Assembly (NCBI GenBank): GCA_963696395.1
Contig: CAVOJZ010000002.1
Location: 559,317-623,316, forward strand
Direction: 5' to 3'
DNA length: 64,000 bases
Source of the DNA: an uncultured bacterium
Lineage (GTDB): Bacteria > Patescibacteriota > Minisyncoccia > UBA6257 > 2-01-FULL-56-20
A program made the translations under genes and the position numbers. How positions within the stretch are numbered: the stretch's first letter is position 1; each line of letters begins with the position of its first letter. The notes below the pieces were generated by a model. The model searched no databases, was not told the origin of the DNA, and saw only the letters and a program-made list of their open reading frames with translations. This document shows positions 1 to 64,000 of this stretch, one piece after another.

Positions 1-1
1 G

Positions 2-358
2 GTGTGGTTCAGGAATTTCCTGTTCGGTTTTTTTATCGTTGTCGCGGAAGTTCTTCTCATCGTGTGGGGGAACCGCGCACCGCGCACCATTGAATTCCTG
101 GTGAGTGATGAAGGTGTAGCAATCGATGTGCACAAGACGTATGGCATCAAAGAGTTTGAAAGCTGGAGCACGGAGTCGCTCAATGACGACTGGAGCGAAC
201 TATTCTTTAACTTTCGGTCGCGCGTGAGGCCGCCGATCAAATTGCTTGTGCCGGCGGACAGGCTCGCGGATCTGCGCACGAACCTGAAGGCGATTCTGAA
301 AGAGGTTGAGCATCAGGCGTCGCTTTTGGATTCCATTGAAAAATTCCTCAGATTTTAG
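2..358 (+). CDS. hypothetical protein (5' partial, runs off window start)
   Basis: Open frame from window edge, 118 codons, hydrophobic N-terminal segment; no recognisable motif. Confidence 0.3.
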   Translation: MWFRNFLFGFFIVVAEVLLIVWGNRAPRTIEFLVSDEGVAIDVHKTYGIKEFESWSTESLNDDWSELFFNFRSRVRPPIKLLVPADRLADLRTNLKAILKEVEHQASLLDSIEKFLRF

Positions 359-377
359 TACCATCAAGTGGCTCGAC

Positions 378-449
378 GCCCTCGTCGTTCAACGGATAGG
401 ACGCAAGATTGCGGATCTTGTAATCGAGGTTCGATTCCTCGCGGGGGCA
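378..449 (+). tRNA. tRNA-Arg, anticodon read as GCG, no encoded CCA
   Basis: Cloverleaf folded by hand: acceptor gccctcg/cgggggc, D-stem gttc/ggac, anticodon stem caaga/tcttg with loop ttGCGga, T-arm cgagg-ttcgatt-cctcg, 72 nt. Confidence 0.65.
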
Positions 450-455
450 CAGACA

Positions 456-558
456 GCAAAAGAATTCTTTGTGAGGGTACGCGTCGCGGTCTGCTGACCG
501 CGCGCTCCATCTCGCCGCCTTCGCGGCTCCGATAGCCCCTCACAAAGAATTCTCTTGC
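456..558. repeat. Family A hairpin element copy A1: 22-bp outer stem enclosing conserved core
   Basis: gcaaaagaattctttgtgaggg pairs with ccctcacaaagaattctcttgc; core ...gcgcggtc-tgct-gaccgcgc...ctcgccgccttcgcggctccgatagc shared with copies at 38040, 39328, 39596. Confidence 0.7.
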
Positions 559-586
559 TGTAGGTGTGGTTTGCTACTATATAGAT

Positions 587-1915
587 ATGAATAAAAAACG
601 AATGCATGAACGGCGCGGGTCGGTGGAGATTATGGTGGTTGTGTTGATCGTCGTAATTATTGCAGCAGCGGCATGGCTTTATCTTGGGCGGAGCAGCAAT
701 CCTTCTTTGGGCGGGCCTCAGGCACAGAACCAACCGGCTGGGCAATCTGCTCTATCTTCCACAATCCCAGCGTCGCAAGGCCAGAATCAGGCATCAAATC
801 CAAACGATCCAACTTCCCAATATACTTTGTTTCGTCCCGCGGGATCTGCGGCGCAGTTGCTTGGTACCTTAGGGAGCCAGTTCAAGGTGCAATTCGTCGC
901 GTTTACAACCATTAAAACGCCCGGTGGCTCTTCATGGCAGTATCCTTTTTTCAATCAATATTTTTATAACGAACAAACAAATTCGGGGTGGACGTATAGC
1001 CTGACTGCGGCAGACGGGAGCGGCTATCTAAAGGCAATATCGCTGAGCATGGATCAATATGGATCGTTTCCGGCGTTAACGATGACGTATCCGGTTATCG
1101 ATCCTGACACGGGGGCGATCGATCATCTTACCGCACAACGGTTATTGCCGACGGAAAATGGAACGATAACATTTTCTCCTGTCGGGAGCGTCCATCCAAC
1201 GGGACGGGTTGTCTTTGTGGTGCCCACGGAAACGACCACCACTACACTGCTCTATCCCGGCGGTACGTTGACGATCGATCTTCAGGATCAAACCATTACT
1301 GCCGTCGTAACGGCTCCAACCGGAGCACCGACCGTTCAAACAAGTCCGATCATGGTTACCGCCGCGCCGCTCTCCTGGTATTCGCAGAATATTCAGACCT
1401 ACACCGATTCTAGCGGTTCGTTTTCCGTTGAATACCCCGGGAGCCTAACCCCTGACGATTCGGTGAACGGGAATTCCGGCAGTTATCTGGACAGCGAGCT
1501 CGTGGACATCTCGAATCCTGACGCGCCGGGATTTATCATCTCACCTCAGGTAAATGGTTCAATCTATGGAATTGATGTGCAATACTCTTCGCCGGTGGAT
1601 CTTTCGGTGTGCGAAAACCCCGGGAATGAAAATACGAATGGAGCAGTGCCGCCGATAACCATCAATAATGTGAATTGGTATAAGGCGACCGTGCTTAGTA
1701 ATGATGGCCTGCCGGCGGGCGGCCAGCAGGGAATCGACGACATCTATCAAACTTCTCAGGGTGGAAAGTGCTGGGCGTTTGATTTCACGTGGGACGCTTC
1801 GAGTGCATCAGCGCCAAGTTACGACGCCGTAAGCATTTTTGAAGAATCATTACTTGGGACATTCCACGTTCTCGATGCAAGCGCACTTCCTGACACGGGA
1901 AATAACGCCGACTAA
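587..1915 (+). CDS. hypothetical secreted/membrane-anchored protein (Thr/Ser-rich)
   Basis: Long ORF; N-terminal TM helix MVVVLIVVIIAAAAWLY; start taken at ATG 587, the upstream ATG at 566 is ~10 nt after the 3' end of the A1 hairpin. Confidence 0.55.
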   Translation: MNKKRMHERRGSVEIMVVVLIVVIIAAAAWLYLGRSSNPSLGGPQAQNQPAGQSALSSTIPASQGQNQASNPNDPTSQYTLFRPAGSAAQLLGTLGSQFKVQFVAFTTIKTPGGSSWQYPFFNQYFYNEQTNSGWTYSLTAADGSGYLKAISLSMDQYGSFPALTMTYPVIDPDTGAIDHLTAQRLLPTENGTITFSPVGSVHPTGRVVFVVPTETTTTTLLYPGGTLTIDLQDQTITAVVTAPTGAPTVQTSPIMVTAAPLSWYSQNIQTYTDSSGSFSVEYPGSLTPDDSVNGNSGSYLDSELVDISNPDAPGFIISPQVNGSIYGIDVQYSSPVDLSVCENPGNENTNGAVPPITINNVNWYKATVLSNDGLPAGGQQGIDDIYQTSQGGKCWAFDFTWDASSASAPSYDAVSIFEESLLGTFHVLDASALPDTGNNAD

Positions 1916-1945
1916 GATTGCAGAAAAGTCTTTCTTTCCGCCGCT

Positions 1946-2986
1946 TTAATCCAGGCCGCTGTTCGCGTAGGACGCAACGGTGTCCCACGTGGTATGCGAT
2001 ATTGCCGAGATGGTTTGCGTAAGGCTCGCAAGGTTGGTGCCTTTGGTCATCACGCAGAGAATGTACGGATGATTCGGATAATAAACGATACCGCAATCCG
2101 AGAGCGTGATTTCGGGTGTTATTGGATTGCTGCCGTCCACACTCTCACCGAATTTGTGCGCTATCACGGTGCCGCTCGGAAGTCCCGCGACGAGGCCCTG
2201 GCTGTATCTGGCTTGCGCCATGATTCCCAAAGCCTTCTCGGAATATTCGCGGCTCAAATAGGTTGCATTGAATAATGCTTTCAGGATTGTGGAATATTGC
2301 TTTGCCGAAATGGTATAGGTGGAATAATCCTGTGTCACATCAAGATACGAGAATCCCAGATCAGTTGATATTTCGCTCAGGCTGCTCGCGGAAATGTTAT
2401 CGATCAGAGCATTCTTTGCGCCGTTGTCGGAATTCTCAATCATCGCTTCGATGAGTTGTTCCACGGTATAGGTTCCTCCAACTTGAAGATCCGAGGGCGT
2501 CTCAAACGGTATGCCGTTGAGTTGATCCGCCGTGGATGAGGAATAGAGCAACGTCTGTTGCAGGATCGACGGATCAGCCTCAGCCTCTTTATAGTAGGCG
2601 ATCATGAGCACCACCTTCATCATGCTGCCGGGAGCAAAGCCGGTGTTCTCGTTTATGCCGCTCCAACGTCCAAGGGAAAGATCGCGGAAATAAAAACCGT
2701 AGGCATCCGGCGGCGAGCTGGTCTCGGAGGAGACCACGGCGCTCACGGCTGATTGCAGGGGACTGTATTCGTCGATTTCCTGTATCGTGTTCGGAAGGTC
2801 GTATCCGAGAAGCGGATTGATGAAGTGGTAACTATTGTCGGTCTGCCGCATCGGTTTGATTTGCAAAGCGATGGCGGCAAGTTGGGAATTGAGACTGCTG
2901 TACCAAAAAATGGAAGCGACGGCGGCTCCGCCAACGAAGGCGCCGCAGTATTTCGCGGCGGTTTTCCATTGAACATTTAGCTTCAT
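1946..2986 (-). CDS. serine hydrolase of beta-lactamase / D-Ala-D-Ala carboxypeptidase type
   Basis: SxxK (SMMK), SDN (ENSDNG) and KxG-like (KFG) motifs in order; N-terminal TM/signal. Confidence 0.6.
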   Translation of the reverse strand: MKLNVQWKTAAKYCGAFVGGAAVASIFWYSSLNSQLAAIALQIKPMRQTDNSYHFINPLLGYDLPNTIQEIDEYSPLQSAVSAVVSSETSSPPDAYGFYFRDLSLGRWSGINENTGFAPGSMMKVVLMIAYYKEAEADPSILQQTLLYSSSTADQLNGIPFETPSDLQVGGTYTVEQLIEAMIENSDNGAKNALIDNISASSLSEISTDLGFSYLDVTQDYSTYTISAKQYSTILKALFNATYLSREYSEKALGIMAQARYSQGLVAGLPSGTVIAHKFGESVDGSNPITPEITLSDCGIVYYPNHPYILCVMTKGTNLASLTQTISAISHTTWDTVASYANSGLD

Positions 2987-3045
2987 TACCGATTATTATA
3001 GAATAGATTGATATTTTCGGAAAACCGTATACAATAATTCCGTAA

Positions 3046-3117
3046 GCGGGTATCGTATAGCGGCTATTATGTAACCTTGCCAAGGTTAAGATACGGGTTC
3101 GACTCCCGTTACCCGCT
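3046..3117 (+). tRNA. tRNA-Gly (GCC), no encoded CCA
   Basis: Acceptor gcgggta/tacccgc, anticodon stem taacc/ggtta loop ttGCCaa, T-arm acggg-ttcgact-cccgt. Confidence 0.75.
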
Positions 3118-3120
3118 CAG

Positions 3121-3912
3121 ATGATTATTGAAGTCAAAAATCTTACAAAGCGATTCGGGAGTTTTGTCGCCGTGGACGACGTCTCATTCGGCGTTGAACG
3201 GGGGGAAATTTTCGCGTGCCTTGGGCCGAATGGCGCAGGAAAAAGCACGACCATAAAGATGTTGATCACGCTTCTTGCGCCGACATCCGGCAATGCGGTG
3301 ATCAACGGGCACGACATCGTGCACCACGCCGCCGAGGTGCGGAACTCAATCGGCTATGTCCCGCAGGCGATCTCGGTTGACGGCACGCTCACGGCATATG
3401 AAAACCTTGTGCTCTTCGCCCGCCTCTACGACATCCCACGCACCGAACGCGCCGGACGCATCAAGGAAGCGCTCGCATTTTTGAAACTTGAAGACCACGC
3501 AAATGCCCTCGTCAGGACTTTTTCCGGCGGCATGATCCGCAAAATGGAAATCGGCCAGGCGATGTTGCATCGTCCTGCGGTGCTCTTTCTCGACGAACCG
3601 ACGACCGGCCTTGATCCCATTGCCCAGCAGAGCGTCTGGGGTCACCTTTCGGATTTGCGCGAAACCGGAACAACTATATTTTTTTCAACGCACAACATGG
3701 AAGAGGCGGATGGCGTGAGCGATCGCGTTGCCATCATGAACCAGGGGAAAATTGCTATCATCGGATCGGTGCCGGAACTGAAAGCAAAAACAAACAAGCA
3801 GAACGCGACGCTCGAGGATGCGTTTATCTTCTTTACCGGCAACACTATGAAGGAAACAGGAAACTTCCGTGAAATACGGAAGATGCGGCAAAACGAACGA
3901 AGACTTGGATAA
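3121..3912 (+). CDS. ABC transporter ATP-binding protein
   Basis: Walker A GPNGAGKST, signature LSGGM, Walker B LFLDEPTTGLD. Confidence 0.9.
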   Translation: MIIEVKNLTKRFGSFVAVDDVSFGVERGEIFACLGPNGAGKSTTIKMLITLLAPTSGNAVINGHDIVHHAAEVRNSIGYVPQAISVDGTLTAYENLVLFARLYDIPRTERAGRIKEALAFLKLEDHANALVRTFSGGMIRKMEIGQAMLHRPAVLFLDEPTTGLDPIAQQSVWGHLSDLRETGTTIFFSTHNMEEADGVSDRVAIMNQGKIAIIGSVPELKAKTNKQNATLEDAFIFFTGNTMKETGNFREIRKMRQNERRLG

Positions 3913-3917
3913 CGAAT

Positions 3918-4694
3918 ATGATCAACTATCTTTATGAAACGATAAAAAAATCGTATGTCATGGCCGAGATGGAGGCCCGCAAACTGATCCATGACCCGAC
4001 CGAGCTTATCTCGCGCGCCGTTCAGCCGATTTTGTGGCTCGGCATTTTCGGTGAAGCGTTGAGTAAGGTCCGTGCGATACCAACGGGAGGGCTCACGTAT
4101 CTTCAATTTATCACGCCGGGAATTCTCACGCAGTCGGTGACCTTCGTCGCCATTTTCTACGGCCTCTATATCATCATGGACCGCGACACCGGCATATTGC
4201 AGAAATTGCTCGTAACGCCGACGCCGCGCCTCGCGCTCGTGTGGGGAAAAATGATTTCCGCCGGTTTGCGCGGGTTGAGCCAGGCGCTCATCGTATTTAT
4301 TTTTGCGCTCATCCTCGGCGTGCAACTGCAGATTTCGCTGTGGTCCATTATTGGCGTGATCATCATCGTGATGTTGGGTGCCGCGGTTTTCACGGGCATT
4401 TCCATGATCATTGCCTCGATCGTAAAAACGAGGGAGCGGTTTATGGGCATCGGGCAAGTGATCACGCTCCCGCTTTTCTTCGCCTCGAACGCAATTTATC
4501 CGGTTTCGATTATGCCGGGATGGTTGCAGGTTGTCGCGAATATTAATCCATTGAGCTATATGGTTGACGGCTTGCGGGCTCTCATGCTGACCGGCAGCGG
4601 CGCAGGCGTCGGCTTCGACATCGGCGTTCTCGCGATTGTTGCGCTCCTCATCTCCTTCCTCAGCGCATGGATGTATCCGAAAGTGGTGATATAA
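3918..4694 (+). CDS. ABC-2 type transporter permease
   Basis: Six hydrophobic segments, 4-nt gap after ATPase gene, typical ABC-2 permease size. Confidence 0.8.
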   Translation: MINYLYETIKKSYVMAEMEARKLIHDPTELISRAVQPILWLGIFGEALSKVRAIPTGGLTYLQFITPGILTQSVTFVAIFYGLYIIMDRDTGILQKLLVTPTPRLALVWGKMISAGLRGLSQALIVFIFALILGVQLQISLWSIIGVIIIVMLGAAVFTGISMIIASIVKTRERFMGIGQVITLPLFFASNAIYPVSIMPGWLQVVANINPLSYMVDGLRALMLTGSGAGVGFDIGVLAIVALLISFLSAWMYPKVVI

Positions 4695-4701
4695 TGGCTC
4701 C

Positions 4702-5418
4702 ATGAATCCATCAACAAAGAAGACGCTGATCTATGTTCTCATTGTTCTTGTGGCCGCAATCGTCATCGGCGTAATCGCGTGGTCTTCCCGCCCTGCAGAG
4801 ACTCCCGCGAGTGTTTCGACAACTGGAACGCCTTCCGGAGTGACGACAACAACAACGACGTCCACGGCACCTTCAGCAACGGCATCCTCCTCGATCAGCG
4901 CACAGGCATCTTCCACGGGCGGCCTCACGGTTAAGGTGAGTCCGATTGTTCCCTCTGCCACGTCAACCTCGTGGGAATCGTATACGGCCAAAACCGTCAA
5001 GGTTGCTTTTAGCGTTCCGCCAGGCTGGGCACCGGGTCCAAATATCCCGATCTCGATTGATAATTTTAATCATCAATATCAAGGCGATTCGATTATTCCG
5101 CCGGGCGGCGCCGAGATCGATATCGTGAGCACTAACTATTCGGGTTTGCTTGCCGACCTTATCAAAACAGAGACCATGAGCGGAACCGTAAACGCAACAA
5201 GCACGGTTTCCGTCGAAGGAGTTTCGTGCGCAAAGGTTATGTATAGCTCAAGCTATGCGAGCGGCTATCCTTCAAGCAATGTTGCCGTATACTGTCAGGA
5301 TGCGGCAAATGGCTTGCTTTACAAATTCTATCTTTCATATCCCTCCGGTGATTCGAAAGGGACGCAGGACCTTGCGGTGTTCGGACAGTTTTTAGGTAAG
5401 GTCCAGTTCACTCAATGA
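4702..5418 (+). CDS. hypothetical membrane-anchored Ser/Thr-rich protein
   Basis: N-terminal TM then low-complexity T/S tract; no catalytic motif. Confidence 0.5.
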   Translation: MNPSTKKTLIYVLIVLVAAIVIGVIAWSSRPAETPASVSTTGTPSGVTTTTTTSTAPSATASSSISAQASSTGGLTVKVSPIVPSATSTSWESYTAKTVKVAFSVPPGWAPGPNIPISIDNFNHQYQGDSIIPPGGAEIDIVSTNYSGLLADLIKTETMSGTVNATSTVSVEGVSCAKVMYSSSYASGYPSSNVAVYCQDAANGLLYKFYLSYPSGDSKGTQDLAVFGQFLGKVQFTQ

Positions 5419-5900
5419 TCTCTATTATTGCTGCCATCGGTAAAAATCGGGAGCTGGGCTTTAAAGATAAATTGCTGTGGCGACTCCCGGACGATTTGAA
5501 GCGATTTAAAAAGATCACAACCGGGCATGCTATCGTGATGGGGCGGAAGACCTATGAAACGATCGGCAGGCCTTTGCCTGACCGAAAAAATATTGTGATC
5601 ACGAGGAACGATGCATATCTTGCGCCCGGATGTATTGTGGTTTCGTCGCTCGATGAAGCCATAGAAGCCGCAGGCGGGGATTCTGAAGTTTTCGTGATGG
5701 GCGGCGGCGAGATCTACGCCCTCGCGCTCGCAAGCGCCGACCGGATGTATCTCACCTTCGTGGATGCCGCGACGCCTGCAGACACGTTTTTCCCGGAATT
5801 TAATGCAGCGGATTGGAAGCTGGTATCGGAGGAGCCTCACGCCGCCGACGATAGGCACGCATACCCCTTTGTTTTCCGGATTTACGACCGAAAACGGTAG
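5415..5900 (+). CDS. folA: dihydrofolate reductase
   Basis: MISIIAAIGKNRELG...LLWRLPDDLKRFKKITTGHAIVMGRKTYETIG is the canonical DHFR N-terminal signature. Confidence 0.9.
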   Translation: MISIIAAIGKNRELGFKDKLLWRLPDDLKRFKKITTGHAIVMGRKTYETIGRPLPDRKNIVITRNDAYLAPGCIVVSSLDEAIEAAGGDSEVFVMGGGEIYALALASADRMYLTFVDAATPADTFFPEFNAADWKLVSEEPHAADDRHAYPFVFRIYDRKR

Positions 5901-5951
5901 GCGTTGCGGGAAAGAATTGTAAAACTCACACCGGTGCGATAGACTTTTCCT

Positions 5952-6839
5952 ATGAAACCACTTGCAGAACGAACGCCGGATCCGCAATATCAGAATTTGC
6001 TGCGCAAAATTTTTGAAGAGGGTACCGAGGTTCTGCCGATCCACGGAGAGAAAGCACGTATGCTTGTGGGCCAGCAATTGCGTTACAAAATGGAGAACGG
6101 TTTTCCCGTGATCACCGAGCGCGATCTTTCCGGTTCGTTTTTAAAAGGCGCACTTGCTGAGCACATTGCGTTTTTGCATGGCGCCCGGACACAGGCGCAG
6201 CTCGAAGCTTTTGGTTGCAAATGGTGGAGCAAGTGGGTCACAAAGGAGAAATGTGATATCTTCGGATTGCCGGAAGGAGATCTCGGAGACGGATCATACG
6301 GTGCCGCATGGGCGAGCTTTCCCACGAAAGAAGGTGAGCCGTTCAACCAGATCAAGCATCTCGTCCAGCAAATAAAGGAGCGGCCTTATCTTCGCACGCA
6401 TTTCCTTTCGCCATGGATTCCGCAATACACGCTTCAGCATGAGGGTCTCACGCGGAAGGTGGTTGTTGCGCCATGCCATGGATGGATCCACGTGCTGTGT
6501 TTCCCTGAAACGAAGGAGCTCGTCATCCACCACTTCCAGCGGAGCGCTGATTTTCCCGTTGGCGTACCATTCAACATCATCCAATATGCGGCGTTCGGGC
6601 TGATGCTTGGACAGGAGATCGGTTACTCGCTTCGCGAGGTTGTCTACACTTTTTCAGACGTTCATATTTACGAAAGCCAGTACGAGAAGGTAAAAGAACT
6701 TTTGATGCGTGAGCCCCGGCGTCTTGGCACCGTCACGCTCGACCCTTCCATAAAAAGCATTTTTGATTTCCGACCGGAACATTTTACACTCACGGATTAC
6801 GAGCCGCATCCGAAAATGCTGATTCCGACACCGGTATAG
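5952..6839 (+). CDS. thyA: thymidylate synthase (ThyA type)
   Basis: Catalytic PCHGW motif, FPVG..PFNI region, length 295 aa. Confidence 0.9.
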   Translation: MKPLAERTPDPQYQNLLRKIFEEGTEVLPIHGEKARMLVGQQLRYKMENGFPVITERDLSGSFLKGALAEHIAFLHGARTQAQLEAFGCKWWSKWVTKEKCDIFGLPEGDLGDGSYGAAWASFPTKEGEPFNQIKHLVQQIKERPYLRTHFLSPWIPQYTLQHEGLTRKVVVAPCHGWIHVLCFPETKELVIHHFQRSADFPVGVPFNIIQYAAFGLMLGQEIGYSLREVVYTFSDVHIYESQYEKVKELLMREPRRLGTVTLDPSIKSIFDFRPEHFTLTDYEPHPKMLIPTPV

Positions 6840-6850
6840 CCATTATTGCC

Positions 6851-7306
6851 ATGAGTGATTTTGTGAACCACGAAAATACGGCCGCCCGTCCCGACGGCAC
6901 GAAGGGCGTCTATGGGAAGGTTATCGAAAAGATAAAAAAAGACGGCGTGTGCCCATTTTGCCCCGAAAACCTTGCGGTCTATCACCCCAACCCCATCCTG
7001 AAGGATGGTTTATACTGGCTCCTTACGAAAAATGCGTACCCCTATGAAGGCGCAAAATATCACATGCTCATCATCCATAAAAAACACATCACAAGCATGC
7101 GCGACGTTTCGCCGGAGGCCTGGGATGAATTGAAGGCGCTTGTTGATGGATTTGTTGCGGAAGAGAAGATTCCCGGGGGGTCGTTCCTGATGCGGTTTGG
7201 GAAAACCGCCTACACCGGCGCGAGCGTGAGTCATCTTCACGCCAACTTTGTTTCACCGGATGGCGAGGACAAGGATCGCAAGCCGATTGTTGCGCGGATT
7301 GGATAG
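6851..7306 (+). CDS. HIT-like superfamily protein (HxHxN variant of histidine triad)
   Basis: C-terminal SVSHLHANFV resembles the HIT triad with the third His replaced by Asn; CPFC upstream. Confidence 0.5.
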   Translation: MSDFVNHENTAARPDGTKGVYGKVIEKIKKDGVCPFCPENLAVYHPNPILKDGLYWLLTKNAYPYEGAKYHMLIIHKKHITSMRDVSPEAWDELKALVDGFVAEEKIPGGSFLMRFGKTAYTGASVSHLHANFVSPDGEDKDRKPIVARIG

Positions 7307-7308
7307 CC

Positions 7309-8154
7309 CTATTTCACCATTACAATTCTCACTCCGAACATTTTTAGAACATCTTCTGCGTCGAGCATGGAATATCCCTTTGCGTAATAAACTTCTTTGA
7401 TCCCGGCGACGGCGACTGACTTTGCACATGTTGGGCAGGGAAATGTGCTTACAAAGAGCGATGCTCCTTCGAGCGGGATTCCTTTCTTGGCAGCAAGCGC
7501 AATGAGTTGGGCTTCAGCGTGAATGAATTTGCCGAGATCTTTATATTGTGCGTCGCCCGCATCAAAGTTGCTGCGTGGGTCACCGAAAATGTTTGGCGTC
7601 TGGTCTGCGGGTAGAGGATTATTGTGCGCCAGAAGCACCGCGCGTTTATCGCGAATCAGGATTGCGCCAACCTGTCGCCACCAATCGGGACTTTTTTTTG
7701 CTTCTGCCAGTGCGTCCGCCATCACGGCCCTGTCGAATGCTTCCTCCGATATTATTCGGTCGGGCGCAACCTCGAATTCGGTAGTGGAAATCTGCCGGTT
7801 CCAGCGAAGGAAGACCGGAACAAACTCTATGTGTATCCCGCCAAGATGATTTTCGGCGAACACGCGGTTTGCTTCATCGTCCGGCGCATAGAGAGCGACC
7901 GCCGAGAGACCGCTTTTAAACTCGTCAAGATTTTTTTTATCTAAAATTACTACTTTTTGAAAAATCCCGAGACCCTCAATAAGAAGTTTTACTTCCTCCG
8001 GCGTAAGCGCACGAATATCGCGCTCGAGGCGGGGTGCTTCCTTAGTGAAGTCACTTCCGAGAATATAAAGAGAGCCGCCCAAAGCATACTTTTTAAAAAA
8101 ATCGATGTAGCCTCGGTGCAATGCGGGGATATAGGAGATGATGGCGTTTTCCAT
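7309..8154 (-). CDS. dCMP/cytidine-deaminase-domain protein with ~140-aa N-terminal extension
   Basis: Zinc-deaminase motifs HAEAQLI and PCPTCAKS in C-terminal half; N-terminal half has no recognisable motif. Confidence 0.7.
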   Translation of the reverse strand: MENAIISYIPALHRGYIDFFKKYALGGSLYILGSDFTKEAPRLERDIRALTPEEVKLLIEGLGIFQKVVILDKKNLDEFKSGLSAVALYAPDDEANRVFAENHLGGIHIEFVPVFLRWNRQISTTEFEVAPDRIISEEAFDRAVMADALAEAKKSPDWWRQVGAILIRDKRAVLLAHNNPLPADQTPNIFGDPRSNFDAGDAQYKDLGKFIHAEAQLIALAAKKGIPLEGASLFVSTFPCPTCAKSVAVAGIKEVYYAKGYSMLDAEDVLKMFGVRIVMVK

Positions 8155-8158
8155 AATG

Positions 8159-8788
8159 TTATCCCTGCCTGATTTTGTTCAGAAAATCTTCGGTCAATTT
8201 TTCGACTTCCCGCGCCAATTTTTCGGCACCTTCCATGGTGAGGTCGCGGATGCGAGCCGTTGTGCTGGTCGGTGCCTGCGGAGGAAGAATGATGATTTTC
8301 TTGCAGTAGGCATCATAGGTTCCCTTCGCCAGATCTCTTTTGAAGTCCTCAGTGCTGGTTGATGTTACGAGAACGTCTGGCTGGATAAGCCGGATGAGTT
8401 CTCCGATGTCCTGCCCTGCTTCGCGGATTGTCACGATGTCAACATGGCGGAGGTGGATGAGCATTTGTACCCGCTCCCGCTGTGGAACGATCGGGCGGTT
8501 TGGCCCCTTCCGAATTTTAGTGAGCTCGTCCGAGTCGACGCCCACGATTAGGACGTCTCCATAGGTTTTTGCCGCCTCAAGATAGAGTGCGTGTCCTTCA
8601 TGGATAAGATCATAGACGCCCTGTGTCAATACGATTTTTGCGCCTTGGTTCTTGAGTTCTTTTACTATGACATCAAGTTTTTTATGGTCGGGGATATACC
8701 GATCATTAAAATTCGCTTTGTTCTCCAGGATCTTCTTTGTTGAACCGGTCGCCGTTGTAGCCATATTAATAGAAGAAGTATAGACCAA
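8159..8788 (-). CDS. cytidylyltransferase-like nucleotidyltransferase (HxGH class)
   Basis: GVYDLIHEGH motif typical of the HIGH nucleotidyltransferases (TagD / RfaE domain II / FAD synthase-like). Confidence 0.6.
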   Translation of the reverse strand: MVYTSSINMATTATGSTKKILENKANFNDRYIPDHKKLDVIVKELKNQGAKIVLTQGVYDLIHEGHALYLEAAKTYGDVLIVGVDSDELTKIRKGPNRPIVPQRERVQMLIHLRHVDIVTIREAGQDIGELIRLIQPDVLVTSTSTEDFKRDLAKGTYDAYCKKIIILPPQAPTSTTARIRDLTMEGAEKLAREVEKLTEDFLNKIRQG

Positions 8789-8920
8789 AACCGCTTTTGA
8801 CGAAAAGACCCGAGACGCCTATGATAAACGTATATGAAGATGCCCTAGTTCGTAGGGCATTTTTAATGAAAAGACCGGAAAAAGCCGCAAGTAACTTATC
8901 CACAACCTTTAACGTTTTAC

Positions 8921-9466
8921 ATGGTAGATGGCGAAGAAAAGTTAATAAAAGACGCCATCCGGGGCAGCTCCTCGGCTTTTGGGGTTCTCTACGACCACTA
9001 TCAGCCGATGATCTACCGGTTTGTGCTGGTTAAGGTGGCCGGGCGCGCAGAAGCGGAAGATATCACCCATCAGACGTTCCTTTCGGCCTGGCAGAATGTC
9101 CGAACCTACAAACATCGGGGCCATCCCTTCTCAAGCTGGTTGTACCAGATTGCAAGGAACCAGGTCATTGACCACTATCGCGCAAAAAAGGGCGATGTGA
9201 GTATTGACGCAGTGGACCCCGAATATTTCGTAGCGCAGGCATCCATCACGATGGATCTTGCCGGGAAGCTTGAGATGGAAAAAGTTCGGCAGGCAGTCCA
9301 GAAACTGAAGCCGGATTATCAGGATGTGATCATCATGCGCTTCATCGAAGATATTTCGCTCAAGGAAACCGCCTTGGCAATGGGCAAGAGCGAAGGAGCC
9401 GTAAAATTGATTCAGCATCGAGCCATCAAAGAACTTCAAAAGTTATTAGACGCAACACAGCGATGA
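8921..9466 (+). CDS. ECF (sigma-24 type) RNA polymerase sigma factor
   Basis: Region 2 (FLSAWQNVRTY, WLYQIARNQVIDHYR) and region 4 HTH (LKETALAMGKSEGAVKLIQHRAIKEL). Confidence 0.85.
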   Translation: MVDGEEKLIKDAIRGSSSAFGVLYDHYQPMIYRFVLVKVAGRAEAEDITHQTFLSAWQNVRTYKHRGHPFSSWLYQIARNQVIDHYRAKKGDVSIDAVDPEYFVAQASITMDLAGKLEMEKVRQAVQKLKPDYQDVIIMRFIEDISLKETALAMGKSEGAVKLIQHRAIKELQKLLDATQR

Positions 9467-9969
9467 ACTTGTTTGAAACTTTGCAAGAATTTAAAAAGAT
9501 CGGGCCGGACGCTTCGTTTACGGAGAAATCCAAACGGGCTATTTTGGCTACCCGGCAAAATGTGCCGCACATGAGTCCGTTTCGCGGCGTTTTGCAATTT
9601 ATCGAAACCGGCGCCGCCGTTGTTCTTGCCGGATTTTTCATACTTTTAATCACGGGGGCATTTTCAAATTCACCATACATTGCTCCGGTGCAGTTTTCGG
9701 TCATTGATCCCGCCGGACTTCACGCCGAAGCGCAGGCGATCGACGTACAGATCCAGCTTGCTCACGTGAGCTACGTGGAAGGCTCTACTTCGTCCATTCC
9801 AGCCGCGGCGCCGTTTGCGACGCCTTCGCTCCGGACCGCACTTACAACGTCAATGGCCGCGACCTCGACAGCGTCGACATCGGCAACCGCAGTAAGTGCG
9901 TCGGCAAGCACGACGGCGACATCAACCCCGATCACCGTTGACCAGGCGCTCAATCAGCTCGAAAAATAG
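9463..9969 (+). CDS. putative anti-sigma factor (membrane protein)
   Basis: Translationally coupled to the ECF sigma gene, single TM, Ala/Thr/Ser-rich C-terminus. Confidence 0.5.
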   Translation: MNLFETLQEFKKIGPDASFTEKSKRAILATRQNVPHMSPFRGVLQFIETGAAVVLAGFFILLITGAFSNSPYIAPVQFSVIDPAGLHAEAQAIDVQIQLAHVSYVEGSTSSIPAAAPFATPSLRTALTTSMAATSTASTSATAVSASASTTATSTPITVDQALNQLEK

Positions 9970-9973
9970 CAGA

Positions 9974-10750
9974 ATGAAAAAAAATTTTTCTACGTCAGCT
10001 CTCTTTATCGCCGCGTTCGCGGCATTCTTTTCGATAGCATTGCATGTCACGCCGGTTCGTGCGGCAACCGCGGATGATTGTGCGCCATCGGCCACCGACC
10101 TTAAGCAAATCTCCATTATCCAAAATGATCCGACGCTCAGCTATTCCGATGAGTTAAAGACAGAGCTTGCCGCCAGGAAAAAACTCCTGGGAACGACCAT
10201 ATCGTGCGCTATCGGTGAGGCCACAGATTTAAAGACCTCGCTTGATGCGGTCTCGGCCACGAGCGACACCACAAATTTGCAGTCACAGCTCGACGGCAAA
10301 TTAAACGACGCCATAAATTTTTATAACATCGAACTTACAAAACTGGGCGGGGTCGGCATCTCGGGAAGTCAGGCGATCGCGCGGGAAGTCCTTTCCTACC
10401 GAACCGGATCGTATGAACCGCTCGCGGACGAGATTGATAATTTTATGTTATGGACCAATAACCAAAGCCTTTTCACAACCGCACAGGCACGCATGGGCGA
10501 CACAAACCGAGCTGTTTCATTTCTCCTGAGCGCCACGCCGAATAATGATCTCCAGTCGGCATTTGCTGCCGCGCAGTCGTCATTCAATAACGCCGAAAGT
10601 GAAAATCAGGCTGCAAAGTCCGCTCTTATGCAGCTTCTTCCAGCCGGCCAGTCGCTCTCGCTTATTCAGCAATCGCTCTCATCGCTTTCCGACACGTATC
10701 AGCAGTTCTTTACGGTAAGCAATTTGATTAAGACCTTGCTGCCGCAATAG
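9974..10750 (+). CDS. hypothetical secreted protein
   Basis: Signal peptide MKKNFSTSALFIAAFAAFFSIALHVTPVRA; start trimmed from 9896 to internal ATG 9974, which follows the anti-sigma stop. Confidence 0.55.
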   Translation: MKKNFSTSALFIAAFAAFFSIALHVTPVRAATADDCAPSATDLKQISIIQNDPTLSYSDELKTELAARKKLLGTTISCAIGEATDLKTSLDAVSATSDTTNLQSQLDGKLNDAINFYNIELTKLGGVGISGSQAIAREVLSYRTGSYEPLADEIDNFMLWTNNQSLFTTAQARMGDTNRAVSFLLSATPNNDLQSAFAAAQSSFNNAESENQAAKSALMQLLPAGQSLSLIQQSLSSLSDTYQQFFTVSNLIKTLLPQ

Positions 10751-11357
10751 GCACGAGAGAATGTACGCCGCTTTCTAAGAGCACGCGGGATGCTTCGCGG
10801 AAGGTGGATCCGGTTGTGACGACATCGTCCACCAGAATTATTTTTTCCGGAGGTTTTCGCCGGACGGCAAAAACTCCAATAATGTTTTGTTTTCGCTCCG
10901 CCGCATTCTCGGTTTCGGATTGCGGCTTTTTGTTGTGAACCCGCACTAAAATATCGTCCCGGACATCAGCCCCGAAGATTTTTCCAAATTGTTTTGCGAT
11001 CAAGAGTGATTGGTTGAATCCGCGTTCACGTTCCCGTTTTTTCGAGAGCGGAATGGGGATGATTATTGCGTCGCGGAGTGAAGGAAAAATCCTGGCGTAT
11101 TGCAGAGCGTAATCGGCGATGATGTCACCGAGGGGGATGGCCGCGGGCTGCATGAAGTTGAATTTGAGCTCGCGGATGAGTTTCTGAACGACCGGGTCGC
11201 TATAATTTGATGCCGCATGAAATTCGGCGCCCGTCGTCGCCGGATTCCTTGTGATAGAGTCGAAACACGTCGCACAACACCACGCATCCCTTGTTTTTGC
11301 TTTGCAGGCAAGGCATATATGAGGAAACAAAAAGTCGGCAAAAAATGAGAAATTCAT
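10728..11357 (-). CDS. comFC: ComF family competence protein (phosphoribosyltransferase domain)
   Basis: N-terminal Cys4 zinc finger (CLACKAK...CCATC) and PRTase motif ILVDDVVTTGSTF. Confidence 0.8.
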   Translation of the reverse strand: MNFSFFADFLFPHICLACKAKTRDAWCCATCFDSITRNPATTGAEFHAASNYSDPVVQKLIRELKFNFMQPAAIPLGDIIADYALQYARIFPSLRDAIIIPIPLSKKRERERGFNQSLLIAKQFGKIFGADVRDDILVRVHNKKPQSETENAAERKQNIIGVFAVRRKPPEKIILVDDVVTTGSTFREASRVLLESGVHSLVPIAAARS

Positions 11358-11389
11358 GCTATTATGATAGGTGAAGCGACATTAAAACG

Positions 11390-12469
11390 ATGTTAAATAT
11401 CTTTAAAAATGCCCTTTCGCCGACGTATCTCACGGTGGATATCGGTACCACGTCCATCAAAGCGGTTGAGATAAACGGCGGCGGCAAATCTCCCAGAATC
11501 GTAAACTACGGACTTCTCGAGTCGAGCGGCTATCTTGCGCGTGCGAACCAGGCGCTTCAGACGAGCAGCCTCAAAATTTTTGAAGAGGATGTCGTCGCAC
11601 TCCTGAAAACGCTTCTCAGGGAAATGGGAATTTCATCGAAGGAGGCATATGCATCGCTCCCGCTTTTTTCGGTCTTCACCGCCGTTCTTGATTTCCCTCC
11701 GATGGATGAAAAAGAAATTGCGCGTGCGATCGTCTATCAGGCAAGACAATATGTTCCGTTGCCGCTCGAAGAGGTTGCTCTCGACTGGTTGAAGGTCGGC
11801 GAATATCAGGATGAAAAAGGATTTTCGCACCAGAAAATTTTGCTGATCTCCGTGCCGCGGGAACAGATCAAGCGGTACCAGAGAATTTTTTCTGCAGCCG
11901 GGCTCACGCTCCGCGCACTGGAAATCGAAAGCTTGAGCATTGTTCGCCTTTTGGCAGGAGATCCGACGCCGACTACAATTATCGATATCGGCAGCCGCTC
12001 GACGAATATTATTTTTATGGAGCAGGGGAATCTCACGTGGAATTCCCAGAGCGACTTCGCCTCTTTTTCGCTTACACAGGCGCTTGCCTCGAGCCTGCAC
12101 ATCAATCCGGTGCGCGCCGAAGACTTAAAGAAGGAGAAAGGCATTGTCGGCACCGGCCCGAGCTATGAGTTATCCACAATAATGCTGCCTTTTTTGGATG
12201 TTATCATTAATGAAGTAAAGAAGGCTCAATTTGTTTATAGTGAACAAGTCGGTTCCGCCAAAAAAGCGGAACGCATTGTGCTTTCCGGAGGCGGCGCAAA
12301 CCTTACGGGGATCGATAAATATTTTGAGCGGGAATTTGGCATCCCAGTCGTAAAGATTGCTCCGTTTTCGAAGTTCGATTATCCGGACAATCTCTCGCCA
12401 TTCATCCCTGAGCTCGGGCCCATCATGGGCGTCGCGCTTGGTCTTGGGATGAAGCAGTTCGCTAAATAA
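11390..12469 (+). CDS. pilM: type IV pilus assembly ATPase-like protein PilM
   Basis: Actin-like fold signature (TVDIGTTSIKAVE) and position at head of pilMNO block. Confidence 0.8.
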   Translation: MLNIFKNALSPTYLTVDIGTTSIKAVEINGGGKSPRIVNYGLLESSGYLARANQALQTSSLKIFEEDVVALLKTLLREMGISSKEAYASLPLFSVFTAVLDFPPMDEKEIARAIVYQARQYVPLPLEEVALDWLKVGEYQDEKGFSHQKILLISVPREQIKRYQRIFSAAGLTLRALEIESLSIVRLLAGDPTPTTIIDIGSRSTNIIFMEQGNLTWNSQSDFASFSLTQALASSLHINPVRAEDLKKEKGIVGTGPSYELSTIMLPFLDVIINEVKKAQFVYSEQVGSAKKAERIVLSGGGANLTGIDKYFEREFGIPVVKIAPFSKFDYPDNLSPFIPELGPIMGVALGLGMKQFAK

Positions 12470-12474
12470 TTGTT

Positions 12475-13038
12475 ATGCCACTTCCGGAAAAAGTCATCGA
12501 ACAACTCGGCAAAGATACAGAAAAAACTCCGGGATGGTCAACGGGGCTCATTTCGTTTTCCGCCGCCATTCTATTTATCACGCTCTTTCTCTGGGCTGGT
12601 TTACAATATGGTTACAAGCCCTACTTCGACGCCCAGACCCAAAAGATTCAAGACCAGATCAACCAGGTGAACCAGTCCATTTCTCCCACGGATCAAACGA
12701 ATCTTATTAATTTTTATTCCCAACTTGCGAATCTACGACAACTGCTCGCCGAGCACACTATGCCGGTAAACATTCTTTCGTGGATCGAAGCGAACACGGA
12801 ACAGAATGTTTATTTTTCATCATTCTCATTTTCAGGTGATGGATCGATGACTCTTTCCGCTAATGCAGAAACCGAAGCGGATGCAAATCAGCAGATAGCG
12901 ATCTTTGAAAATTCACCCGAGGTGAAAAAATTCTCGGTATCGGGTGTCTCTGCGTTGACCGGTAGCGGGTCTTGGCAGTTCACTATCACCATGTCGGTCG
13001 ATCCAACGTTAGTTGCAAGTTCAACATTGCAAAGTTAA
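12475..13038 (+). CDS. pilN: type IV pilus assembly protein PilN-like
   Basis: Single N-terminal TM, gene order after pilM. Confidence 0.6.
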   Translation: MPLPEKVIEQLGKDTEKTPGWSTGLISFSAAILFITLFLWAGLQYGYKPYFDAQTQKIQDQINQVNQSISPTDQTNLINFYSQLANLRQLLAEHTMPVNILSWIEANTEQNVYFSSFSFSGDGSMTLSANAETEADANQQIAIFENSPEVKKFSVSGVSALTGSGSWQFTITMSVDPTLVASSTLQS

Positions 13039-13667
13039 TGAAACAAAACACCAAACGGCTTTATAGCATGATCATCGCGCTTGTCTTTATAGTGGTGGCA
13101 CTCGTTTGTTATTTTGATTTCTTGGTTCCGGCTTACACGGCTTTGCAGGTGGCCGAAGGCAATAAAATCAGCGAACAAAATCTCCTTGCGAACGAAACCC
13201 AGATTGTAAGCCAGTTTCAGGGATTGCTCGCGTCGTACCAAAGCGACGCAAGCGGAGAGCAGGCGGTGAATGCTGCTTTGCCTGTCGGTCCGCATCTTGC
13301 GGATGCAATCGCGCAACTGTACGGCATTGCGAACGCAAATAATATGACCATTGTGAGCATGTCCATCGGTTCGCAGCTCACTCCGCCGCCTGCAGCAGCA
13401 AATGGCGTGAGCGGAGCTGCGGCGAGCGGGCAAATTATCAACCCAATCGGAACCGTCACGTTCGACCTCGGCATTCTTGGCAGCTATGAGAATTTTAAAA
13501 ATTTTCTCGCCGAGCTCGCAACCAATATGCGGCTCTTTGATGTAAAGAAATTTTCATTCCAGGCAAGCGGTGCGACGAACTCAAAAACAACTTCAGCGGA
13601 CTTTTTTGACTTTGATGTTTCAGCCCAAACGTATTATCAGTCGCAGTCGCAAGCACAATCACAATAA
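13038..13667 (+). CDS. pilO: type IV pilus assembly protein PilO-like
   Basis: Start at ATG overlapping pilN stop (taATG); N-terminal TM; gene order. Confidence 0.55.
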   Translation: MKQNTKRLYSMIIALVFIVVALVCYFDFLVPAYTALQVAEGNKISEQNLLANETQIVSQFQGLLASYQSDASGEQAVNAALPVGPHLADAIAQLYGIANANNMTIVSMSIGSQLTPPPAAANGVSGAAASGQIINPIGTVTFDLGILGSYENFKNFLAELATNMRLFDVKKFSFQASGATNSKTTSADFFDFDVSAQTYYQSQSQAQSQ

Positions 13668-13669
13668 TC

Positions 13670-13972
13670 ATGGCTATTATTATTGAAGAAGAAAGAAAGA
13701 AGTCGAACCTCACCGGTCTCATCGGCTGGCTGATCATTTTCGTTATAATCATTGTCGCCATCTACTATGTTTTCTTTGCGGCACCTCAACTTGTCATCAT
13801 CACACCGACCGATACGATAAGTACGATAGCTCCGATCGCACAGGCTTCGCTCAATGCAAACCAAATCCTTCAAAGTCCCGCTTTTAAAGCGCTCAATCCG
13901 GCTTCGGTCATTACCGTTTCGACATCTACCGGCTTATCGGGGGGGAGACCGAATCCGTTTATCGCACCATAA
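13670..13972 (+). CDS. small membrane protein, pilus-locus associated
   Basis: 100 aa, one TM, between pilO and pilB. Confidence 0.4.
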   Translation: MAIIIEEERKKSNLTGLIGWLIIFVIIIVAIYYVFFAAPQLVIITPTDTISTIAPIAQASLNANQILQSPAFKALNPASVITVSTSTGLSGGRPNPFIAP

Positions 13973-14002
13973 GGCATCGTCATTCTGTGGTAAAATAGGT
14001 TC

Positions 14003-15721
14003 ATGACCGGTGAAGAGCTTTTGCAGCAAGCGCAAGCCCGTAATTTATTTCCGGCAGCGGTCGCCAACCGGGTGCGTCGCGACGCGCTTATTAGCGGTGA
14101 ATCCATCGAATCGATCATCTGGCGCGAGCGGATTGTTCCCGACGAGTCGATAGCCCAACTGAAGAGCGAAATCTTGAAGGTGCCCTATAAAAAATTTGAC
14201 GCCGCTGAGGTTGATGTGAAGCTTTTTCAGATGCTTCCGGAGGATACCGCGCGCACCTACGAAGCAGTTCCCATTTCCCTCGCCGATAACCTCTTTATTG
14301 TCGGAATGCTTCATCCGGATGATCCGAAGGCTCAGGATGCGCTCAAGTTTATCGCCCGCAAGAATCGCCAGAACCTTGGGATTTATCTTATTTCCTACGG
14401 AGATTTCGAAGGCGTCATGCGGCGCTATTCTCCGTATCGCACCGAAATTTCAAAAGCAATCCAATCACTGAACGTAAAAGAGGGAAGTTCGCAAAAAATG
14501 ACGGAGATCGAAAGCGGCGCGGGCGCCGAAGATGCGCCGATCATAAAAATTGTTGCGGACACGTTTCGCGAGGCAGTATCGAGCAAAGCATCGGACATTC
14601 ACATCGAACCCCAGGAACATGGTCTGCGCATCAGGTTCCGCATCGATGGTGACCTTCAGCAGGCTGCAATGATGCCCGCCGAGCTCGCCCAGCCGATCAC
14701 GTCGCGCGTTAAAGTCATTTCAAACTTGAAAATTGACGAAACGCGCGTTCCGCAAGATGGACGTTTCCGTTCAAAAATTTTCGATCGTGAGATTGACTTC
14801 CGCGTCGCAACATTCCCGACTCCGCTCGGCGAAAAAGTTGCAATCCGCGTGCTCGATCCGCAGACCGGTCTTAAAAGTTTTGACGACCTTGATCTTCTTG
14901 ATGCAACACGCGCTACGATCAAAGCCGGCCTTGAACGGCCTTTCGGCATGATTTTGGTGACCGGGCCGACCGGATCCGGAAAAACGACAACGCTCTATTC
15001 GTTTCTGCGGATGTTGAACAATGACAGCGTGAACATCGTCTCGCTTGAAGATCCGGTTGAATATTTCGTTTCCGGCGTGAACCAATCGCAGGTGCATCCG
15101 GAAATCGGCTATGATTTTTCGTCAGGCTTACGCCAGATTCTCCGCCAGGACCCGGACGTCATTATGGTCGGCGAAATCCGCGACGGTGAAACGGCGGGCC
15201 TCGCCGTGCAGGCGGCACTCACGGGACACATAGTCCTTTCTACGCTCCACACCAACAATAGCGCCGGCGTCATTCCCCGTCTTATTGATATGAAAGTAGA
15301 GGCATTTCTGATTCCGGTATCCGTGAATCTCATGATGGCACAGCGCCTCGTTGGGGTTTTATGCCCGGATTGCAAAGCGCCGGAGATTGCTCCGCTTCAG
15401 GTACAAAAGATCATTAAAGACGCCTTAAGCGGCATGCCCGTCGAGATTGTCTCAAAATATCCGGAACCGTATCAGATCTATCATGCGGAGGGCTGCGCGA
15501 CGTGTAAAGGGAAAGGGATTGTCGGCCGCACCGGCATTTATGAAGTGCTCCGCATGACTCCGGGGCTCGAACAAATCATTGTTGAGGGCTCTACCACGCA
15601 AAAGATTATGAAGGAGGCGAAACAGCAGGGGATGGTAACGTTGCGTCAGGATGGAATTGTAAAAGCGCTCCGAGGAGTTGTCTCGATTGAAGAGATTATC
15701 CGGGAAACAGAAGAATACTAG
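14003..15721 (+). CDS. pilB: type IV pilus assembly ATPase PilB (GspE family)
   Basis: Walker A GPTGSGKTTT, Asp box, His box, C-terminal CxxC...CxxC zinc motif. Confidence 0.9.
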   Translation: MTGEELLQQAQARNLFPAAVANRVRRDALISGESIESIIWRERIVPDESIAQLKSEILKVPYKKFDAAEVDVKLFQMLPEDTARTYEAVPISLADNLFIVGMLHPDDPKAQDALKFIARKNRQNLGIYLISYGDFEGVMRRYSPYRTEISKAIQSLNVKEGSSQKMTEIESGAGAEDAPIIKIVADTFREAVSSKASDIHIEPQEHGLRIRFRIDGDLQQAAMMPAELAQPITSRVKVISNLKIDETRVPQDGRFRSKIFDREIDFRVATFPTPLGEKVAIRVLDPQTGLKSFDDLDLLDATRATIKAGLERPFGMILVTGPTGSGKTTTLYSFLRMLNNDSVNIVSLEDPVEYFVSGVNQSQVHPEIGYDFSSGLRQILRQDPDVIMVGEIRDGETAGLAVQAALTGHIVLSTLHTNNSAGVIPRLIDMKVEAFLIPVSVNLMMAQRLVGVLCPDCKAPEIAPLQVQKIIKDALSGMPVEIVSKYPEPYQIYHAEGCATCKGKGIVGRTGIYEVLRMTPGLEQIIVEGSTTQKIMKEAKQQGMVTLRQDGIVKALRGVVSIEEIIRETEEY

Positions 15722-15780
15722 CCCCGATCGGGCGACGGAGCACTTCTTTTGGGTGTGTTACAATAAAAACAATAACCACC

Positions 15781-16854
15781 ATGGAAGACTATAAACAAAA
15801 GCTGAACGACTTGCTTACGATGTGCGCAAAACAAAATGCTTCCGACCTGCATATTGCAGTCGGACGCAGACCGACGTTGCGCATTGACGGTGTTCTCGTG
15901 CCCCTTCAGAAGGAGCCGATTATGACGCCGGAGACCGCAGAAGGGATTATTGGAGAGCTCATAACGCCAGAGCAGAAGGCAAAATTACTCACCCAGCGCC
16001 AGGTTGACCTTGCCTATAGCTTTGAAGACAAGGCGCGTTTCCGCGTGAACGTGTATTTTCAGCGCGGCTATCTTGCGGCGGCACTTCGCCTTGTTGCGAA
16101 TCGGATTAAAACAATCGAGGAATTAAATCTCCCGCCGCTCCTCCATGATTTTGCAAAACTTTCCCAGGGCTTCATTCTTGTTGTGGGTCCCGCGGGTCAT
16201 GGCAAGTCATCAACGCTCGCCGCGCTCATTGACGAAATCAATCATTCGCGATCGGACCATATTATCACCATCGAAGATCCGGTTGAATATCTTTTTACAC
16301 AAGACCGTTGCATCGTCTCCCAACGTGAAGTCGGCAGTGACGCAACCAGTTTCCATGCGGCGCTTCGCACCGTGCTTCGCCAGGATCCGGATGTGATCAT
16401 GATCGGGGAAATGCGTGACGCAGTTTCAATCGGCACGGCGATGACCGCCGCGGAAACCGGCCACTTGGTACTCTCCACGCTCCACACAAATTCTGCGGCG
16501 CAAACCATAGACCGCATTATTGATTCTTTCCCGGCCGAACAGCAGGGCCAGGTGACTTCGCAGCTTGCCGCCACGCTTGTGGCAATCGTTTCGGAACGTC
16601 TTCTCCCGCGCATTTCAGGCGGAAGAATTCCGAGCATGGAGATTATGATTGTGAATCCGGCCATCCGAAACCTCATCCGCGAACGCAAAACTTATCAGAT
16701 CGATCTCGTGATCGAAACAAGCCTGCAGGAGGGCATGGTCACTTTGAACCGCTCGCTCGTGAATCTTGTTAAAAACAAAGAGATCACGCTCGACAACGCG
16801 GAACTTTACTCGTTGAATCCTGCGGAACTCCGCATTTTGCTTGAGCGGACATAG
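15781..16854 (+). CDS. pilT: twitching-motility retraction ATPase PilT
   Basis: Walker A GPAGHGKSST, PilT-size 357 aa, ITIEDPVEY motif. Confidence 0.9.
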   Translation: MEDYKQKLNDLLTMCAKQNASDLHIAVGRRPTLRIDGVLVPLQKEPIMTPETAEGIIGELITPEQKAKLLTQRQVDLAYSFEDKARFRVNVYFQRGYLAAALRLVANRIKTIEELNLPPLLHDFAKLSQGFILVVGPAGHGKSSTLAALIDEINHSRSDHIITIEDPVEYLFTQDRCIVSQREVGSDATSFHAALRTVLRQDPDVIMIGEMRDAVSIGTAMTAAETGHLVLSTLHTNSAAQTIDRIIDSFPAEQQGQVTSQLAATLVAIVSERLLPRISGGRIPSMEIMIVNPAIRNLIRERKTYQIDLVIETSLQEGMVTLNRSLVNLVKNKEITLDNAELYSLNPAELRILLERT

Positions 16855-16859
16855 ACTTT

Positions 16860-18071
16860 ATGAAGTTTAAATATCAGGCCAAAAACAAAGAAGGGGAATT
16901 ACAGGTTGGCTATGTTGAGGCAAGTGACCGCGACAATGCGGCAACCATCCTTGCCGGCCACGACCTCTTCATTTTGAGTCTGGAAGCCGGCGAAACGCCG
17001 AGTATTTTCGATTCTCTTGCGGATTATTTTGCAAAGCCGGGCCGGAAAGATGTTGTGGTTTTTGCGCGCCAGCTTGCCACCCTTCTTGAGGCGCGCTTAC
17101 CGCTCAATAGCGCGCTCAAAATTTTGCAGCAGCAGACAACGAACGCAAAACTCAAGAATTCCGTGCGGGAGGTGACGGAAGATATTGATGCCGGACTTTC
17201 GTTTTCGCAGGCGATGGAACGGCAGGGGAAAATTTTTCCAAGCTACTACGTTGAAATGATCCGGGCTTCCGAGGTGACAGGAAATTTGAACGAAGTCGCC
17301 GGATTTCTTGCGGACTACACCGAAAAAGAAGGAGATCTAGCATCGAAAGCAACGTCCGCGCTCATCTATCCTGCCATCGTCATCGCGGTCTTTCTGGTCG
17401 TCGCTTTTATCTTGCTCACGTTTGTTTTCCCGCAACTTGGCGCAGTCTTCGCCCAAAATCACGTTGCGCTTCCCTGGTATACCCAAGCTTTGCTGAATAT
17501 CGGTAACTTTACGCAGAAGTGGTGGCCGGCAATTATCATTGCTGTTGTCGTGCTAGGCCTTCTTGCTATTGATTATGCCGGAACCGACGAGGGAGAAGCT
17601 GTCTTGGATGATCTGAAGATCCGGTTGCCGATCGTAAAAAAAGTATATCTACCAGTCATTGTAGCTCGATTTGGCAATGCAGCGTCGCTCCTTGTGCACG
17701 GAGGCATCCCGATCGCGCAAGCGCTTGAGGTTATCAGTCACATGGTTGGCAACTCGCTTTATCGTGCCGCAATTCATGACATCGCGGAGAAGGTGCGGCA
17801 GGGAGAATTGCTTTCAGCCGGCATCGCGGCGTATCCGGAATTTTTCCCCGAACTTGTCTCGCAGATGGTTTCCGTCGGAGAAACGACCGGCAAACTGGAA
17901 GAGATGTTTTCCCGGCTATCGGGAATTTATACCCGTGAAGCAGATGAAATGACCGGCAATCTCGTGGAGCTCATTCAGCCGATTCTTATCATGGGTATGG
18001 GTATTATGGTGGGCCTTCTTTTTGCGTCTGTCTTGATTCCGATATATCGGTTAACGGCAAGTTTTAGCTGA
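16860..18071 (+). CDS. pilC: type IV pilus inner-membrane platform protein PilC (GspF family)
   Basis: Two repeated GspF domains, 403 aa, multiple TM. Confidence 0.85.
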   Translation: MKFKYQAKNKEGELQVGYVEASDRDNAATILAGHDLFILSLEAGETPSIFDSLADYFAKPGRKDVVVFARQLATLLEARLPLNSALKILQQQTTNAKLKNSVREVTEDIDAGLSFSQAMERQGKIFPSYYVEMIRASEVTGNLNEVAGFLADYTEKEGDLASKATSALIYPAIVIAVFLVVAFILLTFVFPQLGAVFAQNHVALPWYTQALLNIGNFTQKWWPAIIIAVVVLGLLAIDYAGTDEGEAVLDDLKIRLPIVKKVYLPVIVARFGNAASLLVHGGIPIAQALEVISHMVGNSLYRAAIHDIAEKVRQGELLSAGIAAYPEFFPELVSQMVSVGETTGKLEEMFSRLSGIYTREADEMTGNLVELIQPILIMGMGIMVGLLFASVLIPIYRLTASFS

Positions 18072-18163
18072 TTCCACGGACTTTCCACATCCCATCAATC
18101 CCGCATTTGGTACACTGAATAGTAGAAAAAGGTCGAGCAAGATTCATCATTAAATCTAAATAA

Positions 18164-18640
18164 ATGAATATGAATTCAAGAAAAGGCTTTACCCTTATCG
18201 AAATTCTGATCGTTGTTGCGATCATCGCCATTTTGGCATCTGTTGTTTTAGTTGGTCTTGGCCCGACACAATCAGCGGGTCGGGACGCTCGTCGAGTTGC
18301 GGACTTGCATGAATCGCAAAATGGTCTGGAGCTCTATTACAACCAGAATGGCAAGTATCCTGATGCCAAGAGTCAGTCGTGGGTGAATATTGGTACAACA
18401 CTCGAAGCAGCCAATATAGGCATCAATTCGTGGCCCAACGATCCATCAAGTGGCAAGAACTACTTCTATGGTACGACGGCGACTGATAATGGATATATCG
18501 TAGGAGCTAATATGGAAAATAGTACCGGCGGCGAATGGAACAACTATGTTGCTCCAAGCAATTTTGGTACTATCGCAAACTGGACGGTTACTCCATCGGC
18601 TTGTACTCTAGCGAAGTTAGAATATTGTCAGACGCTTTAA
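18164..18640 (+). CDS. pilA: type IV major pilin (prepilin, class III signal)
   Basis: Leader MNMNSRKG followed by FTLIEILIVVAIIAILA (G|FTLIE cleavage/methylation site). Confidence 0.85.
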   Translation: MNMNSRKGFTLIEILIVVAIIAILASVVLVGLGPTQSAGRDARRVADLHESQNGLELYYNQNGKYPDAKSQSWVNIGTTLEAANIGINSWPNDPSSGKNYFYGTTATDNGYIVGANMENSTGGEWNNYVAPSNFGTIANWTVTPSACTLAKLEYCQTL

Positions 18641-18665
18641 CTTTTCTATCTCGAGAGTATACTCA

Positions 18666-18696
18666 AGCCCCGCCCTGCGGGGCTTTGGGTTTTTAG
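18666..18696 (+). terminator. rho-independent terminator after major pilin gene
   Basis: GC hairpin agccccgccctgcggggct followed by ttgggttttt. Confidence 0.7.
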
Positions 18697-18720
18697 CGAG
18701 GCATAAGGTAAAATCAATGC

Positions 18721-19572
18721 ATGCTTTATGCGCTCCTCTTTATCTTTGGATTGCTCATCGGGAGTTTTATTAATGTTATCGCTTTGCGATATGACGGCGA
18801 CCATATGGTTGCGGATCCGAAAGTGATCGGCGGCCGATCGCACTGCCCGCACTGTATGAAAACATTGCAATGGTACGAGCTGATCCCCGTTGTGAGTTTT
18901 ATTATCCAGGGCCGTCGGTGCCGGAATTGTAAAGCAACAATCGGGTGGCAGTATCCCGTCGTCGAAGTTATTTCAGGATGTATTTTTGCCTTCGTGCCGA
19001 TGCACGTCCTCACGCTCACGGGGCCGGGGCAGGCATTCACGATCTTTTCAATCTTTTGGACCATTGTTTTCGAAGTGCTTTTACTCGTTGCCTACATTGA
19101 TATCCGCCTCGGCATTATCCCGGACGAGCTCAATGTCGTGCTCGGCGTTCTCGGAATCTTTTTGGCAATTTTCCTGGCCGGATATTACGGCCTTGGGAAT
19201 CATTCCTTATTTGGTCCTTTCGGGGGCTGGTTCGGCCTTCAGGGGAATATTTGGACGAATCATATTTTTGCGGCTTTCATCGGGGCGGCTTTCTTCGGTC
19301 TGCTCATTCTTATCACGCGCGGGAAGGGGATGGGAATGGGCGATGTGAAGCTTGCGATTCCGCTCGGTATCGTTTTCGGGTGGCCGGACATTCTATTCAT
19401 TATCGTTTCAGCATTTATTCTCGGCGCTCTCGCCGGCGTCATCTTCATCATTCGCGGAGAGAAAACCATGAAAGGCTCCTTGCCATTCGCGCCGTTCCTT
19501 GTGGCCGGAGCCGTGATTGTTTTCTTTGGTGCAGTACAAATTACTCGAGCGTATCTCGGTCTTTTAATGTGA
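18721..19572 (+). CDS. pilD: prepilin peptidase (A24 family)
   Basis: N-terminal CxxC...CxxC zinc region (CPHC...CRNC), multiple TM, catalytic-Asp context GMGDVKL. Confidence 0.85.
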   Translation: MLYALLFIFGLLIGSFINVIALRYDGDHMVADPKVIGGRSHCPHCMKTLQWYELIPVVSFIIQGRRCRNCKATIGWQYPVVEVISGCIFAFVPMHVLTLTGPGQAFTIFSIFWTIVFEVLLLVAYIDIRLGIIPDELNVVLGVLGIFLAIFLAGYYGLGNHSLFGPFGGWFGLQGNIWTNHIFAAFIGAAFFGLLILITRGKGMGMGDVKLAIPLGIVFGWPDILFIIVSAFILGALAGVIFIIRGEKTMKGSLPFAPFLVAGAVIVFFGAVQITRAYLGLLM

Positions 19573-19584
19573 TAGAATAAGAGC

Positions 19585-20178
19585 GTGAGAAAAGGATTTA
19601 CCCTTGTGGAAATATTGGTTGTGATAGCAATTTCAGTTGTTCTCGCTACCGTCGCCATAGTTTATGGTGAGCAGGGCAACAACCAAATATCGCTTTCCGT
19701 TGAGGCGGCGAAAGTGAGCCAGCTTACGCTTCAGGCAAAGCAGCTCGCCATAGCAACGTATAATTCAAATCCCAGCACTCCTGCCTGCGGTTACGGAATG
19801 TATTTCAACATGCCGAGCTCAACGTACTCGCTTTTCATTTATAGCCCGACAAATTTGATTAAGAATGGTTTTTGTCCTTCGCTTGCCACCGCAGTGTCGT
19901 CAACGTTCGATCCGGTAAATGACATGAGCCAATATTCCCAGCAATCATGGCAGGTGCCGCTTGCGCAGGGGGTTATGATGGTGAGTTCGACAGACCCAAA
20001 TGGCAACATCAGCGCCATCGCGGTGATATTTTTTCCACCCAACCCGCAAACGCTTATTACGAATATTAATGACAACGGCGTATATAGTGATAAAACGGCG
20101 TACGTAGATCTTTCAACCACTGACGGCAGCGCGTCGAGAACCATCATGATCACCCCTGGCGGACAAGTGTCATTTTAA
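19585..20178 (+). CDS. minor pilin / pseudopilin
   Basis: Prepilin N-terminus MRKG|FTLVEILVVIAIS. Confidence 0.75.
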   Translation: MRKGFTLVEILVVIAISVVLATVAIVYGEQGNNQISLSVEAAKVSQLTLQAKQLAIATYNSNPSTPACGYGMYFNMPSSTYSLFIYSPTNLIKNGFCPSLATAVSSTFDPVNDMSQYSQQSWQVPLAQGVMMVSSTDPNGNISAIAVIFFPPNPQTLITNINDNGVYSDKTAYVDLSTTDGSASRTIMITPGGQVSF

Positions 20179-20187
20179 CGTGCGAAT

Positions 20188-20703
20188 ATGATAATGCCTC
20201 CATCGAAACGTTCCGGTCAGTCACTTCTTGAAATGATAATTGCGCTTGCGATGCTCACCGTCGCCTTTCTTGGCATCGGGTCACTTCTTTCAAGATCATT
20301 CTTTTTGAATCGCGTCGCAACCAATGAAACGATCGGATCCTATCTTGCTGCTGAAGGTATCGAAGTGACAAAAAATATTATAGACAACGAAGTATATGGC
20401 GGACAAAACGGATGGGGGACGTGTTGCTTTCAGGGGCACACCTATTCAGTTACGTTCGGTGATACAGGCCCGACTCTTTCACCCGAAAATGGGAATACAC
20501 TTAAATTTGACCCAAATATGAATGACCCTACTGCAGGTTATCAATACAAAGTTGGAAACGCGACGCCCTTTACACGGAAGATTGTTATCACCGTTTCAAA
20601 CAAATCTGAAATCGATGTCCAGTCTATTGTCACATGGAGCACGGGACCAATCACCAGCGAAACCATTGTAGATGAAGATCATTTCTATGACTGGCATCCA
20701 TAA
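20188..20703 (+). CDS. minor pilin / pseudopilin
   Basis: Prepilin-like N-terminus ...SGQ|SLLEMIIALAML. Confidence 0.65.
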   Translation: MIMPPSKRSGQSLLEMIIALAMLTVAFLGIGSLLSRSFFLNRVATNETIGSYLAAEGIEVTKNIIDNEVYGGQNGWGTCCFQGHTYSVTFGDTGPTLSPENGNTLKFDPNMNDPTAGYQYKVGNATPFTRKIVITVSNKSEIDVQSIVTWSTGPITSETIVDEDHFYDWHP

Positions 20704-21358
20704 CGAATCATCACGGGCGGGATTTACACTTGTTGAAACTATGATTTCAATAGGAATTTTTATGATTCTTGTTACCATCGCAGTTGGCGGTTTTGTGCAG
20801 GCGATCCATACACAAGGCGAGGTTTCCAAATTAATCTCGGCACAGAGTAATGTGAGTCTTGGCATTGAGGAGATGGCCCGCGAAATCCGCACCGGATATC
20901 TTTTTTGCCACGACCCCGGTTCTAATAATCCGACTTCGAGTTGTGAGACAGTACGAAAGACGTGTTCAATCACTGACTCCGGTTTCTCGGATCCGGGCGG
21001 TCCGGGCGCGCTCGGGAATGGTGATTTGCCTGTTTGGACGTGTCCGACGTTGCAATTCTATAATGCGAATTCAGAACTTGTGAACTATTCTCTCTCTAGC
21101 GATGGAGCACTTGTTCGGAGCGATGTCGCGGAGAACAGCGGCCAAGCTCTGCCACTGACCTCCGGTGACGTTGTCGTGAAGACCCTGCAGTTCCGCCTTT
21201 TCGGCATGCTAGAGGGCGATGGCTGGACGCCCAGAATTACGGTTTTGTTGAGCATTGCTCCCAGTTCCACTGATCCGGCTATAGCTAACACGGTGCTCAA
21301 TTTCGAGACGACTATCAGTGCCCGGCAGATAGACTGCACGCCAAGCGGTCAGTGTTAA
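20672..21358 (+). CDS. minor pilin / pseudopilin (start may be ATG at 20687)
   Basis: Prepilin N-terminus ...SRAG|FTLVETMISIGIFMILV. Confidence 0.7.
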   Translation: MKIISMTGIHNESSRAGFTLVETMISIGIFMILVTIAVGGFVQAIHTQGEVSKLISAQSNVSLGIEEMAREIRTGYLFCHDPGSNNPTSSCETVRKTCSITDSGFSDPGGPGALGNGDLPVWTCPTLQFYNANSELVNYSLSSDGALVRSDVAENSGQALPLTSGDVVVKTLQFRLFGMLEGDGWTPRITVLLSIAPSSTDPAIANTVLNFETTISARQIDCTPSGQC

Positions 21359-21402
21359 ACAGGTTATTCACATCCGCCTTCCCTTCTTATCTGCTATGAT
21401 GA

Positions 21403-21861
21403 TTGCATATGCAGGATAACCGGCAGGGAAATCTTTGGGTATGGGTTGGCGTCGCAGTGGTTGTGATCGTCATCATTCTTGCGTTCATCTGGAAACCGAC
21501 CGGAAAGAGCCCCACGCCTCCCGGCACCCCGGTCTTTGCCCCGACCGGCCAGACCGTTGCCGGCTTTCCCCAGAATCTCATCCTCGATAGTGCCGCACAG
21601 ATTGCGAGCAGCTATTTGGTGAACTACTCATCGTCAACAAACCAGTACACGGCTTCCTGGAATTCATCAACTTCAATGGCGAGTGAATTTTCCGCCTACC
21701 AGCAATACCTTTCCACGAACGGCTGGACGGTGACGCCGAATCCGGCACGGCAGCAGAATGTCCGGGCTCTCGGAGCTTCAAACAGCAGCGCTATCCTTCT
21801 TGTGAATATCGTCGCCAAAGGAACGGGGTCGCAGGTGACGGTGACCTATGATACGAGGTGA
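21403..21861 (+). CDS. hypothetical membrane-anchored protein
   Basis: N-terminal TM (LWVWVGVAVVVIVIILAFIW), no motif. Confidence 0.5.
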   Translation: MHMQDNRQGNLWVWVGVAVVVIVIILAFIWKPTGKSPTPPGTPVFAPTGQTVAGFPQNLILDSAAQIASSYLVNYSSSTNQYTASWNSSTSMASEFSAYQQYLSTNGWTVTPNPARQQNVRALGASNSSAILLVNIVAKGTGSQVTVTYDTR

Positions 21862-24004
21862 TATGAAAATTAATAAAATCATATTCAGTACGGCAATCGC
21901 AACTGTTGTGCTCACGGTAGCCAGCTTTGCCTCGGTTACTCATTCTGCACATGCCGACGATGACGGCATCATCGATATAACCGTGTCTCCCACGCAAGGA
22001 GTAACCAGTACTATCACTGTGAATGGCAGCGGACAGGGAGGGACCATCGTCCAGGATTGTGGGCCGCGCATCGACAGCAAAGACTCGCCGAAGCCCATTC
22101 TAGCAATGTATTATTATTTCGATGGCAATTCTGCTAGCTCAACATTTCTTAATTATCCTTCGGAGTGGAACCAAACTTATCAAGGACAAATCTCTTGTGA
22201 TGGAAACCCGCCATATCGCGCGGACGAATACAGCATCGGTTTCGATGCGGATGTTTCAAGTTTGAGTCCAGGGACGCATACGATAACCGTGGCCGGTTCC
22301 GGTCATCCACCCATAGATTCCGGGGAAGGAACGTTTGTCATCAACGGTAGTGGCAGCGGCGGCAACACCACCGGCACCATCAATGTTTCCTCCATTAACG
22401 CCGTCACGAACGGCAGCGTTCAGGCAAGCTGGGACTTTACTGGACAGCCGTTCCAGGGACAGTTTGTTGATCCCTGCTCGGAAGGCGTTTGCAACAACAC
22501 GAGCTCAGCGACATATTCGAACGCCAACTTCGGCATCTACGAGCTGAATCCATCATCGATACCGGATCACTATGCCTTGCAATCGGTCAGGAAATCAACG
22601 GTTGCGCAAACCAGCTATCCAGACATTGCCTTCATCAACCGCTTCATCAATACGGCGCAGGCGGTTGAGATCTGCGGCTTCGCCAATGGCGGCAGCGAAC
22701 AATGCGACAACGGCAGCTCTCCTTCGCTTACGCTCGCAACCTCCGCCGGCTATCCTGTGAATCCAGACATCAGCTTCACGCTCGAGTGGACGCCTTTGGG
22801 AACGATTGATCCGGGACAACCGCCGGTGCTCAGCCCGTCGAACACGACCGGCGATATTTCTCTCGCCGACTCAAATGGAGCTCCCGGCTCACAGGTGACC
22901 GACCTCTCGGCTGGTCCTGTCACATATGGGAATGGAGCATCGAACTGGCTCACCATCGGCGACCTTTCTGGCATCACCCTCACTTACGGGGGACAGACTC
23001 AGTCGGTCGGCGTCACGGCTGATCAGAATCAAGCACGGAATTGTCCATCGGTTTGCACCGCAACCTTCACCATTAGCGGTTGGACCCCTTCCGCTTCCGC
23101 AACCGGCACGCAGGTTACAAGCGGCGATATCGTCGTCACCTACAATTCATCCGGCAACGGGAATGGCAATTACACAGTCTCCATCAATCCGTCGTCTTCA
23201 ACGCTTCTCACCGGTGGAGTCCAGCAGTTCACGGCAAGTACCACCGACCCGGCGGGCGTGACGTGGACGAATTCTGGTTTGGGGACCCTCTCCAATCCCA
23301 CAGCTTTGTCCGTCACATATACCGCTCCACCCAACCCAGGGAGCGATGCGGTCACGGCGACCAACAATACGGGCGGTCAAACGGCAACTGCGCCGATCAC
23401 GATCAATCAGCCGCAATCGAAGCCAACGGTCAACTTGAGCGTGAGCCCTTCAGCCATTAATTCAGGCGAACAGGCAACGCTTTCCTGGACAACTACAAAT
23501 GCCGATTCCTGCACCGCATCGTCCTCTCCGCAAGATCAAGGCTGGCTTCCGGGAACACCTGAGGCGACAGCCAACAATGGCACCTCAACCGCAACCGTAA
23601 GCCCGACGGGACCCGCCTTCGAAAACTATTCACTCACGTGCAGAAACCCCAAAGGCCATACCGTTGCAACTACCGTGCTCAATGTGATGACCTGCAGTCT
23701 GATTCCAAATCCATCGAGTGTTATCGTCCCGGGGACGTCTACTCTTAATTTTGACTGCGAAGCGATTCCAAATACCTACTCCTGTTTGCTCTTCGACCAG
23801 AACAACGTCCAGTATGGCACATATCAACCCCAGGGCGGGACAGTGAAAGGATTTTACACCGTCGCCCCGACAGCAAACACCACCTACACGATTGACTGCA
23901 CCGACAATGGCGGCGGCAACGGACCCCAGGCGAGCGCCACAACTCAGGTGAGCGTGACGAACCCCGGGCAGGGGGAGTGCCCTCCACAGGGATGTACACC
24001 TTAG
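21848..24004 (+). CDS. large secreted protein with Ig-like repeat domains
   Basis: Signal peptide, 718 aa, repeated ~90-aa T/S/G/N-rich modules with paired Cys. Confidence 0.7.
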   Translation: MIRGDMKINKIIFSTAIATVVLTVASFASVTHSAHADDDGIIDITVSPTQGVTSTITVNGSGQGGTIVQDCGPRIDSKDSPKPILAMYYYFDGNSASSTFLNYPSEWNQTYQGQISCDGNPPYRADEYSIGFDADVSSLSPGTHTITVAGSGHPPIDSGEGTFVINGSGSGGNTTGTINVSSINAVTNGSVQASWDFTGQPFQGQFVDPCSEGVCNNTSSATYSNANFGIYELNPSSIPDHYALQSVRKSTVAQTSYPDIAFINRFINTAQAVEICGFANGGSEQCDNGSSPSLTLATSAGYPVNPDISFTLEWTPLGTIDPGQPPVLSPSNTTGDISLADSNGAPGSQVTDLSAGPVTYGNGASNWLTIGDLSGITLTYGGQTQSVGVTADQNQARNCPSVCTATFTISGWTPSASATGTQVTSGDIVVTYNSSGNGNGNYTVSINPSSSTLLTGGVQQFTASTTDPAGVTWTNSGLGTLSNPTALSVTYTAPPNPGSDAVTATNNTGGQTATAPITINQPQSKPTVNLSVSPSAINSGEQATLSWTTTNADSCTASSSPQDQGWLPGTPEATANNGTSTATVSPTGPAFENYSLTCRNPKGHTVATTVLNVMTCSLIPNPSSVIVPGTSTLNFDCEAIPNTYSCLLFDQNNVQYGTYQPQGGTVKGFYTVAPTANTTYTIDCTDNGGGNGPQASATTQVSVTNPGQGECPPQGCTP

Positions 24005-24074
24005 CTTATCTTTGAGGTTCGGAAAATATAAAAAAAGAACCCCTGACACGATATAGATTGTGTCAGGGGCTTTG

Positions 24075-26057
24075 CTAATTGTTGTCTTCGATGTCGAGCG
24101 CGTTCGTTCGATCACCGAAATAGATCGTTTTGCCATTCGGAGAAACTCCTCGCCCGAGTGGCAACTTGGTTGAGCTCACGTTGAGCGTCGTTTTTGTTCC
24201 GGTCGTCGTGAGGACATCAACTCCCGTGGGGACCGCTTGCGCGGAAGAGGCAAACGTGATTTCAAACGTGTTCGCCGCCTCATTCGCAATGACCCCGTTC
24301 GGGAAGCCGTCCAGCGATACCGGTTGGCCGATGAGTTGCATCGAGCCAATATTGAAGAGGAATGCCTGTTTGCCGAGCGGGTCCAACAAGACGCCAACTC
24401 CGGAGCTCAATAACTTTATCTGAGCGAGCGTGCTTCCGGATCCGGACTGGGTAAGCCCGGGAACGCTCAGTGGTTTTCCTAACGATGTTAAGTCAGGAAT
24501 GCTGAGGCCCTGCAGCGTGTTCGTGCCGCAATTTAGGATGACGGCGTAGAGCGCGCTTCCGCTCTGGACCGCGTCAAGCGAGCACGGATCATTGAGGCTC
24601 GTGTAGGAGAAGTAATTATCGAATAGCGGATCGGTTAGAATGTTTGCGCCGACCAGCGTATTGACCGTCGGTTGGAGAGCCATGAAATAGCCCCCAGCCG
24701 CGGCAATCTCCCACCCGCTTTGTCCGTTCATATTGCCACCGCCAACACCGTTTCCGTTTAGGTCGGTGACAGAAATGCCTTCCTGCCCCCGTTCCACAAA
24801 GCCCAGATCGCCCGACGTTTGATCAAGCGCCATGACCTTTGCGATTCCCTTGCCGGCGCCGGCTTGCCAACTCGACAGAAGATTTCCGCTGGCATCAAAG
24901 TGATAAGCAATTCGTCCGCCCTGAGGTCCGTAGACAACAAGGAGGATCACGTCACCATTCTTCCCGTAAACCGCCATGGTGTTTTGATTGCCCATCATGG
25001 CGCCTGTGTAAGGATCGGAAATTGTTTGCTGGCTCTGTGTGCACGCTTGGAAAACGAACGTGCCAGGGTTGTATGTGTTTTGGTCAAAGTCCATCCCCCC
25101 GAATATTTCGGTTGGACTTTCGTATTCCCAGCCCATCAACGCCGGAAGTGGCGTGACAGACACGTTGTTCGTGCACCCCGAACTGAAGTTTGTCCCATTC
25201 AGGGTCGGGTTTATTGAGCCCTCGCAATAATAATCGTCGTTGCATCCAAAGATGAGCGGCGAAATAGACGTGATGGTTGATTGCTGGGACGCCGCCGTCA
25301 CGGTGATCTGAACCGACTTGGTTCCGCTGTTGCCTCCGGAGCCAGTGCATGGCCCAAGAGTATACGTTGCGGTGCCAACGGTCTGCGGTGTCACAGTTGT
25401 CCCGCTTGAGTTTGCCGCGACAGATCCGGACCAATCCGTTTCTGCCGGACTCGCCGAAGCTGTGCACGGATCGCTACCGCTCGTGTTTTGTGTGCCCCAC
25501 GAAAGCTGTAACGATGTTCCCACAACGACGGTTGATACCGACGCTGCGAACGACGTGATGCTTGCGGGTTGCGGGGCCGCCGTCACGGTGATCTGAACCG
25601 ACTTGGTTCCGCTGTTGCCTCCGGAGCCAGTGCATGGCCCAAGAGTATACGTTGCGGTGCCAACGGTCTGCGGTGTCACAGTTGTCCCGCTTGAGTTTGC
25701 CGCGACAGATCCGGACCAATCCGTTTCTGCCGGACTCGCCGAAGCTGTGCACGGATCGCTACCGCTCGTGTTTTGTGTGCCCCACGAAAGCTGTAACGAT
25801 GTTCCCACAACGACGGTTGATACCGACGCTGCGAACGACGTGATGCTTGCGGGTTGCGGGGCGACATCGCCTCCTCCATTACCACCTCCGCAGGAACTGA
25901 GAATCAACGAGGCTCCCAAAATTCCCGCCACCAGAAGAACAAAAAACGACTTGTTTTTGCTCATATCCTCTCTCCTATTTCGTAAATTGTGAATCGTGGC
26001 AGGATTTTGAACCAGCCAACTGGCTACACTATACTGCTTATCCCGCTGTTTTGTCAA
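24075..26057 (-). CDS. large secreted protein with tandemly duplicated Ig-like domain
   Basis: Signal peptide; 95-aa module APQPASITSFAAS...SVQITVTA present twice identically. Confidence 0.75.
   Translation of the reverse strand: MTKQRDKQYSVASWLVQNPATIHNLRNRREDMSKNKSFFVLLVAGILGASLILSSCGGGNGGGDVAPQPASITSFAASVSTVVVGTSLQLSWGTQNTSGSDPCTASASPAETDWSGSVAANSSGTTVTPQTVGTATYTLGPCTGSGGNSGTKSVQITVTAAPQPASITSFAASVSTVVVGTSLQLSWGTQNTSGSDPCTASASPAETDWSGSVAANSSGTTVTPQTVGTATYTLGPCTGSGGNSGTKSVQITVTAASQQSTITSISPLIFGCNDDYYCEGSINPTLNGTNFSSGCTNNVSVTPLPALMGWEYESPTEIFGGMDFDQNTYNPGTFVFQACTQSQQTISDPYTGAMMGNQNTMAVYGKNGDVILLVVYGPQGGRIAYHFDASGNLLSSWQAGAGKGIAKVMALDQTSGDLGFVERGQEGISVTDLNGNGVGGGNMNGQSGWEIAAAGGYFMALQPTVNTLVGANILTDPLFDNYFSYTSLNDPCSLDAVQSGSALYAVILNCGTNTLQGLSIPDLTSLGKPLSVPGLTQSGSGSTLAQIKLLSSGVGVLLDPLGKQAFLFNIGSMQLIGQPVSLDGFPNGVIANEAANTFEITFASSAQAVPTGVDVLTTTGTKTTLNVSSTKLPLGRGVSPNGKTIYFGDRTNALDIEDNN
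25291..25860. repeat. perfect 285-bp tandem duplication (2 copies) inside CDS 24075..26057
   Basis: Six-frame track shows pairs of ORFs offset by exactly 285 nt with identical translations; nucleotide lines 25291-25575 and 25576-25860 identical. Confidence 0.85.
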
Positions 26058-26067
26058 GGAAAATCAA

Positions 26068-26096
26068 AACAAAAACATTGACAATATATAAAAAAC
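26068..26096 (+). promoter_or_regulatory. sigma70-like promoter (TTGACA-17-TATAGT) upstream of 26181 gene
   Basis: TTGACA at 26068-26073, 17-nt AT-rich spacer, TATAGT at 26091-26096, ~85 nt upstream of ATG. Confidence 0.4.
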
Positions 26097-26180
26097 CAAT
26101 TATAGTGCGGCCAGTTAGCACGGCGGGAAAAACAGCACTTCCGTGCAACAATTTAAGAGTTTTAGGAGGAGAGGAGCAGT

Positions 26181-28250
26181 ATGAAAAAAGCGACGGTAAT
26201 TGTGGCGATGGCGTTCGCTCTCGTGGCCATGCTCGTGAGTATGGCATGCGGCGGCGGAAACGGAAGCAATAACGGAGGCGGCGGCCAACAGATCGTGGTT
26301 AGCGTCAACCCGAATACGGCGTCTGTTCAGGAAAATCAGCAGGTGTCATTTACGGCAACCGTTGAGAACGATTCGTCGAGCAAGGGCGTGACGTGGTCGT
26401 TGTCGGGTGGCGGTTGCACCGGCAGTGCCTGTGGCACGCTCTCGAGCGCGACCTCACAAAGCGGTGTGTCTGTGACCTACACGGCACCCCCGAGCGTTCC
26501 GAATCCAGCGACGGTAACCCTCACGGCAACGAGCATCACCGACCCAACAAAGGCGGCGACCGCTACGATCACCGTGACGGCGGGAACGAAACCGTCGGTC
26601 ACATTAACCGTTGACGGCAAAACGTCTGAAACGGTCAATGCAAACCAGATGCTTTCATTTGCATGGAGCTCGGCGAATGCCACAAGCGTGGTTCAATCGG
26701 CGAATCCTGCGCAAAGCAATTGGTCCGGAACGGTCACTCCAAATGTAAACGGGTCGGTACAATTCCCGCTTGCGACAGGACCGGTAACGTTTACTCTGAC
26801 CGCATCCGATGGTGCTGGCAACAGCGCATCGGCTTCCGTCACGGTGACCGTCGGTGATGTAGCGCCGGTTCTCAATGGATTCAACCCGTATGGCTTTTTC
26901 TGTATGTGGGGCGAAACCTGCGAGTTCGGCATGAATCAACTTGTGTCGGGAGGCAATTTCGCGCCGGGGCAACCGATTTATTGCACCGGATATCCGCAGG
27001 ATTGGGGGCAAACGTTGCCGCCAAATGTGGAGGCGACATATTTCAACTTCCTGGTTTCGGTTGGTGGCGAGTACTATCGTCCTCGTTTCATCAACTGCCA
27101 GGTCGCAACCGCCGATAACGTTCTGCTCTCGAACACCATGGCTTTTGGTTTTTACGGAGACATGCCGATCGCCGACAATGAAACGTCTGCGACGCCGCAC
27201 ATCTTTGTTCTTGATCAAGGCGATGGCGTTGTGGATGAATTCGACAATACGGGGGCGCTCACCAACCAGTGCAGCGTCACACCGAACTCTGCCAGGATGC
27301 GAATTGATCTTGACGCCAACGGCAATGCCAAATTTATTGTACTCGGCAGCGCAAATGGCGTTTCATGGACCGATTCAAGTTGTGGCAGCAGCGGGCAAGC
27401 GGCGAATATAACAGCACCCGTATCGGACGTTGCCGTGAAAAACGACGTGAGCTGTGGCGCTATTCCCTCGCAAGGGGATGTTGCCTGTGGCCCTGTCGCT
27501 GTCGGCAGCCAAAATTGGAAGACAACTTCCGCCGGAACAACACCGTATTCGCTCGCAATGAGCACGGCGTATGGCGGGAACGAACTGTTTTCTCTCGATA
27601 TTCAAGGGCGGGGACAGATCGTGCTCTTCAACGATTCGATCGCCGGTGACGGAACGTCAACGTCGGTCGGGTCACTCACACTTCCTGAGTTCATGCCGGT
27701 AAGCCAACTGCAGGGGAATGCGCTTAGGGGACGCTATGCGGCTCGCAGGCTTGCCCCAGGCAAATTGGCTGAGGTTAATCCGGCGGGGGAAAAAGTATCA
27801 GGCGAAAGCGCTTCTCTCGGCAATTACAATGCCGTCGCGCTGGATTCAACCAATCTGGTTGCGGTGATAGGTCCGGGAGTTGATGGCGTACACATGTTGG
27901 TCTCCGTCATTGTGGTTAATGGTGGAGCGATGAACGAAGCGGTGGTCGGCGGCGTGGTGCTGCCTGCTGAATCCTTCCGGATTGCAGCGGATAACGTCCA
28001 TAGCGGGTTCTTGATCTACTACGCCACCTACGATGCGAGTGGTTCCGATATTCTCGGCACGAGCCATATCGCATTCCTCAATGGGAGCGGCGTTCTTACA
28101 CCGCTCACGAGCGCATCCAGTACTGCCATTATGGCAGGCGGCGGAGGAGTGCTTCCGGATGGCAGTTTGTATATCACCGGATGGATTCCGTCTGACGATG
28201 TAGCTGGCGTGCAGGCTGTAACAGGCTTGCCGTATGCCCTCCAACAGTAG
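26181..28250 (+). CDS. large surface lipoprotein with Ig-like (BIG-type) domains
   Basis: Lipoprotein signal (…LVSMAC|GGGNG), repeated VSVTYTAPP / TVTLTAT modules. Confidence 0.7.
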   Translation: MKKATVIVAMAFALVAMLVSMACGGGNGSNNGGGGQQIVVSVNPNTASVQENQQVSFTATVENDSSSKGVTWSLSGGGCTGSACGTLSSATSQSGVSVTYTAPPSVPNPATVTLTATSITDPTKAATATITVTAGTKPSVTLTVDGKTSETVNANQMLSFAWSSANATSVVQSANPAQSNWSGTVTPNVNGSVQFPLATGPVTFTLTASDGAGNSASASVTVTVGDVAPVLNGFNPYGFFCMWGETCEFGMNQLVSGGNFAPGQPIYCTGYPQDWGQTLPPNVEATYFNFLVSVGGEYYRPRFINCQVATADNVLLSNTMAFGFYGDMPIADNETSATPHIFVLDQGDGVVDEFDNTGALTNQCSVTPNSARMRIDLDANGNAKFIVLGSANGVSWTDSSCGSSGQAANITAPVSDVAVKNDVSCGAIPSQGDVACGPVAVGSQNWKTTSAGTTPYSLAMSTAYGGNELFSLDIQGRGQIVLFNDSIAGDGTSTSVGSLTLPEFMPVSQLQGNALRGRYAARRLAPGKLAEVNPAGEKVSGESASLGNYNAVALDSTNLVAVIGPGVDGVHMLVSVIVVNGGAMNEAVVGGVVLPAESFRIAADNVHSGFLIYYATYDASGSDILGTSHIAFLNGSGVLTPLTSASSTAIMAGGGGVLPDGSLYITGWIPSDDVAGVQAVTGLPYALQQ

Positions 28251-28267
28251 TTCTTTGCAAGTACTTT

Positions 28268-28306
28268 GCCCTGACCGGCATTTATTAACCGGTCGGGGCT
28301 TTTCTT

Positions 28307-28311
<5 letters not shown>
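28268..28311 (+). terminator. rho-independent terminator
   Basis: Hairpin ccctgaccgg...ccggtcgggg followed by cttttctttt. Confidence 0.55.
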
Positions 28312-30851
<2,540 letters not shown>

Positions 30852-30892
30852 GCTTGCGGGCATTTAATGATTTTTTTAGGTAATTTTAATCT

Positions 30893-31603
30893 ATGCTTTG
30901 TTTTAATGTTGGCATCGCCATGCCTATCTATAGAACAAAGAATGAAGATTTTTTTAAGACATGGTCGTCCGATATGGCCTACCTGCTCGGATTTTTTGCC
31001 GCGGATGGGAACATGGTTTGCAACGGAAGAGGCGGTTATTATATTTCATTTGAAATTACCGATCTCGACCTACTTGAATCCATAAAAAGCGTTCTCGGCT
31101 CTCAAAATAAAATTTCTGTGCGAAATAGAAAGTCATCTTGGAAAACAATTTACAGATTACAAATCGGAAGCAAAAATATGTACCGTGATCTGTGTTTGCT
31201 TGGATTTACGCCGCACAAAAGTCTAACGATCGCGTGGCCTGATATCCCAACGATATATTTGCACGATTTCATAAGAGGGTATTTTGATGGGGATGGTTGT
31301 GTGCATTTAGGCAGATATTGGAGGAAGGACAGATGTATGTGGAAGTTGCAGTTTAGCGTCAGATTCACCTCTGGAAGCAGAAAATTTCTTGAAAGTCTGT
31401 GGAGCGCTATTGAGCCGGTTGTTCTCGGTGGCCATATTTCTCGAAAGAAGAGGGGTTATGAGCTTGTATTCGGGCAACATGATAGTATTGCTTTGTTCAA
31501 TTTTTTGTATAATAATGACACGGAGTTATTCCTGAAGCGCAAACATGAAAAATTTAAATATGCGTTTCAGGAATTAGGATTGGATAATGCGGTGGTAGCT
31601 TAG
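30893..31603 (+). CDS. free-standing two-motif LAGLIDADG homing endonuclease-like protein
   Basis: Two dodecapeptide motifs LLGFFAADGNM and IRGYFDGDGCV about 100 aa apart; last 15 nt overlap tRNA-Asp 5' end. Confidence 0.65.
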   Translation: MLCFNVGIAMPIYRTKNEDFFKTWSSDMAYLLGFFAADGNMVCNGRGGYYISFEITDLDLLESIKSVLGSQNKISVRNRKSSWKTIYRLQIGSKNMYRDLCLLGFTPHKSLTIAWPDIPTIYLHDFIRGYFDGDGCVHLGRYWRKDRCMWKLQFSVRFTSGSRKFLESLWSAIEPVVLGGHISRKKRGYELVFGQHDSIALFNFLYNNDTELFLKRKHEKFKYAFQELGLDNAVVA

Positions 31604-31663
31604 CTGGTCTAAAGCGATGCCCTGTCACGGCATAGATCGTGGGTTCAAATCCCATCCACCGCG
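31589..31663 (+). tRNA. tRNA-Asp (GUC), no encoded CCA
   Basis: Acceptor gcggtgg/ccaccgc, anticodon stem atgcc/ggcat loop ctGTCac, T-arm gtggg-ttcaaat-cccat. Confidence 0.75.
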
Positions 31664-31686
31664 CAGCGATTTGCTATACTGAATCT

Positions 31687-32535
31687 ATGCCAGAAATGAA
31701 AATGAATTCCGTCGGGTCTTTGTGGCAGTCGGCCTGGAAGCTTTACACGGATCGGTTTGCGATTATCACGCAAATCATTATTATTCCGGTTGTCGTTTTA
31801 GGCTTGGGAAACATTTTGAAAGCAATCGGTGGGTTGTCATTTTCGATTGCTGGGTCAATCCTGCTTGCGGCTGGAGTCCTGCTTTCCATTGTCGCGAACG
31901 CTGCCATCATTCATCTCTTCGAACACTCGTCGGGGCTTGAGGAATCCTATGTTGCCGCCGGACGATTATTTTGGCGGCTTATTTGGCTGGGGATTCTTAT
32001 TATCTTTGCCCTCTTTGGAGGGTTTGCCATGTTGGTCGTTCCTGGCGTCTTGCTCATGGTCGGTTTTGTTTTCGCAAATTATGCGCTGATACTTGAAGGC
32101 AAGCATGGCTTTGAGGCACTGACGACGAGCCGTGAATATGTAAAAGGATATTGGTGGTCGGTCTTTGGCCGGCTACTCTTGTTACTGCTCGGTTTTGTCG
32201 TCGCTTATATCGTTATCGGTCTGCCGTTCGCTTCGATCGGAGGGAAAATCGGCGGTGCGCTCGCGTCAACGATCATTACGCTTTTCATCGCGCCGTTTTC
32301 GATAGCGTATTACTACACGATGTATCGCAATCTTGTATCGCTCAAACCGCAAGTTCACGATGGGACGGTAAAAAGCAGCAAGACGTTTATCATTGTCGCG
32401 CAGGCGGTCGCGGCATTTATTGTTCTTATTGCCGTTCTCGGCATTATTTTTGCGGTGATTCTGGGGCGGGGGACGGATCGGGCATCGGGGAGCGTCAATT
32501 ATTATGGAGGTTACGGCACCCAGCAGGCGCCGTGA
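31687..32535 (+). CDS. hypothetical polytopic membrane protein
   Basis: 6+ hydrophobic helices; start trimmed from 31639 to ATG 31687 to clear tRNA-Asp. Confidence 0.55.
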   Translation: MPEMKMNSVGSLWQSAWKLYTDRFAIITQIIIIPVVVLGLGNILKAIGGLSFSIAGSILLAAGVLLSIVANAAIIHLFEHSSGLEESYVAAGRLFWRLIWLGILIIFALFGGFAMLVVPGVLLMVGFVFANYALILEGKHGFEALTTSREYVKGYWWSVFGRLLLLLLGFVVAYIVIGLPFASIGGKIGGALASTIITLFIAPFSIAYYYTMYRNLVSLKPQVHDGTVKSSKTFIIVAQAVAAFIVLIAVLGIIFAVILGRGTDRASGSVNYYGGYGTQQAP

Positions 32536-32607
32536 TCCACAGTTGTGAATTTCTCGGCTATTGTGCGGAAGCATCATGCGGTATAATAAACGTAATAGCT
32601 TAACAAC

Positions 32608-33498
32608 ATGGTTCAGGATCAGCTCGTTGATTATATAAATTCACAGACAAAACTTGGGACCTCGCGGGAGGCCATAAGAACGACGCTTCAAGGTGTCGGC
32701 TGGCAGACGGCGGATATTGATGACAGCTTCAAAAAGATTGAAGGAAGTGCAACGTCCTCTGCGGTAGTCGCGAAGCCTGCCGCCGTCCAGCCGTTTTCTT
32801 CGCCGGCAATGTCCGGAGTGAAGCCGGCGGCAAGTGTCGGGCCGCAAGTGATTCGCATGAGCGATCTCGTTTCGTCATCGAGCGGACCAATGGAAAAAGT
32901 CTCACCTGCTGCGGCGAGTTCAAAAGATACAAAAATGTCACCTGCCAAGATTGAGTCAATATCAACAGGGGGAAGCGTGTCTTCCTCGAAGAAGCCGTTG
33001 ATCGTTTACGGAATTCTCGGCATTATCATTCTGGGGCTCGGTGGATTCTCGGCGTATCTCTATATGCAAAACGGCACGTTGAGTTCGCAAGTCGGAACGG
33101 TGAGTAGCCAGAGTGCAAATGTTCAATCGCAGGTTGCGGCACTTTCGAGCCAGGTGTCTGCGCTTACGGCATCGAGCACCGCGCTCACGAGCCAGGTGAC
33201 CGCACTCACAGCGGCAAACCAGGAACTTTCAACCGAGCTTTCGTTTTATGCCGCGCCTTTGGGTGTGAGCCCCACGACAACGCCGATCACCGTGTCCGGT
33301 TCACTGGGTGTGAACGCCGCAAAAAATTATTTTGTGATGGCGTCGGATGGAGGGAGGGTCTTTATTTCAAATTCAAAAGAAGCCAAAGTTGCAGCAGCTC
33401 TCCAGCCGTTCGTTGGAAGCTCAACTCAAGTTTCGGGGACGATTGTTCCCGGAACGGACTCCATGTCAGCTACTTCGCTTAACGGGACTGCGCTTTAA
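32608..33498 (+). CDS. hypothetical membrane protein with coiled-coil segment
   Basis: Central TM; heptad-like repeat QVAALSSQVSALTASSTALTSQVTALTAANQEL. Confidence 0.5.
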   Translation: MVQDQLVDYINSQTKLGTSREAIRTTLQGVGWQTADIDDSFKKIEGSATSSAVVAKPAAVQPFSSPAMSGVKPAASVGPQVIRMSDLVSSSSGPMEKVSPAAASSKDTKMSPAKIESISTGGSVSSSKKPLIVYGILGIIILGLGGFSAYLYMQNGTLSSQVGTVSSQSANVQSQVAALSSQVSALTASSTALTSQVTALTAANQELSTELSFYAAPLGVSPTTTPITVSGSLGVNAAKNYFVMASDGGRVFISNSKEAKVAAALQPFVGSSTQVSGTIVPGTDSMSATSLNGTAL

Positions 33499-34058
33499 TC
33501 CAACACTCCGAGATTTCGCAATGCCGTATGGTATATTTCGAGCGCCCGTTCGGCGAGATCGCGTTTTAATTTAAAATCTGCCTCATGAGCGATCTGATTT
33601 CGCAATTTGTGGGCTTGCCACAGGTCTTCGAGGTTCGGGATCTGGTTGTTGCGCGCCCGTTTCAGGCGGTCGCCAAGTTGGATGCCGGGAACTCCCGCTG
33701 CGCGGAGCGCTTCGTTTAATATCTTATCGGCTTCCAGAATCGCAACCTTCATATCGTTTTCGCTTCCTTTATAAAAATGGGTTTCAATGCGTATCCACGT
33801 TTTTTGCGCCAAATCGCGCGACATATCGCTCTTTAGAACGATGTCGCGGAAGCGTTCAATGCGGGCGCTGAAATAACTGGTCTTTACGCCGATGTAGATG
33901 ATGAGAGCAATAAGAAGGGACGTGACGAGAACGCTCAAAATTTCAAGCCATGTGAGATTTGCGAAATAGATCGAAAGAGCGTTTTGGCCGGCTGCCTGTA
34001 TCTGCGCAATCGTTTGCGACGCCACTGTCTGCAATGTGCTGGTTGTTGAAGTGGGCAT
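33495..34058 (-). CDS. membrane-anchored protein with HEPN/Abi-like RNxxAH motif
   Basis: N-terminal TM then soluble domain ending ...WQAHKLRNQIAHEADF (R-x4-H). Confidence 0.45.
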   Translation of the reverse strand: MPTSTTSTLQTVASQTIAQIQAAGQNALSIYFANLTWLEILSVLVTSLLIALIIYIGVKTSYFSARIERFRDIVLKSDMSRDLAQKTWIRIETHFYKGSENDMKVAILEADKILNEALRAAGVPGIQLGDRLKRARNNQIPNLEDLWQAHKLRNQIAHEADFKLKRDLAERALEIYHTALRNLGVLD

Positions 34059-35518
34059 TATAGTTGTTCGTAATAGTGGCCGAGGCCGAGAATGTCAGCT
34101 TCGCGCCATTTTTTTCCGATGAGCTGGAATCCGACAGGCAGCTCGTGAGCCGCAAGCGCGCCCGAAGCTTTTGTCGGGATCGAGACGGCCGGGAATCCGC
34201 CGAGTTTTGGCGGGATTGAAAAAACATCGGCAAGATACATTGCAAGGGGATCGTCGGCTTTCTCGCCGATTTTGAATGCCCGCATCGGGGCGACCGGCGC
34301 AAGCATCACGTCAACGTCTTTGAACGCCGCGTCAAAATCCTGTTTGATGAGCGTCCGGACTTTTTGTGCCTTTTCATAATAGGCGTCGTAATATCCTGAC
34401 GAAAGGACAAATGTTCCGAGAATGATTCTTCGCTTTGCCTCAGCACCGAAGCCGGCGCCACGGGTTTCAAAATAGAGATCGGTAAGATTGGCAACTTTTG
34501 TTTCGGGCCGCGCGTAGCGGATGCCGTCAAAGCGGGCCAGGTTCGAACTGACTTCTGCGGGAACAATAATGTAGTAGACGGAAACCGCATATTTCGTGTG
34601 TGGCAGGGATATTTTTTTGAATTTCAATCCCATGCTCTTCAGTTTTTCAATCGCCGTATCGATTTCCTGTTTCACCTCCGGCTCAAGGCCGTCAATAAAA
34701 TATTCTTCAGGAAGGCCGACAGTCAAAGCTTTCATGTTTGCGAAGTCAGGTTCAAGAAGCTCGCGCTCGTTATATTCGATCGGCGCACTCGTGGCATCCA
34801 AGGGGTCTTTTCCTCTGATTGCATTAAAAAGAATTGCGGCATCCTCGCATGTTTTTGCAATGGGACCGACCTGGTCCAGGCTCGATGCCATGGCAATAAT
34901 ACCTGAGCGCGAAACGGCACCGTAGGTCGGGCTCATGCCGACAACTCCGCAAAAACTCGCCGGCAGGCGGATGGAACCACCCGTGTCTGTGCCCAGCGCT
35001 CCGATCGCCATGTGGGATGCAACGGCGGCGACAGAGCCGCCCGAAGACCCGCCCGCAACACGAGTCGTGTCGTGCGGATTTTTGGTGACGCCGAACGCCG
35101 AGTTTTCGGTGGAGGCGCCCATGGCAAATTCGTCGAGATTGGTTTTTCCCAGAAACACTGCACGTTCAGTCTTCAATTTATTGATGACGCCCGCGTCATA
35201 GCTCGCAATGTAATCCTTGAGGATTTTCGACGCGGCGGTCGCCGGAAGATCCTTAATGAGTATGCAGTCTTTGATTGCAAGGGGAGCGCCAGCGAGTGCG
35301 CCGATTTCTTCGTCTTTTGCAATCGCGATATCAACTTTTTCCGCCTGTGCTACGGCAGACTCTTCAGCTGTGCTGAGGAAGGCATTGATTTCTGGATTTT
35401 CTCTTTTGATGTGGGCGAACGACTCCTGAGTTATTTCAAGCGCCGAAAATTTCTTATCGATCAATCCCTCGTGGAATTTTTTTATGGTGAGATTGCGAAA
35501 GAGATCCATGTTATTCAA
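34058..35518 (-). CDS. gatA: Asp-tRNA(Asn)/Glu-tRNA(Gln) amidotransferase subunit A
   Basis: Amidase signature GGSSGGSVAAVA, Ser-cisSer-Lys context, 486 aa. Confidence 0.9.
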   Translation of the reverse strand: MNNMDLFRNLTIKKFHEGLIDKKFSALEITQESFAHIKRENPEINAFLSTAEESAVAQAEKVDIAIAKDEEIGALAGAPLAIKDCILIKDLPATAASKILKDYIASYDAGVINKLKTERAVFLGKTNLDEFAMGASTENSAFGVTKNPHDTTRVAGGSSGGSVAAVASHMAIGALGTDTGGSIRLPASFCGVVGMSPTYGAVSRSGIIAMASSLDQVGPIAKTCEDAAILFNAIRGKDPLDATSAPIEYNERELLEPDFANMKALTVGLPEEYFIDGLEPEVKQEIDTAIEKLKSMGLKFKKISLPHTKYAVSVYYIIVPAEVSSNLARFDGIRYARPETKVANLTDLYFETRGAGFGAEAKRRIILGTFVLSSGYYDAYYEKAQKVRTLIKQDFDAAFKDVDVMLAPVAPMRAFKIGEKADDPLAMYLADVFSIPPKLGGFPAVSIPTKASGALAAHELPVGFQLIGKKWREADILGLGHYYEQL

Positions 35519-35840
35519 AAACCGGGGGCACTTTCAGGTAACCCTTTTCTTTTTCCGGGAATGCTTCGACGCCGGCGCCCTTGTTGGTGTTTTCCCGCTC
35601 TTCATCTTTGCGAAAGACGTTTTTAAGGTCCGTTCCTCCAGTCATCGGTACGACGTTAGTCGTATCGAGCGCCTTCAATTCGTTAAAATGTTCTAAAATA
35701 TTGCCGAGGTCTTTTATTAATTTTTCCTCCTCTTTCGGGTCGAGATGTATGCGCGCAAGCTTCGCGAGATGCTCAAGCTCATGCTTTGTAATGGCGGATG
35801 ACATTACAGTGATTGTAGCGTTTTTGACGGTGTAATTCAA
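35511..35840 (-). CDS. gatC: Asp/Glu-tRNA amidotransferase subunit C
   Basis: ~100 aa, LAKLARIHLDPKEEEKL...VVPM motif, overlaps gatA start. Confidence 0.8.
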   Translation of the reverse strand: MNYTVKNATITVMSSAITKHELEHLAKLARIHLDPKEEEKLIKDLGNILEHFNELKALDTTNVVPMTGGTDLKNVFRKDEERENTNKGAGVEAFPEKEKGYLKVPPVFE

Positions 35841-35879
35841 TTTCCCGCGACGCCGACCGTGGGGTCGTGTCGTGGAGTT

Positions 35880-37277
35880 CTATAGCCCACGGACGGCCAA
35901 GGCGAACTGGTCGCCTCGATCGTATTCGTTCTTGAAAATGCCGAAGCTGGTCGCGCCCGGGGAGAGGAGAATGATGTCGCCTGGTTGTGCGGCTGCGAGC
36001 GCCGCCGCGAACGCATCTTTCATATTCAAGACGATCGTTGCGTTATAATCGGGCGGCAGAACCTTCAATAATTTATCGGTTGCTTTGCCCTTAAAGAGGA
36101 TGAGGTGTTTTACGGTTTTCGGGATGTAGTCGGCGAGCGCTTCGAAGGGGAGTTCTTTGTCGCTGCCGCCGGCGATGAGAGCGATCGGTTTATTTTGAGG
36201 GACGAGCGCCGCTAACGCCGCGATGGTTGCTTCGGGCGTTGTTGAATTCGAATCGTTATAGAAGGCGATGCCTTTTTTCTCTCCCAGATATTCCAAGCGC
36301 CCGGGAAGACCATTAAATTTTTCTAAAACAGTTTTTGCTATTTCATCCGGGATTCCAAGCGCCCGCGCTACGGCAACTGCATAGGCTGCGTTGGTGCGAT
36401 TATGTTTGCCGACGAGCGCAATGTTCCAGGTTTTGGGTATTGTTGCATCGGTTATGCATGTTCCTTTGAGACTGCCGAACTGAGCCTCGACACTCTTTTT
36501 TATTTCTGATGTTGTGATAAATATGTCGCCCTTTTTCTGAAAGCGGGCGATGGCTGCTTTGTCACGAAAGTAACGTTCCATATCTCCCTTGTAGTAGTTC
36601 ATGTGGTCGGGCATAAAGTTCGTCCAGACCGCAATGTGCGGGCTTATTGACGCTTCTTCGAATCCCTGGAGCTGCCACGAGTCGAGTTCTAGGATCACGA
36701 GGTCTCCCGGCGCAACGCCTCGAAGGAGATTGAGCGTTGCAACGTCGCGTTCATTTCCGCCAAGACCCGGGTTTTTTCCGGCGGCTTTCGCAATTTCATA
36801 AATAAGATGCGTTGTGGTTGATTTGCCACGCGTGCCCGTAATTCCCACCACCGTCGCTCCGGAAAGTTTTGCAAAAAGCGAGGCGTCCATCGCAACCGGA
36901 ATGCCAAGTTCCCGTGCGTGAGCAAGGTAGGGCGAATCAAGCGGCGCATTCGGTGCGCGAATGATAAGGTCGCGCCCTTCAAAGTCCTCCATGGTGTGCC
37001 CTCCGAGATGATAGGTTATAGTTGGAAATCTTTCGAGCCTGGCGAGTGAGGGTGCGAGTTCATCTTTTGTTTTCAAATCGGTCACGATGAGCTCGGCTCC
37101 CGCTTCCGCAAAAAATTCCGCGTCGCCGACGCCTCGCCCGAGCAGGCCGAGCCCCATCAGCGTTATTTTTTTCCCTGCAAACTGTGCTTTTATGTCGGAC
37201 GATTCCATTGCTTTGATAATTGCACTAATTGCGAGCTTTGACAATTCATTAAAAAAATCGCTATAATTCTTTGACAT
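35880..37277 (-). CDS. murD: Mur ligase family protein, MurD-like
   Basis: ATP-binding P-loop GITGTRGKSTTT, Mur ligase middle/C-terminal pattern, 465 aa. Confidence 0.7.
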   Translation of the reverse strand: MSKNYSDFFNELSKLAISAIIKAMESSDIKAQFAGKKITLMGLGLLGRGVGDAEFFAEAGAELIVTDLKTKDELAPSLARLERFPTITYHLGGHTMEDFEGRDLIIRAPNAPLDSPYLAHARELGIPVAMDASLFAKLSGATVVGITGTRGKSTTTHLIYEIAKAAGKNPGLGGNERDVATLNLLRGVAPGDLVILELDSWQLQGFEEASISPHIAVWTNFMPDHMNYYKGDMERYFRDKAAIARFQKKGDIFITTSEIKKSVEAQFGSLKGTCITDATIPKTWNIALVGKHNRTNAAYAVAVARALGIPDEIAKTVLEKFNGLPGRLEYLGEKKGIAFYNDSNSTTPEATIAALAALVPQNKPIALIAGGSDKELPFEALADYIPKTVKHLILFKGKATDKLLKVLPPDYNATIVLNMKDAFAAALAAAQPGDIILLSPGATSFGIFKNEYDRGDQFALAVRGL

Positions 37278-37283
37278 TCATCG

Positions 37284-37406
37284 CGGGAGGGTTGGGAAAG
37301 GTTTTCCGGGGAGCCCCATAAGCTCCCGAAGCAGGTCCGAGTCCTGCCCCCGCAACACGCAAGGTTTGAGTATCGAGTAAGACCGGGAGGCTTTTGTCGC
37401 ACACCC
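37284..37406. repeat. Family B-related element, short variant X
   Basis: Shares gtccgag(t)cctgcccccgcaacacgcaagg...agcaagacc...ttttgtcgcacaccc with 38260-38349 and the first part with 39571-39595. Confidence 0.6.
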
Positions 37407-37455
37407 GAGAGGTTTCGCTTTGGTAGCATCGATTTGAATAAGCTAAGATTAAAGG

Positions 37456-37830
37456 ATGCAACATCCTCAAAAGCCTACGAAAGACGAGCAAATTCTCTCG
37501 CTCATTTCGCATCAAGCGCGAGAGCTGGTTGAAAAATACACTTCACCCGAACAGTTGAACGTAGGTTCTTATAAAGAAATATTCAACGTTTCGAAAAGTG
37601 ACATTGCAATGTATCTTAAAAAGCATTTTGCGCTAACGGATTTAGTCCCAAGCCCTGAATCTAAGAAAGATGGTTTCTATGCAATCTCCATCGAAGGAGG
37701 GTTCCGTATCTATGAGCAATATGACGGCATTCGCGCGAATGAGAAAACGACATCGAATTCCGATGGTGTTTGGGATGCATTTGCAGAATACATTATTAGA
37801 ACGAGTGGAACCGGACTGTCCTTTAAGTAG
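37456..37830 (+). CDS. hypothetical protein
   Basis: 124-aa ORF inside repeat island; no motif. Confidence 0.4.
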   Translation: MQHPQKPTKDEQILSLISHQARELVEKYTSPEQLNVGSYKEIFNVSKSDIAMYLKKHFALTDLVPSPESKKDGFYAISIEGGFRIYEQYDGIRANEKTTSNSDGVWDAFAEYIIRTSGTGLSFK

Positions 37831-38013
37831 AATCTATCAATACGATATTCCGGTCTCAAAAGCAGCTTTTCAAAAACATCGCAACGGCTTGCCCAAAAGA
37901 GGTTCGCCCTTTGGAACGAAGTAAAGGCAAGTTTCAGGAAAACAAACTGACCGAGACGCCTCAAGTGAGACAGGGAGAGGATTTTCGAGAAGACCTTGTA
38001 AGGGCCTCTTAAT

Positions 38014-38349
38014 AAAAGTCCCAGACCGAGTGCGGCAACAGCTTTCGTTTTTCTCTCTGGGAGGGTCGCGTCGTTTTCTGCTGAAAACGCGCTACCTCTC
38101 GCCGCCTTCGCGGTTCCGAGATACCCTCTCGGAGAGAAAAACGAAAGCTACTGGACAAGACTCGGACGGGGAGGGGGTCGGGGAACCGGGAGGTTCCCCG
38201 CGTAGGAAGGCGCTGGAAACCGAGAGGTTTCCAGGGAGCGAAGCGCGTTGCGCGCGGAGCGACGTCCGAGCTTCCTGCCCCCGCAACACGCAAGGCCAAG
38301 TTCAGAGCAAGACCAAGTAGGCCTCAAGGCATGATTTTGTCGCACACCC
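38014..38349. repeat. Composite repeat copy Y: 5' arm + inserted A2 + family B structured element + tail
   Basis: aaaagtcccagaccgagtgcggcaaca / A2 / gactcggacggggagggggtcggggaaccgggaggttcccc...ggaaaccgagaggtttcc...gtccgagcttcctgcccccgcaacacgcaagg; near-identical to 39298-39595. Confidence 0.7.
38040..38150. repeat. Family A hairpin element copy A2
   Basis: Outer stem gctttcgtttttctctctgggaggg / ccctctcggagagaaaaacgaaagc; core tcgcgtcgttttctgctgaaaacgcgctacctctcgccgccttcgcggttccgagatac. Confidence 0.7.
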
Positions 38350-38699
38350 AGGACTAGATGATCTTGCTATCACATGCAAAGAGGACATGAAAGACAAAGT
38401 GTTGGCTGTCATCAAGCAGTATTCCCCGATTTATATTCCCCAGGTTCAGCCGATCCATAAGTCGTGGCTGTAGCACTTTCGTTTATCTCTGACCTTCGAA
38501 TGCATCCAATGATCAAGCGCAACCGCAATTCAGAAAAGAGGATACAACAGACGGAAGAAGTTATAGTTCGTATAGATGAAGGAGGAAATGCCTATTGCAT
38601 AGAACTAATCTTTGATCACAGGGGATTGATGTCAAAATTAAAAGCCATGGAAACTACAGATACTACTTTGGAAGAAGCGCAAGGATAGAACTCACCCCC

Positions 38700-39224
38700 A
38701 TGCACGCAAAAATGATTTTTATTATTGTAATTATCGCCATTGTCATTGCCCTCATCGCCGGATTCTTGTGGTATCGAAGTGGGATTCACCAGGCGGAAGA
38801 CGACTTTTTGTATGCTAACAAATCCTCTGGAACGCTTAAGTCGTCTTTCAATTGCAGCACCATCCCCGAGATAACTTTCGAGTATCCTCTTTTCAAAGGC
38901 CTTGATAAACCATACCTTATCTATTCGGATAATGAGTGTTTGATAACGTTGAATCGAATTCCGAATGACAGGCCTAATGGAGCAGTCATAACTGTCACGA
39001 AACTGCCAACGGAAGCAACGCCAAGTCCAACGTCACAGCTGATCCCAAAAAATAATTACGGCGTTCAATATCAAGAACTATCTGGCGTTGATGGCTATCT
39101 TTTTTACACCAGCTTGCAAGGATATTATTATCGGGTTGCATTTTCGAATTATTCCAATGTCTCAATTGACCATGATTTGTTTTGGAATACTATTCTTGAT
39201 AGTTTTCGGGAGGTAAAATCGTGA
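38700..39224 (+). CDS. hypothetical membrane-anchored/secreted protein
   Basis: N-terminal TM MIFIIVIIAIVIALIAGFLWY, 174 aa, between the two composite repeat copies. Confidence 0.5.
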   Translation: MHAKMIFIIVIIAIVIALIAGFLWYRSGIHQAEDDFLYANKSSGTLKSSFNCSTIPEITFEYPLFKGLDKPYLIYSDNECLITLNRIPNDRPNGAVITVTKLPTEATPSPTSQLIPKNNYGVQYQELSGVDGYLFYTSLQGYYYRVAFSNYSNVSIDHDLFWNTILDSFREVKS

Positions 39225-39297
39225 TTCGTATCAAGACCGAGACGCTTCGAAAGTAAGCGGAAGGGGATCCCCAAGAATGCTTGTGGGGTTTGCACCC

Positions 39298-39595
39298 AAA
39301 AAGTCCAAGACCGAGTGCGGCAACACTGGCAGTAAGCAGTCCAAAAGAATTTTGAGTACGCGTCCGCGCGTACTCGCGCGGCGCTCCATCTCGGCCGCCT
39401 TCGCGGCCTCCGATAGCCCCAAAATTCTTTTGGACTGCTTACTGCCCAATTGTTATGAGATCGCAAGACTCGGACGGGGAGGGGGTCGGGGAACCGGGAG
39501 GTTCCCCGCGTAGGAAGGCGCTGGAAACCGAGAGGTTTCCAGAGAGCGAAGCGCGTTGCGCGCTGAGCGACGTCCGAGCTTCCTGCCCCCGCAAC
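39298..39595. repeat. Composite repeat copy Z: 5' arm + inserted A3 + family B element (tail truncated by A4)
   Basis: Same order as copy Y; B sequence 39467-39595 differs from 38159-38287 at only a few positions. Confidence 0.7.
39328..39446. repeat. Family A hairpin element copy A3 (26-bp perfect outer stem)
   Basis: ggcagtaagcagtccaaaagaatttt ... aaaattcttttggactgcttactgcc; core tacgcgtccgcgcgtactcgcgcggcgctccatctcggccgccttcgcggcctccgatagc. Confidence 0.75.
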
Positions 39596-39700
39596 CACTT
39601 TTGCTTTTTCTCTTTCTGAGGGTCGCGTCGTTTTCTGCTGAAAACGCGCTACCTCTCGCCGCCTTCGCGGCTCCGAGATACCCTCAGAAAGAGCAAAAGC
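39596..39700. repeat. Family A hairpin element copy A4
   Basis: Outer stem cttttgctttttctctttctgaggg / ccctcagaaagagcaaaagc; core nearly identical to A2. Confidence 0.7.
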
Positions 39701-39789
39701 CTCCGATCAATCGCAGTGTTTCTTGCCCTTTTGATAAGCGGCTTTTAGTTGAAAATACGGACAGGGTGCGATATATTGTGAATGCAATT

Positions 39790-39862
39790 GCCGACGTAGC
39801 TCAGGGGTTAGAGCGGGCGTTTCATAAGCGCTAGGTCGGAGGTTCGACTCCTCCCGTCGGCA
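39790..39862 (+). tRNA. tRNA-Met (CAU; elongator or Ile-lysidine type), no encoded CCA
   Basis: Acceptor gccgacg/cgtcggc (G1-C72, so not initiator), anticodon loop ttCATaa, T-arm ggagg-ttcgact-cctcc. Confidence 0.75.
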
Positions 39863-39887
39863 CATCCGGTAATGCTATAATCATGGA

Positions 39888-40418
39888 ATGACCATCGGCC
39901 TTTATACATCGCGGCATTATTTCGACCTTAAAATCGGGGCAATAAAAGAGGCGACCAAAAAGCTTTCCATAGACGCGGATATTGTACTCGGCGATTCGTT
40001 TCGTCCGTCGCTTGTCTCGCAGACGTTCGGTTTCGAGGATATGTTCAAACGGGCGCAGGAATGTGCGGATGAAGCGCTGAAGCGACAGAATACCGACATT
40101 GGCATCGGAATCGAAAACTCAATCAGTTTTTTCAACAATGCGAACGAGTGGTATTACGTGATCGGGATTTCCATCAAAACAAAGGACGGCAAGCATGCAG
40201 ATAGTTTCACTTCCGGGATACGGGTGCCGGGTTGGATGATGGAGCAAATCCAAAAAGACAACCTCAAGATGGATTCGTTAACCCAGAGCCTCGCAAAAGA
40301 AGACGATCCCGTGATGTATTTTTCCGGAGGAACCATCACGCGAAAAGACCTTATGGTACCGGCGCTGCTTTTGGCATTTGCTAACCTGAATCTGGACAAG
40401 CGGCCGACGTCGGCTTAG
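39888..40418 (+). CDS. YjjX-like inosine/xanthosine triphosphatase (non-canonical NTPase)
   Basis: Resembles YjjX/DUF84: DIGIGIENSI...and C-terminal VMYFSGGTITRKDLMVPALLLAF. Confidence 0.5.
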   Translation: MTIGLYTSRHYFDLKIGAIKEATKKLSIDADIVLGDSFRPSLVSQTFGFEDMFKRAQECADEALKRQNTDIGIGIENSISFFNNANEWYYVIGISIKTKDGKHADSFTSGIRVPGWMMEQIQKDNLKMDSLTQSLAKEDDPVMYFSGGTITRKDLMVPALLLAFANLNLDKRPTSA

Positions 40419-41035
40419 AAATCTTTCATCCGGTCTTTCAGCTCAATCGTGGAGATTTTTTGATGCTCAGCATACGCCGGGTGCCACTTGGCCATGAAGT
40501 CTTTGATAGCTGCGGAATCGCCGTCTTTAATCCTTCCGAGCCATTCCTTTGCCATATCAAATTTTCTTTTTTCTTCCATCAATAATTGGCTGATCTCTTC
40601 TGCGACGAGAGGATGTTCCGCCTGAAAAAAATCAACGATATAGCCGTCGCCTAATATTTTTTTGAAGACATATTTTGCGCGTTCGGCCTGGTAATCAGAA
40701 ATGATAACGGCAATATTTTTCCAACCCAAAGGTTCGAGGTAGAGCGTTTTTGAAAAATAGGCGTTGCCGAGCAGGTCCTTTGATTTTTCCTCAAGTAAAA
40801 TATTTTTTGCATCCACGCTCGCCTCGAGCGCGTAGTCCTTCATGGCTTGCGCTTCCGTTTTTGCGGCGGGCAATTGCGTTGCGGGCCCTCTGCCACCGCC
40901 CGACATCACCATCTTTTCGGCTATGCCCTGCCGATATACGCGAATGCCCTCGCGGACGCGTTCAATCGAGATCGTGGTCAGGGTGGCGTCCCGATGGATG
41001 CCGCCGTCAATGACGAGAATGGCATCTTTATTCAT
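40415..41035 (-). CDS. DUF218 / YdcF-like protein
   Basis: AILVIDGG...MSGGGRG pattern typical of DUF218 (SanA/YdcF/ElyC). Confidence 0.5.
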   Translation of the reverse strand: MNKDAILVIDGGIHRDATLTTISIERVREGIRVYRQGIAEKMVMSGGGRGPATQLPAAKTEAQAMKDYALEASVDAKNILLEEKSKDLLGNAYFSKTLYLEPLGWKNIAVIISDYQAERAKYVFKKILGDGYIVDFFQAEHPLVAEEISQLLMEEKRKFDMAKEWLGRIKDGDSAAIKDFMAKWHPAYAEHQKISTIELKDRMKDF

Positions 41036-41054
41036 GATTTAAGTATAGCAATAC

Positions 41055-41474
41055 CTAAAGACGTTCAAGTGCGTCCATCAGCAACCGGTTAATCGCATCC
41101 CGGGACTGCATGTTGGTTGTTTCTTTTAGCTTGCTCTCCCACTCGGCGATTTGTGCGGTCACCGTTTGTGAGTTCTCTTTGCCGAGCCTCGAAAGCAGGA
41201 GCCAATCGCGGCCGTTCAACTCCAAGGTTTCCGCAAGTTTTGCTTTTGTTCCATTGGAAAGTCCCGCAAGCAACTCCGCCAGATTTGAATCGCCGTTTTT
41301 GTGCAACTCGCCCATCATGGCGTTGTAGGATTTATCGAATTTTTCTCCGCCTTGCGATTCGTTGGGTCGGTTGTCGCCGGTTTGCGATTCCGGGAGTTCG
41401 GTCCAGCCCGGCGGTTTTTCGAACTTGCTCATATATATGAGACTATCACCGCTCACAGCCGGATTCAATCGCAA
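41055..41474 (-). CDS. hypothetical protein
   Basis: 139-aa ORF, charged, no motif. Confidence 0.4.
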   Translation of the reverse strand: MRLNPAVSGDSLIYMSKFEKPPGWTELPESQTGDNRPNESQGGEKFDKSYNAMMGELHKNGDSNLAELLAGLSNGTKAKLAETLELNGRDWLLLSRLGKENSQTVTAQIAEWESKLKETTNMQSRDAINRLLMDALERL

Positions 41475-41486
41475 TAAAAAAGGCCG

Positions 41487-42440
41487 CTATTTGATAGCGG
41501 CCCGCGTAATTCGTTTGGAACGCCTGGTTTTCGATGCATTCCTTCTGTTACGCTCGGAGATCAGCATGTAACGATGAAGGTTGGGCCTGCCGGCGAGGTA
41601 GTCCGCAAAGTCGCGGATTGCGGCACCGTACGCAAGGCATTTGTTGTACCGATACAGGGCAGTTGTCTGGCTGGCATCACTTTCTCCCCAGTGCATCGCG
41701 TGGAGATAATTTCCAATACTGCAGATCGTATCGTTATCGGCGGAGAGATCTGGGGGTGAGGAGCTTATCGCGCCGTCAACACACGATGACCCGTCATAGT
41801 GCATGGCTAAGTTCTCGTACGATGAAGGTTCGAATTGAGGTTTGCCGCGCGCGCCGGTCCAGGAACCTTTTTCCACGAGAGGGTCTACGCCAATTCGTTC
41901 GAAGGTTCTGAGGAAGATAACCAGCTCTTCTTCGGCCCAGCCTGGGCGTTGGAAATCCGGACGGTAGACGGCGATCGTGTACAGGCTTGCTGCGATCGGA
42001 AAGGTTCCTTTGGTGCCGTCTCCGAACTGCGTTTCAGCGTCGAGAATCCCGACAATAATTTCTTTCGGGACCCCGAATTGAAGCTCTGCCTGTTTAAGAA
42101 TTGTCTCGTTCTCTTCCGCAAAAAGTGATCCGCGGAATTTTGCCCAGACGCTAAGAACGTAATCAAAATTGTTCCTGGGGCTCGGTTTCGGTTTTAGTTG
42201 CTGAGGAATCGGCGGCTTGGGCGGTGGAATGTGGTTGAAGCGCCGAACAAGTCTTGGTTCAAACGTGAAGCGGGGGTCGGTCACGATGGCTTCGCCGTAG
42301 CCAGGCAGCGCTTTTCGAATATGTTGAATGATCTTTATCTGCCTCTCTTTTATGACTTCCTTGGGCAATCGAGGTGTTGCCGCAAAAGAGAATTGGCTAG
42401 CGAGAGTTATAAAGAACAATAAAAAGAAGATTCTTTTCAC
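41487..42440 (-). CDS. secreted lytic transglycosylase-like protein (start trimmed to GTG with RBS)
   Basis: AAGGAGG RBS 6 nt upstream of GTG 42440; signal peptide KRIFFLLFFITLASQFSFA; ILDAETQFG glutamate motif. The long ORF to 42998 runs antisense through pheS and is rejected. Confidence 0.5.
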   Translation of the reverse strand: MKRIFFLLFFITLASQFSFAATPRLPKEVIKERQIKIIQHIRKALPGYGEAIVTDPRFTFEPRLVRRFNHIPPPKPPIPQQLKPKPSPRNNFDYVLSVWAKFRGSLFAEENETILKQAELQFGVPKEIIVGILDAETQFGDGTKGTFPIAASLYTIAVYRPDFQRPGWAEEELVIFLRTFERIGVDPLVEKGSWTGARGKPQFEPSSYENLAMHYDGSSCVDGAISSSPPDLSADNDTICSIGNYLHAMHWGESDASQTTALYRYNKCLAYGAAIRDFADYLAGRPNLHRYMLISERNRRNASKTRRSKRITRAAIK

Positions 42441-42470
42441 GACAACCTCCTTGTAGAATGGATTTTCAAA

Positions 42471-43679
42471 TTGCTCTTCCATGATTTTAGCACTACAATA
42501 TCCCATATGGAACCTATGTATTCTGCACCGCACTTGAAGCGCCGCGAACTGGTTGCTCCGCTCGACGAAGAGAAGAGCAAGTTGAAGCAGCTTGACCTTC
42601 GAACCGATGCCGAGGCGCTTCGCATGAAGCGTTTTCTCGCTATGCCCGACCTTTCCCGGACGTCCGACAGCCCGATTCATGAGCTCGCAGGGCGTATTCT
42701 TGCCTTGCCGGAATTCGCGGGTTTTGACGTGATGCAAACGCCCGAGGTTGTCCCGGCGCGCGAAAGCTTCGACCTTTTTAACTTCCCGCCGGATCATCCG
42801 GCCCGGAGCAAATCCGATACCTATTACGTGAACGACACGCACATTCTCCGTACGCACACCACGATCATGTGGTATTACTATTTGATGTTGCCGGAGGTGA
42901 AGGCCGCGATCGCGCGCGGCGAATCTCTGGGGTTGCTTTCGTTCGGCAAGGTTTATCGCAAAGACGAAATCGATCGGAAACACATGAACGTGTTTCATCA
43001 GATGGACGGTTTATTCCTCTGTCGCAAATCGGAAAAAAATATCGGCGTTCCCGAATTGCAGAATATTTTAATTGCCATCGCGCAAACGATTTTCGGCAAG
43101 GATGTGAAGTACCGCATCAATCCGGACGCATTCCCGTACACCAACCCGAGCCTCGAAATGGAAGTTGACCTCAATGGCAACTGGGTCGAGGTTCTGGGTT
43201 CCGGCGTTGTGATGCCGAGCGTGCTCGATAACCTCGGCGTTGACTCAAAAGCATGGAACGGGTGGGCATTCGGATTCGGACTTGAACGCCTTGCTATTTT
43301 AAGCATGGAACTTCCGGACATCCGGCTTTTGTGGTCCGAGGATCCTCGGGTGAAGCGCCAGCTCAAACTCGGGCAGACATATAAAGGGGTGAGTAAGTAT
43401 CCTCCGATCACGCGCGACATTTCGTTTGTCGTGCCAAAAAGCTTCGTGCCGAACAACTATTTCGACCTCATCCGCGATGTCGGCGGTGACATCGTGGAAG
43501 AAGTGACGCTTCTCGATAAATATGAAAACGATGCAAAGTTCGGCGCGGATAAGATGAGCTACACCTACCGGATTGTTTATCGCTCAAACGAACGGACACT
43601 TACGACCGAAGAAATTGATCCCTTGCAGGATAAGGTGATCCGGGAAACAAAGGATCAGTTCGGTGCAGTCGTGCGGTAG
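42471..43679 (+). CDS. pheS: phenylalanine--tRNA ligase alpha-like catalytic subunit fused to C-terminal FDX-ACB-like domain
   Basis: Class II motifs: FPPDHPARS (motif 2 region), LRTHTT, GFGLERLAIL (motif 3); extra ~90 aa C-terminal KYPPITRDISFVVP... resembling PheT B3/4-B8 anticodon-binding fold; true start may be ATG 42507. Confidence 0.7.
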   Translation: MLFHDFSTTISHMEPMYSAPHLKRRELVAPLDEEKSKLKQLDLRTDAEALRMKRFLAMPDLSRTSDSPIHELAGRILALPEFAGFDVMQTPEVVPARESFDLFNFPPDHPARSKSDTYYVNDTHILRTHTTIMWYYYLMLPEVKAAIARGESLGLLSFGKVYRKDEIDRKHMNVFHQMDGLFLCRKSEKNIGVPELQNILIAIAQTIFGKDVKYRINPDAFPYTNPSLEMEVDLNGNWVEVLGSGVVMPSVLDNLGVDSKAWNGWAFGFGLERLAILSMELPDIRLLWSEDPRVKRQLKLGQTYKGVSKYPPITRDISFVVPKSFVPNNYFDLIRDVGGDIVEEVTLLDKYENDAKFGADKMSYTYRIVYRSNERTLTTEEIDPLQDKVIRETKDQFGAVVR

Positions 43680-43685
43680 GGTGCA

Positions 43686-45164
43686 TTGGGTTATAGTTAT
43701 TACATAATGCCAACATTTTCCGTGCCCGAGGAGGTTGCTGAAATTGCCGCCACGCTTGCGAAGGCTGGCTTTGAAGCGTATCTCGTCGGAGGTTGCGTGC
43801 GCGATATGCTTATCGGGCGCGAGCCGAAAGACTGGGATATTGCAACGAGCGCCAATCCGGCACAAGTCCAGAAAATTTTCCCAGAGAATGTTTATGAAAA
43901 TGATTTCGGTACGGTTGGCGTAAAAACCGAATCGGAAGATCCGAAATTGAAAGTGATCGAGGTCACAACGTACCGCATAGAGGGAAAATACACCGACAAG
44001 CGCCATCCGGACGACATAAAGTTTGCAAAGACGATAGAAGAGGATTTGTCCCGCAGGGATTTCACGGTCAACGCGATTGCGATGGGGCTTGGCGGTGATG
44101 TTGTGGATCCTTTTGAAGGGCAGAAAGATCTTAAGAAAAAAATAATCAGAACGGTTGGAACGGCCGATGATCGCTTTCACGAGGACGCCCTTCGCCTGAT
44201 GCGCGCCGTCCGATTTGCCGTTGAACTGGATTTTGATATCGAGCTTGTCACGCGCCGCTCGATTGAAAAATATTCCCGCGAGCTTGAAGTGATCGCAAAG
44301 GAACGGATCCGGGATGAGCTCGTAAAGATCATCATGACACCGCGCGCGGCAAAGGGGATTATCCTTCTTGAAGAACTCGGACTGCTCAAAAATATCCTGC
44401 CGGAACTTCAGGAGGGCGTCGGCGTCGGACAGAATCTGCATCACATTTATACGGTGTTCGAACACAATGTCCGCGCACTTGACTACTCCGCCCGGGAGGA
44501 TTATTCGCTTGCGGTTCGCATGGCGTCGCTTTTGCACGACATCGGCAAGCCGCGCGCAAAAGCGGGTGACGGAGCGCACTCAACGTTTTACAGCCATGAA
44601 TATATCGGCGCAAAGCTTGCCGCTAAAGCGCTCGACCGGTTGCGGTTTCCCCGTGAGTTCATCGAAGACGTTGTCCATCTCGTTAAAAACCATATGTTCT
44701 ATTACAACGTGGGGGATGTCTCCGCGCATGGCGTCCGGCGGTTTCTCGCCCGTGTCGGTCCCGAGACGGTGCCGGATCTATTGAAAGTCCGCGAGGCCGA
44801 TCGCATCGGCTCGGGAGTCAAAAAAGCCGTGCCCTACAAGCTTCGCCACTTGCTTTTCATGATCGAGAAAGTGAAGAACGATCCCATCTCGCCCAAAATG
44901 CTGAAGGTTAACGGCGATGACGTTATGAACGTTCTGAAGCTTCCCGAAGGCATGCGGGTGGGTTGGATCATTATCTCTCTATTAGAGGAGGTGCTTGAAG
45001 ACCCCGAAAAAAATACGAGGGAATATCTTGAGAAGAGGATGAGGGAGTTGGATGAGTTAAGCGATAAAGCATTAAAAAAAATGGCGGACAAAGCCCGCGA
45101 AACGAAAGATGAATTTGCCGACGAGGCTGAAGCGGATATCAAGAAAAAATTTCACGTTTCATAA
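43686..45164 (+). CDS. cca: CCA-adding tRNA nucleotidyltransferase (class II, with HD domain)
   Basis: GGCVRDMLIGREPKDWDIATSA polymerase beta head, RRDFTVNA, HD motif LLHDIGKP. Confidence 0.8.
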   Translation: MGYSYYIMPTFSVPEEVAEIAATLAKAGFEAYLVGGCVRDMLIGREPKDWDIATSANPAQVQKIFPENVYENDFGTVGVKTESEDPKLKVIEVTTYRIEGKYTDKRHPDDIKFAKTIEEDLSRRDFTVNAIAMGLGGDVVDPFEGQKDLKKKIIRTVGTADDRFHEDALRLMRAVRFAVELDFDIELVTRRSIEKYSRELEVIAKERIRDELVKIIMTPRAAKGIILLEELGLLKNILPELQEGVGVGQNLHHIYTVFEHNVRALDYSAREDYSLAVRMASLLHDIGKPRAKAGDGAHSTFYSHEYIGAKLAAKALDRLRFPREFIEDVVHLVKNHMFYYNVGDVSAHGVRRFLARVGPETVPDLLKVREADRIGSGVKKAVPYKLRHLLFMIEKVKNDPISPKMLKVNGDDVMNVLKLPEGMRVGWIIISLLEEVLEDPEKNTREYLEKRMRELDELSDKALKKMADKARETKDEFADEAEADIKKKFHVS

Positions 45165-45177
45165 CCTTTCTGCGAAT

Positions 45178-45609
45178 ATGAACATTAAAATTAAGCGGTT
45201 CGATAAAAATCTTCCGTTGCCGCGATATCAAACCGAGGGCGCCGCGGCGTTCGACCTCACCGCTCGGGTGGAAGTGATTATTGAACCGAAATCGATCGGT
45301 TATGTGCCGGTGAACGTCGCCGTCGAAACTCCGCACGATCATTTCCTGCTGGTCGCCGCCCGGAGCGGTACTCATAAAAAAGGCCTCATCATTGCAAACG
45401 GCATCGGAATCATCGACCCCGACTTTCGCGGTAACGAAGACGAGATTAAAGTTGTCTATTATAACTTTACCGATAAGGCGGTTTCTATTGAAAAAGGGGA
45501 ACGTATCGCCCAAGCGATATTTGTTAAGTTTTTACGCCCGGAATGGGAGGAGGCGGATATCCTTGACGGCAAAACACGCGGTGGGTTTGGAAGTACGGGA
45601 CATAAATAG
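45178..45609 (+). CDS. dut: dUTP diphosphatase
   Basis: Motifs GAAAFDL, ARSG, IDPDFRGN, RGGFGSTG; start trimmed from 45109 to ATG 45178. Confidence 0.85.
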   Translation: MNIKIKRFDKNLPLPRYQTEGAAAFDLTARVEVIIEPKSIGYVPVNVAVETPHDHFLLVAARSGTHKKGLIIANGIGIIDPDFRGNEDEIKVVYYNFTDKAVSIEKGERIAQAIFVKFLRPEWEEADILDGKTRGGFGSTGHK

Positions 45610-45628
45610 CGTACAATTAAAGATAAGC

Positions 45629-48418
45629 ATGAAATTACATCACCTCCTTGTTGGTTTCGGAGCTGTAATCTTTCTTTTGATCGCCCCTCACGCCGCCTTT
45701 GCCTGCACAAACCCCGGCCAGATCCCGAGCGGTTTCACCACCCCCTGCCCGGTATTTGATGCCGAGCCTACGAGTGTCCAATCATCGGGAAGCGTCACGA
45801 TTACCGTGACGCCGAATGTTGCGAACCAATATATCAGCCAGAACTTCTTCCTCTTCAACGGCAGCACCTGGGTGAGCTCAACCCTCGTCGGGAACTTCAA
45901 GAATGGATTCTCAACCAGCACCGCCACTTATACGATTACAAGCAGCCAGCTTTCAAAGCTTCCTTCGGGCAATATCTACCTTGCCGAATGGGACTGGACT
46001 TTCAATGCAAGCGAGAAGTGCTATACCGGACCTGCCACGAGCACCTGTAATCAAGGCTACTGGCGTCTGCAGGAGTTTACCTTGTCCGGAGGGCAGCAGG
46101 AAGGCGCCGGCGACAACATATATTGTGCTCCGGGCGACGTCCCGCAATTTGGTCCGGGCACGAGCGATGGTCCGGCATCGTATCCATCGCGATGCATTAA
46201 TACGGAAATGCCGAACATAAGTTCCTACAAGGTGGTGACGGTGTGTCCGCCGAGTGCAGGAAGCTGCACCTTCCCGACGATTACTGCTGCAGTTACGACT
46301 TCCACGTTGCAGTGCGGAGAAATCATCGAAGTGAAAGCCCGCGACGCAAACGGGAATCAGCTTATCTATGACAAAGACACCGGCGAGAAAATGCCGATTC
46401 CGATAACGAAGGTCTGCAGTGCCTCAGCGGGATGGATTATTATGGCCTCGGACATGTTCCAAAATTCGAATTTTCCGGCGGAAGGAACGAGAATCAGTCC
46501 GGGATGGATGGGTATTTCTTCCCTTATTGCCCGTCCGGCATATAACGAGCCGCAAACCGCAGGCGTTTACATTCCTAAGATAATGACGGAAGGGGCGAAC
46601 ACGCCCGCTATGGTTTTGAGCGGAGGAGCCTACTGGCGTTTTATCGGTCTTGAGTTCACGGGCGCTGCTGGGGTTGTGCAAGACGGTTCGATTATCGGTC
46701 CGGATCCAAATCTTGCTGACGTGGTTGCCGGTAATCACATTGTTCTCGATCGGGTTGTGGTTCATGGCGGCAACAATCCACAAGGGGAAAATGCGAAGGA
46801 TTCCGATGGCGGCATCCAGTTTGACCAAACAAATTATATGGCCCTCGTCGACAGTTACGTTTACGACTTTGTCTGTGCGCAAGCTTGCACGGATTCAAAG
46901 GCGGTCCATTTGGGAGGCAACGATCCGCTCGTGCAGGAAGGACCATTCAAGGTTGTCGATAACTATCTTGAGGCGACGGGCGAAAATATCTTAGCAGGCG
47001 GCGGAGGAACGGGTTCGGGATGCTGCACTGGCGCGAGCAACATTGAAATTCGACGCAACCATCTCTATAAGCCGGCAACAATATGGCAAGAAAGTTGGCC
47101 GGATGCGAACGGATCGACCACGTGCATTGCGGGCAACGGATGCGATAACAATCCAAACTACTTCGGGACGAAGGTTATTGTTAAAAATTTGGACGAATTT
47201 AAGAATGACCGACAAATCCTATTTGAGGGTAATATTTTTGAAAACAACTGGGGCGGGCAATCCGATCAGGATGGCGGGGCGATATCGTTGGATCCGGTAA
47301 GTCAGAATAGATCTCCGCAGGGATGCGCAAATTACGACGGCAATGGGCATCTCACAGCCGCAAATTGTCCAAACGGGAAAGGCGCGATTACGTTCACTCC
47401 CGACGTAGTTGACCAGTATTGTGCTACGCCGTACGAATGTCACGTATCTCTCGGTGTCGAGCCGAGCCGATCAACGTATGTGTATGCGCTGCAATATAAT
47501 TCGCCGACTTCGATAACTGTTTCGCCGGGACTTAATCCGGATCAAAACGGAGTCGACCAGCCGTTTACTCAGCAAATGATTAGCCAATGTCGACCGGGTG
47601 CGGACCCATTAGCGGAAGATTCAGACCTTATCCTTCGGGACAACATCGTGAGGCATGCTGCACACGCATTCTCAATGACGAGCTACTCGTCTCAGTGCGG
47701 GGATCTTGCGCAGGGCATTGCGCGTGTTTCCATTCATGACAATCAAGTCGATGATATAAACGGATGGCAATGGAATTTAAAGAAAGGCGCCTGTTGTTCA
47801 TGGGCGGTCGGCGTTCGCATCGGGAATTCCAATACCTCTCAGAGTCTTGCTACAAAGAATATCTCGATTTCGCATAACACCTTGATTTCGAGCCAGGAAT
47901 TTAATGCCGGCACGGAAGGATCCGTCAATATATCGAATACCTGCGGCGGCGATTGTCCCATACAGATCCAAGGTGTATCAATACGTGATAATATCGGTAT
48001 CGATGGTCTGGATGACGGAGGAGGTTCAAAAGATTACTGTGACAACAACAAATTTAACGACAACTCAACCGATCTTTTTAATTGCATCGTAGGAACCTCG
48101 CCGTCGCCGTCGCTTGGCTGGTGTATCACTGGCAATGTGCTTACGAACGCCGTCATTGCAAACGACCCTGATTATCCACCTCCTGGCAAACCGAACACGC
48201 CTTGGCCAACGCAAAGCCCAGCGTGTCCAAGTGGAGTTTCAACCGCCAACTACAACCCAGCAGATTTTCTGAGCGTTGGCTTCATAAATTTTAACAATGG
48301 AATCGGAGGGAACTATCAATTGCAATCGGGATCGCCCTATATTGGCAAAGCCTCCGATGGAGGAAATCCCGGTGCGAACATTGCAGCGGTAGATGCCGCC
48401 ACCGCTGGCGTACAGTAG
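45629..48418 (+). CDS. large secreted right-handed beta-helix (pectin-lyase-fold) protein
   Basis: Signal peptide MKLHHLLVGFGAVIFLLIAPHAAFA; repeated NxxG/beta-helix rungs; start trimmed from 45392 (overlapped dut) to ATG 45629. Confidence 0.65.
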   Translation: MKLHHLLVGFGAVIFLLIAPHAAFACTNPGQIPSGFTTPCPVFDAEPTSVQSSGSVTITVTPNVANQYISQNFFLFNGSTWVSSTLVGNFKNGFSTSTATYTITSSQLSKLPSGNIYLAEWDWTFNASEKCYTGPATSTCNQGYWRLQEFTLSGGQQEGAGDNIYCAPGDVPQFGPGTSDGPASYPSRCINTEMPNISSYKVVTVCPPSAGSCTFPTITAAVTTSTLQCGEIIEVKARDANGNQLIYDKDTGEKMPIPITKVCSASAGWIIMASDMFQNSNFPAEGTRISPGWMGISSLIARPAYNEPQTAGVYIPKIMTEGANTPAMVLSGGAYWRFIGLEFTGAAGVVQDGSIIGPDPNLADVVAGNHIVLDRVVVHGGNNPQGENAKDSDGGIQFDQTNYMALVDSYVYDFVCAQACTDSKAVHLGGNDPLVQEGPFKVVDNYLEATGENILAGGGGTGSGCCTGASNIEIRRNHLYKPATIWQESWPDANGSTTCIAGNGCDNNPNYFGTKVIVKNLDEFKNDRQILFEGNIFENNWGGQSDQDGGAISLDPVSQNRSPQGCANYDGNGHLTAANCPNGKGAITFTPDVVDQYCATPYECHVSLGVEPSRSTYVYALQYNSPTSITVSPGLNPDQNGVDQPFTQQMISQCRPGADPLAEDSDLILRDNIVRHAAHAFSMTSYSSQCGDLAQGIARVSIHDNQVDDINGWQWNLKKGACCSWAVGVRIGNSNTSQSLATKNISISHNTLISSQEFNAGTEGSVNISNTCGGDCPIQIQGVSIRDNIGIDGLDDGGGSKDYCDNNKFNDNSTDLFNCIVGTSPSPSLGWCITGNVLTNAVIANDPDYPPPGKPNTPWPTQSPACPSGVSTANYNPADFLSVGFINFNNGIGGNYQLQSGSPYIGKASDGGNPGANIAAVDAATAGVQ

Positions 48419-48437
48419 GTATATTTCTGTCTGAAAG

Positions 48438-48508
48438 TCGGGCTGCTGGGAATCGAACCCAGTCTTTACGCACCCGAAGCGCACGTACTACCGGTATACT
48501 ACAGCCCG
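48438..48508 (-). tRNA. tRNA-Pro (CGG), no encoded CCA
   Basis: Reverse complement folds: acceptor cgggctg/cagcccg, anticodon loop ttCGGgt, T-arm ctggg-ttcgatt-cccag. Confidence 0.7.
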
Positions 48509-49559
48509 AAGTTGAGGAGGAGATGCGCAAGCAAGCTTGCGTATCTCCGACGAAACGAGGGATGAAAAGCTTCTTAGCTTTACAGCCCGAAGTTACCAAG
48601 GTATTTAAACCTTTTTTGGGGAAAAACTCAACTGCCCGGGAAGCTATTGACACTATTTTTCAGGTGAGTATACTTACTCCTAAGATACGAATGTTCAAGA
48701 ACGTAAATCTTTCACCAACCACCGGCTAGCCCCGCAATTTTAGATTGTGAAGCAGCCGCCGTGCGCGGCTGATTTTATTCTTGGGTATGTCGTGTCGAAC
48801 GTTTTTTACCAATATTCGTTCGACTACTTGAGCGAACTTCCGAATTGTAGAGTCGGAAGATTCATATGAAGCTCCGCGCCATCTTATGTCCGACTGTGCC
48901 TACAAGCACGGGCGGGCAGAGGCCTACGTAACGCATTTCTAGGCCTCCAATTTCTCTTGGCAGGCGGAGCATGTTCTTAAATAGAACAAAAAAGTCAGCA
49001 TTGGGATGGTTGGCACATAAGGGCGAATGGTGGATGCCTAGACTAGAAAAGGCGATGAAGGACGTGGCGTAGCAACGATATGCCTCGGGGAGGTGCGTAG
49101 CAACCTGTGATCCGGGGATTTCCGAATGGGGAAACCTAGTTGAGTAAACCTCAATTGCGTGGAGCAATCCACGAGCGTACCCGGCGAAGTAAAACATTTC
49201 AGTAGCCGGAGGAAAAAAGAACAAGCAGTTTATTCCCTGAGTATCGGCGAGAGAAAAGGGAAGAGCCCAGACTAAGGTTGTGATTTATCACAGCCTTGGA
49301 GTTATAAGTGTTGAACGCTCTCCTTCGCGAATAATAAAGGGCGCAGTAATGTGCTCTCTATTATTTGCGAGCGGAGGTGGAGGAGTTAAAAAATCATTGG
49401 TTAGCCGAAATCAGCTGGAAAGCTGATACCAGAGAGGGTGATAGTCCCCTAGGCGAAAACTTTTGGTCTCCTTAGTTTATCTACTTGAGTACTTCGAAGT
49501 AAAACAGTTTCGAAGGAATTAGCCAGTACTATCTGGCAAGGCTAAATACTTTTCTAGAT

Positions 49560-49596
<37 letters not shown>

Positions 49597-51020
49597 CAGG
49601 CCGGTGAGGCCGTTGAAATAGAACCTGAAACCATTTGTCTACAAGGAATTGAAGCACGAACGGCTGGGGAGCAATCCTCGGACGAGTGCGACAATGTGCC
49701 TATTGAAGAATGATCCAACGACTTATTTTTGTGTCGCTTGTCTAAACGCGCATAGCGTGTAGGCGCAGCGAAAGCGAGTCTTAATAGGGCGAAATTAAGG
49801 CGGCACAGTATAGACCCGAAGCGTGATGAGCTTACCTTGGCCAGGGTGAACTCTCGAGAAATCGAGAGGGAGGCCCGAACCGGTTGATTGTTCAAAATCT
49901 TCGGATGAGCTGAGGTAAGGAGTGAAAAGCTAATCGAATTACGTAATAGCTGGTTCTCTCCGAAATAGTTTTAGGACTAGCGGCGAATGTTCCCCGTGGG
50001 GGTAGAGCACTGGATGATCTGTAATGGTCGAAAGACCGCCAGATCAATCAAACTCCGAATACCGCGGGTTAAAAGTTCGCTAGTTAGACTGTGGGGGCTA
50101 AGCTCCATGGTCGCGAGGGGAAGAGCCCAGATCGTCATCTAAGGTCCCGAAGTCCATGCTCAGTGTGAAAGGTAGTCATCACCCATAGACAGATAGGAGG
50201 TTGGCTTAGAGGTAGCCATCCTTTAAAGAGTGTGTAACAACTCACTATTCGACGGGTGGTGGCGCCGAAAATGTACCGGGGCTCAAGCATGGCACCGAAG
50301 ATACGAATTTACATGTCCCTCGGGACGTGTATCTGGTAGGAGAGCATTCCGGCCTGCAGTGAAGGTCAACCCGCGAGGGTGACTGGAGCGGCCGGAAGAG
50401 AAAATGTTGGAATGAGTAACCACAATCCCAATGAGAAATTGGAACCCCGAAAATCTGAGGTTTCCGTGGCACTGGCAATCAACCACGGGTTAGGCGGTCC
50501 TAAGGCAATCCCGAAAGGGGCAGTCGATGGAAAGCTGGTTAATATTCCAGCCCTCCTATGTGTTTATCCTGCGCGTGCAAGGGAAATAATCATGTATGTC
50601 TTATTGGTTTGGTATCGCTGCGGACAAGTTCAAGCGGTCCGCGGCGGAAGGTGAGGAATTTACCTCATCGACACATGAGAAGAGCCCTTCGAGAAAAGCG
50701 CGTTTGTTATGACACGTGGGATCCGTACCGTAAACCGACACTGGTGGATAGGGCGAGTAGCCCAAGGGGAACGAGTGATTTGCCTCTAAGGAACTAGGCA
50801 AAAAAGCGGCCGTAAGTTCGCAATAAGGCCTGCCCTCCGCAAGGAGGGCCGCAGCTAAAGTATCTCTGGCGACTGTTTACCAAAAACACAGCTCCCTGCT
50901 AACTCGCAAGAGGATGTATAGGGGGTGACGCCTGACCGATGCGAGAAGGTCAAGGTTGGGGGTGGCGTAGCAATACGTTGCTCACTGACTCAAGCCCTCG
51001 TCAATGTCAGCGATAACTAT

Positions 51021-51766
51021 GAAATACGATTGTAGTTATAAAATTTGGCTATATGCTGGAATACCTGAGTATCCGACATTACCGTTGGTGCAAAAATAAA
51101 TTAAAAAATCATTAAAACTGATTTTGGAATTTACTTTTTGTTTGCTACGGTGAAAATATGATCGGTGCAGACAATCAGCAGGAAAGGCTTTGGTCGCAAA
51201 AATGGCTTAACGATATTCCAGAAAATATCGGTTGGTATCTTTCGGGCTTCGTAGACGGAGAAGGGAGCTTTAACGCTTCGCTTCGGAAGGGAAATGGGCA
51301 TCGCCTCGGATGGCAGGTGCAGTTAACTTTTAATGTAGCCCAGCGAGATATTACTGATTTGGAATTATTGAAGCGTCATTTTGCATGTGGACGATTACAA
51401 AATCGAAAGGACGGAGTTCGTTATTTCGTCGTTTGTGATTATCGTTCCATTATCAATCGGGTTATACCATTCTTTGAGAAATTTCCTTTCTATTCTGTTT
51501 CAAAACAGAAAAACTTCTTTCTTTTCAAACAAATCGCACTTCTGATGGGCCAGGGCAAACACCTTGATCCAGAAGGATTCCGCGAGATTGTTTCTATAAG
51601 AGAAAGATTAAACGAAGGGAAAGGACGAAGAAGAAAATATAACGAGAGCGATATGATTAAAGAATCCTCAGAGACTACACGCCAAACTTCGCGTATCGCG
51701 AAGATGATATAGTCCGAACTGCATGGCGACATGCAGAGTTGCTCTCTCACGAGCAGAATAACAGAT
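51021..51766 (+). mobile_element. group I intron 1a in 23S at the E. coli 1917-equivalent site, carrying a LAGLIDADG ORF
   Basis: 5' exon ends ...gataactaT; P7 R element cagagactacacg (about 51678) and S aagatgatatagtcc (about 51703); ends in G before exon aatcgttctaaggt. Confidence 0.6.
51158..51712 (+). CDS. single-motif LAGLIDADG homing endonuclease (intron-encoded)
   Basis: YLSGFVDGEGSF dodecapeptide near N-terminus, 184 aa, inside 23S intron. Confidence 0.75.
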   Translation: MIGADNQQERLWSQKWLNDIPENIGWYLSGFVDGEGSFNASLRKGNGHRLGWQVQLTFNVAQRDITDLELLKRHFACGRLQNRKDGVRYFVVCDYRSIINRVIPFFEKFPFYSVSKQKNFFLFKQIALLMGQGKHLDPEGFREIVSIRERLNEGKGRRRKYNESDMIKESSETTRQTSRIAKMI

Positions 51767-51780
51767 GAATCGTTCTAAGG

Positions 51781-52018
51781 TGGAATTGAAACTGCCTTAG
51801 TAAAACCTAACTATATGCTGGAACACCCGCGCATATCAGAGTACCGCAAGGTAACAATCTCTGATCGAAGCGGACAATCAGCAGGAAACTTCTTCGGAAG
51901 GATCCTCAGAGACTACACGTTAGGATCGCCGGGTGGCGATAAGATATAGTCCGAACTGCATAGCGATATGCAGAGCCAAGCAGAAATGTTTTGGCCAACA
52001 TAGGTTGTAACATGTTTG
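51781..52018 (+). mobile_element. group I intron 1b (ORF-less, ~238 nt) in 23S at the E. coli 1931-equivalent site
   Basis: Q caatcagcagg (about 51872), R cagagactacacg (about 51908), S aagatatagtcc (about 51938); joined exons give aactat-aatcgttctaaggt-agcgcaattcc, matching E. coli aactataacggtcctaaggtagcgaaattcc. Confidence 0.55.
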
Positions 52019-52716
52019 AGCGCAATTCCTTTTCGGGTAAGTTCCGAAGCGCACGAAAGGCGTAACGACCGGAGAACTGTCTCAGAGGCAAGCTCGGTGA
52101 AAATGCGATTCCCGTGAAGACGCGGGATACCTGCAGCGGGACGAAAAGACCCCGGAAGCTTTACTGCAGCTTGGTATTGATTTTAGAGTTCTACTACGTA
52201 GCGTAGTGGTGAGGATTTGAAGCACAGCTCTCGGGTTGTGTGGATCCGACAATGAAACAGCCATTTTTAGAACTTTAACGTCTAACCGGTTGGGGACCTT
52301 ACAAGGAAACCCAACTGAGACAGTGCTTGGTAGGCAGTTTAAATGGGGCGTTTTCCTCCAAAAGAGTAACGGAGGAGTTTATTAAGGTCAGCTTAGCCCG
52401 GATGGAAATCGGGCAGGACGTGCAAACGCAAAAGCTGGCTTGACTGCGAGACCTACAAGTCGAGCAGGTGCGAAAGCAGAAGTTAGTGACCCGACGGCTA
52501 TGTTCATGTAATTTATTATATGAATTCTTAATAGGAAGGCCGGAGACACCGGATAAAAGCTACTCCGGGGATAACAGGCTAGTATTGTCCGAGCGTCCCT
52601 AGCGACGACAATGCTCGGCACCTCGATGTCGGCTCGCCACAGCGCGGGGGTGGAGAAGCTCCCAAGCGTTTGGCTGTTCGCCAATTAAAGTGGCACGTGA
52701 GCTGGGTTCAGACCGT

Positions 52717-53425
52717 TGAATACAAGAACCCTTAACGACGAATCGAACACGGCGGCTATCTCGAGTAATCGAGATTGAAAAAATCGACTCATATCGGTGA
52801 AACCCTAGCGTTCATGACCTGTGAGCGTATCTAAATGTTTATTAAAAATAAATTAAAAACTATTTTGTATGAACAGGCGATCATAGGATAATACCGAGGG
52901 AAGTCGCATATGGAATTTTCGTCAACGCAAAAAGCATATCTTGCAGGTTTTCTTGATGGTGATGGCAGCATCTATGTACGATTGAAACCAAATAGCGATT
53001 ATCGTTATGGGTTTCAGGTCGCACCGTGTGTTGCATTTTTTCAATCATCAAAAGACCGCAAGAGCTTTGAAGAGATCTGCAATCTCATTGGTAACGGATA
53101 TCTGCGGGAAAGAAACGATGGCATGTTGGAGTATGTTATGCAGAAACAACAGGCGATCTACTCTTTTCTTTTGGACATACGGCCATTTCTTATTCTTAAG
53201 AAACGGCAAGCCGATTTGATGCTCGTGATTTTGGAAAAGAAAATGCTCGTAAAATCTAAAGAAGATTTTATAGCGTTGATGGAGTTAATCGATCAATTCC
53301 GAGAATTAAATTATTCGAAGAAACGAAAGATTCATATGTTGACCCTCTAGAGACTACACGTCGATCTCCTCGAAAGAGGATGGTGGTATAGTCCGGCACT
53401 CCTGGTAACAGGAGAATACAGTATG
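52717..53425 (+). mobile_element. group I intron 2 in 23S at the E. coli 2593-equivalent site (I-CreI site), carrying an I-CreI-like ORF
   Basis: Exon junction ttcagaccgT | ... G | cgtgagacaggtcgg reconstitutes ...accgtcgtgagacag (E. coli gaacgtcgtgagacag); P7 R/S elements agagactacacg / tatagtcc at about 53350/53390. Confidence 0.7.
52910..53350 (+). CDS. I-CreI-family LAGLIDADG homing endonuclease (intron-encoded)
   Basis: YLAGFLDGDGSIY motif; overall similarity to I-CreI (FLxxxxPFLxLKxxQAxLxLxIxE; DQxxxLNxSKxRK) at the homologous rDNA site. Confidence 0.8.
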   Translation: MEFSSTQKAYLAGFLDGDGSIYVRLKPNSDYRYGFQVAPCVAFFQSSKDRKSFEEICNLIGNGYLRERNDGMLEYVMQKQQAIYSFLLDIRPFLILKKRQADLMLVILEKKMLVKSKEDFIALMELIDQFRELNYSKKRKIHMLTL

Positions 53426-53913
53426 CGTGAGACAGGTCGGTCTCTATCTGCTGCAGGCGTTTATTACTTGAGGGGAGTTGGCCTTAGTAAGAAATTGCTA
53501 CTTTCTGGAGTAATCCAGATTGCCAACTCGGCTAATAACGGTGAAACCCTAATTCTTGCTTCATCGCGATTAATATTTCATTAAAAATTTATTAATCGTA
53601 GATTGAAATGCAGTCCTCTTTCCCTATCATTGAAATATGATACAAGAGCAGGGCAATACCGTGGGAAGTCGATCTAATAATTTTAGGTTTGACCCCGTAA
53701 CGACTTGTGTCCTCGGCTTTGCGCCGAGTGACCGGATAGCGGTCTTTGAATCGCTATAACATGCCGACGCCCGACTTCGCACACGCGAAAGGGCGAAGAT
53801 ATAGTCTGAGCACGTAGTAATACGTGAGTGCTTGACGAGAGGACTGGGCTGAACATACCTCTGGTCTATCGGCTTTGCCACCAGGTGAATTGCCGAGTAG
53901 CTATGTATGGAAG

Positions 53914-53947
<34 letters not shown>

Positions 53948-54136
53948 ACCCCAAGATTAGGTATGCGTGGTTTCGTCGAAGACTACGACGTTGATAGGCG
54001 TTAGGTGTAAGGCCAGCAATGGTTTAAGCCAAGACGTACTAATAACCCCGCCAACCATCCCAATGCTGACTTTCACGCGACCTCGTGCCGCGTGTGCATG
54101 AATTTATTTCTACATCAAAAAGCTAAACGGCTTTTT

Positions 54137-54257
54137 GATGTCGGTGTTTTATCCTTGTGTGTCCCACCTCTTCCCATTCCGAACAGAGAAGTGAAAGCAC
54201 AAGCATCCGATGATACTCATCGCTTCGGCTTTGGGGAAAGTAGGATATGCCGACATC
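54137..54257 (+). rRNA. rrf: 5S rRNA
   Basis: gtcccacctcttcccattccgaacagagaagtgaaag matches the 5S loop B/C consensus; ends gatgtcgg/ccgacatc pair; an extended flanking helix 54125-54268 is followed by a T-run. Confidence 0.8.
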
Positions 54258-54367
54258 AAAGTGCCGTTTTTTTATTGCCCATCCCGCGTCCCGCGCATTC
54301 GCGCGCGTTGATTTTTTTATAGGCCTGCGGTAGAGTCCGGATAGTGCCAAGTGCACGAGGAGGATAG

Positions 54368-54649
54368 ATGATCTTTCGCGGATCTTTTACGGAATATCCC
54401 AAGCAAGCGGGAGACCCACACTCCACACTGATCGAGGAGTTACCATTGAGCGATGATCTGGGCTATGACCATGCTGTCACGCTGGCTCAGGCTCACATGC
54501 AGGCATTCGTCGCGGACTATCCAAAAAAGCATGACGGTTCGCCATGCACCTACGATCGTTTGGATCGCAACTTCAATTCGCGTCGCGATCCAAAAGAAGC
54601 GGAGGCGGTTGGCTGGGTCACTATTTGGTCCGATCCACGAGCAGCCTAA
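54368..54649 (+). CDS. hypothetical small protein
   Basis: 93-aa ORF after rRNA cluster; no motif. Confidence 0.3.
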   Translation: MIFRGSFTEYPKQAGDPHSTLIEELPLSDDLGYDHAVTLAQAHMQAFVADYPKKHDGSPCTYDRLDRNFNSRRDPKEAEAVGWVTIWSDPRAA

Positions 54650-54710
54650 TCGTTTTTCCTAATTCTCGGCCGCGTCCCCACGACGCGGCCTTTTGTTTTA
54701 TACTTAATGC

Positions 54711-55433
54711 ATGTCTACGCGCCTCGCGAAACAACTCATCTATGGGACGCTCTATGGCTTGATCTGGCTCGCCGTTATCGCCGGGATTTATTATCTTTTT
54801 ATTAAGCCCGCAATCACGCCGCCGGCGTGCACGGGCCCCGCATGCGGTTCGGAAACCGCGCGCCCGCTTGCGACGTCTACCGTTTCCACATTCCTTGCAG
54901 GGTCCGGCAGTGCGACCTACCTCGCGAAAGTTACGGATGTGAATTCCGATTTCGGCGCTACCGCATTCGACTATGCCTTTGATTTCTATAATGTGTCAGG
55001 GACAATCATCGAAACCATTCCCGGTTCTTCCTATATTTATCCAAGCCAGGTGAAATATCTTATCGCGCCGAACATGCGACCGGTCGGAGCGGCTCAACTT
55101 TCGCTTGACCTGAGCAACGTGCAATGGGCGGCAAGTTCCTCGATGGGACAGGTGCCGCAATTTACCTTTACGAATGTCGTTACAAATTCTGGGGCTAATA
55201 CTATTTCCGTAAACGGCCAGATGACGAACAACGACATTTCTTCGTTCGGCACCGTCCTTGTGGTTGCGGTCTTTAAGGACGCAGACGGCAACCCAATCGG
55301 AGCTTCACAGACGGAAATTGATAATGTCGCGGCCGGCGCCACGCAGAGTTTCTCCGTGATCTATCCGGCGATCCCCGGGATCAATCCGGCGGATAACGAG
55401 CTCGAAGCTTACGGGATAAGAACGGGATTGTAG
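54711..55433 (+). CDS. hypothetical membrane-anchored protein
   Basis: N-terminal TM LIYGTLYGLIWLAVIAGIYYLFI; 240 aa. Confidence 0.5.
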   Translation: MSTRLAKQLIYGTLYGLIWLAVIAGIYYLFIKPAITPPACTGPACGSETARPLATSTVSTFLAGSGSATYLAKVTDVNSDFGATAFDYAFDFYNVSGTIIETIPGSSYIYPSQVKYLIAPNMRPVGAAQLSLDLSNVQWAASSSMGQVPQFTFTNVVTNSGANTISVNGQMTNNDISSFGTVLVVAVFKDADGNPIGASQTEIDNVAAGATQSFSVIYPAIPGINPADNELEAYGIRTGL

Positions 55434-55434
55434 C

Positions 55435-56481
55435 ATGCTTTCTTTTTTTCTACCCGTAGGAATTCTCGTGGTCGCAGGACTCATCGTCCTCTCCGCTCTT
55501 TCGGTGCATTTTTTTGTTTTGCAATTGATCTGGGTCGCAATCGGCATCGGCGTGATCATATTTTTTACATTCGTTGATGCTAGGGCTATTTTTAACTCCC
55601 GTTGGATTGTCTGGATGTTGTACGGCGGGTCACTTGCGTTGCTCATCGCCGCATATCTTTTTGGTCCGGTTATTCGCAACACGAAGAGCTGGCTTGTTCT
55701 CGGGCCGGTCAGTATTCAACCCGTTGAGTTTCTGAAAATCGCACTCATTTTTCTTTTCGCAAATTATTTTGCCCGAAGGCATTTGGCTGTTGCGCGATGG
55801 GAGAACATTTTTACGTCCTTCATTTTTTTTATCATTCCCGCCGCAATCGCCGTGCGGTTGCCTGACCTTGGTTCGGCGGTGATATTTTTTGCAATCTGGT
55901 TCGGATTTCTCCTTCTTTCCGGATTGCCGTGGCGCCGCATCGCCGCTGCGGTGATTGTGTTTGCACTCGCCGGCGCATTTGTTTGGACGTATGTATTTAA
56001 GGATTATCACCGCGCCCGCATCGTGGGATTCCTCGACCCAAATGCAAATGCGCTCGGCATCAATTACAGTGTTACGCAATCCAAAATTGCGATCGGTTCG
56101 GCGGGGCTATGGGGAAAGGGATATGGGCAGGGATCCGAGACGCAATTAGGATTCCTTTCCGAGCCAACCGAGGACTTTATATTTGCGGCTCTTATTGAGG
56201 AGTGGGGGATTGTCGGCGGCATTGTCGTCGTCGCGGCATTCCTCGCCCTCATATTCCAGATTCTCCGCGTGGGCGCACTCGCCGATGAAAATTTTGAAAA
56301 GTTTATCTGCCTTGGCGCCGCGGTCATGTTTGGCATGCAGTTTTTCCTGAATACGGGTTCGGCTACCGGAGTTTTGCCGGTTGTCGGCGTCACTTTTCCA
56401 TTTCTGAGCTACGGCGGGTCCAGTATGCTTGCCAATATGTCGCTTCTTGCGATAATTAATTCCATCCGAAAACGATCATGA
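55435..56481 (+). CDS. SEDS-family peptidoglycan glycosyltransferase (FtsW/RodA)
   Basis: 10 TM; conserved SEP(T)EDFIFAAL motif; 348 aa. Confidence 0.85.
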   Translation: MLSFFLPVGILVVAGLIVLSALSVHFFVLQLIWVAIGIGVIIFFTFVDARAIFNSRWIVWMLYGGSLALLIAAYLFGPVIRNTKSWLVLGPVSIQPVEFLKIALIFLFANYFARRHLAVARWENIFTSFIFFIIPAAIAVRLPDLGSAVIFFAIWFGFLLLSGLPWRRIAAAVIVFALAGAFVWTYVFKDYHRARIVGFLDPNANALGINYSVTQSKIAIGSAGLWGKGYGQGSETQLGFLSEPTEDFIFAALIEEWGIVGGIVVVAAFLALIFQILRVGALADENFEKFICLGAAVMFGMQFFLNTGSATGVLPVVGVTFPFLSYGGSSMLANMSLLAIINSIRKRS

Positions 56482-57449
56482 ACCTTTTCTTTAACCGCAG
56501 GAATCTTCTCGGCGCCATGGTGCTTTTCTTGGTTTTTATTCTCGCTGCAATTTTTGTTTACGGTCTTTCGCCTGCAAGCGCAAGTGGCGTTCCTGCGGTT
56601 TTTGAAATCAAAGCAGGGGACGGGTTTCGTGGCACGGTCCGGAATCTGTATGCCGCGCACATCATCCGCTCACCGTTCGCAACCGAACTATATCTCCTGA
56701 TAAGCGGCCGGGCGTTGGAGCTTAAACCCGGGCTTTATAAATTGAGCGCCGCCGATTGGTCGCCCGCAATTACGAAAATTGTTACCGGAGGAAGTTCGGA
56801 ACAGGTGGTAGTTACCATTCCCGAAGGGTCAAACACCTATCAGATCGATGCCATCCTGAGCGATGCGCTCGTGATTCATTCCGGCGATCTGATCAATTTT
56901 GGCGCCGGCAAATCATTTGAAGGCATGTTGTTCCCCGATACGTACAGTTTCTTTACCGATGCGAACGCATCGAGCGTAGTAGATGAATTCCTGGCAAATT
57001 TTAACGCAAAGGCAGAACCACTTCTCGCGGGTGATCCGAAAAATGCAGAACAGAATTTAATCCTTGCCTCAATCGTGGAAAAAGAAGTGCCGAGTTCAAC
57101 GGATCAGGAAATGGTTGCTGGTATCATGCTGAAGCGGCTGGCTGCCGGAATGCCGCTCGATATCGATGCGACCGTCTGCTACGCAAAATTCATCGCGAAC
57201 CCCGACGCGACCTGTAATCCGCTTACCGCCGCCGATTTTAAGATAAATTCGCCCTATAATACCTATCTCAATAAAGGACTGCCTCCGGGGCCGATAGGAA
57301 ATCCGGGAGTGCAGGCGATCGAAGCCGCGCTTCACCCGAAGAGTTCGCCCTATTGGTATTACCTTTCAGATCCAAAAACCGGGGCAACCATATACGCCGT
57401 AACGCTTGCCCAGCAGGTGGCAAATCAGAAGAAATATCTAGGAGAGTAA
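56478..57449 (+). CDS. mltG: endolytic murein transglycosylase MltG (YceG family)
   Basis: N-terminal TM, LASIVEKE motif, YceG-like size; overlaps ftsW/rodA stop. Confidence 0.75.
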   Translation: MNLFFNRRNLLGAMVLFLVFILAAIFVYGLSPASASGVPAVFEIKAGDGFRGTVRNLYAAHIIRSPFATELYLLISGRALELKPGLYKLSAADWSPAITKIVTGGSSEQVVVTIPEGSNTYQIDAILSDALVIHSGDLINFGAGKSFEGMLFPDTYSFFTDANASSVVDEFLANFNAKAEPLLAGDPKNAEQNLILASIVEKEVPSSTDQEMVAGIMLKRLAAGMPLDIDATVCYAKFIANPDATCNPLTAADFKINSPYNTYLNKGLPPGPIGNPGVQAIEAALHPKSSPYWYYLSDPKTGATIYAVTLAQQVANQKKYLGE

Positions 57450-57455
57450 TGTAAA

Positions 57456-60400
57456 ATGATAGGTACGAGCTTTATGGTTGACCGTAATTCATATAAAAGG
57501 CCCTTCTTTATATTACTAGCCATCGGATTGGCTGTGTTTTTGACGCAGGCGGCGGCGGTGCGTGCTGCGACTAACCACGACGGATACTGCAATGCGGCGG
57601 GAGGGCCAAGTTCCTGCATGTTTAACAATACGGCTACGAATGATTTGAAATTGGTTCTTGGAACTTGCGTTAACTCGGGATGCACGGCTCCTGTTTCGAT
57701 ACCTGGCGGATGGACAGCGATCGCCAGCGGCACTAACGCGACGGACGGTTCCTGGGCTCTCGGTTGCAATGTTTCGGCAAATGCTTCGGATACCAGTTCC
57801 GGTAGTTGGACCGTGCCCGGTAACTCAGTCTATCTCGAAGGCGAATCATTTGCAGGAACCACAGTCGGAACAACGGCAAATTGCAATACGACTGGCGTCG
57901 GGGGAATTGCCGAGGCGGGAAATAACAGCAGTACGTATATTTTCCCTGGTGTCGCATTGAAACGGACCGATGGCAGTTCTTGGATTTCGGCGCTCACTTT
58001 CGACAACACTACTGCGGCAGCGTGCACACCGACGGGTCTCACGGCGTATAGCGCCACGGGCAATGGGACTATCCAAGACACTCCGGGTGGAGTTTCTTCT
58101 TGGGCAACGACAACGTGTACCACGTTCACCGGATACTGGAATACCGTCGATGCCGAGATTTTAGGGTTTTCGAGCTCGTCAACTCCGGTTATAAATTTCT
58201 TTACTGCTTCGTCTGCGATGGTTCTCACGGGCGGAACGTCTACATTATCGTGGAACGTAATCAATGCTTCATCGGTCACGATCACGCCGGGAGGATACAC
58301 CACGAGCACGCTTGTTGGTTCCACTTCCACGCCCGCTTTATCGACAACCACGATATTTACTTTGTCTGCGGCAAATGCAAATGGAACGACAACTGCCACG
58401 ACTAGTGTGTCGATAGACATAACGGCACCGAGCACCCCGACATCGGTTGTCGCCACGCCAACGAGTATTTCAAATCTCACGTTGACGTGGGCATCCTCGA
58501 CGGATGTTGGAGGTCCTGGTATCGGAGGGTACAATGTTTTTCGCTGCCAGGGATCGTGCACGCCGGCGGTTCGTATCGGTACCACGTCGAACGCAACCTA
58601 TAACGATTCGGGTCTCGCCTCGTCAACTATGTATACCTATGCTGTGCAAGCATATGACACGCTCGGACTCGTTTCCGCAACCTCATCACCGGTAAGTGTT
58701 ACCATGCCGACATCAACACCTGTTATCCAGGCAGCCACGTGCAATCAATCGGATGTGAATGCCGTCATTAACGGTCCGACACACACGGCGGCCGACGGCG
58801 ATGTTATCCAAATTCCTGCCGGTTCATGCACGTGGACAAGCGGTATCACGGTGCCGAGCGGAATCGGTATTTCTATCATCGGGACGGGGACGCCGAATAG
58901 CGGATCGAGTACGACAGGCGCCGCAGCCTCCTGCGCTTCCACGAGTATTACGGTGTCGAACGGCATCACCGCTTTTCGAATGACGCCTTCCTATGGAAAC
59001 TCAGCAGCGAGGATTTCCTGCATGACCATTAACTCCGGATCCGGCTCAGGTATCGCTGCCTCGGTACTTGGGACATGCAGTTCGAGTGGTTGTCCAAGTA
59101 TGCGCATGGACAACGTCACCTTTTCTAATTGGGCGGGGCATGTCGAAGTTGGTATCTCCTATGGAATAAACGCGATAGGCGACGTGTTTGGAGTTTTTGA
59201 TCATGACACGATAAACGGAAGCACGGGAAATTATTTACAGCTCGTCGAACAGTCCAACGCCAGTTATTTAGGTGTCGGTTATTATGGCGACAATTCCTGG
59301 GCGCAACCGGAGGCGTATGGCTCGGCTAATTTTCTTTATTTTGAAAATAACATTTTTAATGACTCCGGAATTTCAGATAATGAAGGTAGTGCGGGAGGTT
59401 TGCAGAATCAAGGCGGTGGTCGCGAGATCGGGCGATTCAACCAATTCAATATCACTGACACTTACAACTCCACGCTTGGGTGGCATGGCACTGAATCATC
59501 CGGTCGCCCCCGGAGTGGAAGGGCGTACGAGTTTTATGGCAACACCGCAAATTGCAATAGTTCTTCAACGGGGTGTCCTCCATTTATCGGCGTGAGAGGC
59601 GGAACGGGACTTGTTTGGGGAAATACGTTTAGCGCGAGTACGGGCAGTAGTTATAACGATGTCGTGCAGATGAATACTAATAGGTCGTTCGGCAATCCGG
59701 GCAATATTTGGGGAGCGTGCGATGGGTCTGCTCCGTTTGATACGGACGACGGCGTGACCTACTGGTCGGGAACGATCGCAAGTTATAGCACGAGTTCAAA
59801 CTCGGCAACAATAACCGTGTCCGGCTCTAACCCCGGCTGGAGCACCAATCAGTGGGTGCCGGCGGGCGCTCCTTATTCCGTGCATGACATTACACAAGGT
59901 TCGGGATCCGAGCTTATCGGCAATGGCTCGACTACATTGACCATCACTCAATTGGGAGGACCGGCTCAGTATAGTCCGACGAGCGGTGATTCAATCCAGA
60001 TCCTCCGTGCCACGGCGTGCATTGATCAAGGGGGTGGGCGAGGCGCCGGTTTTCTTTATAGCGGAGATACTCCGCAGTCCACGCCTGCCAATGAGGCCGT
60101 GGAGCCAACGTATCTCTGGATGAACAGTACGAATCCCAATCCGAATAGCGGAATGGCCTATTCGAATTCCGCTCGGGTGATTCAGGATCGCGACTATTAT
60201 ACCGAGAATTATAATCAAACCGCACAGTCCAACGCGACATCGCCTTTCAATGGTACTACCGCTATCGGCGTAGGACATGGTACGCTCGCTAATCGTCCGA
60301 CAACCTGCACGCCAAATCTGCTTGGTGGCGGCGCTCCTGGGGTTGCTTATTTTGCAACTGACGCCGACAGCGGCAATGGCGCCCTTTACACGTGCGACGC

Positions 60401-62429
60401 CACCAATACCTGGTCTCTCTATTATCAACCCGCTCCATATCCATATGCTTTAACTGCTCAAGGCCTTCCGAATGATCCAACGCTCATTGCGACCACATCA
60501 CCTGCGAACGGGGGATCGATTGTTCAATTTCCGCAAGGAAATAACTTCATCGCCGGCACTCCGGTGACGCTCACCGCTAACGCCTCGTCCGGTTACTCGT
60601 TTGTCGGTTGGACTGGAAGCGTGTCGACCACCACGAATCCTCTCACCGTCACCGTGAACAGCAACATGACGCTGACGGCAAATTTCAGTTCAGCAGCTTC
60701 TCCGCCCACCATCTCCTCCTTCTCTGCATCTCCCTCCGAAGTCCTCTCTGCCGGAACCAGCACTCTTTCCTGGAATGTCTCGAATGCCTCGTCGGTTGCC
60801 ATCACCCCCGGTAGTTTTTCGACCTCCACCCTCATCGGCTCCGTCACCGTGAACCCCACCTCGACCACGACCTACACCCTCACGGCAACGAATGGCAATG
60901 GTACGTCAACCGCAACCACGTCGGTTACGATTGATACCACGCCTCCATCAACCCCGACCTCTGTTGTTGCGACCGCCACCGGCTCTTCCACGATCACCCT
61001 CACCTGGGCCACGAGCACGGATGCGGGAGGTCCGGGTCTCTCGGGATACAACATCTTCCGCTGTCAGGGATCCTGCACCCCGAGTAACCGCATTTCGACC
61101 TCTTCCTCTCCCTTCTACCACGACACGTCTCTTACCTCAGGCACCCCATATACGTATTCCGTCTCCGCCTTCGATACCCTCGGATTGATATCGGCCACCT
61201 CATCCAATATCTCGACCACCACCTGGTCCGTCCCCGGAGTCCCCGGCTCCGTTTCCGCCTCCGCCGGCAATGCCCAGGCAACCGTCTCCTTCTCGGCTCC
61301 CACCTCAACCGGGGGAACGAGCATCCTCTACTACCGGGCCACCAGTAATCCGGGTAATACCTCCGCCACCTCAAGCGCAAGCCCGATTGTGGTTGCGAAT
61401 CTCACGAACGGACAAAGCTACACCTTTACCGTCACCGCAACGAATGCCGTCGGGACGAGTGCCTCCTCCTCGGTCTCGGGGAGCGTGACCCCCACGGGTG
61501 CCGCCCCCTCGATTGGATCCTTCTCTGCCGCCCCCCAGTATACAGAGCCAAGCGTCACCTCAACCCTCTCCTGGAGTGTGAGTAACGCCTCTTCCGTCTC
61601 CATCTCCCCGGGAGGATTCAGCACAAGCACCCTCATCGGCTCATTCTCTGTCGCTCCCACCTCCACCACGACCTACACCCTCACGGCAGAATCCAATGGC
61701 AATGGCACCTCAACCGCCCAGACCACCGTCACCGTGCAAAGCATCCCTCCGAGTATCCCCACGAATCTCTCGGCAGATCCCGTATCCACCTCAGAAATTG
61801 ATCTTTCGTGGACGGCAAGCACAAGCACGATCCCCATATCCGGCTATGGCATCTTTCAAGACAGCGTGCAGATCGCAACGACCAGTGCTACCAGTTACCA
61901 GAATACCGGGCTCAATCAGGACAGCCTCTACGCATATACCGTGGATGCCTTTGACGCCGCAGGGAATGTCTCCGGACAGAGTTCATCCACCTCTGCCACT
62001 ACCCAATCACAGCAATCCGGCGGTGGCGGCGGCGGCGGAGGTGGAGGCGGCGGCTACTATATCCCTCCCGCATCAACCTCAACCACAACCGGCACGGGGA
62101 CCGGAACCAGCGGCAACTCCGCACTTCTCCAAACCCTCCTTACCGAACTCCTCTCCCTCGTGAAGCAGCTGAATACCCAGCTTGTCGCAACCTTTACGAG
62201 AAATCTCACCGTGGGGTCACGGGGGACGGATGTCCAAAACCTCCAGGTCTTCCTGAATGACAACGGCTACCCGATATCCGAGACGGGAGCAGGATCTCTC
62301 GGACACGAATCAACCTACTTTGGCGCCAAGACGGCACAGGCCCTGGCCAAGTGGCAGAAGGCAAACGGGATCAAGGGGACCGGATTCTTCGGACCGGCAA
62401 CGAGGGCATTTATGGAGGGGAAGTGGTAG
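57456..62429 (+). CDS. giant (1657 aa) surface protein: signal peptide, beta-helix-like region, repeated Ig/FN3 modules, 12-Gly linker, C-terminal peptidoglycan-binding domain
   Basis: FN3 signatures (TWASSTD..GYNVFRC; LSWTASTST..SGYGIFQ); internal ~170-aa repeats; GGGGGGGGGGGG at 62019-62054; C-terminal TRNLTVGSRGTDVQNLQVFLNDNGY...AKTAQALAKWQKANGI (PG_binding_1-like). Confidence 0.8.
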   Translation: MIGTSFMVDRNSYKRPFFILLAIGLAVFLTQAAAVRAATNHDGYCNAAGGPSSCMFNNTATNDLKLVLGTCVNSGCTAPVSIPGGWTAIASGTNATDGSWALGCNVSANASDTSSGSWTVPGNSVYLEGESFAGTTVGTTANCNTTGVGGIAEAGNNSSTYIFPGVALKRTDGSSWISALTFDNTTAAACTPTGLTAYSATGNGTIQDTPGGVSSWATTTCTTFTGYWNTVDAEILGFSSSSTPVINFFTASSAMVLTGGTSTLSWNVINASSVTITPGGYTTSTLVGSTSTPALSTTTIFTLSAANANGTTTATTSVSIDITAPSTPTSVVATPTSISNLTLTWASSTDVGGPGIGGYNVFRCQGSCTPAVRIGTTSNATYNDSGLASSTMYTYAVQAYDTLGLVSATSSPVSVTMPTSTPVIQAATCNQSDVNAVINGPTHTAADGDVIQIPAGSCTWTSGITVPSGIGISIIGTGTPNSGSSTTGAAASCASTSITVSNGITAFRMTPSYGNSAARISCMTINSGSGSGIAASVLGTCSSSGCPSMRMDNVTFSNWAGHVEVGISYGINAIGDVFGVFDHDTINGSTGNYLQLVEQSNASYLGVGYYGDNSWAQPEAYGSANFLYFENNIFNDSGISDNEGSAGGLQNQGGGREIGRFNQFNITDTYNSTLGWHGTESSGRPRSGRAYEFYGNTANCNSSSTGCPPFIGVRGGTGLVWGNTFSASTGSSYNDVVQMNTNRSFGNPGNIWGACDGSAPFDTDDGVTYWSGTIASYSTSSNSATITVSGSNPGWSTNQWVPAGAPYSVHDITQGSGSELIGNGSTTLTITQLGGPAQYSPTSGDSIQILRATACIDQGGGRGAGFLYSGDTPQSTPANEAVEPTYLWMNSTNPNPNSGMAYSNSARVIQDRDYYTENYNQTAQSNATSPFNGTTAIGVGHGTLANRPTTCTPNLLGGGAPGVAYFATDADSGNGALYTCDATNTWSLYYQPAPYPYALTAQGLPNDPTLIATTSPANGGSIVQFPQGNNFIAGTPVTLTANASSGYSFVGWTGSVSTTTNPLTVTVNSNMTLTANFSSAASPPTISSFSASPSEVLSAGTSTLSWNVSNASSVAITPGSFSTSTLIGSVTVNPTSTTTYTLTATNGNGTSTATTSVTIDTTPPSTPTSVVATATGSSTITLTWATSTDAGGPGLSGYNIFRCQGSCTPSNRISTSSSPFYHDTSLTSGTPYTYSVSAFDTLGLISATSSNISTTTWSVPGVPGSVSASAGNAQATVSFSAPTSTGGTSILYYRATSNPGNTSATSSASPIVVANLTNGQSYTFTVTATNAVGTSASSSVSGSVTPTGAAPSIGSFSAAPQYTEPSVTSTLSWSVSNASSVSISPGGFSTSTLIGSFSVAPTSTTTYTLTAESNGNGTSTAQTTVTVQSIPPSIPTNLSADPVSTSEIDLSWTASTSTIPISGYGIFQDSVQIATTSATSYQNTGLNQDSLYAYTVDAFDAAGNVSGQSSSTSATTQSQQSGGGGGGGGGGGGYYIPPASTSTTTGTGTGTSGNSALLQTLLTELLSLVKQLNTQLVATFTRNLTVGSRGTDVQNLQVFLNDNGYPISETGAGSLGHESTYFGAKTAQALAKWQKANGIKGTGFFGPATRAFMEGKW

Positions 62430-62442
62430 GAATTGAATTTTC

Positions 62443-64000
62443 ATGGAGAGAAGAAAAATATTTTTAACTGCGACCATTGGAATAGTGGCGGGCGTGGTTT
62501 TAATTTTTCGAATCGAGCCAGTGTACGCCGCTACCATCAATGCCTCTGACTGCACACCGGCAGCGATCCAAACTGCAATAGATTCTGCGAGTAATGGAGA
62601 TACGGTACAGGTTCCATCAGGTTCATGCACGTGGACGAGTGGTATTTCCATAAATAAACCCATTTACCTTATCGGTGCCGGTATCGGAAGTACGACCATC
62701 ACTGATAATACGGTAAGAAATTACACAGTTGTCCCCATCGACGTTAATTTCTCAAGCAATGGAACGGATTATGCGAGAATCAGCGGTTTTACTTTCTTGG
62801 ATGCGGCCGTCAATGGCGGTACCGGCGCGGACGACGGTTTTAACGGACTCATCACCGTCGAAGCCCTTGGAGGTTCAGGGACGCCGAGCGTACGCATCGA
62901 CCACATTTTTTTTAACGGTACGCAAAGGCGCTGCATCGTTTCATCGAACGACCGTGGCTTAATTGATCACGTAACGTTCAATTCGTGCTCAAATATGTTT
63001 GCAGCACCTGACCTTTCGTCGGCAAATGAATGGAAGCAGAATATTCCCATGGGTTCGTCGGACGCGTGGTTCATCGAGGATTCGACCTATAATTATTCAA
63101 GCGGCAATCCCGACTTAAACGATCAATGGAGCGGTTCACGGCTTGTCATCCGCCATGACACTTTCATTTCGTCGGGATCGTTCAATAGTGCCTTCTTGCA
63201 AAATCACGGATTCGACTCGGTGGACAGAAGCGGCATGTGGCGCGAGGTTTATGACAATACGTTTACGAACAATGGTACGAGTTCGGTTGGTTTGAGTCAG
63301 TTGCGAGGCGGAACTGGGGTTTTTTATGATAACGTCGCGAGTGGCAGTTTTTATATCGGCCTCGGACTTACGAATTACCGATCTTGCTCAGACTATAATT
63401 TATTTCCCGGGTATTGCAGTGGTGGAACGTACAACGGACTCGCGTGCAATGCTGGCGCCGGATGTGCCGCCGGGGGCGGTACATGCTATGCCGAGTTGTG
63501 CGATGGAACAAATCCTGCTGACGGTGACACGGTAGGCGGGCACGGCTATGCCTGCATCGACCAAATTGGAAGGACGGGCAATCAAGCTCTATCCCCGGTT
63601 TATGAATGGAATAATACATTGAATGGTAATGACCTAAATTTCACCGTTTACACCTGGGACAGCAATTGTTCCAACCAGACGTATCACATTCAGTCGGGAA
63701 GGGATTACTACAATGACACGCAAATGCCCGGATACGTTGCGTATACATATCCTCATCCATTGCAGGGCTCTGTTGACACCCAGCCTCCCACCGTCCCCAC
63801 AAACCTTGCCGTCACCGGAACCACAACCTCAACGATCAGCTTATCCTGGTCTCCCTCCACCGATAATGTAGGGGTTGCCGGCTACAAGATATATAGAGGA
63901 GGCACCCAGGTCGGTACGAGCACCCTTACAACCTATACCGACACCGGTCTTTCAGCCTCAACCACCTACAGCTATACCGTGAGTGCCTATGATGCCGCCG
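62443..64000 (+). CDS. large surface protein, paralog of the 57456 gene (3' partial, runs off window)
   Basis: Signal peptide MERRKIFLTATIGIVAGVVLIFRIEPVYA; DCTPAAIQTAIDSASNGDTVQVPSGSCTWTSGI mirrors module at ~aa 420 of upstream gene; FN3 at end; frame checked by hand to stay open to 64000. Confidence 0.7.
   Translation, partial: MERRKIFLTATIGIVAGVVLIFRIEPVYAATINASDCTPAAIQTAIDSASNGDTVQVPSGSCTWTSGISINKPIYLIGAGIGSTTITDNTVRNYTVVPIDVNFSSNGTDYARISGFTFLDAAVNGGTGADDGFNGLITVEALGGSGTPSVRIDHIFFNGTQRRCIVSSNDRGLIDHVTFNSCSNMFAAPDLSSANEWKQNIPMGSSDAWFIEDSTYNYSSGNPDLNDQWSGSRLVIRHDTFISSGSFNSAFLQNHGFDSVDRSGMWREVYDNTFTNNGTSSVGLSQLRGGTGVFYDNVASGSFYIGLGLTNYRSCSDYNLFPGYCSGGTYNGLACNAGAGCAAGGGTCYAELCDGTNPADGDTVGGHGYACIDQIGRTGNQALSPVYEWNNTLNGNDLNFTVYTWDSNCSNQTYHIQSGRDYYNDTQMPGYVAYTYPHPLQGSVDTQPPTVPTNLAVTGTTTSTISLSWSPSTDNVGVAGYKIYRGGTQVGTSTLTTYTDTGLSASTTYSYTVSAYDAA

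Follow-up and report, generated by a model that had tools for sequence, protein, structure and literature searches.

Between murD and a tRNA-Met gene, an uncultured bacterium of UBA6257 (Patescibacteriota; Minisyncoccia) carries a low-coding island filled with hairpin-forming repeats, which raises the question of whether these are undescribed RNAs, mobile DNA or both. We analysed a 64,000-nt stretch of assembly GCA_963696395.1 (contig CAVOJZ010000002.1, positions 559,317-623,316), hereafter the window; coordinates are those of the window and the elements located below all lie on its + strand. The initial annotation had proposed two families of structured repeats at 37284-39700, possibly representing a mobile system. 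Both flanking genes were confirmed, and the claimed repeats were all present and far above chance: pattern searches across the whole window gave 0 expected matches in shuffles, and both repeated units, A and B, folded far better than shuffled sequences (z = -5.3 and -8.1). The long B repeat extends over 132 nt with 98% identity (38156-38287 versus 39464-39595). The A repeat shows 89% identity (38043-38141 versus 39600-39698), and its inverted arms measure 27 nt (38040-38066/38123-38149 and 39328-39354/39420-39446) or 21 nt (39603-39623/39680-39700). A further repeat, described as a shared 5′ arm, recurs with 96% identity (38014-38040 versus 39299-39325), and 37342-37364 and 38273-38295 share an identical block of 23 nt. 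The copies called Y and Z are indeed near-identical direct repeats, with a spacing of 1308 nt for the B copies and 1285 nt for the arms, and the small ORFs announced for the region were found, encoding 124, 28, 74 and 174 aa. As detailed below, the involvement of a mobile system was supported, and the low-coding island, although real, can mostly be attributed to a process of a known kind, in which DNA integrates site-specifically at a tRNA gene's 3′ end.

This tRNA gene had been taken for a short form of B (37284-37406). The segment is no repeat; it comprises a tRNA gene and its trailer, and the long B elements derive from that gene, which we named tRNA-X, rather than the reverse. tRNA-X (37282-37357; CGCGGGA...CCCAUAA...GCAGG-UCCGAGU-CCUGC-CCCCGCAACA) is of the initiator type with a CAU anticodon, and is preceded by a sigma-70 promoter matching 12/12 consensus positions (TTGACA, 18-nt spacer, TATAAT; 37238-37267). 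It was found beside murD in 17 relatives with 92-100% identity, MurD itself being 62-71% identical there. Among 57 variants, compensatory changes affected the anticodon stem and the T-stem (2/2 and 4/4 variants compensated, respectively). As in initiator tRNAs, the anticodon occupies a 7-nt loop, CCCAUAA, closed by a covarying stem, and the 1:72 pair is mismatched (C1xA72 in most of the 57 variants). The motif CCCCCGCAA was present in 57/57 variants, followed by C in 54 and by A in 3, and the acceptor 3′ strand resembles that of E. coli tRNAfMet. Other features are unusual: position 33 is C, not U; the three consecutive G-C pairs of initiators do not occupy 29-31:39-41, the loop-proximal pairs being C-G, G-C and A-U with the G-C run placed further out; and the D arm is Sec-like, with a 6-bp stem and a 4-nt loop instead of the canonical 4-bp stem with a 7-11 nt loop. 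By the canonical tRNA standards of RF00005 and ARAGORN the gene falls outside the class (no ARAGORN call), and its best covariance model was tRNA-Sec, at 29.1 bits (E 0.006; gathering score 47). Conservation, compensated variants, the tRNA-Sec score and the perfect promoter support that tRNA-X is a real tRNA gene. A conserved trailer that follows tRNA-X-type 3′ ends, the tail (ACGCAAGG...UAAGACCG...UUUUGUCGCACACCC), occupies 37358-37406.

Comparison with relatives showed that the site is conserved while its content varies between related genomes. The gap from tRNA-X to tRNA-Met ranged from 23 nt to 7.7 kb in the about 20 relatives with both ends seen, and the cargo was unrelated between relatives (116 out of 187 cargo ORFs were singletons) and mostly in the same orientation (33 on the + strand versus 11 on the - strand). 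The intact tRNA marks one border, direct repeats of its 3′ part lie downstream, with further copies in many loci, and the far border is conserved, consisting of a promoter-like site (39749-39777) and tRNA-Met (39790-39863). The cargo ORFs of the window (124 aa at 37456-37830; 28, 74 and 174 aa at 38387-39224) belong to no known family, with no Pfam or PHROG match. No recombinase was found in the 64-kb window; the same site in relatives has one. Neither an excision product nor an empty-site polymorphism was seen, the sole other sample having the same arrangement. On balance, the region is probably a tRNA-anchored integration hotspot. As regards individual products, the 174-aa one was also found in a second sample, and look-ups of this and of the NTPase product returned only short same-strain contigs, broken at repeats.

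Recombinase, Zn_ribbon_recom and Resolvase were the commonest Pfam families in the cargo. In six loci of relatives, a large serine recombinase (LSR) gene adjoins GCAACA|, the tRNA-X 3′ end, and for tRNA-Gln and tRNA-Asn, LSR homologues overlap the 3′ end likewise. One of these six, L161, contains a complete LSR element of 10.1 kb, running from tRNA-X to a copy of a sequence also present in the window (nhmmer E 5.5e-16). This sequence, the C element plus arm, is a conserved unit of ~100 nt with copies at 37942-38041, ending in a degenerate tRNA-X 3′ end (GACCGAGUGCGGCAACA), and at 39229-39327. The 5′ arms noted at first are its 3′ tips; the repeat thus held, whereas its reading as the arms of one large RNA did not, since they are attachment-site (att) remnants at element ends. 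The C-arm therefore forms the conserved far end of integrative LSR elements, L161 being the one complete case. At the left junction, tRNA-X is joined to the LSR 3′ end in LSR elements and to the tail in the window, so that the remnants in the window need extra deletions or rearrangements.

Element A is predicted to form a three-way junction closed by a palindromic stem of 20-27 bp. Copy Y (38040-38149) has a 27-bp closing stem and its core at 38055-38133, copy Z1 (39328-39446) belongs to a diverged subfamily and has a perfect stem of 27 bp, and copy Z2 (39603-39700) differs from Y by 1 base in the core and at many compensated positions in the stem. A fourth copy, A0, lies beyond the reported region (455-559), directly after tRNA-Arg (378-450). 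Covariation supports the fold: 92% of cells were paired and both sides changed in 21/25 pairs, a level reached by 0/500 shuffles, while slid controls paired at 35-48%; helix P2 covaried in 9/9 pairs with 100% pairing. The check whether copies elsewhere sit beside tRNA genes gave a positive answer, as A lies immediately 3′ of tRNA or tRNA-like ends and follows tRNA-Arg, tRNA-Pro and tRNA-Met in addition to tRNA-X, always in the orientation of the neighbouring tRNA, and occurs once alone behind its own TATAAT box. GNRA loops had been thought to assign both elements to the + strand. This applied to B, relatives included (GGGA, GCAA, GGAA and GAGA), but for A the G-U asymmetry gave no backing: arm-to-arm alignment of the closing stems yielded 599 Watson-Crick pairs; transition mismatches numbered 13 on one strand and 20 on the other, thus no strand bias. 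As the antisense strand also folds slightly better, the transcribed strand of A is unproven. No duplicated tRNA end accompanied A after tRNA-Arg or tRNA-Pro, indicating that A is not simply an att feature; its reading as an att scar after tRNA-Arg was discarded in the absence of a second copy of the tRNA-Arg 3′ end. A scan of the + strand found no terminator-like site at any A copy, and the flanks are U-poor in most copies. Likewise, A is not the general tRNA terminator of this genome, as tRNA-Gly, -Asp, -Met and -Pro lack such a hairpin, and it does not have the RYYYAAC...GTTRRRY ends of integron attC sites. We interpret A as a trailer RNA that would be transcribed together with the tRNA and whose long duplex would act as a processing or insulating stem. 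Simple hairpins that do have U-tracts were observed in three loci of relatives.

Element B is, on its sequence, a tRNA-X derivative of ~135 nt, predicted to be a structured RNA and ending in the exact tRNA-X 3′ end. Copy Y (38151-38289) contains two internal GNRA hairpins, and its leader (38156-38168) pairs with its own copy of the T-loop and T-stem (38263-38276). Its 3′ end (38264-38287) copies that of tRNA-X, the T-stem strand having two extra bases. A second tail copy (38290-38349; repeat families D3 and D7) follows, and the other B copy, Z, lies at 39459-39597. Similarly, the tail found after tRNA-X in one relative's locus comes after B in another. In the B alignment, 91.7% of cells were paired and both sides changed in 11/34 pairs; 0/500 shuffles reached the observed value for 4 of the 5 measures and 10/500 for the remaining one, further pair types, and slid controls paired at 27-45%. 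The leader covaried with the resident T-loop variant in two loci, and in nearly every locus the B model aligned end to end with tRNA-X at ~20 bits. Serine recombinases need no long identity, so the exact, co-evolving tRNA 3′ end in B needs another cause, for which the candidates are gene conversion, a T-loop crossover of the tyrosine type and selection acting on the RNA. A hammerhead-like sequence upstream of B (CUGAUGAG) was dismissed, having no Rfam match and a UGUU part that is the complement of the tRNA 3′ end.

The island most likely consists of the decayed remnants of two LSR elements, alternating with A-B modules that contain no genes. The attachment site is the tRNA-X 3′ end, ...GUCCGAGUCCUGCCCCCGCAAC(A). 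Element-encoded LSRs insert DNA directly after GCAAC(A), and the far end of such an element is formed by the C element and its arm, which repeats the tRNA 3′ end in degenerate form. The window would then hold two remnants of LSR elements, or miniature derivatives of them, without a recombinase, plus two A-B modules, in the following order: tRNA-X; tail, 124-aa ORF and C-arm; A-B; tail, 28-, 74- and 174-aa ORFs and C-arm; A-B; A and tRNA-Met. Each gene-less module of ~270 nt, with hairpin A followed by B, looks like a clean insertion. The 3′ end of B recreates the tRNA-X attachment sequence and would add one landing site per module, so that the array could grow by accretion. We infer the order of the integration events, as well as the roles of A and B beyond their structure.

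A more far-reaching version, which we consider distinctly improbable, would make the tRNA-X locus a platform for gene capture that resembles an integron and is peculiar to these reduced genomes. A single very strong tRNA promoter would drive an array of small cassettes inserted by a tRNA-end-specific serine recombinase, each bounded by tRNA-3′-end mimics and structured RNAs. A, B and C would double as sites of recombination and as signals that punctuate RNA processing in the manner of tRNAs, and B would act as a dedicated RNA-encoded landing pad diverting integrations from the essential initiator tRNA. Like integron arrays, the island has a strong promoter followed by short, mostly co-oriented cassettes with hairpin-forming recombination sites between them. 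Unlike these, it contains no IntI-type tyrosine integrase and no R''/L''-L'/R' organisation of attC, its sites derive from a tRNA 3′ end and the linked recombinase is a serine enzyme.

A and B could instead be vertically inherited host non-coding RNA genes in an X-A-B operon with tRNA-X, cargo having been inserted nearby only incidentally. B would then act as a regulator or decoy derived from a tRNA, and A would be a small RNA released from the tRNA trailer. This is possible, if rather unlikely. It would account for the covariation that preserves both structures, the constant orientation relative to the tRNA, the strong promoter directly upstream of tRNA-X, the promoter-like boxes before A in one locus and the UGnUAUGAG motif, maybe an extended -10 box, upstream of B in most copies. 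However, B is patchy (about 10 of ~70 informative tRNA-X loci), an A copy after tRNA-Pro is absent there in three relatives, and the several copies per locus, the scar duplications of the B 3′ end and the tandem partial copies in one locus have the look of insertion and accretion. A lower probability attaches to A as a selfish palindromic DNA repeat (REP, REPIN or MITE), a DNA hairpin spread by a transposase acting in trans. A resembles such repeats as a multi-copy, sporadic, intergenic palindrome of 100-140 bp, with near-perfect closing stems that lack strand bias and change rapidly, with compensation, around cores that remain identical. Nevertheless, a variable stem around a conserved core is the reverse of those repeats, and the four stems of the window differ in sequence within one genome and hence cannot be transposase-binding terminal repeats. 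Moreover, inspection showed no target-site duplications, there is covariation in the inner three-way junction (P2, 9/9 pairs) and the orientation is fixed relative to tRNAs.

The identity between copies within the window (98% for B, 96% for the arms) might suggest a recent local segmental duplication without function. This is very improbable, as A and B recur with compensatory changes in related Paceibacteria genomes, with MurD identities of 62-71%, and in metagenome contigs, and the segments between the copies are unrelated. Least probable of all, the units would belong to a known RNA, for example RNase P RNA, tmRNA or SRP RNA, that is broken up or loaded with insertions, as the motifs AAAGUCC, GAGUGCGGCAACAG, GCAAGGCCAAG and CUAGAUGA suggested by eye. 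AAAGUCC is the junction where the T-loop copy starts, the motifs lie in separate modules, and neither covariance models nor ARAGORN, which called no tmRNA, supported any of these identities. In agreement with the initial annotation, A and B matched no Rfam 15 family, either at gathering scores or up to E = 10; the only matches that appeared were of tRNA type. Other identities were discarded as well: a group I intron within a tRNA (nothing interrupts tRNA-X, and B lacks both an anticodon arm and an intron core), TIGR arrays (unsuited unit size and array form) and a phage origin (exact core patterns absent from viral contigs, and no blastn match in a phage collection). As the island ORFs had no Pfam match, no reverse transcriptase of a retron was detected.

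Sublocation classes of tRNA integration sites were reportedly distinguished by Williams in 2002. The closest known systems are tRNA-gene islands and integrative elements such as the tycheposons of Prochlorococcus (bioRxiv 10.1101/2020.12.28.424599). Both share with our locus an intact tRNA that marks one border, downstream repeats of partial tRNA 3′ ends, strain-variable cargo, tandem accretion of elements and an integrase that is a tyrosine or large serine recombinase. In contrast to these systems, the units of the window measure only 0.9-1.3 kb and have no integrase there, they reside in a Paceibacteria (CPR) genome, the LSR gene reaches with its own 3′ end into that of the tRNA, and the element ends and interleaved modules bear covarying structured-RNA motifs (A, B and C). 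As for the RNAs, non-coding RNAs derived from or linked to tRNAs include the tRNA-like domain of tmRNA, the bacterial Y RNA YrlA and the plant dicistronic tRNA-snoRNA genes. Similarly, B keeps the tRNA 5′ and 3′ ends with other helices in the middle, and A lies in a tRNA trailer, from which tRNA 3′ processing would release it. B differs in that it lacks a tag reading frame, neither smpB nor rsr was identified in its vicinity, its T-loop is sequestered by its own leader and no Rfam model matches.

Altogether, the island is a variation on known tRNA-anchored integration in which A and B match no described RNA family. Annotation of this CPR lineage gains an overlooked non-canonical initiator-type tRNA, together with two or perhaps three RNA motifs that covary and are missing from Rfam, among them a tRNA derivative, B, whose leader locks its own T-loop. 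Even genomes of ~0.8 Mb keep a putatively active site of gene exchange anchored at a tRNA, which a large family of serine recombinases targeting tRNA ends would serve. If A or B guide processing or recombination, they would constitute a new link between tRNA biology and mobile DNA.

All repeats listed in the initial annotation were recovered by a repeat search of the window, which returned two copies of the long B form (98% identity over 132 nt), three A hairpins in the reported region whose closing arms measure 21-27 nt, the repeated 27-nt arms and a 23-nt block common to the 'short B' and the copy B-Y. Motif searches gave 0 expected chance matches for these repeats in the window, and both units folded much more stably than their shuffles (z = -5.3 and -8.1). 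Rfam searches at gathering scores and at E ≤ 10 yielded tRNA-type signals only; A and B are members of no Rfam family.

The 'short B', previously taken as a form of the B repeat, is a tRNA gene (tRNA-X, 37282-37357, + strand), as revealed by its compensated variants and its conservation beside murD. Relatives were gathered via MurD from species-representative genomes and corresponded to Paceibacteria/Parcubacteria MAGs, the closest with 62-71% MurD identity. In 17 of them the gene was kept in the same place beside murD at 92-100% identity, and a metagenome scan using the 5′ part of tRNA-X as query provided 78 further loci. Among 57 sequence variants, the anticodon stem was compensated (GGGGAGC/GCUCCCG or GGGAAGC/GCUUCCG) and the T stem read GCAGG, GCAAG, GCCGG or GCGGG, the partner strand matching each. 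The anticodon loop reads CCCAUAA, no pair forms between position 1 and A72, and the 3′ strand, CCCCCGCAAC, is identical to that of E. coli tRNAfMet. A consensus promoter (12/12) lies immediately upstream. Since the D arm is Sec-like (6-bp stem, 4-nt loop), ARAGORN made no call at tRNA-X and the best-scoring model was tRNA-Sec, with 29 bits. tRNA-X is likely an initiator tRNA, an assignment that falls short of proof because the three G-C pairs adjoining the anticodon loop are not canonical. The Sec-like D arm, C33 and the A7xC66 mismatch are kept over about 96 loci, yet the gene is invisible to standard tRNA finders.

Motif A (38040-38149, 39328-39446, 39603-39700 and 455-559) is conserved and structured. 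The alignment of 15 trimmed copies folded as a three-way junction, with a helix P2 of 9 pairs closed by a UNCU loop and a helix P3 of 3+5 pairs with a CUNC loop. Pairing reached 92% of cells and both sides changed in 21 out of 25 pairs, which was matched by 0 of 500 shuffles, while slid controls showed 35-48% pairing. The closing stems, of 20-27 bp, were near-perfectly paired, varied in sequence between copies and had no G-U strand bias (13 versus 20 transitions in 599 pairs). The inner junction is therefore shaped by selection for structure, and maintenance of the long stem may occur at the DNA level. It is the constant orientation of A from which we infer the transcribed strand; folding is slightly more favourable for the antisense strand. 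When the copies at 38040-38149 and 39603-39700 were compared, the core differed in 1 of ~56 bases and the stem in ~5 compensated positions out of 24 bp, suggesting either gene conversion of A cores or correction of the arms with the hairpin as template. A covariance model placed A directly 3′ of tRNA-X in many loci, after tRNA-Arg in the window (455-559), after tRNA-Pro (L009), after tRNA-Met (L157 and L095) and before tRNA-Ile (L029); in L057 it stood by itself upstream of murD, preceded by TATAAT boxes. It was absent at the other tRNAs of the window and occurred at tRNA-Pro in one out of four genomes. Some relatives carried a plain long hairpin, at times terminator-like, in its place. In L088 and L098, a second hairpin type occupied this position directly after tRNA-X, with long, unrelated, fully paired stems and a common apical sequence, GGGCUCUUUUUA(A/U)UG.

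B (38151-38289 and 39459-39597) is likewise conserved and structured. In 10 full copies from eight loci, the leader GCAGGAC(UC/GA)GGACG forms an outer helix with B's own T-loop/T-stem copy, and the interior comprises two GNRA-capped hairpins and a short helix flanked by tandem G-A pairs. Pairing affected 91.7% of cells (27-45% in slid controls) and both sides changed in 11 out of 34 pairs; against 500 shuffles, the observed value was reached by none for four of five measures and by 10 for further pair types. The leader follows the T-loop variant of each lineage (AAUCGGAC with GUCCGAUU in L016, GAGAAC with GUUCGAG in L009), and B terminates in the resident tRNA-X 3′ end, with small scar duplications in some copies. 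As the B model aligns tRNA-X end to end (~20 bits) in almost every locus, B is a derivative of tRNA-X. It was found in ~10 loci, only downstream of tRNA-X and always 3′ of A or the plain hairpin. The tail, a conserved trailer, follows tRNA-X in genomes without B and B in genomes carrying it; the tail found 3′ of tRNA-X in L005, for example, matches the one that follows B in L095. This shift marks A-B as an inserted module duplicating the attachment sequence. The short duplications within the tRNA-like 3′ end of B in L095, L098 and L137 (CCCCCGCCCCCGCAAC, CCCCCGGCCCCCGCAAC and CCCCCGCCCGCAAC) look like recombination scars. In L095 (4755 nt), two tRNA-X-A-B units face in opposite directions, possibly as an assembly palindrome, and the gene in the second of them (3888-3957) is called as tRNA-Met by ARAGORN.

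The interval between tRNA-X and tRNA-Met is a recombination hotspot, its length ranging from 23 nt (L012, L143) to 7.7 kb. Most ORFs in it were unrelated between genomes (116 out of 187 were singletons) and the commonest families were those of large serine recombinases (LSRs). LSRs are linked to the tRNA-X site: their gene converges on tRNA-X, abutting or overlapping its GCAACA end, in L133, L148, L141, L130, L161 and L162, and homologues lie likewise at tRNA-Gln and tRNA-Asn. The family comprises 7517 proteins at E ≤ 1e-30, and no LSR was found in the 64-kb window. The recombinase frame enters the antisense of the target tRNA 3′ end (tRNA-X, tRNA-Gln, tRNA-Asn) in L161 (10001-11878), L163 (10001-11647) and L165 (5829-7463), so that the attachment site falls within the terminal part of this gene. 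The L161 element extends 10.1 kb from tRNA-X to a match of the 5′ arm region (nhmmer E 5.5e-16), finishing in CCAAGACCGAGUACGGCAAC. Because this element ends in matching sequence, the C element plus arm (37942-38041 and 39229-39327, ~100 nt each), further present in L016, L153, L101, L110 and L157, forms the far end of LSR elements. The C element of the window copies, L016, L153, L101 and L161 shows small compensated hairpins (CUC/GAG, CUUC/GAAG and CUU/AAG, plus CAAG-NNNN-CUUG) and may be a third structured motif. L014 has the form of a classical island, in which the tRNA 3′ end and tail make up a direct repeat of 150 nt, and further loci carried degenerate additional copies of the tRNA 3′ end. 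Long tails terminate in CCGACAGGACUCGGAC in L014, L153, L088 and the window (38328-38370); this inverted T-arm copy is the same as the 5′ strand of the B outer helix, so that direct and inverted tRNA-end copies alternate along arrays.

The order in this part of the window is tRNA-X, tail, ORF124, C element plus arm, A-B, tail, ORFs 28/74/174, C element plus arm, A-B, A and tRNA-Met. Both ORF-bearing units are probably decayed or miniature LSR elements, and site-specific recombination would have inserted the A-B modules, which would act as additional landing sites; A would be a co-transcribed trailer or processing RNA. The left junctions in the window, between tRNA-X and tail, are unlike those of intact LSR elements.

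Elsewhere in the window, the 23S rRNA gene (49007-52792) spans 3786 nt versus a 2925-position model and contains a group I intron (51750-51973, 67.8 bits); the length that the intron leaves unexplained implies additional insertions. Next comes a 5S rRNA gene (54139-54256).

The nearest known counterpart is a tRNA-anchored island of the kind described for tycheposons (bioRxiv 10.1101/2020.12.28.424599), built by integrase-bearing elements and what remains of them; the locus resembles an integron by analogy only. The proposal of an undescribed RNA or mobile system holds in part, for the RNA and for the mobile system alike. Altogether, A and B are new RNA motifs attached to a known kind of tRNA-anchored island, and the most valuable single fact is that the supposed short repeat is an unannotated, non-canonical initiator-type tRNA.

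Follow-up and report, generated by a model that had tools for sequence, protein, structure and literature searches.

The hairpins of type A that occur four times in the window, by which we mean the whole 64-kb stretch of DNA analysed here, are best read as members of an old, Patescibacteria-wide family of gene-end hairpins, and the GCAAC(A) string in front of them as coming from a tRNA-like gene. We infer that A serves as a 3'-end or intercistronic module, and give this reading as a whole a probability of roughly 0.55. The layout of A reverses that of the known bacterial palindromic repeats, in that the tip is conserved, while the stems are locus-specific and copy the end of the neighbouring gene.

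The A hairpins of the window

The following features were used to describe the A copies and their left flanks:

378–450, + strand: tRNA-Arg (GCG), from ARAGORN, Rfam and sequence
453–561, + strand: A1, hairpin with a three-way-junction tip; fold −65.9 kcal/mol, z −10.6; covariance model 84.8 bits
38014–38040, + strand: L-end Y, AAAAGTCCCAGACCGAGTGCGGCAACA, a 27-nt block (repeat D5) ending in GCAACA
38040–38149, + strand: A2, hairpin with a 27-bp stem and a three-way-junction tip (repeats, fold, covariance model)
39299–39325, + strand: L-end Z, the same 27-nt block as L-end Y (repeat D5), ending in GCAACA and preceding A3
39328–39446, + strand: A3, hairpin with a 27-bp perfect stem and a tip of the A1-like subfamily
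39597–39703, + strand: A4, hairpin of the A2-like subfamily, paired over 39603–39700 (fold, covariance model)

A1–A4 are the four longest local inverted repeats of the window, with fold z-scores of −9 to −12, and were its sole covariance-model matches, at 75–85 bits. When the sequence was checked, each of the four was found to follow a GCAAC(A)-like string, and the left junctions reported in an earlier note on this DNA were all present as written (the slash marks the junction): ...GGGGGC-A-CA/GACAGC for A1, directly 3' of tRNA-Arg; GTGCGGCAACA/GCTTTCG for A2, starting at 38040; GTGCGGCAACACT/GGCAGT for A3, starting at 39328; and CCCCGCAAC/CACTTTTGC for A4, starting at 39596/39597, directly 3' of the tRNA-like end of the element B-Z described below. 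The tRNA-Arg gene does not encode CCA, and A1 begins 2–3 nt past its discriminator base; the A1 inverted repeat (I2) reaches over 448–566 and overlaps the final bases of the tRNA. An identical copy of A1 is carried by contig L245, and a Logan contig from the same strain breaks inside A4.

The flanks of A2 and A3 are near-identical, over 27 nt on the left (96%, L-end Y against the block preceding A3) and over 132 nt on the right (98%). Despite these flanks, the two hairpins belong to different subfamilies, and the A2 core instead matches that of A4 at 98% identity. The earlier note was right that A2 and A3 occupy the same position of their composite repeats.

A conserved tip on locus-specific stems

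The A family comprises 116 covariance-model matches across Patescibacteria, and homologues were found only in Patescibacteria MAGs and contigs. The pattern used in a first genome scan was too loose: most of its 119 matches were due to chance in G+C-rich genomes, and only 12 Patescibacteria loci, including L061, were true members. The elements are 110–190 nt long and end in a conserved apical three-way junction. In this tip, the proximal stem (P1) pairs a U-tract with an A-tract, P2 is a freely covarying hairpin of 7–10 bp with a UGCU-type loop, P3 reads GCCGC-CUUC-GCGGC, extended by CUC/GA(G), and the junction bases YUCUCG and UCCGA are conserved. Only the tip and ≈10 bp of the proximal stem are shared between copies. 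The outer stem is locus-specific, varies even between orthologous sites, and is almost perfectly Watson–Crick paired, with a median length of 29 bp and a maximum of 58 bp.

Across 108 distinct sequences, 96% of the cells were paired. Double changes were seen in 16 of the 18 core pairs and in all 10 proximal P1 pairs; the covariation score was reached by none of 500 shuffles and collapsed in slid controls. P3 itself covaries, as in the divergent copy GGCACC/GUGCC of L143. By these compensatory double changes, A is a structured single-stranded nucleic-acid element, either RNA or ssDNA. Sequence conservation of the junction and of P3 extends across classes, from Saccharibacteria to Paceibacteria, and the median core identity was 66% within genomes versus 69% between genomes, with only two recent pairs.

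The family is uncatalogued: there was no Rfam match to A at gathering thresholds over the whole window and none to A2–A4 at E ≤ 10 over 37100–39900, and no description of it was found in the literature searched. Inspection of the sequence showed that the defining motifs of RNase P RNA, SRP RNA, 5S-like RNA, hammerhead, twister, K-turn and pseudoknot are missing from the tip. A 20-mer from the A3 stem, the one stem tried for a viral spacer-like origin, had no exact match in viral contigs. In these genomes, long hairpins with perfect stems and small tips of other kinds are frequent, and for this reason the insertion of A into pre-existing palindromes was kept as an alternative that may apply.

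A wobble signature of functional RNA, with G·U far above A·C, was absent throughout. The core helices had 1804 Watson–Crick pairs, 19 G·U and 19 A·C; the outer stems 1082, 14 and 25; and proximal P1 had 57 G·U and 75 A·C. An excess of G·U among the first 17 copies (24 vs. 9) vanished under a stricter count of 55 elements. Equal counts of G·U and A·C argue that the pairing is kept at the DNA level, and pairing by Watson–Crick rules only is the result expected of a DNA palindrome or cruciform.

Position at gene ends

A occupies the 3' boundary of genes, for the most part in sense orientation, and the foot of its 5' arm contains or adjoins a stop codon or the 3' end of a mature tRNA. In 40 of 66 copies, a sense ORF had its stop between −80 and +25 of the stem foot, and in about 20 long ORFs the stop lay 1–17 nt inside the 5' arm. 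Upstream genes that were confirmed encode EF-G, EF-Tu, DnaB, AtpA, AtpG, SecY, DnaN, RNase J, SecF, Map and GyrB, and other copies lie directly 3' of tRNA-Arg, tRNA-Tyr and tRNA-Ile. Between co-directional genes, 18 copies were sense and 5 antisense; no copy lay between divergent genes, and all five close pairs on opposite strands were convergent. Roughly 20% run antisense to the adjacent genes, both L089 copies among them.

The distal 3' arm of A is an inverted copy of the end of the upstream gene. This was seen at atpA, in L194 when compared with the empty site in L215, and in the fusA series, where the outer helix reaches ≈40 nt into the coding sequence. The right flanks of the 66 unique copies showed no T enrichment; with no U-tract 3' of the hairpin, A is not a standard intrinsic terminator. 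A terminator scan found no + strand terminator at any A copy, and ordinary terminators are present in the same genome.

A tRNA-like gene as the source of GCAAC(A)

The region upstream of and between A2, A3 and A4 contains the following features:

37238–37267, + strand: promoter of B-X, sigma-70-type, TTGACA, 18-nt spacer, TATAAT; 12/12 consensus
37282–37357, + strand: B-X, 76-nt initiator-tRNA(fMet)-like gene (Rfam tRNA-clan match, identity, alignment)
37358–37455, + strand: tail-X, predicted leader of cassette 1, ACGCAAGG...AAGACC...TTTTGTCGCACACCC; homologous to tail-Y (repeats D3, D6)
37456–37830, + strand: ORF of 124 aa, predicted cargo of cassette 1; no Pfam family
38156–38289, + strand: B-Y, structured element, att-like junction between cassettes 1 and 2 (repeats D1, D3, folds, BLAST)
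38290–38388, + strand: tail-Y, predicted leader of cassette 2; homologous to tail-X (alignment)
38700–39224, + strand: ORF of 174 aa, predicted cargo of cassette 2; N-terminal hydrophobic segment, no Pfam family
39464–39598, + strand: B-Z, 98% copy of B-Y (repeat D1), ending in ...CCCCCGCAACCA
39790–39863, + strand: tRNA-Met (ARAGORN, Rfam) with anticodon CAU and an elongator-type acceptor; a promoter-like site of its own lies at 39749–39777; the variable region ends here

Judged from its sequence, B-X is a non-canonical initiator-tRNA-like gene that is missed by the standard finders: ARAGORN made no call, and the best Rfam match, to the tRNA clan, was weak (29 bits, below threshold) and the only one that the Rfam scans gave for any B element. 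The marks of an initiator tRNA are present, with a CAU anticodon in the loop CCCAUAA, a C1xA72 mismatch and the 3' end CCCCCGCA-A-CA, and B-X has the same 5' CGCGGG, CAUAA loop and CCCCCGCAAC end as E. coli tRNA-Met (four copies per genome). It departs from a canonical tRNA in its T loop, UCCGAGU, and in an anticodon stem that closes with A-U, G-C and C-G instead of three G-C pairs. The gene is 100% identical in L121 and 97% identical in L123 and L124, relatives in which MurD is 74–79% identical, and its promoter context is conserved in all three.

In B-Y, the final ≈32 nt repeat the B-X 3' end, covering part of the T arm and the acceptor 3' strand, and the 5' part forms two GNRA-capped hairpins. 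On this reading GCAAC(A) is not a target: in B-X, and likewise in the partial copies B-Y and B-Z, it is made up of the discriminator and the 3' strand of the acceptor. The L-ends are probably partial copies of B-X too.

At the B-X site, homology stops exactly after GCAAC in four genomes. L123 and L124 have identical MurD, yet differ from the GCAAC end onward, and large serine recombinase genes adjoin the tRNA-like 3' end in L121 and L123. These comparisons identify the 3' end of the B-X-type gene as an apparent integration hot spot of this lineage, used by large serine recombinase elements, which would explain the repeat architecture noted earlier. Positions 37358–39595 would then be two tandem recombinase-less cassettes with att-like copies, each with an A hairpin. 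The only other homologue of the 124-aa ORF was on a small repeat-ended contig of 1.7 kb (L247), which has neither A nor B.

B-Z matches B-Y at 98% over 132 nt, and the homology is lost exactly after ...CCCCCGCAAC at 39595, where B-X and B-Y go on as ACGCAAGG...TTTTGTCGCACACCC. The earlier note had A4 truncating this copy by insertion into the B tail. The end point is exact, but the insertion is unsupported: the missing tail does not reappear beyond A4, which rules out a simple interruption. The simplest reading is that A4 probably began as the trailer of the tRNAfMet-like gene itself and that it now lies after the last of the att-like copies.

Flanks of A and gain, loss and replacement

The flanks of the 66 unique copies were analysed over 12 nt on either side of the hairpin. 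The logos were flat, showing no target motif, and direct repeats flanking A matched the shuffled expectation, giving no indication of a target-site duplication. Only 4 of the 66 left junctions had GCAAC nearby, three of them in the window and one in L204; all four are tRNA-like 3' ends, and the one in L204 is again the end of the tRNA-like gene represented by B-X. The window contains 14 instances of GCAACAC where 6.7 would be expected. The two clearest of them terminate B-X and B-Y, and neither has an A element after it.

These results refute, by the very check on motif bias that the earlier note had named, its claim of site-specific insertion 3' of GCAACA. Its model of a small mobile hairpin that targets this motif, with A4 entering the tail of B-Z, accounts for the GCAAC(A)-like string before all four window copies and for the point where B-Z homology stops. 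We nevertheless consider it very improbable: 62 of the 66 unique copies have a junction without GCAAC, the string belongs to the 3' terminus of a tRNA-like gene, B-X and B-Y both finish in the complete motif with no A behind it, and the displaced B tail is missing downstream of A4. Furthermore, an unrelated contig (L204) has a tRNA-like gene directly followed by A, and the left flanks of A2 and A4 remain alike across GCAAC, which would be expected of a flank duplicated together with the element.

The broader suggestion that A behaves like an insertion holds in a weaker sense, without target motif or target-site duplication: comparison of orthologous sites supports the view that A elements are gained, lost and replaced. 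A is present at the atpA–atpG junction in L143 and missing from that of L193, and L246 has no A in the 3' flank of tRNA-Arg. The same site 3' of fusA holds different A subfamilies in genomes with 86–92% identical EF-G. Comparison with empty sites, as the earlier note had proposed, yielded relatives lacking A at four sites (tRNA-Arg, tRNAfMet-like, atpA–atpG and L194/L215), but no clean filled/empty junction at any of them, because the downstream sequence is also rearranged in every relative that lacks A.

In agreement with the earlier note, no transposase, recombinase or reverse transcriptase gene was seen near the window copies among the ORFs scanned; Pfam scanning covered 20 of the about 56 window ORFs of at least 110 aa and found no recombinase, tyrosine type included, and no Y1/HUH TnpA. 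All-vs-all BLAST of the ORFs around 16 A copies (those of the window and 11 loci) revealed no recurring neighbour gene, and there was no RAYT-like neighbour among the ORFs compared or Pfam-scanned.

Proposed role of A and alternative explanations

Patescibacteria genomes are tiny and compact, so elements of 110–190 nt behind core genes are unlikely to be inert. In the reading that we prefer, A would be part of the upstream gene's transcript, as its 3' trailer or as an intercistronic spacer, and would act as a very stable, end-defining hairpin, offering protection from 3' exonucleases, a double-strand processing site, or both. A downstream start codon at the foot of A may allow stop–start coupling. 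The tip would be the recognition module for a predicted conserved factor, while the stem would be kept perfect and lengthened by palindrome correction at the DNA level (template switching), with changes tolerated only in its non-coding 3' arm. A bolder version, which we consider unlikely, makes A the cis-acting part of a so far undescribed system that punctuates gene ends in Patescibacteria. The tip would recruit a factor, perhaps one for RNA 3'-end processing or termination or else a DNA hairpin-binding enzyme; the stem would arise when the end of the gene upstream is copied by fold-back; and A together with tRNA-like modules such as B would cut cassette or operon transcripts into units.

The patchy presence of A at orthologous sites means that a dispensable or selfish element fits as well as a host function. 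A might thus be a selfish, non-autonomous DNA palindrome, REPIN-like or similar to IS200/IS605 derivatives, that an enzyme with its gene elsewhere copies as folded ssDNA. This enzyme would recognise the conserved tip, and the stems would be local or grown by fold-back copying. The multi-copy, patchy occurrence and the replacement at orthologous sites agree with this, as do the purely Watson–Crick pairing with G·U equal to A·C, the inversion of the upstream flank in the 3' arm, the swap of A2 and A3 between near-identical flanks, and the other long-perfect-hairpin families with different small tips in the same genomes. We still rate it as rather unlikely, given that there is neither target motif nor target-site duplication, that divergence is as high within a genome as between genomes (66% vs. 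69%), unlike in active miniature elements, and that the junction and P3 are conserved across classes. The sense bias, the placement of convergent pairs at convergent genes, and the lack of a transposase-like gene among the scanned window ORFs or of a recurring neighbour around 16 copies also speak against it.

Two further explanations place the activity of A in a released RNA or in the DNA duplex. A trans-acting small RNA, freed from precursors of tRNAs or mRNAs, as RNase Z might do at a tRNA 3' end, and forming an RNP like Y RNAs or other stem-plus-module RNAs, would suit the copies that adjoin a mature tRNA 3' end, the strong promoters of the tRNA-like + A units and the protein-binding-like features that the conserved tip appears to have. 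It has a low probability in our view, as A mostly lies after protein genes, with a stop codon within the stem and without a promoter of its own, each stem copies the gene next to it and is specific to its locus, the wobble signature is absent, and there are many diverged copies per genome. Roles as a topoisomerase or gyrase site or as a supercoil sink have been proposed for some enterobacterial BIME/REP clusters. By analogy, A could act as dsDNA or a cruciform at the ends of heavily transcribed genes. Such a role would account for its presence after the genes for EF-G, EF-Tu, ATP synthase and SecY and after tRNAs, for its symmetric, Watson–Crick-only pairing and for its absence from divergent promoter regions; we nonetheless doubt this explanation strongly, since a cruciform needs neither the asymmetric conserved tip nor the strand bias (18:5, and 5/5 convergent pairs).

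Under the gene-end module reading, A is of interest as an element kept across classes behind EF-G, EF-Tu, SecY, ATP synthase, DnaB and tRNAs, with strong covariation and no Rfam entry. Having no G·U excess, it is also a clean test case for distinguishing RNA-level from DNA-level maintenance of structure. The local yield is the initiator-tRNA-like gene and the likely use of its 3' end as a serine-recombinase integration hot spot.

Comparison with known systems

REP/BIME and REPIN sequences of Proteobacteria, which come with RAYT transposases, resemble A as multi-copy intergenic palindromes that lie at 3' ends, between co-directional or convergent genes and rarely between divergent ones, and as stable mRNA hairpins able to protect upstream cistrons, with possible roles at the DNA level. 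In REP/REPIN, however, the stem is conserved and copies within a genome are near-identical units paired in inverted orientation and accompanied by a RAYT, whereas A conserves its tip across a phylum-level group, has stems that copy the gene end and shows a median core identity of 66%. ERIC, Correia (NEMIS), BOX and RUP are likewise transcribed intergenic hairpin repeats of about 100–150 nt with a patchy distribution between strains, but they have conserved terminal inverted repeats and target duplications (TA for Correia). A, in contrast, has no flank duplication, its ends are not conserved and its copies within a genome are highly diverged; it therefore lacks the conserved terminal inverted repeats and target-site duplication that define miniature inverted-repeat transposable elements. 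The IS200/IS605 elements and their hairpin derivatives, the analogy drawn in the earlier note, are small hairpins recognised as ssDNA that insert at a short motif without target duplication. The defining 4–5 nt target 5' of the element is absent from A, no TnpA was seen among the ORFs scanned, and the whole of A is enclosed by a single long hairpin, unlike IS200/IS605.

Integron attC sites share more of the local arrangement: they are imperfect palindromes of similar length, located just 3' of cassette ORFs in sense orientation, that act as a folded single strand, and the window likewise has cassette-like units of an ORF plus a hairpin. They conserve the outer R''/R' boxes (RYYYAAC...GTTRRRY) around a variable middle, which is the opposite of A, and for A there is no attI and no intI among the window ORFs scanned, and most copies follow core housekeeping genes. 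The window also resembles genomic-island sites at tRNA genes, in that partial copies of a tRNA 3' end (B-Y and B-Z) bound tandem units after an intact tRNA-like gene and islands with recombinases occupy the same site in relatives. Unlike in such islands, the recombinases of the relatives are of the large serine type, which normally do without long identity segments, the window units have no recombinase among the ORFs scanned, and B-X is sub-threshold in ARAGORN and Rfam. Finally, there is a likeness to the tRNA punctuation of polycistronic transcripts, in which tRNA-like structures such as those of the window could direct RNase P or RNase Z to cut between units.

A covarying hairpin family in Patescibacteria

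The window derives from a Patescibacteria genome that is Paceibacteria/Minisyncoccia-like. Its MurD is 66–79% identical to the closest listed homologues, and those with a source name belong to Paceibacteria/Minisyncoccia-like MAGs. The four longest local inverted repeats of the window, A1–A4, fold at z-scores between −9 and −12, each giving a long outer stem of 21–27 bp topped by a three-way junction:

Window 453–561: A1, long-stem hairpin with three-way junction
Window 38040–38149: A2, long-stem hairpin with three-way junction
Window 39328–39446: A3, long-stem hairpin with three-way junction
Window 39597–39703: A4, long-stem hairpin with three-way junction

The left-junction strings that the earlier note gave for them are exact in the sequence, and the A1 inverted repeat extends three bases into tRNA-Arg.

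A covariance model, built on 14 copies, made exactly four matches in the window and scored homologues at 65–92 bits. True homologues found with a loose pattern for the tip (the apical three-way junction) came from Patescibacteria MAGs only, including Paceibacterota, Parcubacteria, Minisyncoccia, Saccharibacteria and unclassified members. A stricter tip pattern picked out 120 loci in metagenome contigs; model matches then numbered 116. Among 108 distinct sequences, 96% of the cells were paired and 16 of 18 core pairs had double-sided changes; none of 500 shuffles reached the observed score, and shifting the partner by one column lowered pairing to ~40%. All 10 pairs of the proximal stem, P1, covaried.

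The consensus reads 5' U-tract, GGG, (UAC), GCG-U-C and a 7-bp helix (P2) with a UGCU-type loop, followed by GCGC, YUCUCG, a second helix (P3, GCCGC-CUUC-GCGGC), UCCGA..., CCC(UC) and an A-tract. The apparent invariance of P3 is an artefact of the search pattern, which required it; a divergent copy in contig L143 has GGCACC/GUGCC instead. In the 66 complete unique elements, median values were 29 pairs for the outer stem (range 4–58) and 125 nt for the element as a whole. These data show A to be a family of covarying hairpins, spread across the phylum, whose tip is conserved. It had no match in Rfam 15, even at E ≤ 10 over 37100–39900 (A2–A4), and we found no description of it in the literature searched.

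One subfamily (L154, L223, L212, L170, L166, L221 and L190) has an extra outer helix beyond an internal loop, with conserved UGUCAAA(U/C) upstream and UUGGCA downstream. The sequences following two tRNA-like copies of the window (tail-X and tail-Y) hold the similar string TTTTGTCGCACACCC.

Other features of the window were as follows:

Window 24075–26057, − strand: large secreted-protein-like ORF with a 285-nt tandem duplication (25291–25861) that gave chance matches to both the A and B search patterns
Window 49007–52792: 23S rRNA gene, ~860 nt longer than the model, with several expansion insertions and ORF-sized stretches inside (e.g., 51158–51712)
Window 51750–51973: group I intron in the 23S rRNA gene, 67.8 bits
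Window 54139–54256: 5S rRNA gene, flanked by 20-nt inverted repeats (54125–54144 / 54250–54269) that are likely a processing stem

Position at gene ends

For 40 of the 66 copies, a sense ORF of at least 80 aa had its stop codon within −80 to +25 of the stem foot, and for about 20 long ORFs the stop lay 1–17 nt inside the 5' arm. The upstream genes were core genes: EF-G (five loci), EF-Tu, DnaB, AtpA, AtpG, SecY, DnaN, RNase J, SecF, Map and GyrB. Several downstream start codons lay at most ~35 nt from the 3' foot, so that A fills the intercistronic gap. A canonical tRNA gene was followed directly by a same-strand copy at three loci (Arg in the window; Tyr in L189, gap 0; Ile in L169). Sense orientation predominated, with 18 copies against 5 antisense ones between co-directional genes. 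Convergent genes had seven copies between them, divergent genes none, and each of the five close opposite-strand pairs was convergent, giving one sense copy per gene. No U-tract was present 3' of the hairpin; ordinary U-tract terminators occur elsewhere in the window.

The window also encodes a CCA-adding enzyme (PolyA_pol head and HD) at 43686–45164. Since no tRNA gene of the window encodes CCA, the tRNA 3' ends must be cut where A1 and A4 begin.

Stems as copies of the gene end

Several loci show the stems to be copies of the gene end. In L143, the 5' arm holds the last atpA codons and stop (TTCTTGCAGAAATAA), with the reverse complement in the 3' arm. Five related contigs have, at the 3' end of fusA, a ~36-bp stem that begins at the last codon plus TAA. 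Outside it, a further helix joins ~10 nt of the coding region, located ~25 nt before the stop, to sequence downstream of the element; substitutions between the orthologues were mirrored in both arms. The outer 12 nt of the L194 5' arm also occur in its A-less orthologue, L215, so this part of the 5' arm pre-existed, whereas its 3'-arm counterpart is new.

Base pairs in the helices of A
Core helices: Watson–Crick 1804, G·U 19, A·C 19
Outer stems: Watson–Crick 1082, G·U 14, A·C 25
Proximal P1: Watson–Crick 713, G·U 57, A·C 75

Almost all pairs were Watson–Crick, and G·U did not outnumber A·C; a clear G·U excess is expected of an RNA under ordinary selection. Template switching within quasi-palindromes is an established mutational mechanism, by which the complementarity would be kept and extended at the DNA level, surviving changes presumably being restricted to the non-coding 3' arm.

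The same contigs carried other long perfect hairpins (20–37 bp) with different small tips, 37 without the A tip vs. 68 with it, an abundance that makes long gene-end palindromes a general habit of these genomes. Families with small tips (17–24 nt) and perfect stems of 20–37 bp occurred on several contigs; the following list is not exhaustive:

L205 10937–11030
L227 6877–6969
L224 11864–11954
L170 5147–5233 and 5756–5834
L126 3583–3659
L138 12326–12403

Examples are GTTGTG-N4-CACAGCA, ACCGCGCAGCGGAC..., GGGCTCACCCTTCGGGATT and TACTCGGAAGGG. The proximal stems of these families are U-rich/A-rich, much as in A.

The GCAAC(A) motif and the tRNAfMet-like gene

The B elements of the window comprise a tRNA-like gene, B-X, and two partial copies, B-Y and B-Z. 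Initiator-tRNA-like genes of this type were found at five places:

Window 37282–37357 (B-X)
L121 1306–1381
L123 8924–8999
L124 48–123
L204 1390–1465

B-X starts 15 nt downstream of a sigma-70-type promoter matching at 12/12 positions. L121 has an identical copy, and L123 and L124 have copies at 97% identity, although MurD in these relatives is only 74–79% identical. Aligned with the E. coli gene annotated as tRNA-Met that has four copies per genome, B-X is identical in 5' CGCGGG, the CAUAA loop and 3' CCCCCGCAAC. B-X has an initiator-type C1×A72 mismatch, an anticodon loop CCCAUAA with C33, and non-canonical D and T loops. It was not called by ARAGORN, and its best Rfam match (29 bits) fell below threshold. 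This gene could be the lineage's true tRNAfMet.

GCAAC(A) is thus made up of the 3' strand of the acceptor, the discriminator and one or two bases beyond. The tRNA-Arg end (...GGGGGC-A-CA) is parallel. On the unrelated contig L204, a promoter precedes a comparable tRNAfMet-like gene, which ends in CCCCCGCAACA and is followed by A after 7 nt. This evidence shows the motif to be of tRNA origin.

The earlier note had likened A to a mobile hairpin inserting site-specifically 3' of GCAACA, and had named absence of target-motif bias across many copies as a result that would refute this; such absence is what we found. The flanks of the 66 unique complete elements had no base preference at 12 positions outside each end, and direct repeats across the elements were no more frequent than in shuffled flank pairs. 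GCAAC lay near the left junction of 4 of the 66 (three window copies and L204). GCAACAC occurs 14 times within the window, and the two best copies of the motif, at the ends of B-X and B-Y, have no A element after them. The family thus has no target motif and no target-site duplication, making the proposed model highly improbable.

Age and turnover

Median core identity was 66% within loci vs. 69% between genomes, and only two within-locus pairs were similar (A2/A4, 98%; a pair in L089, 93%), which is unlike an active miniature transposon. Its presence was nevertheless patchy. At the atpA|atpG junction, A is present in L143 and L193 has an 18-nt gap; an identical tRNA-Arg sequence occurs without A in L246; and at fusA the subfamily differs between genomes with EF-G 86–92% identical. 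These filled/empty comparisons gave no clean junction, because the downstream sequence differs too in each case.

L143 also has an extra 130-aa ORF (2206–2598, − strand) between the atpA-linked element and atpG, with a weak LPD3-domain match (17.8 bits, below cutoff), so that the operon insertion exceeds the hairpin in size.

The end of B-Z and the adjoining cassettes

B-Z is 98% identical to B-Y over 132 nt, and its homology ends after ...CCCCCGCAAC at 39595, where B-X and B-Y continue as ACGCAAGG...TTTTGTCGCACACCC. Alignment with both copies bears out this loss, which the earlier note had attributed to insertion of A4 into the tail. The missing tail was not found again after A4, which argues against insertion.

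In the window, L121, L123 and L124, homology ends exactly after GCAAC; L123 and L124 have identical MurD, yet differ from the end of GCAAC on. Large serine recombinase genes (Resolvase, Recombinase and Zn-ribbon) abut the murD-adjacent tRNAfMet-like gene in L121 (3–1481) and L123 (7482–9023), overlapping it in antisense as called. The homology break and adjoining recombinases mark the 3' end of the tRNA-like gene as an integration hot spot.

Window 37358–39595 can be read as a pair of tandem units, with no recombinase among the 20 window ORFs scanned against Pfam (of about 56 of 110 aa or more). Each unit has a tail/leader, small ORFs without a Pfam family, a 27-nt block before the hairpin (L-end), A and the B 5' arm, with copies of the last ~23–32 nt of the tRNA-like gene at the boundaries. 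The X and Y tails would then be the left ends of the units, and the sequence after B-Z, i.e., A4, the original chromosomal flank; A4 behind B-Z parallels the arrangement in L204. Alternatively, a deletion between GCAAC(A) microhomologies at a B end and an L-end would give the same result. In either case, A4 is not an insertion into B. The resemblance between the left flanks of A2 and A4 continues through GCAAC, which is what joint duplication of flank and element would produce. No + strand terminator was predicted from the B-X promoter to tRNA-Met, making it plausible that this stretch is one transcript punctuated by tRNA-like and hairpin modules.

Within 2 kb (37379–39315), the + strand has five occurrences of AAGACC(G/A)(A/G)G, in tails X and Y and at both ends of the L modules, without enrichment window-wide; the related AAGACTCGG is at the start of B-Y and B-Z. 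A 124-aa cassette ORF has its sole other homologue (50% identity) on L247, a 1.7 kb AT-rich contig without A or B elements. The first 59 nt of L247 (1–59) recur at 1383–1441, which suggests a hairpin-rich unit of ~1.38 kb, either circular or in tandem.

Function and relation to known elements

We infer that A functions as part of the transcript, forming a hairpin at 3' ends or between cistrons whose tip is a probable recognition module. The lack of a wobble signature and the antisense copies (roughly 20%) would also suit a selfish element or one acting at the DNA level. The former is possible but unlikely, given the low similarity of within-locus copies; the latter, set beside the 18 sense vs. 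5 antisense copies between co-directional genes, is less probable still.

In its way of working, A is closest to the gene-end palindromes of REP/BIME type. It does not fit the definitions of REP/REPIN, MITEs, attC sites, IS200/IS605 derivatives or intrinsic terminators. We therefore file A as a gene-end palindrome of the general REP/BIME kind, distinct from all of these classes.

Follow-up and report, generated by a model that had tools for sequence, protein, structure and literature searches.

Genomic islands and prophages that carry tyrosine integrases take the 3' ends of tRNA and tmRNA genes as their targets; in tRNA-gene islands, the block of identity runs from the T-loop to the 3' end, and the gene is reconstituted with a partial copy left on the far side. 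In integron attC sites and the CTX-phi attP hairpin (XerCD), the stem sequence varies while the structure is kept. The IS110 bridge RNA, the TnpB/IscB omega-RNAs and the EBS/IBS sequences of group II introns combine a scaffold with variable segments that match the target. No mechanism known to us copies its target in inverted as well as in direct form.

Both kinds of copy are found in an element that occurs twice in the 64,000-nucleotide stretch of DNA analysed here (the window). The element is widespread in the CPR/Patescibacteria and apparently undescribed: no description of it was found in the literature, and the group I introns reported in tRNA anticodon loops of Patescibacteria (PMC13011429) are unrelated to it.

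Anatomy and conservation of the fold

The sequence-only reading of the window had drawn a closed domain with three hairpins, in near-identical copies at 38159 and 39467. Domain and hairpins are real, in coordinates and sequence alike, and the second copy (39464-39595) aligns to the first with 98% identity across 132 nt, the two differing only at one G-to-A and one G-to-T position. In copy 1, the closing stem P1 pairs CTCGGACG with CGTCCGAG (38263-38270) and encloses J1 (GGGGAGGGGGUC), hairpin 1 (GGGGAACC-GGGA-GGTTCCCC, 38180-38199), J2 (GCGUAGGAAGG, with A38204 as its variable base N), hairpin 2 (TGGAAACC-GAGA-GGTTTCCA, 38214-38233, loop at 38222-38225) and hairpin 3 (GCGCG-TTG-CGCGC, 38243-38255). 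The P1 strands of copy 2 lie at 39469-39476 and 39571-39578, and its core, at 39475-39544, is 98% identical to that of copy 1. The features are collected in Table 1.

Table 1. The element, its target gene and neighbouring features, in window coordinates
Feature	Position	Strand	Sequence or basis
sigma-70-type promoter	37238-37267	+	TTGACA-18-TATAAT, 12/12 matches
atypical initiator-type tRNA-like gene	37282-37357	+	CGCGGGA...CCCCGCA-A-CA, anticodon CAU
first repeated unit, X + D	37335-37406	+	X = GTCCGAGTCCTGCCCCCGCAACA (tRNA 3' end); D = ACGCAAGG...TTTTGTCGCACACCC
cargo-like ORF, 124 aa	37456-37830	+	no Pfam family; low-GC segment
family A long hairpin	38040-38150	+	just upstream of element copy 1; fold z = -10
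P1 5' strand (X')	38161-38168	+	CTCGGACG; reverse complement of the T-loop part of the tRNA-like gene 3' end
conserved core, copy 1	38167-38236	+	covariance model R1, 80.3 bits; covariation counts; J2-loop pairing
hairpin 3 region, variable	38237-38262	+	AGCGAA GCGCG-TTG-CGCGC GGAGCGA
P1 3' strand plus X(2)	38263-38288	+	CGTCCGAGCTTCCTGCCCCCGCAACA; direct copy of tRNA-like gene 3' end
second D copy, diverged	38289-38349	+	ends in TTTTGTCGCACACCC
second cargo-like segment	38464-39224	+	ORFs of 74 aa and 174 aa, no Pfam family; GC 0.39-0.44
family A-like long hairpin, variant	39325-39445	+	upstream of element copy 2
element copy 2	39469-39595	+	X ends ...CCCCCGCAAC (39595); no D copy behind
family A hairpin	39597-39700	+	directly 3' of copy 2

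A pattern scan for hairpin 1 identified at least 120 fitting metagenomic stretches, and a covariance model retrieved about 100 full-length cores from 100 sources; in the window it recognises exactly two, with scores of 80 and 79 bits. Members share a three-way-junction core of about 70-110 nt, built from strand GGGAAGGGGGUC, hairpin 1, strand GUGGNGGAAG, hairpin 2 and an optional hairpin 3, whose region is absent or substituted in other members. The GNRA loops described from the window copies, GGGA and GAGA, are present there, but for hairpin 1 this loop type is not conserved across the family, where TGTA, TGCT, ACTT and ATAT occur beside the common GGGA. A pseudoknot had also been suggested between the tail and GGGGAGGGGGTC; it shows no covariation across the family, because GGGGAGGGGGTC is the near-invariant strand GGGAAGGGGGUC and the tail follows the gene next door.

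Folding of the window sequence on its own beats shuffled controls only modestly (z about -2.9). In the alignment, paired cells make up 91.8%, against 77.2% in shuffles, and the covariation score of 0.273 (shuffled, 0.071) was reached by none of 500 shuffles and lies well above slid controls too. All nine pairs of hairpin 2 show changes on both sides, with strong covariation, and a tertiary pair connects N of J2 with the last loop base of hairpin 2, as C-G in 21 rows and as U-A in 11. In 56 of 64 copies, it is the + strand and not the - strand that gives the better fold. These data support a structure-constrained, non-coding domain, closed and multi-hairpin, that is not an ordinary terminator. 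That it does not encode protein, as had been supposed, follows from the compensatory changes, which keep the stems in more than 100 copies with unrelated flanking genes.

The element was also expected to lie outside the known Rfam families, and an Rfam 15 search bore this out: neither long copy was matched between 37150 and 39800 at E up to 10, nor did any family match the element when seven diverse member loci were searched at E up to 1. Over the whole window at gathering score, Rfam 15 reports only rRNA, tRNAs and one group I intron. The core pattern had 0 matches in IMG/VR viral contigs, and blastn against plasmid and phage collections gave no match. A resemblance to motifs of E. coli 4.5S RNA (CCCGCAAC, GAAGCAG) was dismissed as evidence of an SRP RNA, since the motifs lack collinearity and the Rfam SRP models give no match.

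An atypical initiator-type tRNA-like gene as the target

What had been taken for a short form of the element at 37284 is a separate tRNA-like gene; this gene is the target, and its 3' end is what the long form reproduces. The gene has the anticodon loop CCCAUAA and the T-arm GCAGG-UCCGAGU-CCUGC; a hand-drawn cloverleaf accommodates hairpins for the anticodon and T arms, together with an acceptor stem of 7 bp, two mismatches included, and the D-arm and the T-loop (UCCGAGU) are non-canonical. The energy of this cloverleaf, approximately -27.3 kcal/mol for a drawn structure with one unintended pair, compares with a minimum free energy of -33.5. ARAGORN makes no call on the gene and finds no tmRNA in the window. 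The Rfam tRNA-Sec model scores it at 29 bits (E = 0.005; family cut-off 47), a match that reflects a long D-stem and not identity; a tRNA-Sec was rejected on the anticodon, CAU, and the absence of a long variable arm. Other Patescibacteria genome bins carry the gene at 13 loci whose flanks are unrelated; among these it is near-invariant, and its anticodon stem shows a compensatory G-C to A-U change. Equivalent promoters precede it in two loci, L012 and L036. The window promoter drives the tRNA-like gene, with a probable reach over the whole + strand block.

Bacterial initiator tRNAs are identified by a C1 x A72 mismatch, G2-C71, C3-G70, A73 and the anticodon CAU. All of these are present in the tRNA-like gene and are the same in the 13 other genomes, and its acceptor ends agree with those of E. 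coli tRNA-fMet. Missing from the gene are the three consecutive G-C pairs at the base of the anticodon stem, which reads GGAGC/GCUCC (or GAAGC/GCUUC), and U33, position 33 being C. The analysis brings to light a conserved initiator-type tRNA gene of non-canonical form, which standard tRNA finders overlook.

The 3' motif TCCTGCCCCCGCAAC, shared by gene and element, occurs exactly three times (37342, 38273 and 39581), and the downstream box TTTTGTCGCACACCC twice (37392 and 38335). Both window copies terminate in X, and D is the native stretch downstream of the tRNA-like gene, with similar downstream regions in L004, L006, L013 and L036. One might see here a functionless, decaying partial duplication of the tRNA-like gene with some chance hairpins, as the 3' third copies the end of the gene and the 5' strand ACGGGGAGGGGGUC loosely resembles its 5' end GCGGGAGGGUU. 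The comparative data already refute this reading, which we consider scarcely credible: at least 120 stretches of many samples, beside many different genes, retain the core and show compensatory changes.

The closing arms are dictated by the adjacent gene

P1 is found in most copies, with stem sequences unrelated between copies. The rule lies in the comparison with the adjacent gene end, of which the 5' strand is the reverse complement and the 3' strand a direct copy; the target gene stays intact. In most cases it is a tRNA or tmRNA gene on the same strand, in some a protein gene. About 50 copies sit 40-105 nt behind a tRNA or tmRNA of any type, always on the same strand, with the 5' arm antisense to the tRNA 3' end and the 3' arm copying it. 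A direct repeat of at least 12 nt lies upstream in 37 of 81 copies (shuffled maxima, 14-22 score units). G-U pairs make up 12% of P1 pairs. Pairing with the element's own downstream region is favoured over that of other elements (median -21.2 vs -16.9 kcal/mol), a moderate separation that reflects T-loop sequence common to many arms; for the arm rule, the direct repeats and the register seen by eye are stronger evidence than this energy control.

The rule extends beyond tRNA genes. In L122, the arms match the last 13 codons plus stop of an L33-like gene, and in L040 the first ~14 codons of lepA, in opposite orientation; in L052, L088, L132 and L064 the rule holds at an RNA gene without assigned identity. 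Some copies lie inside a ribosomal-protein operon, where P1 is weak or unclear. Copies on the same contig have core quirks in common and different arms: L056 carries two, at a tRNA-Glu and an apparent tRNA-His, with an identical 90-nt core, and the copies of L087 share one idiosyncratic insert hairpin. Arrays of copies occur in L060, L019, L033, L121, L053 and L068. At L036, the order is tRNA-like gene, foreign hairpin, X', core, X and then native downstream sequence, and the element is mostly missing from the relatives L004-L016. A search for empty and filled alleles with identical flanks yielded no pair, and a retro origin, sought as CCA in arms whose gene lacks it, was essentially negative, with 3-4 weak cases.

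These contexts bear on a self-cleaving or self-splicing ribozyme of a new class, with P1 as substrate helix, which would remove or process itself from read-through transcripts, the cut sparing the host gene product. A three-way junction that is compact, has invariant, purine-rich strands and is held by a tertiary contact would suit such an activity, as would a closing helix that varies freely, as in small ribozymes. Copies do lie within transcription units, and excision between equivalent positions of two X copies would restore the gene, as the lepA frame in L040 shows. The L040 gene, however, is on the strand opposite the better-folding one; the genes are intact already, leaving cleavage unneeded; there is no candidate cleavage site, and no Rfam 15 ribozyme family matches. 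On balance a ribozyme is improbable.

The earlier description of the architecture as ribozyme- or riboswitch-like rather than terminator-like survives in its negative part, the domain being no ordinary terminator, and fails for the riboswitch. A cis-regulatory leader (riboswitch or attenuator) for downstream ORFs would account for a complex conserved fold, for the small + strand ORFs after each window copy and for the ABC transporter gene that comes next in L012. Yet the downstream genes are unrelated among about 100 copies, 27 of 92 downstream ORFs (by a crude gene call) lie on the opposite strand, copy 2 precedes a hairpin and a tRNA gene instead of an ORF, and a conserved expression platform is lacking. 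The genes downstream of other copies, to which the earlier reading had looked, form no particular class; the constant partner is the end of the upstream gene, which sets the arms. A leader is thus very unlikely, and already largely refuted by gene contexts.

Surroundings of the element

GC content between the repeats of the window is mostly 0.39-0.46, whereas the flanks have about 0.47-0.57. On the upstream side, a Mur ligase gene is the neighbour. Among 5.8 billion proteins, the 124-aa ORF found itself and one 50%-identical homologue; as a marker of the element this ORF was rejected, its single distant homologue sitting in a core-less context. The family A hairpins consist of a variable, perfectly paired outer stem and a conserved Y-shaped tip. 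A viral link through the family A motif was discarded, its two IMG/VR matches being chance occurrences in coding DNA. Behind the last of these hairpins, a canonical tRNA-Met gene with a promoter occupies 39790-39863.

No recombinase was found among the ORFs scanned at 34-41 kb of the window, and no integrase in its inserts, which hold only the 124-, 74- and 174-aa ORFs without a Pfam family. Within 4 kb of the copies at about 115 loci, no protein recurs, be it an integrase, a reverse transcriptase or any other, and all-against-all clustering of 1,238 neighbouring ORFs returned only housekeeping families, so that any enzyme is hypothetical.

Insertion module or cellular RNA

The reading we put first, at about an even chance, is a non-autonomous insertion module that duplicates the end of its target and works as a single-stranded fold, forming the right-hand module of a small element. 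Each copy has the layout X - spacer or cargo - X' - core - X, where X is the terminal 20-45 nt of an intact host gene, usually a tRNA or tmRNA 3' end from the T-loop on, and X' an inverted X that closes with the second X as P1. Since X' pairs with the second X, the folded element would bear a hairpin replica of its own attachment site. In the window, two units are stacked behind the tRNA-like gene, much as cassettes are at an attachment site. Each unit runs from a D copy through cargo ORFs and a family A hairpin to X', core and X, and the element bounds the two low-GC cargo segments. The fold, as a transcript or as single-stranded DNA, might serve as a recognition scaffold for a factor encoded elsewhere, with P1 setting the site of entry and exit of the unit by its match to the target sequence.

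A more specific form of the insertion module, which we advance tentatively and rate as the less probable side, is a new class of programmable mobile element or RNA-guided insertion, in which the X':X replica would pair with the chromosome. Such pairing could steer an activity encoded elsewhere, in recombination or repair, or a putative catalysis of its own; the unit with its cargo would be inserted exactly at the ends of highly expressed genes, leaving these undamaged, and the arms would be re-templated from every new target.

Against an insertion module weigh the lack of a recurrent enzyme near the copies and of a known mechanism for making both arms, the absence from viral, phage and plasmid records, the failure to find paired empty and filled alleles, the essentially negative test for a retro origin, and the weak or unclear P1 in the ribosomal-protein operon. 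An appearance of recent spread could, moreover, be produced by concerted evolution in a functional RNA that is old and inherited vertically, and the tertiary covariation would be equally expected of a cellular RNA at work and of a scaffold for mobility. The element may instead be a host-functional structured RNA tied to tRNA genes, a reading we hold to be unlikely, in which the transcript would fold into an extended helix, topped by the core, in imitation of the acceptor and T stems as they stack in the neighbouring tRNA. Maturation at the 3' end would be tRNA-like, and the RNA could act as a processing or quality-control device, as a substrate of acceptor-stem enzymes, or as a decoy, luring enzymes or toxins that attack tRNA acceptor ends; the arms would follow the neighbouring tRNA because function needs the match. 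The tertiary covariation and + strand bias are RNA-like, the orientation is always that of the upstream tRNA, and the 3' arms reach the discriminator base or CCA, a few showing CCA where the gene has CAA. Many 3' arms, by eye, have independently changed the T-loop UUCG to UGAG, which gives rise to tandem G-A pairs adjoining the core; the UUCG-to-UGAG change leads away from tRNA identity, which suggests selection on an RNA helix. The element is, moreover, common among housekeeping genes and not associated with mobility genes. Against this stands the same layout at protein-gene ends (L122, L040) and in the ribosomal-protein operon, where tRNA mimicry is meaningless. The element also sits downstream of an intrinsic terminator, and expression as a host RNA would therefore need read-through. 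Patchy presence in close relatives speaks against a host RNA as well, and tandem arrays and cargo ORFs are unexpected for a housekeeping RNA.

Should the element prove mobile, we would have a cis module without a protein of its own, which takes its target specificity from a hairpin copied off the target itself and inserts at gene ends with the gene restored. Such a logic would be distinct from that of MITEs, integrons, tRNA-targeting islands and bridge-RNA systems. It would interest those who seek programmable insertion, and would help to explain how selfish DNA is tolerated and spread by the tiny genomes of the CPR. A cellular RNA, for its part, would be a large unrecognised RNA family that accompanies tRNA genes throughout one of the major bacterial radiations. 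In both cases, the covariance model and the clear structural signature can serve to annotate Patescibacteria assemblies, where GC-rich intergenic blocks by the hundreds, and contig breaks, lack an explanation.

Comparison with known systems

Like a tRNA-gene island, the element leaves direct repeats of the tRNA 3' end flanking the insert and the tRNA gene intact, with the same targets and the same identity block, and the window shows stacked units and cargo ORFs. Unlike such islands, it has no integrase in or near its units, which go down to about 200 nt, and it has an inverted attachment copy and a structured core beside one repeat; it also uses the ends of protein genes, and one core type serves many targets per genome.

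Retrons and diversity-generating retroelements (DGRs) are recognised by an adjacent reverse transcriptase, and the template and variable repeats of DGRs differ at adenines; the element has no recurrent protein family near its copies, and the window copies differ by G-to-A and G-to-T only. Nor does it resemble group I or II introns, with no intron model matching and host genes complete without its removal. With MITEs and REP-type repeats it shares being short, non-coding, multi-copy, intergenic and hairpin-forming. MITEs, however, have conserved terminal inverted repeats and short fixed target duplications, whereas the element has a target-derived stem that differs in every copy, a conserved part that is internal, variable repeats of 12-33 nt or longer and a long duplication of 20-45 nt or more.

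Beside tRNA genes, P1 amounts to a continuous acceptor and T-stem helix with a discriminator base or CCA tail, as in tRNA-like mimics (the tmRNA domain, YrlA/Y RNA, viral structures). Unlike these, the element has its T-loop bases paired and no analogue of the D-arm or anticodon arm, and the mimicry is absent at other genes.

Further parallels are integron attC and the CTX-phi attP hairpin, where stem sequence is likewise variable and structure kept, and where the post-integration layout likewise runs target copy - cargo - inverted arm - loop - target-fused arm. As with attC, the arrays of small same-strand ORFs in the window each end in a hairpin, and in those systems, too, the recombinase may be encoded elsewhere. 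The element differs in that RYYYAAC and GTTRRRY are absent from its P1 strands AAGACTCGGACG and CGTCCGAGCTT, the stems of other copies being arbitrary, and in having no IntI or attI. In the element, the "loop" is a three-way junction, which is conserved and includes a tertiary pair of RNA-like kind; the stems copy many targets, not one common core site.

The bridge RNA, omega-RNAs and group II introns are set apart by an adjacent recombinase, nuclease or reverse transcriptase gene, which the element lacks, and by an unrelated scaffold (no Rfam match); the element's variable segments, moreover, pair in cis. It shares with them a conserved scaffold with variable flanks that match the target, which makes programmability by pairing a natural idea.

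Anatomy of the element

The family B element, a structured non-coding repeat, has two copies in the window, each consisting of a core with a three-way-junction fold set between X, the terminal stretch of the target gene, and X', an inverted copy of X; the two arms pair in a closing stem, P1. The closed multi-hairpin domain described in the sequence-only reading was recovered with matching sequence and coordinates at 38161-38270, as was its near-identical second copy (39464-39595, 98% identity), and Rfam 15 assigned no family to either long copy, at the gathering score or at E values up to 10. Such a domain could be a new self-processing ribozyme, a candidate we consider quite improbable. The single-sequence fold beats shuffles by only ~3 standard deviations. 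A pseudoknot proposed for the tail fails because the tail differs according to the neighboring gene and the J1 strand does not vary; a contact between J2 and the hairpin 2 loop replaces it.

Members from other genome bins and metagenomes have in common, in order, the J1 strand (NGAAGGGGGUC), hairpin 1, the J2 strand (GUGGNGGAAG), hairpin 2 (..AAACC-loop-GGUUU..) and a short GGAG strand, with an optional insert hairpin between J2 and hairpin 2 and an optional or variable hairpin 3, frequently a GCGAAGC mini-hairpin; the smallest are bare three-way junctions of ~75 nt. R1, a covariance model built on the stretch from J1 to hairpin 2, detects two copies and no more in the window (80 and 79 bits) and, among the matches listed, ~100 full-length copies from 100 sources, arrays and extra copies included, with a median core identity between loci of 65%. 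The hairpin 1 pattern GGTCGGGGAANCNNNNGNTTCCCCG matches at least 120 metagenome stretches and none of 2.9 million viral contigs, and blastn against plasmid and phage collections returned no element match.

Paired cells make up 91.8% of the R1 alignment, against 77.2% in shuffles, and its covariation score is 0.273, a value reached by 0 of 500 shuffles, against 0.071; slid controls are only 30-64% paired. That the element is junk is hardly credible. Both-side changes occur at 9/9 pairs of hairpin 2, while the pairing of hairpin 1, set by the search pattern, is scarcely informative. The N of GUGGNGG covaries with the base that ends the loop of hairpin 2: by hand tally C goes with G (17/17) and U with A (12/12), and A is accompanied by three-base loops or GAGA; the alignment holds 21 C-G, 11 U-A and 2 A-U combinations. 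This covariation identifies the N of J2 and the last loop base as a predicted tertiary contact.

Of 64 copies, 56 have a better fold on the + than on the - strand, G-U accounts for 12% of P1 pairs, and orientation relative to the upstream gene, by a crude gene call, is the same in 65 copies and opposed in 13. In many 3' arms, read by eye, the T-loop UUCG has independently become UGAG, yielding tandem G-A pairs beside the junction. These features, with the tertiary pair, favor a single-stranded fold, probably of RNA. A folded single-stranded DNA site is the less likely alternative; the d(GCGAAGC) mini-hairpin is well known for its stability in DNA.

Features of the window and, in the last five rows, of loci from other genome bins or metagenomes (locus coordinates)
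Feature	Position	Strand	Remark
Promoter and initiator-like tRNA gene	37282-37357 (gene)	+	ends in X
Native downstream stretch, D	to 37406	+	
124-aa ORF			between D and family A hairpin
Family A hairpin	38040-38150		
X', core, X (copy 1)	38161-38288	+	
P1, CTCGGACG with CGTCCGAG	38161-38168 with 38263-38270	+	closes domain
Hairpin 1, GGGGAACC-GGGA-GGTTCCCC	38180-38199	+	inside P1-closed domain
Hairpin 2, TGGAAACC-GAGA-GGTTTCCA	38214-38233	+	inside P1-closed domain
Hairpin 3, GCGCG-TTG-CGCGC	38243-38255	+	inside P1-closed domain
Second D	to 38349		diverged
ORFs of 74 aa and 174 aa			after second D
Family A variant	39325-39445		
X', core, X (copy 2)	39469-39595	+	
Family A hairpin	39597-39700		then promoter and gene of canonical tRNA-Met
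Family A hairpin	455-560		
3' motif TCCTGCCCCCGCAAC	37342, 38273, 39581		
Tandem duplication	25267-25836		285-nt unit, perfect tandem (97% identity)
23S rRNA gene	49007-52792		3,786 nt
Group I intron in 23S rRNA gene	51750-51973		
Repeats in 51039-53551	51039/51801, 51159/51862, 51670/53349, 52781/53525		
Diverged ~126-nt repeats	60646-61750		recurring CCGTCACCGTG motifs
L019 core	5210-5278	-	gap L5/S14
L019 core	5978-6045	-	gap L18/S5
L019 core	7905-7961	-	gap S5/L15
L020 group I intron	476-739	+	82.7 bits
L137 terminal direct repeat and recurring motif	1-59 and 1384-1440; 121-146 and 1264-1290		

A tRNA-like gene and two apparently stacked units

The reported short form of the element is a tRNA-like gene and no short element; it carries the 3' motif, and the box TTTTGTCGCACACCC has two occurrences in the window. 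The gene begins 15 nt 3' of a perfect promoter (TTGACA-18-TATAAT) and gives the sole Rfam signal of the region, a sub-threshold tRNA-clan match (37283-37353, 29 bits, E = 0.005); ARAGORN calls no tRNA there, and the Rfam tRNA score is below the cut-off. A scan for GTCCGAG N0-3 TCCTGCCCCCGCAAC in a database with a single genome for each species matched 13 loci, each in a different Patescibacteria genome bin. The window itself is DNA of a CPR-type bacterium: its 23S rRNA has a group I intron, and related loci belong to Parcubacteria/Paceibacterota bins. The 74-76-nt sequence, which L004-L016 and L036 carry besides the window, is almost unchanged in all 13 despite unrelated flanks, with one compensatory G-C to A-U change in the anticodon stem. 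Including the preceding C, it reads CGCGGGA...CCCCGCA-A-CA, giving C1 x A72, G2-C71, C3-G70 and A73, with anticodon CAU; this is the acceptor identity of bacterial initiator tRNA, with six positions as in E. coli tRNA-fMet. It departs from the initiator norm in having C33 and an anticodon stem that lacks three successive G-C pairs, and it has an odd D-arm and the T-loop UCCGAGU. A derived initiator-type tRNA gene is the likely identity, and this Patescibacteria lineage may use its product as initiator tRNA.

The block downstream resembles a stack of two cargo units at this gene, with the element at the end of each. GC content in the two inter-X segments is mostly 0.39-0.46, against ~0.47-0.57 in flanking genes, and Pfam has no family for the 124-, 74- or 174-aa ORFs. 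The single homologue found for the 124-aa ORF is distant and lies on a 1.7-kb contig (L137) whose terminal direct repeat may mark a circular molecule; there the motif GTTAGCAGG..CCTGCAATTT is repeated ahead of small genes. Family A, a separate long-hairpin repeat (z = -8 to -10), has a conserved Y-shaped tip (CGCGUCG-hairpin-CGCGCG plus GCCGCCUUCGCGGC) on an outer stem of 20-27 bp that is variable and perfectly paired. One of its hairpins lies directly 3' of tRNA-Arg and the rest flank element copies; it has no Rfam match and was not found in the other retrieved loci. Elsewhere in the window, repeats suggest more than one related insertion within or after the 23S rRNA gene, and 60646-61750, with several weak R1 matches on the - strand, is probably repetitive coding sequence.

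Both arms of the closing stem derive from the neighboring gene

P1 is present in most copies, with a sequence unrelated between them. By ARAGORN across all loci, ~50 of the 127 pattern matches listed lie 40-105 nt 3' of a same-strand tRNA of nearly any type, one of those listed follows a tmRNA, and none of the 127 has an opposite-strand tRNA upstream. At tRNA targets the order is tRNA, terminator-like hairpin, 5' arm, core, 3' arm. The stretch made up of T-loop, T-stem 3' strand and acceptor 3' strand of the neighboring tRNA recurs in reverse complement as the 5' arm and in direct orientation as the 3' arm, which at times continues into the tRNA's downstream sequence. As read from these sequences, the general layout is X - spacer - X' - core - X, with an upstream direct repeat of at least 12 nt in 37 of 81 copies. 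Arms of this kind could belong to a host RNA mimicking the tRNA acceptor/T helix, which we regard as unlikely.

Other genes also supply X: in L122 the final 13 codons and stop of an L33-like gene, and in L040 the ~14 initial codons of lepA, a gene lying there on the opposite strand, the true start and ribosome-binding site being restored beside X'. In L052, L088, L132 and L064, X is the 3' end of an RNA-like gene to which Rfam assigns no family at the gathering score; it ends in GCGGAGGGCGGCGGCACUCAUAAAAGACUUUCACUUUGGAGCUCGCACCCGUCCUCCGCA followed by a terminator, with acceptor-like pairing GCGGAGG/CCUCCGC-A and loop CUCAUAA, and may be another non-canonical tRNA-like RNA. In L090 the target, upstream of the element, is a T-arm with acceptor 3' end (GGTCGCCGGTTCAATTCCGGCCATCGGCTCA) of canonical form, yet ARAGORN and Rfam both fail to call a tRNA or tmRNA at this place; this may be an interrupted or unusual tRNA/tmRNA gene. 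The host gene is intact in every case. Three core copies with weak P1 lie on the gene strand within a ribosomal-protein operon (L019), one of them in the S5/L15 gap, the position of the L30 gene in most bacteria, L30 being missing in CPR. That the element is a cis-regulator is very improbable.

Signs of insertion and spread

In both L012 and L036, core copies lie a short way 3' of the initiator-like tRNA gene, and L010 carries a looser, variant resemblance there that R1 does not detect; the element is absent from most relatives. The order in L036 is tRNA-like gene, foreign long hairpin, X', core, X, native downstream sequence, and in its relatives that downstream sequence directly adjoins the gene; the unit therefore sits between the gene 3' end and the native terminator, the exact boundary being ambiguous owing to the duplication. 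Copies beside different tRNAs on one contig (L056) have an identical 90-nt core and different arms, and those on another (L087) have an idiosyncratic insert hairpin in common, again with different arms. Tandem arrays are frequent, and the element is where many contigs end. When the 1,238 ORFs lying up to 4 kb from copies were clustered, housekeeping families alone emerged, with no integrase or reverse transcriptase. In L020 an element copy has a group I intron ~150 nt away; the intron is on the strand opposite to that of the element and its tRNA-Arg.

We propose, with moderate confidence, a non-autonomous insertion module whose fold would bear a hairpin replica of its own attachment site and serve as the scaffold by which an activity encoded elsewhere would recognize it; through the match between P1 and target, the unit would go in and out at the gene end, leaving the gene unharmed. 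Candidate origins of the arms (X' and the second X) are snap-back copying from the terminator hairpin, gene conversion, and template switching onto 3' ends of abundant RNAs; the targets are mostly highly expressed genes. A CCA test of the arms was essentially negative.

Comparison with known systems

By the membership tests applied, the element is not an integron, integrase island, MITE, retron, diversity-generating retroelement, intron or member of any Rfam family. No description was found in the open-access literature, prior description elsewhere being possible. Closest in working is an attachment-site-bearing integrative module. Each unit in the window ends in the element, as integron cassettes end in attC and islands in attR. 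A folded-hairpin site recombining in its stem, such as CTX-phi attP or attC, leaves the same layout after integration: target copy, cargo, inverted arm, loop, and target-fused arm.

Follow-up and report, generated by a model that had tools for sequence, protein, structure and literature searches.

The DNA analysed here (the window, a stretch of 64,000 nucleotides) belongs to a Patescibacteria genome (CPR; Paceibacterota/Minisyncoccia-like) with a single 23S rRNA gene, which is interrupted after U1917 and after U1931 (E. coli numbering). Exons were mapped by blastn against E. coli 23S; the Rfam LSU boundaries are unusable, the match at 49007-52792 stopping early and the exons running on to about 54047 by blastn. 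Standard rRNA models thus mis-place this gene, and half of the interrupted region could easily be mistaken for protein-coding or intergenic sequence. The features around the two insertion points are the following.

51015..51020, + strand: AACUAU, the 6 nt that close the 5′ exon, E. coli 1912-1917 (blastn; U1917 = 51020)
51021..51767, + strand: intron 1, group I at L1917, 747 nt
51158..51712, + strand: LAGLIDADG ORF, 184 aa, with a single motif LSGFVDGEGSF (from the ORF list)
51768..51781, + strand: mini-exon AAUCGUUCUAAGGU, 14 nt, E. coli 1918-1931, from the 3′ half of H69 onward (blastn)
51782..52018, + strand: intron 2, ORF-less group I at L1931, 237 nt
52019..52029, + strand: 3′ exon from its first base, AGCGCAAUUCC, E. 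coli 1932-1942 (blastn; 52019 = A1932)

Joined, the exons read AACTAT-AATCGTTCTAAGGT-AGCGCAATTCC and align base for base with E. coli 23S 1912-1942, AACTATAACGGTCCTAAGGTAGCGAAATTCC, as the first-pass annotation of this DNA had anticipated when it proposed that splicing out two segments yields the conserved H69-H71 sequence. The limits that it had set hold to the nucleotide, as intron 1 starts at 51021 and intron 2 stops at 52018, and the terminal G that it had placed before the mini-exon and before 52019 is present in both cases (51767 and 52018); its mini-exon of 51767-51780, however, has to be moved to 51768-51781. It was also right that one intron carries a LAGLIDADG ORF (184 aa, in intron 1) and that the other is minimal and ORF-less, but its count of three introns in this rRNA gene is too low. 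We count four, at L1917, L1931, L2593 and L2656. The L2656 intron sits in the sarcin-ricin loop. The L2593 intron, at what we take to be the I-CreI site, holds an I-CreI-like endonuclease ORF of 146 aa that matches I-CreI (E 4e-24) and I-MsoI.

Two sets of P7 R and S elements had been reported near 51678 and 51908 (R) and near 51703 and 51938 (S), together with a Q-like element at 51172 and 51872. All are present: the R element CAGAGACTACACG lies at 51669 and 51907, at small offsets from the earlier positions, the S elements are AAGATGATATAGTCC at 51701 and AAGATATAGTCC at 51941, and the Q-like element CAATCAGCAGG is located at 51172 and 51875. A third copy of CAGAGACTACACG, with one mismatch, is found at 53348, the chance expectation being 0.01 matches.

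Both introns possess a complete P1-P9 core, a U·G pair at the 5′ splice site and a terminal G. The elements of intron 2 are listed below.

51782-88: leader GGAAUUG
51794-51800: internal guide sequence (IGS) GCCUUAG
51806-11/51919-24: P3
51817-21/51878-82: P4
51827-30/51870-73: P5, with P5a/P5b (GCAA loop)
51883-86/51903-06: P6
51889-51900: P6a with UUCG loop
51911-15/51947-51: P7
51925-30/51935-40: P8
51956-62/51967-73: P9 (GCGA loop)
51975-79/51991-95: P9.1
51997-52001/52012-16: P9.2
52018: terminal G

P1 of intron 2 is formed by CUAAGGU and GCCUUAG, with U51781·G51794 at the 5′ splice site. The group I covariance model, a check that had been suggested at first pass, matches this intron with 67.8 bits (Rfam Intron_gpI, RF00028; gathering score 50; E 4.7e-15; model positions 1-253), and its MFE z-score is -3.95. 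When the intron is compared with six relatives, the consensus fold pairs 93.5% of the cells versus 30-41% in slid controls, 25 pairs show double changes, and none of 500 shuffles reaches the observed score. Double changes affect 5 of 6 pairs in P3, all 6 in P8 and 4 of 7 in P9, and P5a and P9.1 also covary; P4 and P7 are invariant in the seven sequences, so that covariation neither supports nor contradicts them. Covariation was counted on this seven-sequence alignment, a ten-intron MAFFT alignment having mis-aligned three members (L008 and the P2-bearing L051 and L070). The first seven nucleotides of the intron, its leader, are complementary, 7/7, to CAAUUCC of the downstream exon (52023-52029) in a P10-like manner, which 5 of 500 shuffled leaders equal. 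Related L1931 introns show the pairing again, including one compensatory change, though in some of them (e.g. L070 and L071) it is weak or absent; it begins 4 nt 3′ of the splice site, unlike P10 in its textbook position. With 237 nt against the ~238 nt given earlier, the intron is indeed small, but it is not at the lower size limit, as elements of 185-205 nt fill the 1931 site in other metagenome contigs.

Intron 1 is built around the same core, with the following elements.

51026-51031: P10 guide ACGAUU
51032-51037: IGS GUAGUU
51044-49/51681-86: P3
51055-59/51175-79: P4
about 51085-51162: A/U-rich P5 extension
51180-83/51665-68: P6, with the ORF body in the P6 loop
51673-77/51710-14: P7
51687-93/51697-703: P8
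51719-25/51730-36: P9
51740-44/51751-55: P9.1
51767: terminal G

Every listed helix is fully complementary. AACUAU (51015..51020) is the exon strand of P1 and forms 6/6 pairs with GUAGUU (51032-51037), U51020·G51032 being the wobble at the 5′ splice site. The same covariance model gives in the window a partial, sub-threshold match to this intron (36.1 bits at 51583-51736; gathering score 50), because ORF and P5-extension sequence, ~550 nt in all, splits the core. ORF-less L1917 orthologues at two other loci reach 81.8 bits (L027) and 74 bits (L030), and the core of intron 1 can be aligned, one block after another, with the 248-nt L027 intron except for the P5 and P6-loop insertions. Directly adjoining P1, the P10 guide ACGAUU (51026-31) pairs 6/6 with AAUCGU (51768-73), the beginning of the mini-exon, so that the guide of intron 1 pairs with both flanking exons. 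Across ~50 loci this P10 covaries with the mini-exon, four exon variants being matched by compensating variants of the L1917 guide (AAUCGU/ACGAUU, AACGGU/ACCGUU, AAUUGU/ACAAUU and AACGAU/AUCGUU).

The mini-exon is thereby shared between two ribozymes: bases 1-6 pair with the P10 guide of intron 1 and bases 8-14 with the IGS of intron 2, and 13 of its 14 bases are guide-pairing partners. Comparison with related CPR 23S genes that lack an insertion, also proposed at first pass, shows the identical 14-mer fused directly to AGCGCAATTCC where the second intron is missing (loci L004, L006 and L010; L011 has one base changed).

Based on these data, we propose that in the precursor rRNA each ribozyme would fold on its own. 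Intron 1 would line up both of its flanking exons, AACUAU on the 5′ side and AAUCGU on the 3′ side, on the continuous internal guide ACGAUU-GUAGUU. The guide GCCUUAG of intron 2 would pair with CUAAGGU, the seven bases that end the mini-exon, and its leader GGAAUUG could pair with the downstream exon. Since each of the two guides takes up its own part of the mini-exon, both introns should be recognisable simultaneously. Two rounds of guanosine-initiated transesterification would then restore the H69-H71 sequence. From this anatomy we infer that both introns are spliced. Exon mapping, the Rfam matches, the P1-P9 folds, the guide pairings, covariation and the separate occurrence of the two elements all agree with the earlier proposal that two group I introns, each independent of the other, occupy the 1917 and 1931 sites, and we put the probability of the whole explanation, mechanism included, at about 0.9: two separate group I introns, presumably self-splicing, within a CPR 23S rRNA gene with a 14-nt exon between them. 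The window is a clean, well-resolved case of dense group I intron packing, and the shared mini-exon offers a natural setting in which to test how splice sites are chosen, and whether exons are skipped, when ribozymes stand in tandem.

The ORF of intron 1 (51158-51712) is preceded by GGUGA, 5 nt upstream of its ATG (51158), which falls within the P5 3′ strand. Most of the ORF, its body, occupies the P6 loop, and the part coding for the C-terminus spans P6′, P7, P3′ and P8, with the stop codon TAG in P7′. The product matches Pfam PF00961 (LAGLIDADG_1) with 70.3 bits (cutoff 23.1; E 2.9e-19) and has 1970 homologues, the best of them 93% identical; in an alignment with 15 homologues, D33 and G34 of the motif are invariant and E35 is conserved in at least 90%. 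Its solved relatives are the I-SmaMI/I-OnuI half-domains and single-domain rRNA-intron endonucleases. It differs from the I-CreI-like ORF of the L2593 intron, which belongs to another LAGLIDADG_1 branch (~32% identical). The 184-aa protein is predicted to cleave the intron-less target and drive homing, because of its family membership and the patchy distribution of the intron among hosts with near-identical rRNA. The L1917 intron occurs without the second one at loci L004, L006/7, L010 and L011, the exons of L010 being 99.4% identical to those of the window, and at least 120 metagenome contigs show a 1931 insertion without the 1917 intron; 24 of the 50 evaluable L1917-intron loci also carry a 1931 insertion.

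Adjacent parts with common core motifs might instead belong to a single composite element, twintron-like or arisen by internal duplication, from which 51021-52018 would be removed in one event. If intron 1's 5′ splice site were used together with the G that ends intron 2, an exon-skipped product could in principle result, and exon skipping figures in the title of a 2011 paper by Hicks on tandem introns of Coxiella, which PMC4990558 cites. Such one-step removal, however, would cost the rRNA 14 universally conserved bases (1918-1931), which are identical in relatives with one intron only; the guide of intron 1 pairs with the first six of them, with covariation, and that of intron 2 with the last seven. 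Each intron is also found alone elsewhere, and each part is a complete P1-P9 ribozyme. We regard this reading as highly improbable, and a twintron was rejected because a genuine conserved exon of 14 nt separates two structurally complete elements. The likeness of the two introns could also mean that intron 2 is a recent local copy of intron 1, made by duplication, ectopic reverse splicing or gene conversion: the P3/J3-4/P4, P4′-P6, J6/7-P7 and J8/7-P7′-P9 stretches are identical or near-identical, and the P9 hairpins differ by one compensatory pair only. Yet over the 3′ block the introns of the window are mutually 64% identical, against 93-95% for their closest relatives, same-site introns of other genomes. 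Intron 2 is 89-95% identical to the L1931 introns of loci L002, L014, L015 and L016, intron 1 is 79-93% identical to the L1917 introns of L002, L004 and L008, and the within-genome partner ranks 11th and 18th of 68. The same motifs are kept in both families across many phylum-level CPR groups, and each insertion site has its own P3, P8, guides and 3′ tails. On the nearest-neighbour identities we reject recent duplication or gene conversion between the introns, and we hold a local origin of intron 2 to be most improbable. The shared block of ~75 nt, which had suggested a common origin at first pass, is the conserved catalytic core, present family-wide; the common origin stands as an old ancestry of two intron families, and falls as a local duplication.

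Equally improbable is that the insertions remain unspliced, being either retained or, like RNase III-processed intervening sequences, excised without ligation to leave a fragmented 23S. The L1931 intron of Simkania is reportedly unspliced, going by the title of a reference cited in PMC11270868. Excision without ligation is known for the intervening sequences of bacterial 23S rRNA (PMC4990558). CPR rRNA insertions are reportedly removed from transcripts (PMC11270868, citing Brown et al.), which speaks against retention. The ribozyme folds and guide pairings are, moreover, clearly under selection. The sites lie in or near H69, and the other introns near the peptidyl-transferase centre and inside the sarcin-ricin loop, positions at which retained kilobase insertions or breaks would be hard to reconcile with a working rRNA. 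Two introns spliced separately remain by far the most probable reading.

Tandem introns of Coxiella burnetii, Cbu.L1917 and Cbu.L1951, figure in the title of a 2007 paper by Raghavan et al. that is cited in PMC11270868. Their splicing from the precursor has been shown experimentally (PMC4990558). There the exon between the introns is 34 bp (1917-1951) versus 14 nt here (1917-1931), the endonuclease gene is in L1951 (Table 1, PMC1995217) instead of L1917, and one intron lacks a terminal G, which both introns of the window have. The closest arrangement is that of the 23S gene of Synechococcus sp. C9, with introns at L1917 (743 nt, 181-aa endonuclease), L1931 and L2593 (Haugen et al. 2007, PMC1995217). 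Both genes have the same three insertion sites, with a 14-nt exon separating the first two, and the L1917 introns are almost equal in size with single-motif LAGLIDADG ORFs (747 nt and 184 aa here), the reading frame leading in both out of a peripheral loop across P7, P3 and P8; in both organisms P2 is missing from the L1917 as well as the L1931 intron, and the two introns are alike. Unlike in the window, all three C9 introns contain endonuclease genes, the L1931 intron being 666 nt long versus 237 nt and ORF-less here. The window gene adds a fourth intron, in the sarcin-ricin loop, and its host is a CPR bacterium, whereas C9 is a cyanobacterium. For CPR 23S genes, the survey of Tsurumaki et al. 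2024 (PMC11270868), in the part consulted, reports insertion positions and ORF families, among them LAGLIDADG_1 insertions at 1917, 1931, 1952, 2593, 2604 and 2657. Shared with the window are CPR hosts, the sites 23IS6 (1917), 23IS7 (1931), 23IS12 (2593) and 23IS14 (2657), group I character and single-domain LAGLIDADG_1 genes, and all four intron sites are already catalogued for CPR bacteria. It also describes I-ShaI, from a CPR insertion assigned to 23IS7, which cuts its own insertion site and forms dimers and which represents a different branch from the endonuclease of the window. In the same part of the text we found no mention of mini-exon guide pairings, of a minimal L1931 intron devoid of an ORF or of an L1917-type gene that sits in one or the other of two neighbouring introns. 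The sites, the host group and the combination L1917+L1931+L2593 are already published, and the known picture is unchanged.

As to mobility, intron 1 would be a mobile element: its 184-aa protein, as a homodimer, would cut intron-less 23S near 1917, and repair would copy the intron in. Intron 2 may be a stripped form of an L1931 family whose other members hold a LAGLIDADG gene in the P6 loop, at intron position about 107 in the related introns. We infer that this gene was lost rather than never gained. A tblastn search of L1931 introns of intermediate length (L005, L014, L017, L102, L149, L164 and L170) found no recognisable endonuclease-gene remnants, its matches comprising only C-terminal residues that overlap the ribozyme core and are uninformative. 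Intron 2 could persist by vertical descent, possibly aided by co-conversion when intron 1 homes 14 bp away.

More tentatively, and with the odds against it, one endonuclease of the L1917 type might mobilise both introns together as a homing cassette. After cleavage near 1917, repair from a two-intron donor would bring in not only intron 1 but also the ORF-less L1931 intron 14 bp away, and it would then be immaterial in which intron of the pair the endonuclease gene resides. Such a cassette fits three observations. At loci L024/25, L027, L028 and L030, and independently at L045, the L1917 intron has no ORF, the endonuclease being encoded in the L1931-site element instead; these endonucleases are 54-61% identical to that of the window and nested in the L1917 clade. 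The endonucleases of stand-alone L1931 introns are only 31-37% identical to that of the window. Lastly, both intron families have near-identical sequences on either side of the ORF insertion point, which would allow transfer of the gene between families by recombination.

The exons of the 23S rRNA gene were mapped by blastn against E. coli 23S rRNA (comparison locus L001, 670-3572), which places the final 5' exon base, 51020, at U1917 (AACTAT begins at 1912) and the restart of the 3' exon, 52019, at 1932. The 998 nt inserted between them, 51021-52018, contain a 14-mer, AATCGTTCTAAGGT, at 51768-51781 that matches E. coli 1918-1931, AACGGTCCTAAGGT, position for position. This mapping, with the 14-mer inside the insertion, gives an intron/mini-exon/intron layout within the following locus (insertion sites such as L1917 are in E. 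coli numbering and name the last exon base before the intron).

Features of the 23S-5S locus
49007, plus strand: start of the 23S rRNA gene (Rfam)
51021-51767, plus strand: intron 1 (L1917), 747 nt
51158-51712, plus strand: homing-endonuclease ORF of intron 1, 184 aa, one LAGLIDADG motif (Pfam PF00961, E 2.9e-19)
51768-51781, plus strand: mini-exon, 14 nt
51782-52018, plus strand: intron 2 (L1931), 237 nt, terminal G at 52018
52717-53425, plus strand: intron 3, group I, 709 nt, after the U2593 equivalent, ending in G
52910-53350, plus strand: ORF of intron 3, 146 aa, single-motif LAGLIDADG (I-CreI match, E 4e-24; also I-MsoI)
53489-53834, plus strand: intron 4, ORF-less, 346 nt, after the U2656 equivalent in the sarcin-ricin loop (AGU/ACGAGAGGAC)
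54139-54256: 5S gene, downstream of 23S (Rfam)

The first-pass annotation had set the outer boundaries, 51021 and 52018, exactly. It had also recognized the mini-exon, with coordinates shifted by one base, and the absence of an ORF from intron 2, whose length is 237 nt rather than about 238 nt; the motifs that it listed are present, at positions off by 0-9 bases. Its three introns in the gene become four, with L2593 and L2656 besides the pair.

The two ribozymes would share the mini-exon. The guide of intron 1 is continuous, ACGAUU-GUAGUU, in which GUAGUU forms P1 with AACUAU of the 5' exon and ACGAUU forms P10 with AAUCGU, mini-exon bases 1-6. The guide side of this P10 covaries with its exon side at about 50 related loci, where the mini-exon starts AAUCGU, AACGGU, AAUUGU and AACGAU are accompanied by the guides ACGAUU, ACCGUU, ACAAUU and AUCGUU, respectively. 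The guide of intron 2 pairs with the final seven mini-exon bases (P1, CUAAGGU/GCCUUAG, with the U·G formed by U51781·G51794), so that 13 of the 14 bases are taken without overlap. The first seven bases of intron 2, GGAAUUG, are complementary to CAAUUCC of the downstream exon (52023-52029), a pairing equalled by just 5 of 500 shuffled leaders. It recurs in related L1931 introns, and in one of these (L147) an exon change from C to A is compensated by a leader change from G to U.

On sequence comparison, the presence of one intron is independent of that of the other. Of the relatives retrieved by way of their endonuclease, L004, L006/7, L010 and L011 contain only the L1917 intron of the two and join the mini-exon directly to AGCGCAATTCC, and L002/3, L005, L008/9 and L012/13 have both introns; the comparison with 23S genes lacking the insertion, which the first-pass annotation had proposed, thus favors its reading. 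The exons of L010 are 99.4% identical to those of the window, yet lack the L1931, L2593 and L2656 introns. An insertion at 1931 (188-811 nt) accompanies the L1917 intron in 24 of 50 evaluable loci, and an exact-pattern scan returned at least 120 metagenome contigs whose exon runs uninterrupted through 1917 and has an insertion after U1931. These include GCCUUAG-type guides like the window's (e.g. L144, which has the window's mini-exon variant).

Nor are the two introns copies of each other. The 3' block of intron 2 is 89-95% identical to L1931 introns of L002, L014, L015 and L016, and that of intron 1 is 79-93% identical to L1917 introns of L002, L004 and L008; between the window introns, identity in this block is 64%, and they rank 11th and 18th of 68 in each other's lists. 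Guides, presence/absence and these identities are three independent lines by which 51021-52018 is read as two group I introns, as originally claimed. The comparative evidence is strong for the proposed mechanism, in which each intron would splice itself out independently and one would be mobile via its endonuclease. The repeated block of about 75 nt had been taken as a sign of common origin. A local duplication is out, given the 64% identity, the closer same-site relatives and the family-wide motifs. The motifs common to both introns (CCUCAGAGACUAYACG, GAUAUAGUCCGA and a GCGA-capped P9) are kept in both families across many CPR groups, so that the block is the family-level catalytic core; the common origin stands as one of old shared ancestry, which these motifs indicate and which Haugen et al. 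likewise remark for L1917 and L1931 introns (PMC1995217).

Each segment was compared with the Rfam group I model (Intron_gpI, gathering score 50), a check suggested in the first-pass annotation. Intron 2 covers the whole model at 67.8 bits. All its helices were checked by direct complementarity: besides P1, the strands of P3, P4, P5, P6, P6a (UUCG loop), P7 (GACUA/UAGUC), P8, P9 (GCGA loop), P9.1 and P9.2 are complementary. Across seven ORF-less L1931 introns (window, L002, L015, L016, L017, L071 and L086), standard pairs fill 93.5% of cells, versus 30-41% with the 3' partners slid by 1-3 columns, and 25 pairs change on both sides, versus 4-8 in the slid controls; the covariation score was matched by 0 of 500 shuffles. 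Compensatory changes occur in P3 (5 of 6 pairs), P8 (6 of 6) and P9 (4 of 7), P4 and P7 being invariant and therefore uninformative. The predicted structure is that of a complete group I ribozyme. Intron 1 gave only a partial match, 36.1 bits on its 3' half, since its core is interrupted; its ORF-less L1917 orthologues in L027 (248 nt) and L030 score 81.8 and 74 bits. It aligns block by block with that of L027, with two extra insertions, an A/U-rich P5 extension (~51085-51162) and ~470 nt inserted in the loop of P6. Every helix of intron 1 is complementary throughout, the 5' splice site is formed by U51020·G51032 and the last base is G51767, features that likewise describe a complete, if interrupted, candidate ribozyme.

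The endonuclease ORF is interwoven with this core. Its start codon lies within the P5 3' strand, its N-terminal IGADNQQER is encoded by the P5'/P4'/P6 core, its C-terminus passes through P6', P7, P3' and P8, and its stop codon is the TAG in P7'; the L1917 ORF of Synechococcus C9 likewise overlaps the ribozyme core (PMC1995217). Public data contain 1970 homologues of this protein, the top one being 93% identical. When species-representative genomes were scanned, a relative was encoded at 155 of the 164 stretches that fit the pattern; of the 80 loci listed, the majority bear Patescibacteria labels (Paceibacterota, Minisyncoccia, Parcubacteria groups, Saccharibacteria, Microgenomates). Its nearest solved relatives are I-SmaMI/I-OnuI half-domains and single-domain rRNA-intron endonucleases.

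The order is reversed in L024/25, L027, L028, L030 and, separately, L045: the L1917 intron (248-453 nt) lacks an ORF and, 14 nt after it, a 773-811-nt element at 1931 bears the endonuclease gene (e.g. L027 2007-3050). The second element of L027 looks chimeric and ends ...CCU, not G. These 1931-resident proteins are 54-61% identical to the window's, compared with only 31-37% for those of stand-alone L1931 introns. In a tree built by neighbour joining, the proteins of L024-L030 fall within the L1917-resident clade, and that of L045 groups with L1917-resident sequences on a branch of its own; the outgroup was the L1931 endonuclease of L085, the sole L1931 one in the tree from a locus with genes in both introns. 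The 1931 endonucleases of the reversed loci are of L1917 type, which suggests that transfer of such a gene to the adjacent intron is possible and that the two introns may home together.

Introns 3 and 4 lie further downstream. The L2593 site of intron 3, uninterrupted in L010, is the I-CreI site. Intron 4 ends in G, its P1 (UAGU/GCUA) contains the U·G pair, and its Rfam score of 37.6 bits falls short of the gathering score; its position matches the CPR site '2657' (PMC11270868), and L005 has an apparent insertion there. The Rfam LSU_rRNA_bacteria match (model 1-2925) is made to stop at 52792, with exon blocks running on to ~54047 by blastn; the last two introns and ~280 nt of exon fall beyond the reported gene, so automatic annotation of 49007-54047 would be wrong. 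An Rfam search found no 16S rRNA gene within the 64-kb window, and the 23S-5S pair is unlinked to any 16S gene there. The closest RNA gene upstream is a tRNA (48438-48508, minus strand). An insertion of ~68 nt in domain I (49317-49384, between LSU model positions 312 and 313), with no intron match in Rfam, is possibly an expansion segment or intervening sequence.

L1917, L1931 and L2593 introns with the same 14-nt exon occur in one 23S gene of Synechococcus sp. C9 (PMC1995217). For CPR rRNA genes, a survey reports LAGLIDADG_1-bearing insertions at 1917, 1931, 1952, 2593, 2604 and 2657, counts group I introns as 45% of 968 23S insertions, and describes one insertion endonuclease that cuts its insertion site and dimerises (PMC11270868). 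In Coxiella, L1917 and L1951 introns are spliced from the precursor (PMC4990558) and, by the title of a paper cited in PMC11270868, flank a 34-bp exon. Given these precedents, the window is a further example of a documented pattern. Neither a 237-nt ORF-less L1931 intron beside a gene-bearing L1917 intron nor a mini-exon divided between two guides without overlap was seen in PMC1995217, PMC11270868 or PMC4990558.

Loci with 23S exons 99-100% identical to the window's have different intron sets (L010, L002). L010 has a 75-bit group I intron at 5042-5244, near E. coli 2262-2273, that is absent from the window, and an L1917 endonuclease only 65% identical to the window's; L002 has additional insertions, a LAGLIDADG_2 ORF among them (~1258-1744; ORF at 2572-3198). 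Introns thus seem to turn over quickly while the rRNA around them hardly changes. In many relatives a further insertion directly follows the equivalent of U1951 (...TTGTCGGGT/A...), 20 nt beyond the 1931 site (L006 4644-4675, L008 1758-1790, L012 5047-5080, L023, L026, L027, L031, L037, L042 and L047), which gives up to three introns within 35 nt of exon. Both window introns end in G, unlike L1917 introns of relatives that end in A before the AAUCG exon, such as ...GGACA/AAUCG and ...AGGCA/AAUCG (L008 1508, L012 4684, L024/25, L027 2254, L030, L037, L051, L069, L073 and L082); the L1931 element of L012 ends ...ACAA. One of the two Coxiella introns is without the canonical terminal G, again by a title cited in PMC11270868.

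Related L1931 introns of the same guide type contain LAGLIDADG ORFs of 153-194 aa at the equivalent of base ~107 of the window's intron 2, that is, in the P6 loop; these also begin ...ADNQQER..., read from the core, and their proteins are only ~32% identical to the window's L1917 endonuclease. Because the relatives' ORFs occupy the same loop, the UUCG-capped P6a of the window represents the gene-free state of the L1931 family, and we infer that it probably arose by gene loss. Homing elements usually pass through a cycle of gain, degeneration and loss. L1931 introns of 385-613 nt also exist. Among them, L144 (613 nt) alone has an ORF of 80 aa or more that is LAGLIDADG-like, the 81-aa ORF of L149 bears no relation to the endonuclease, the introns of L102, L164 and L170 have no ORF of at least 80 aa, and no endonuclease remnants were detected in the 385-613-nt inserts.

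A second class of insertion, 185-205 nt, directly follows U1931 in metagenome loci (L097, L098, L100, L109, L110, L112, L116, L117, L124, L131, L135, L139, L142, L150 and L171). A 5' hairpin is followed by AAGGACUGGGACGAUU, complementary to exon AAUCGUCCU (1918-1926). P7-like motifs (AGAGACCAUACG ... GAAGAUAUGGUCC) are present too; most members end in G, and they score only ~22 bits against Intron_gpI. Should these insertions function as group I introns, they would rank with the smallest known in nature.
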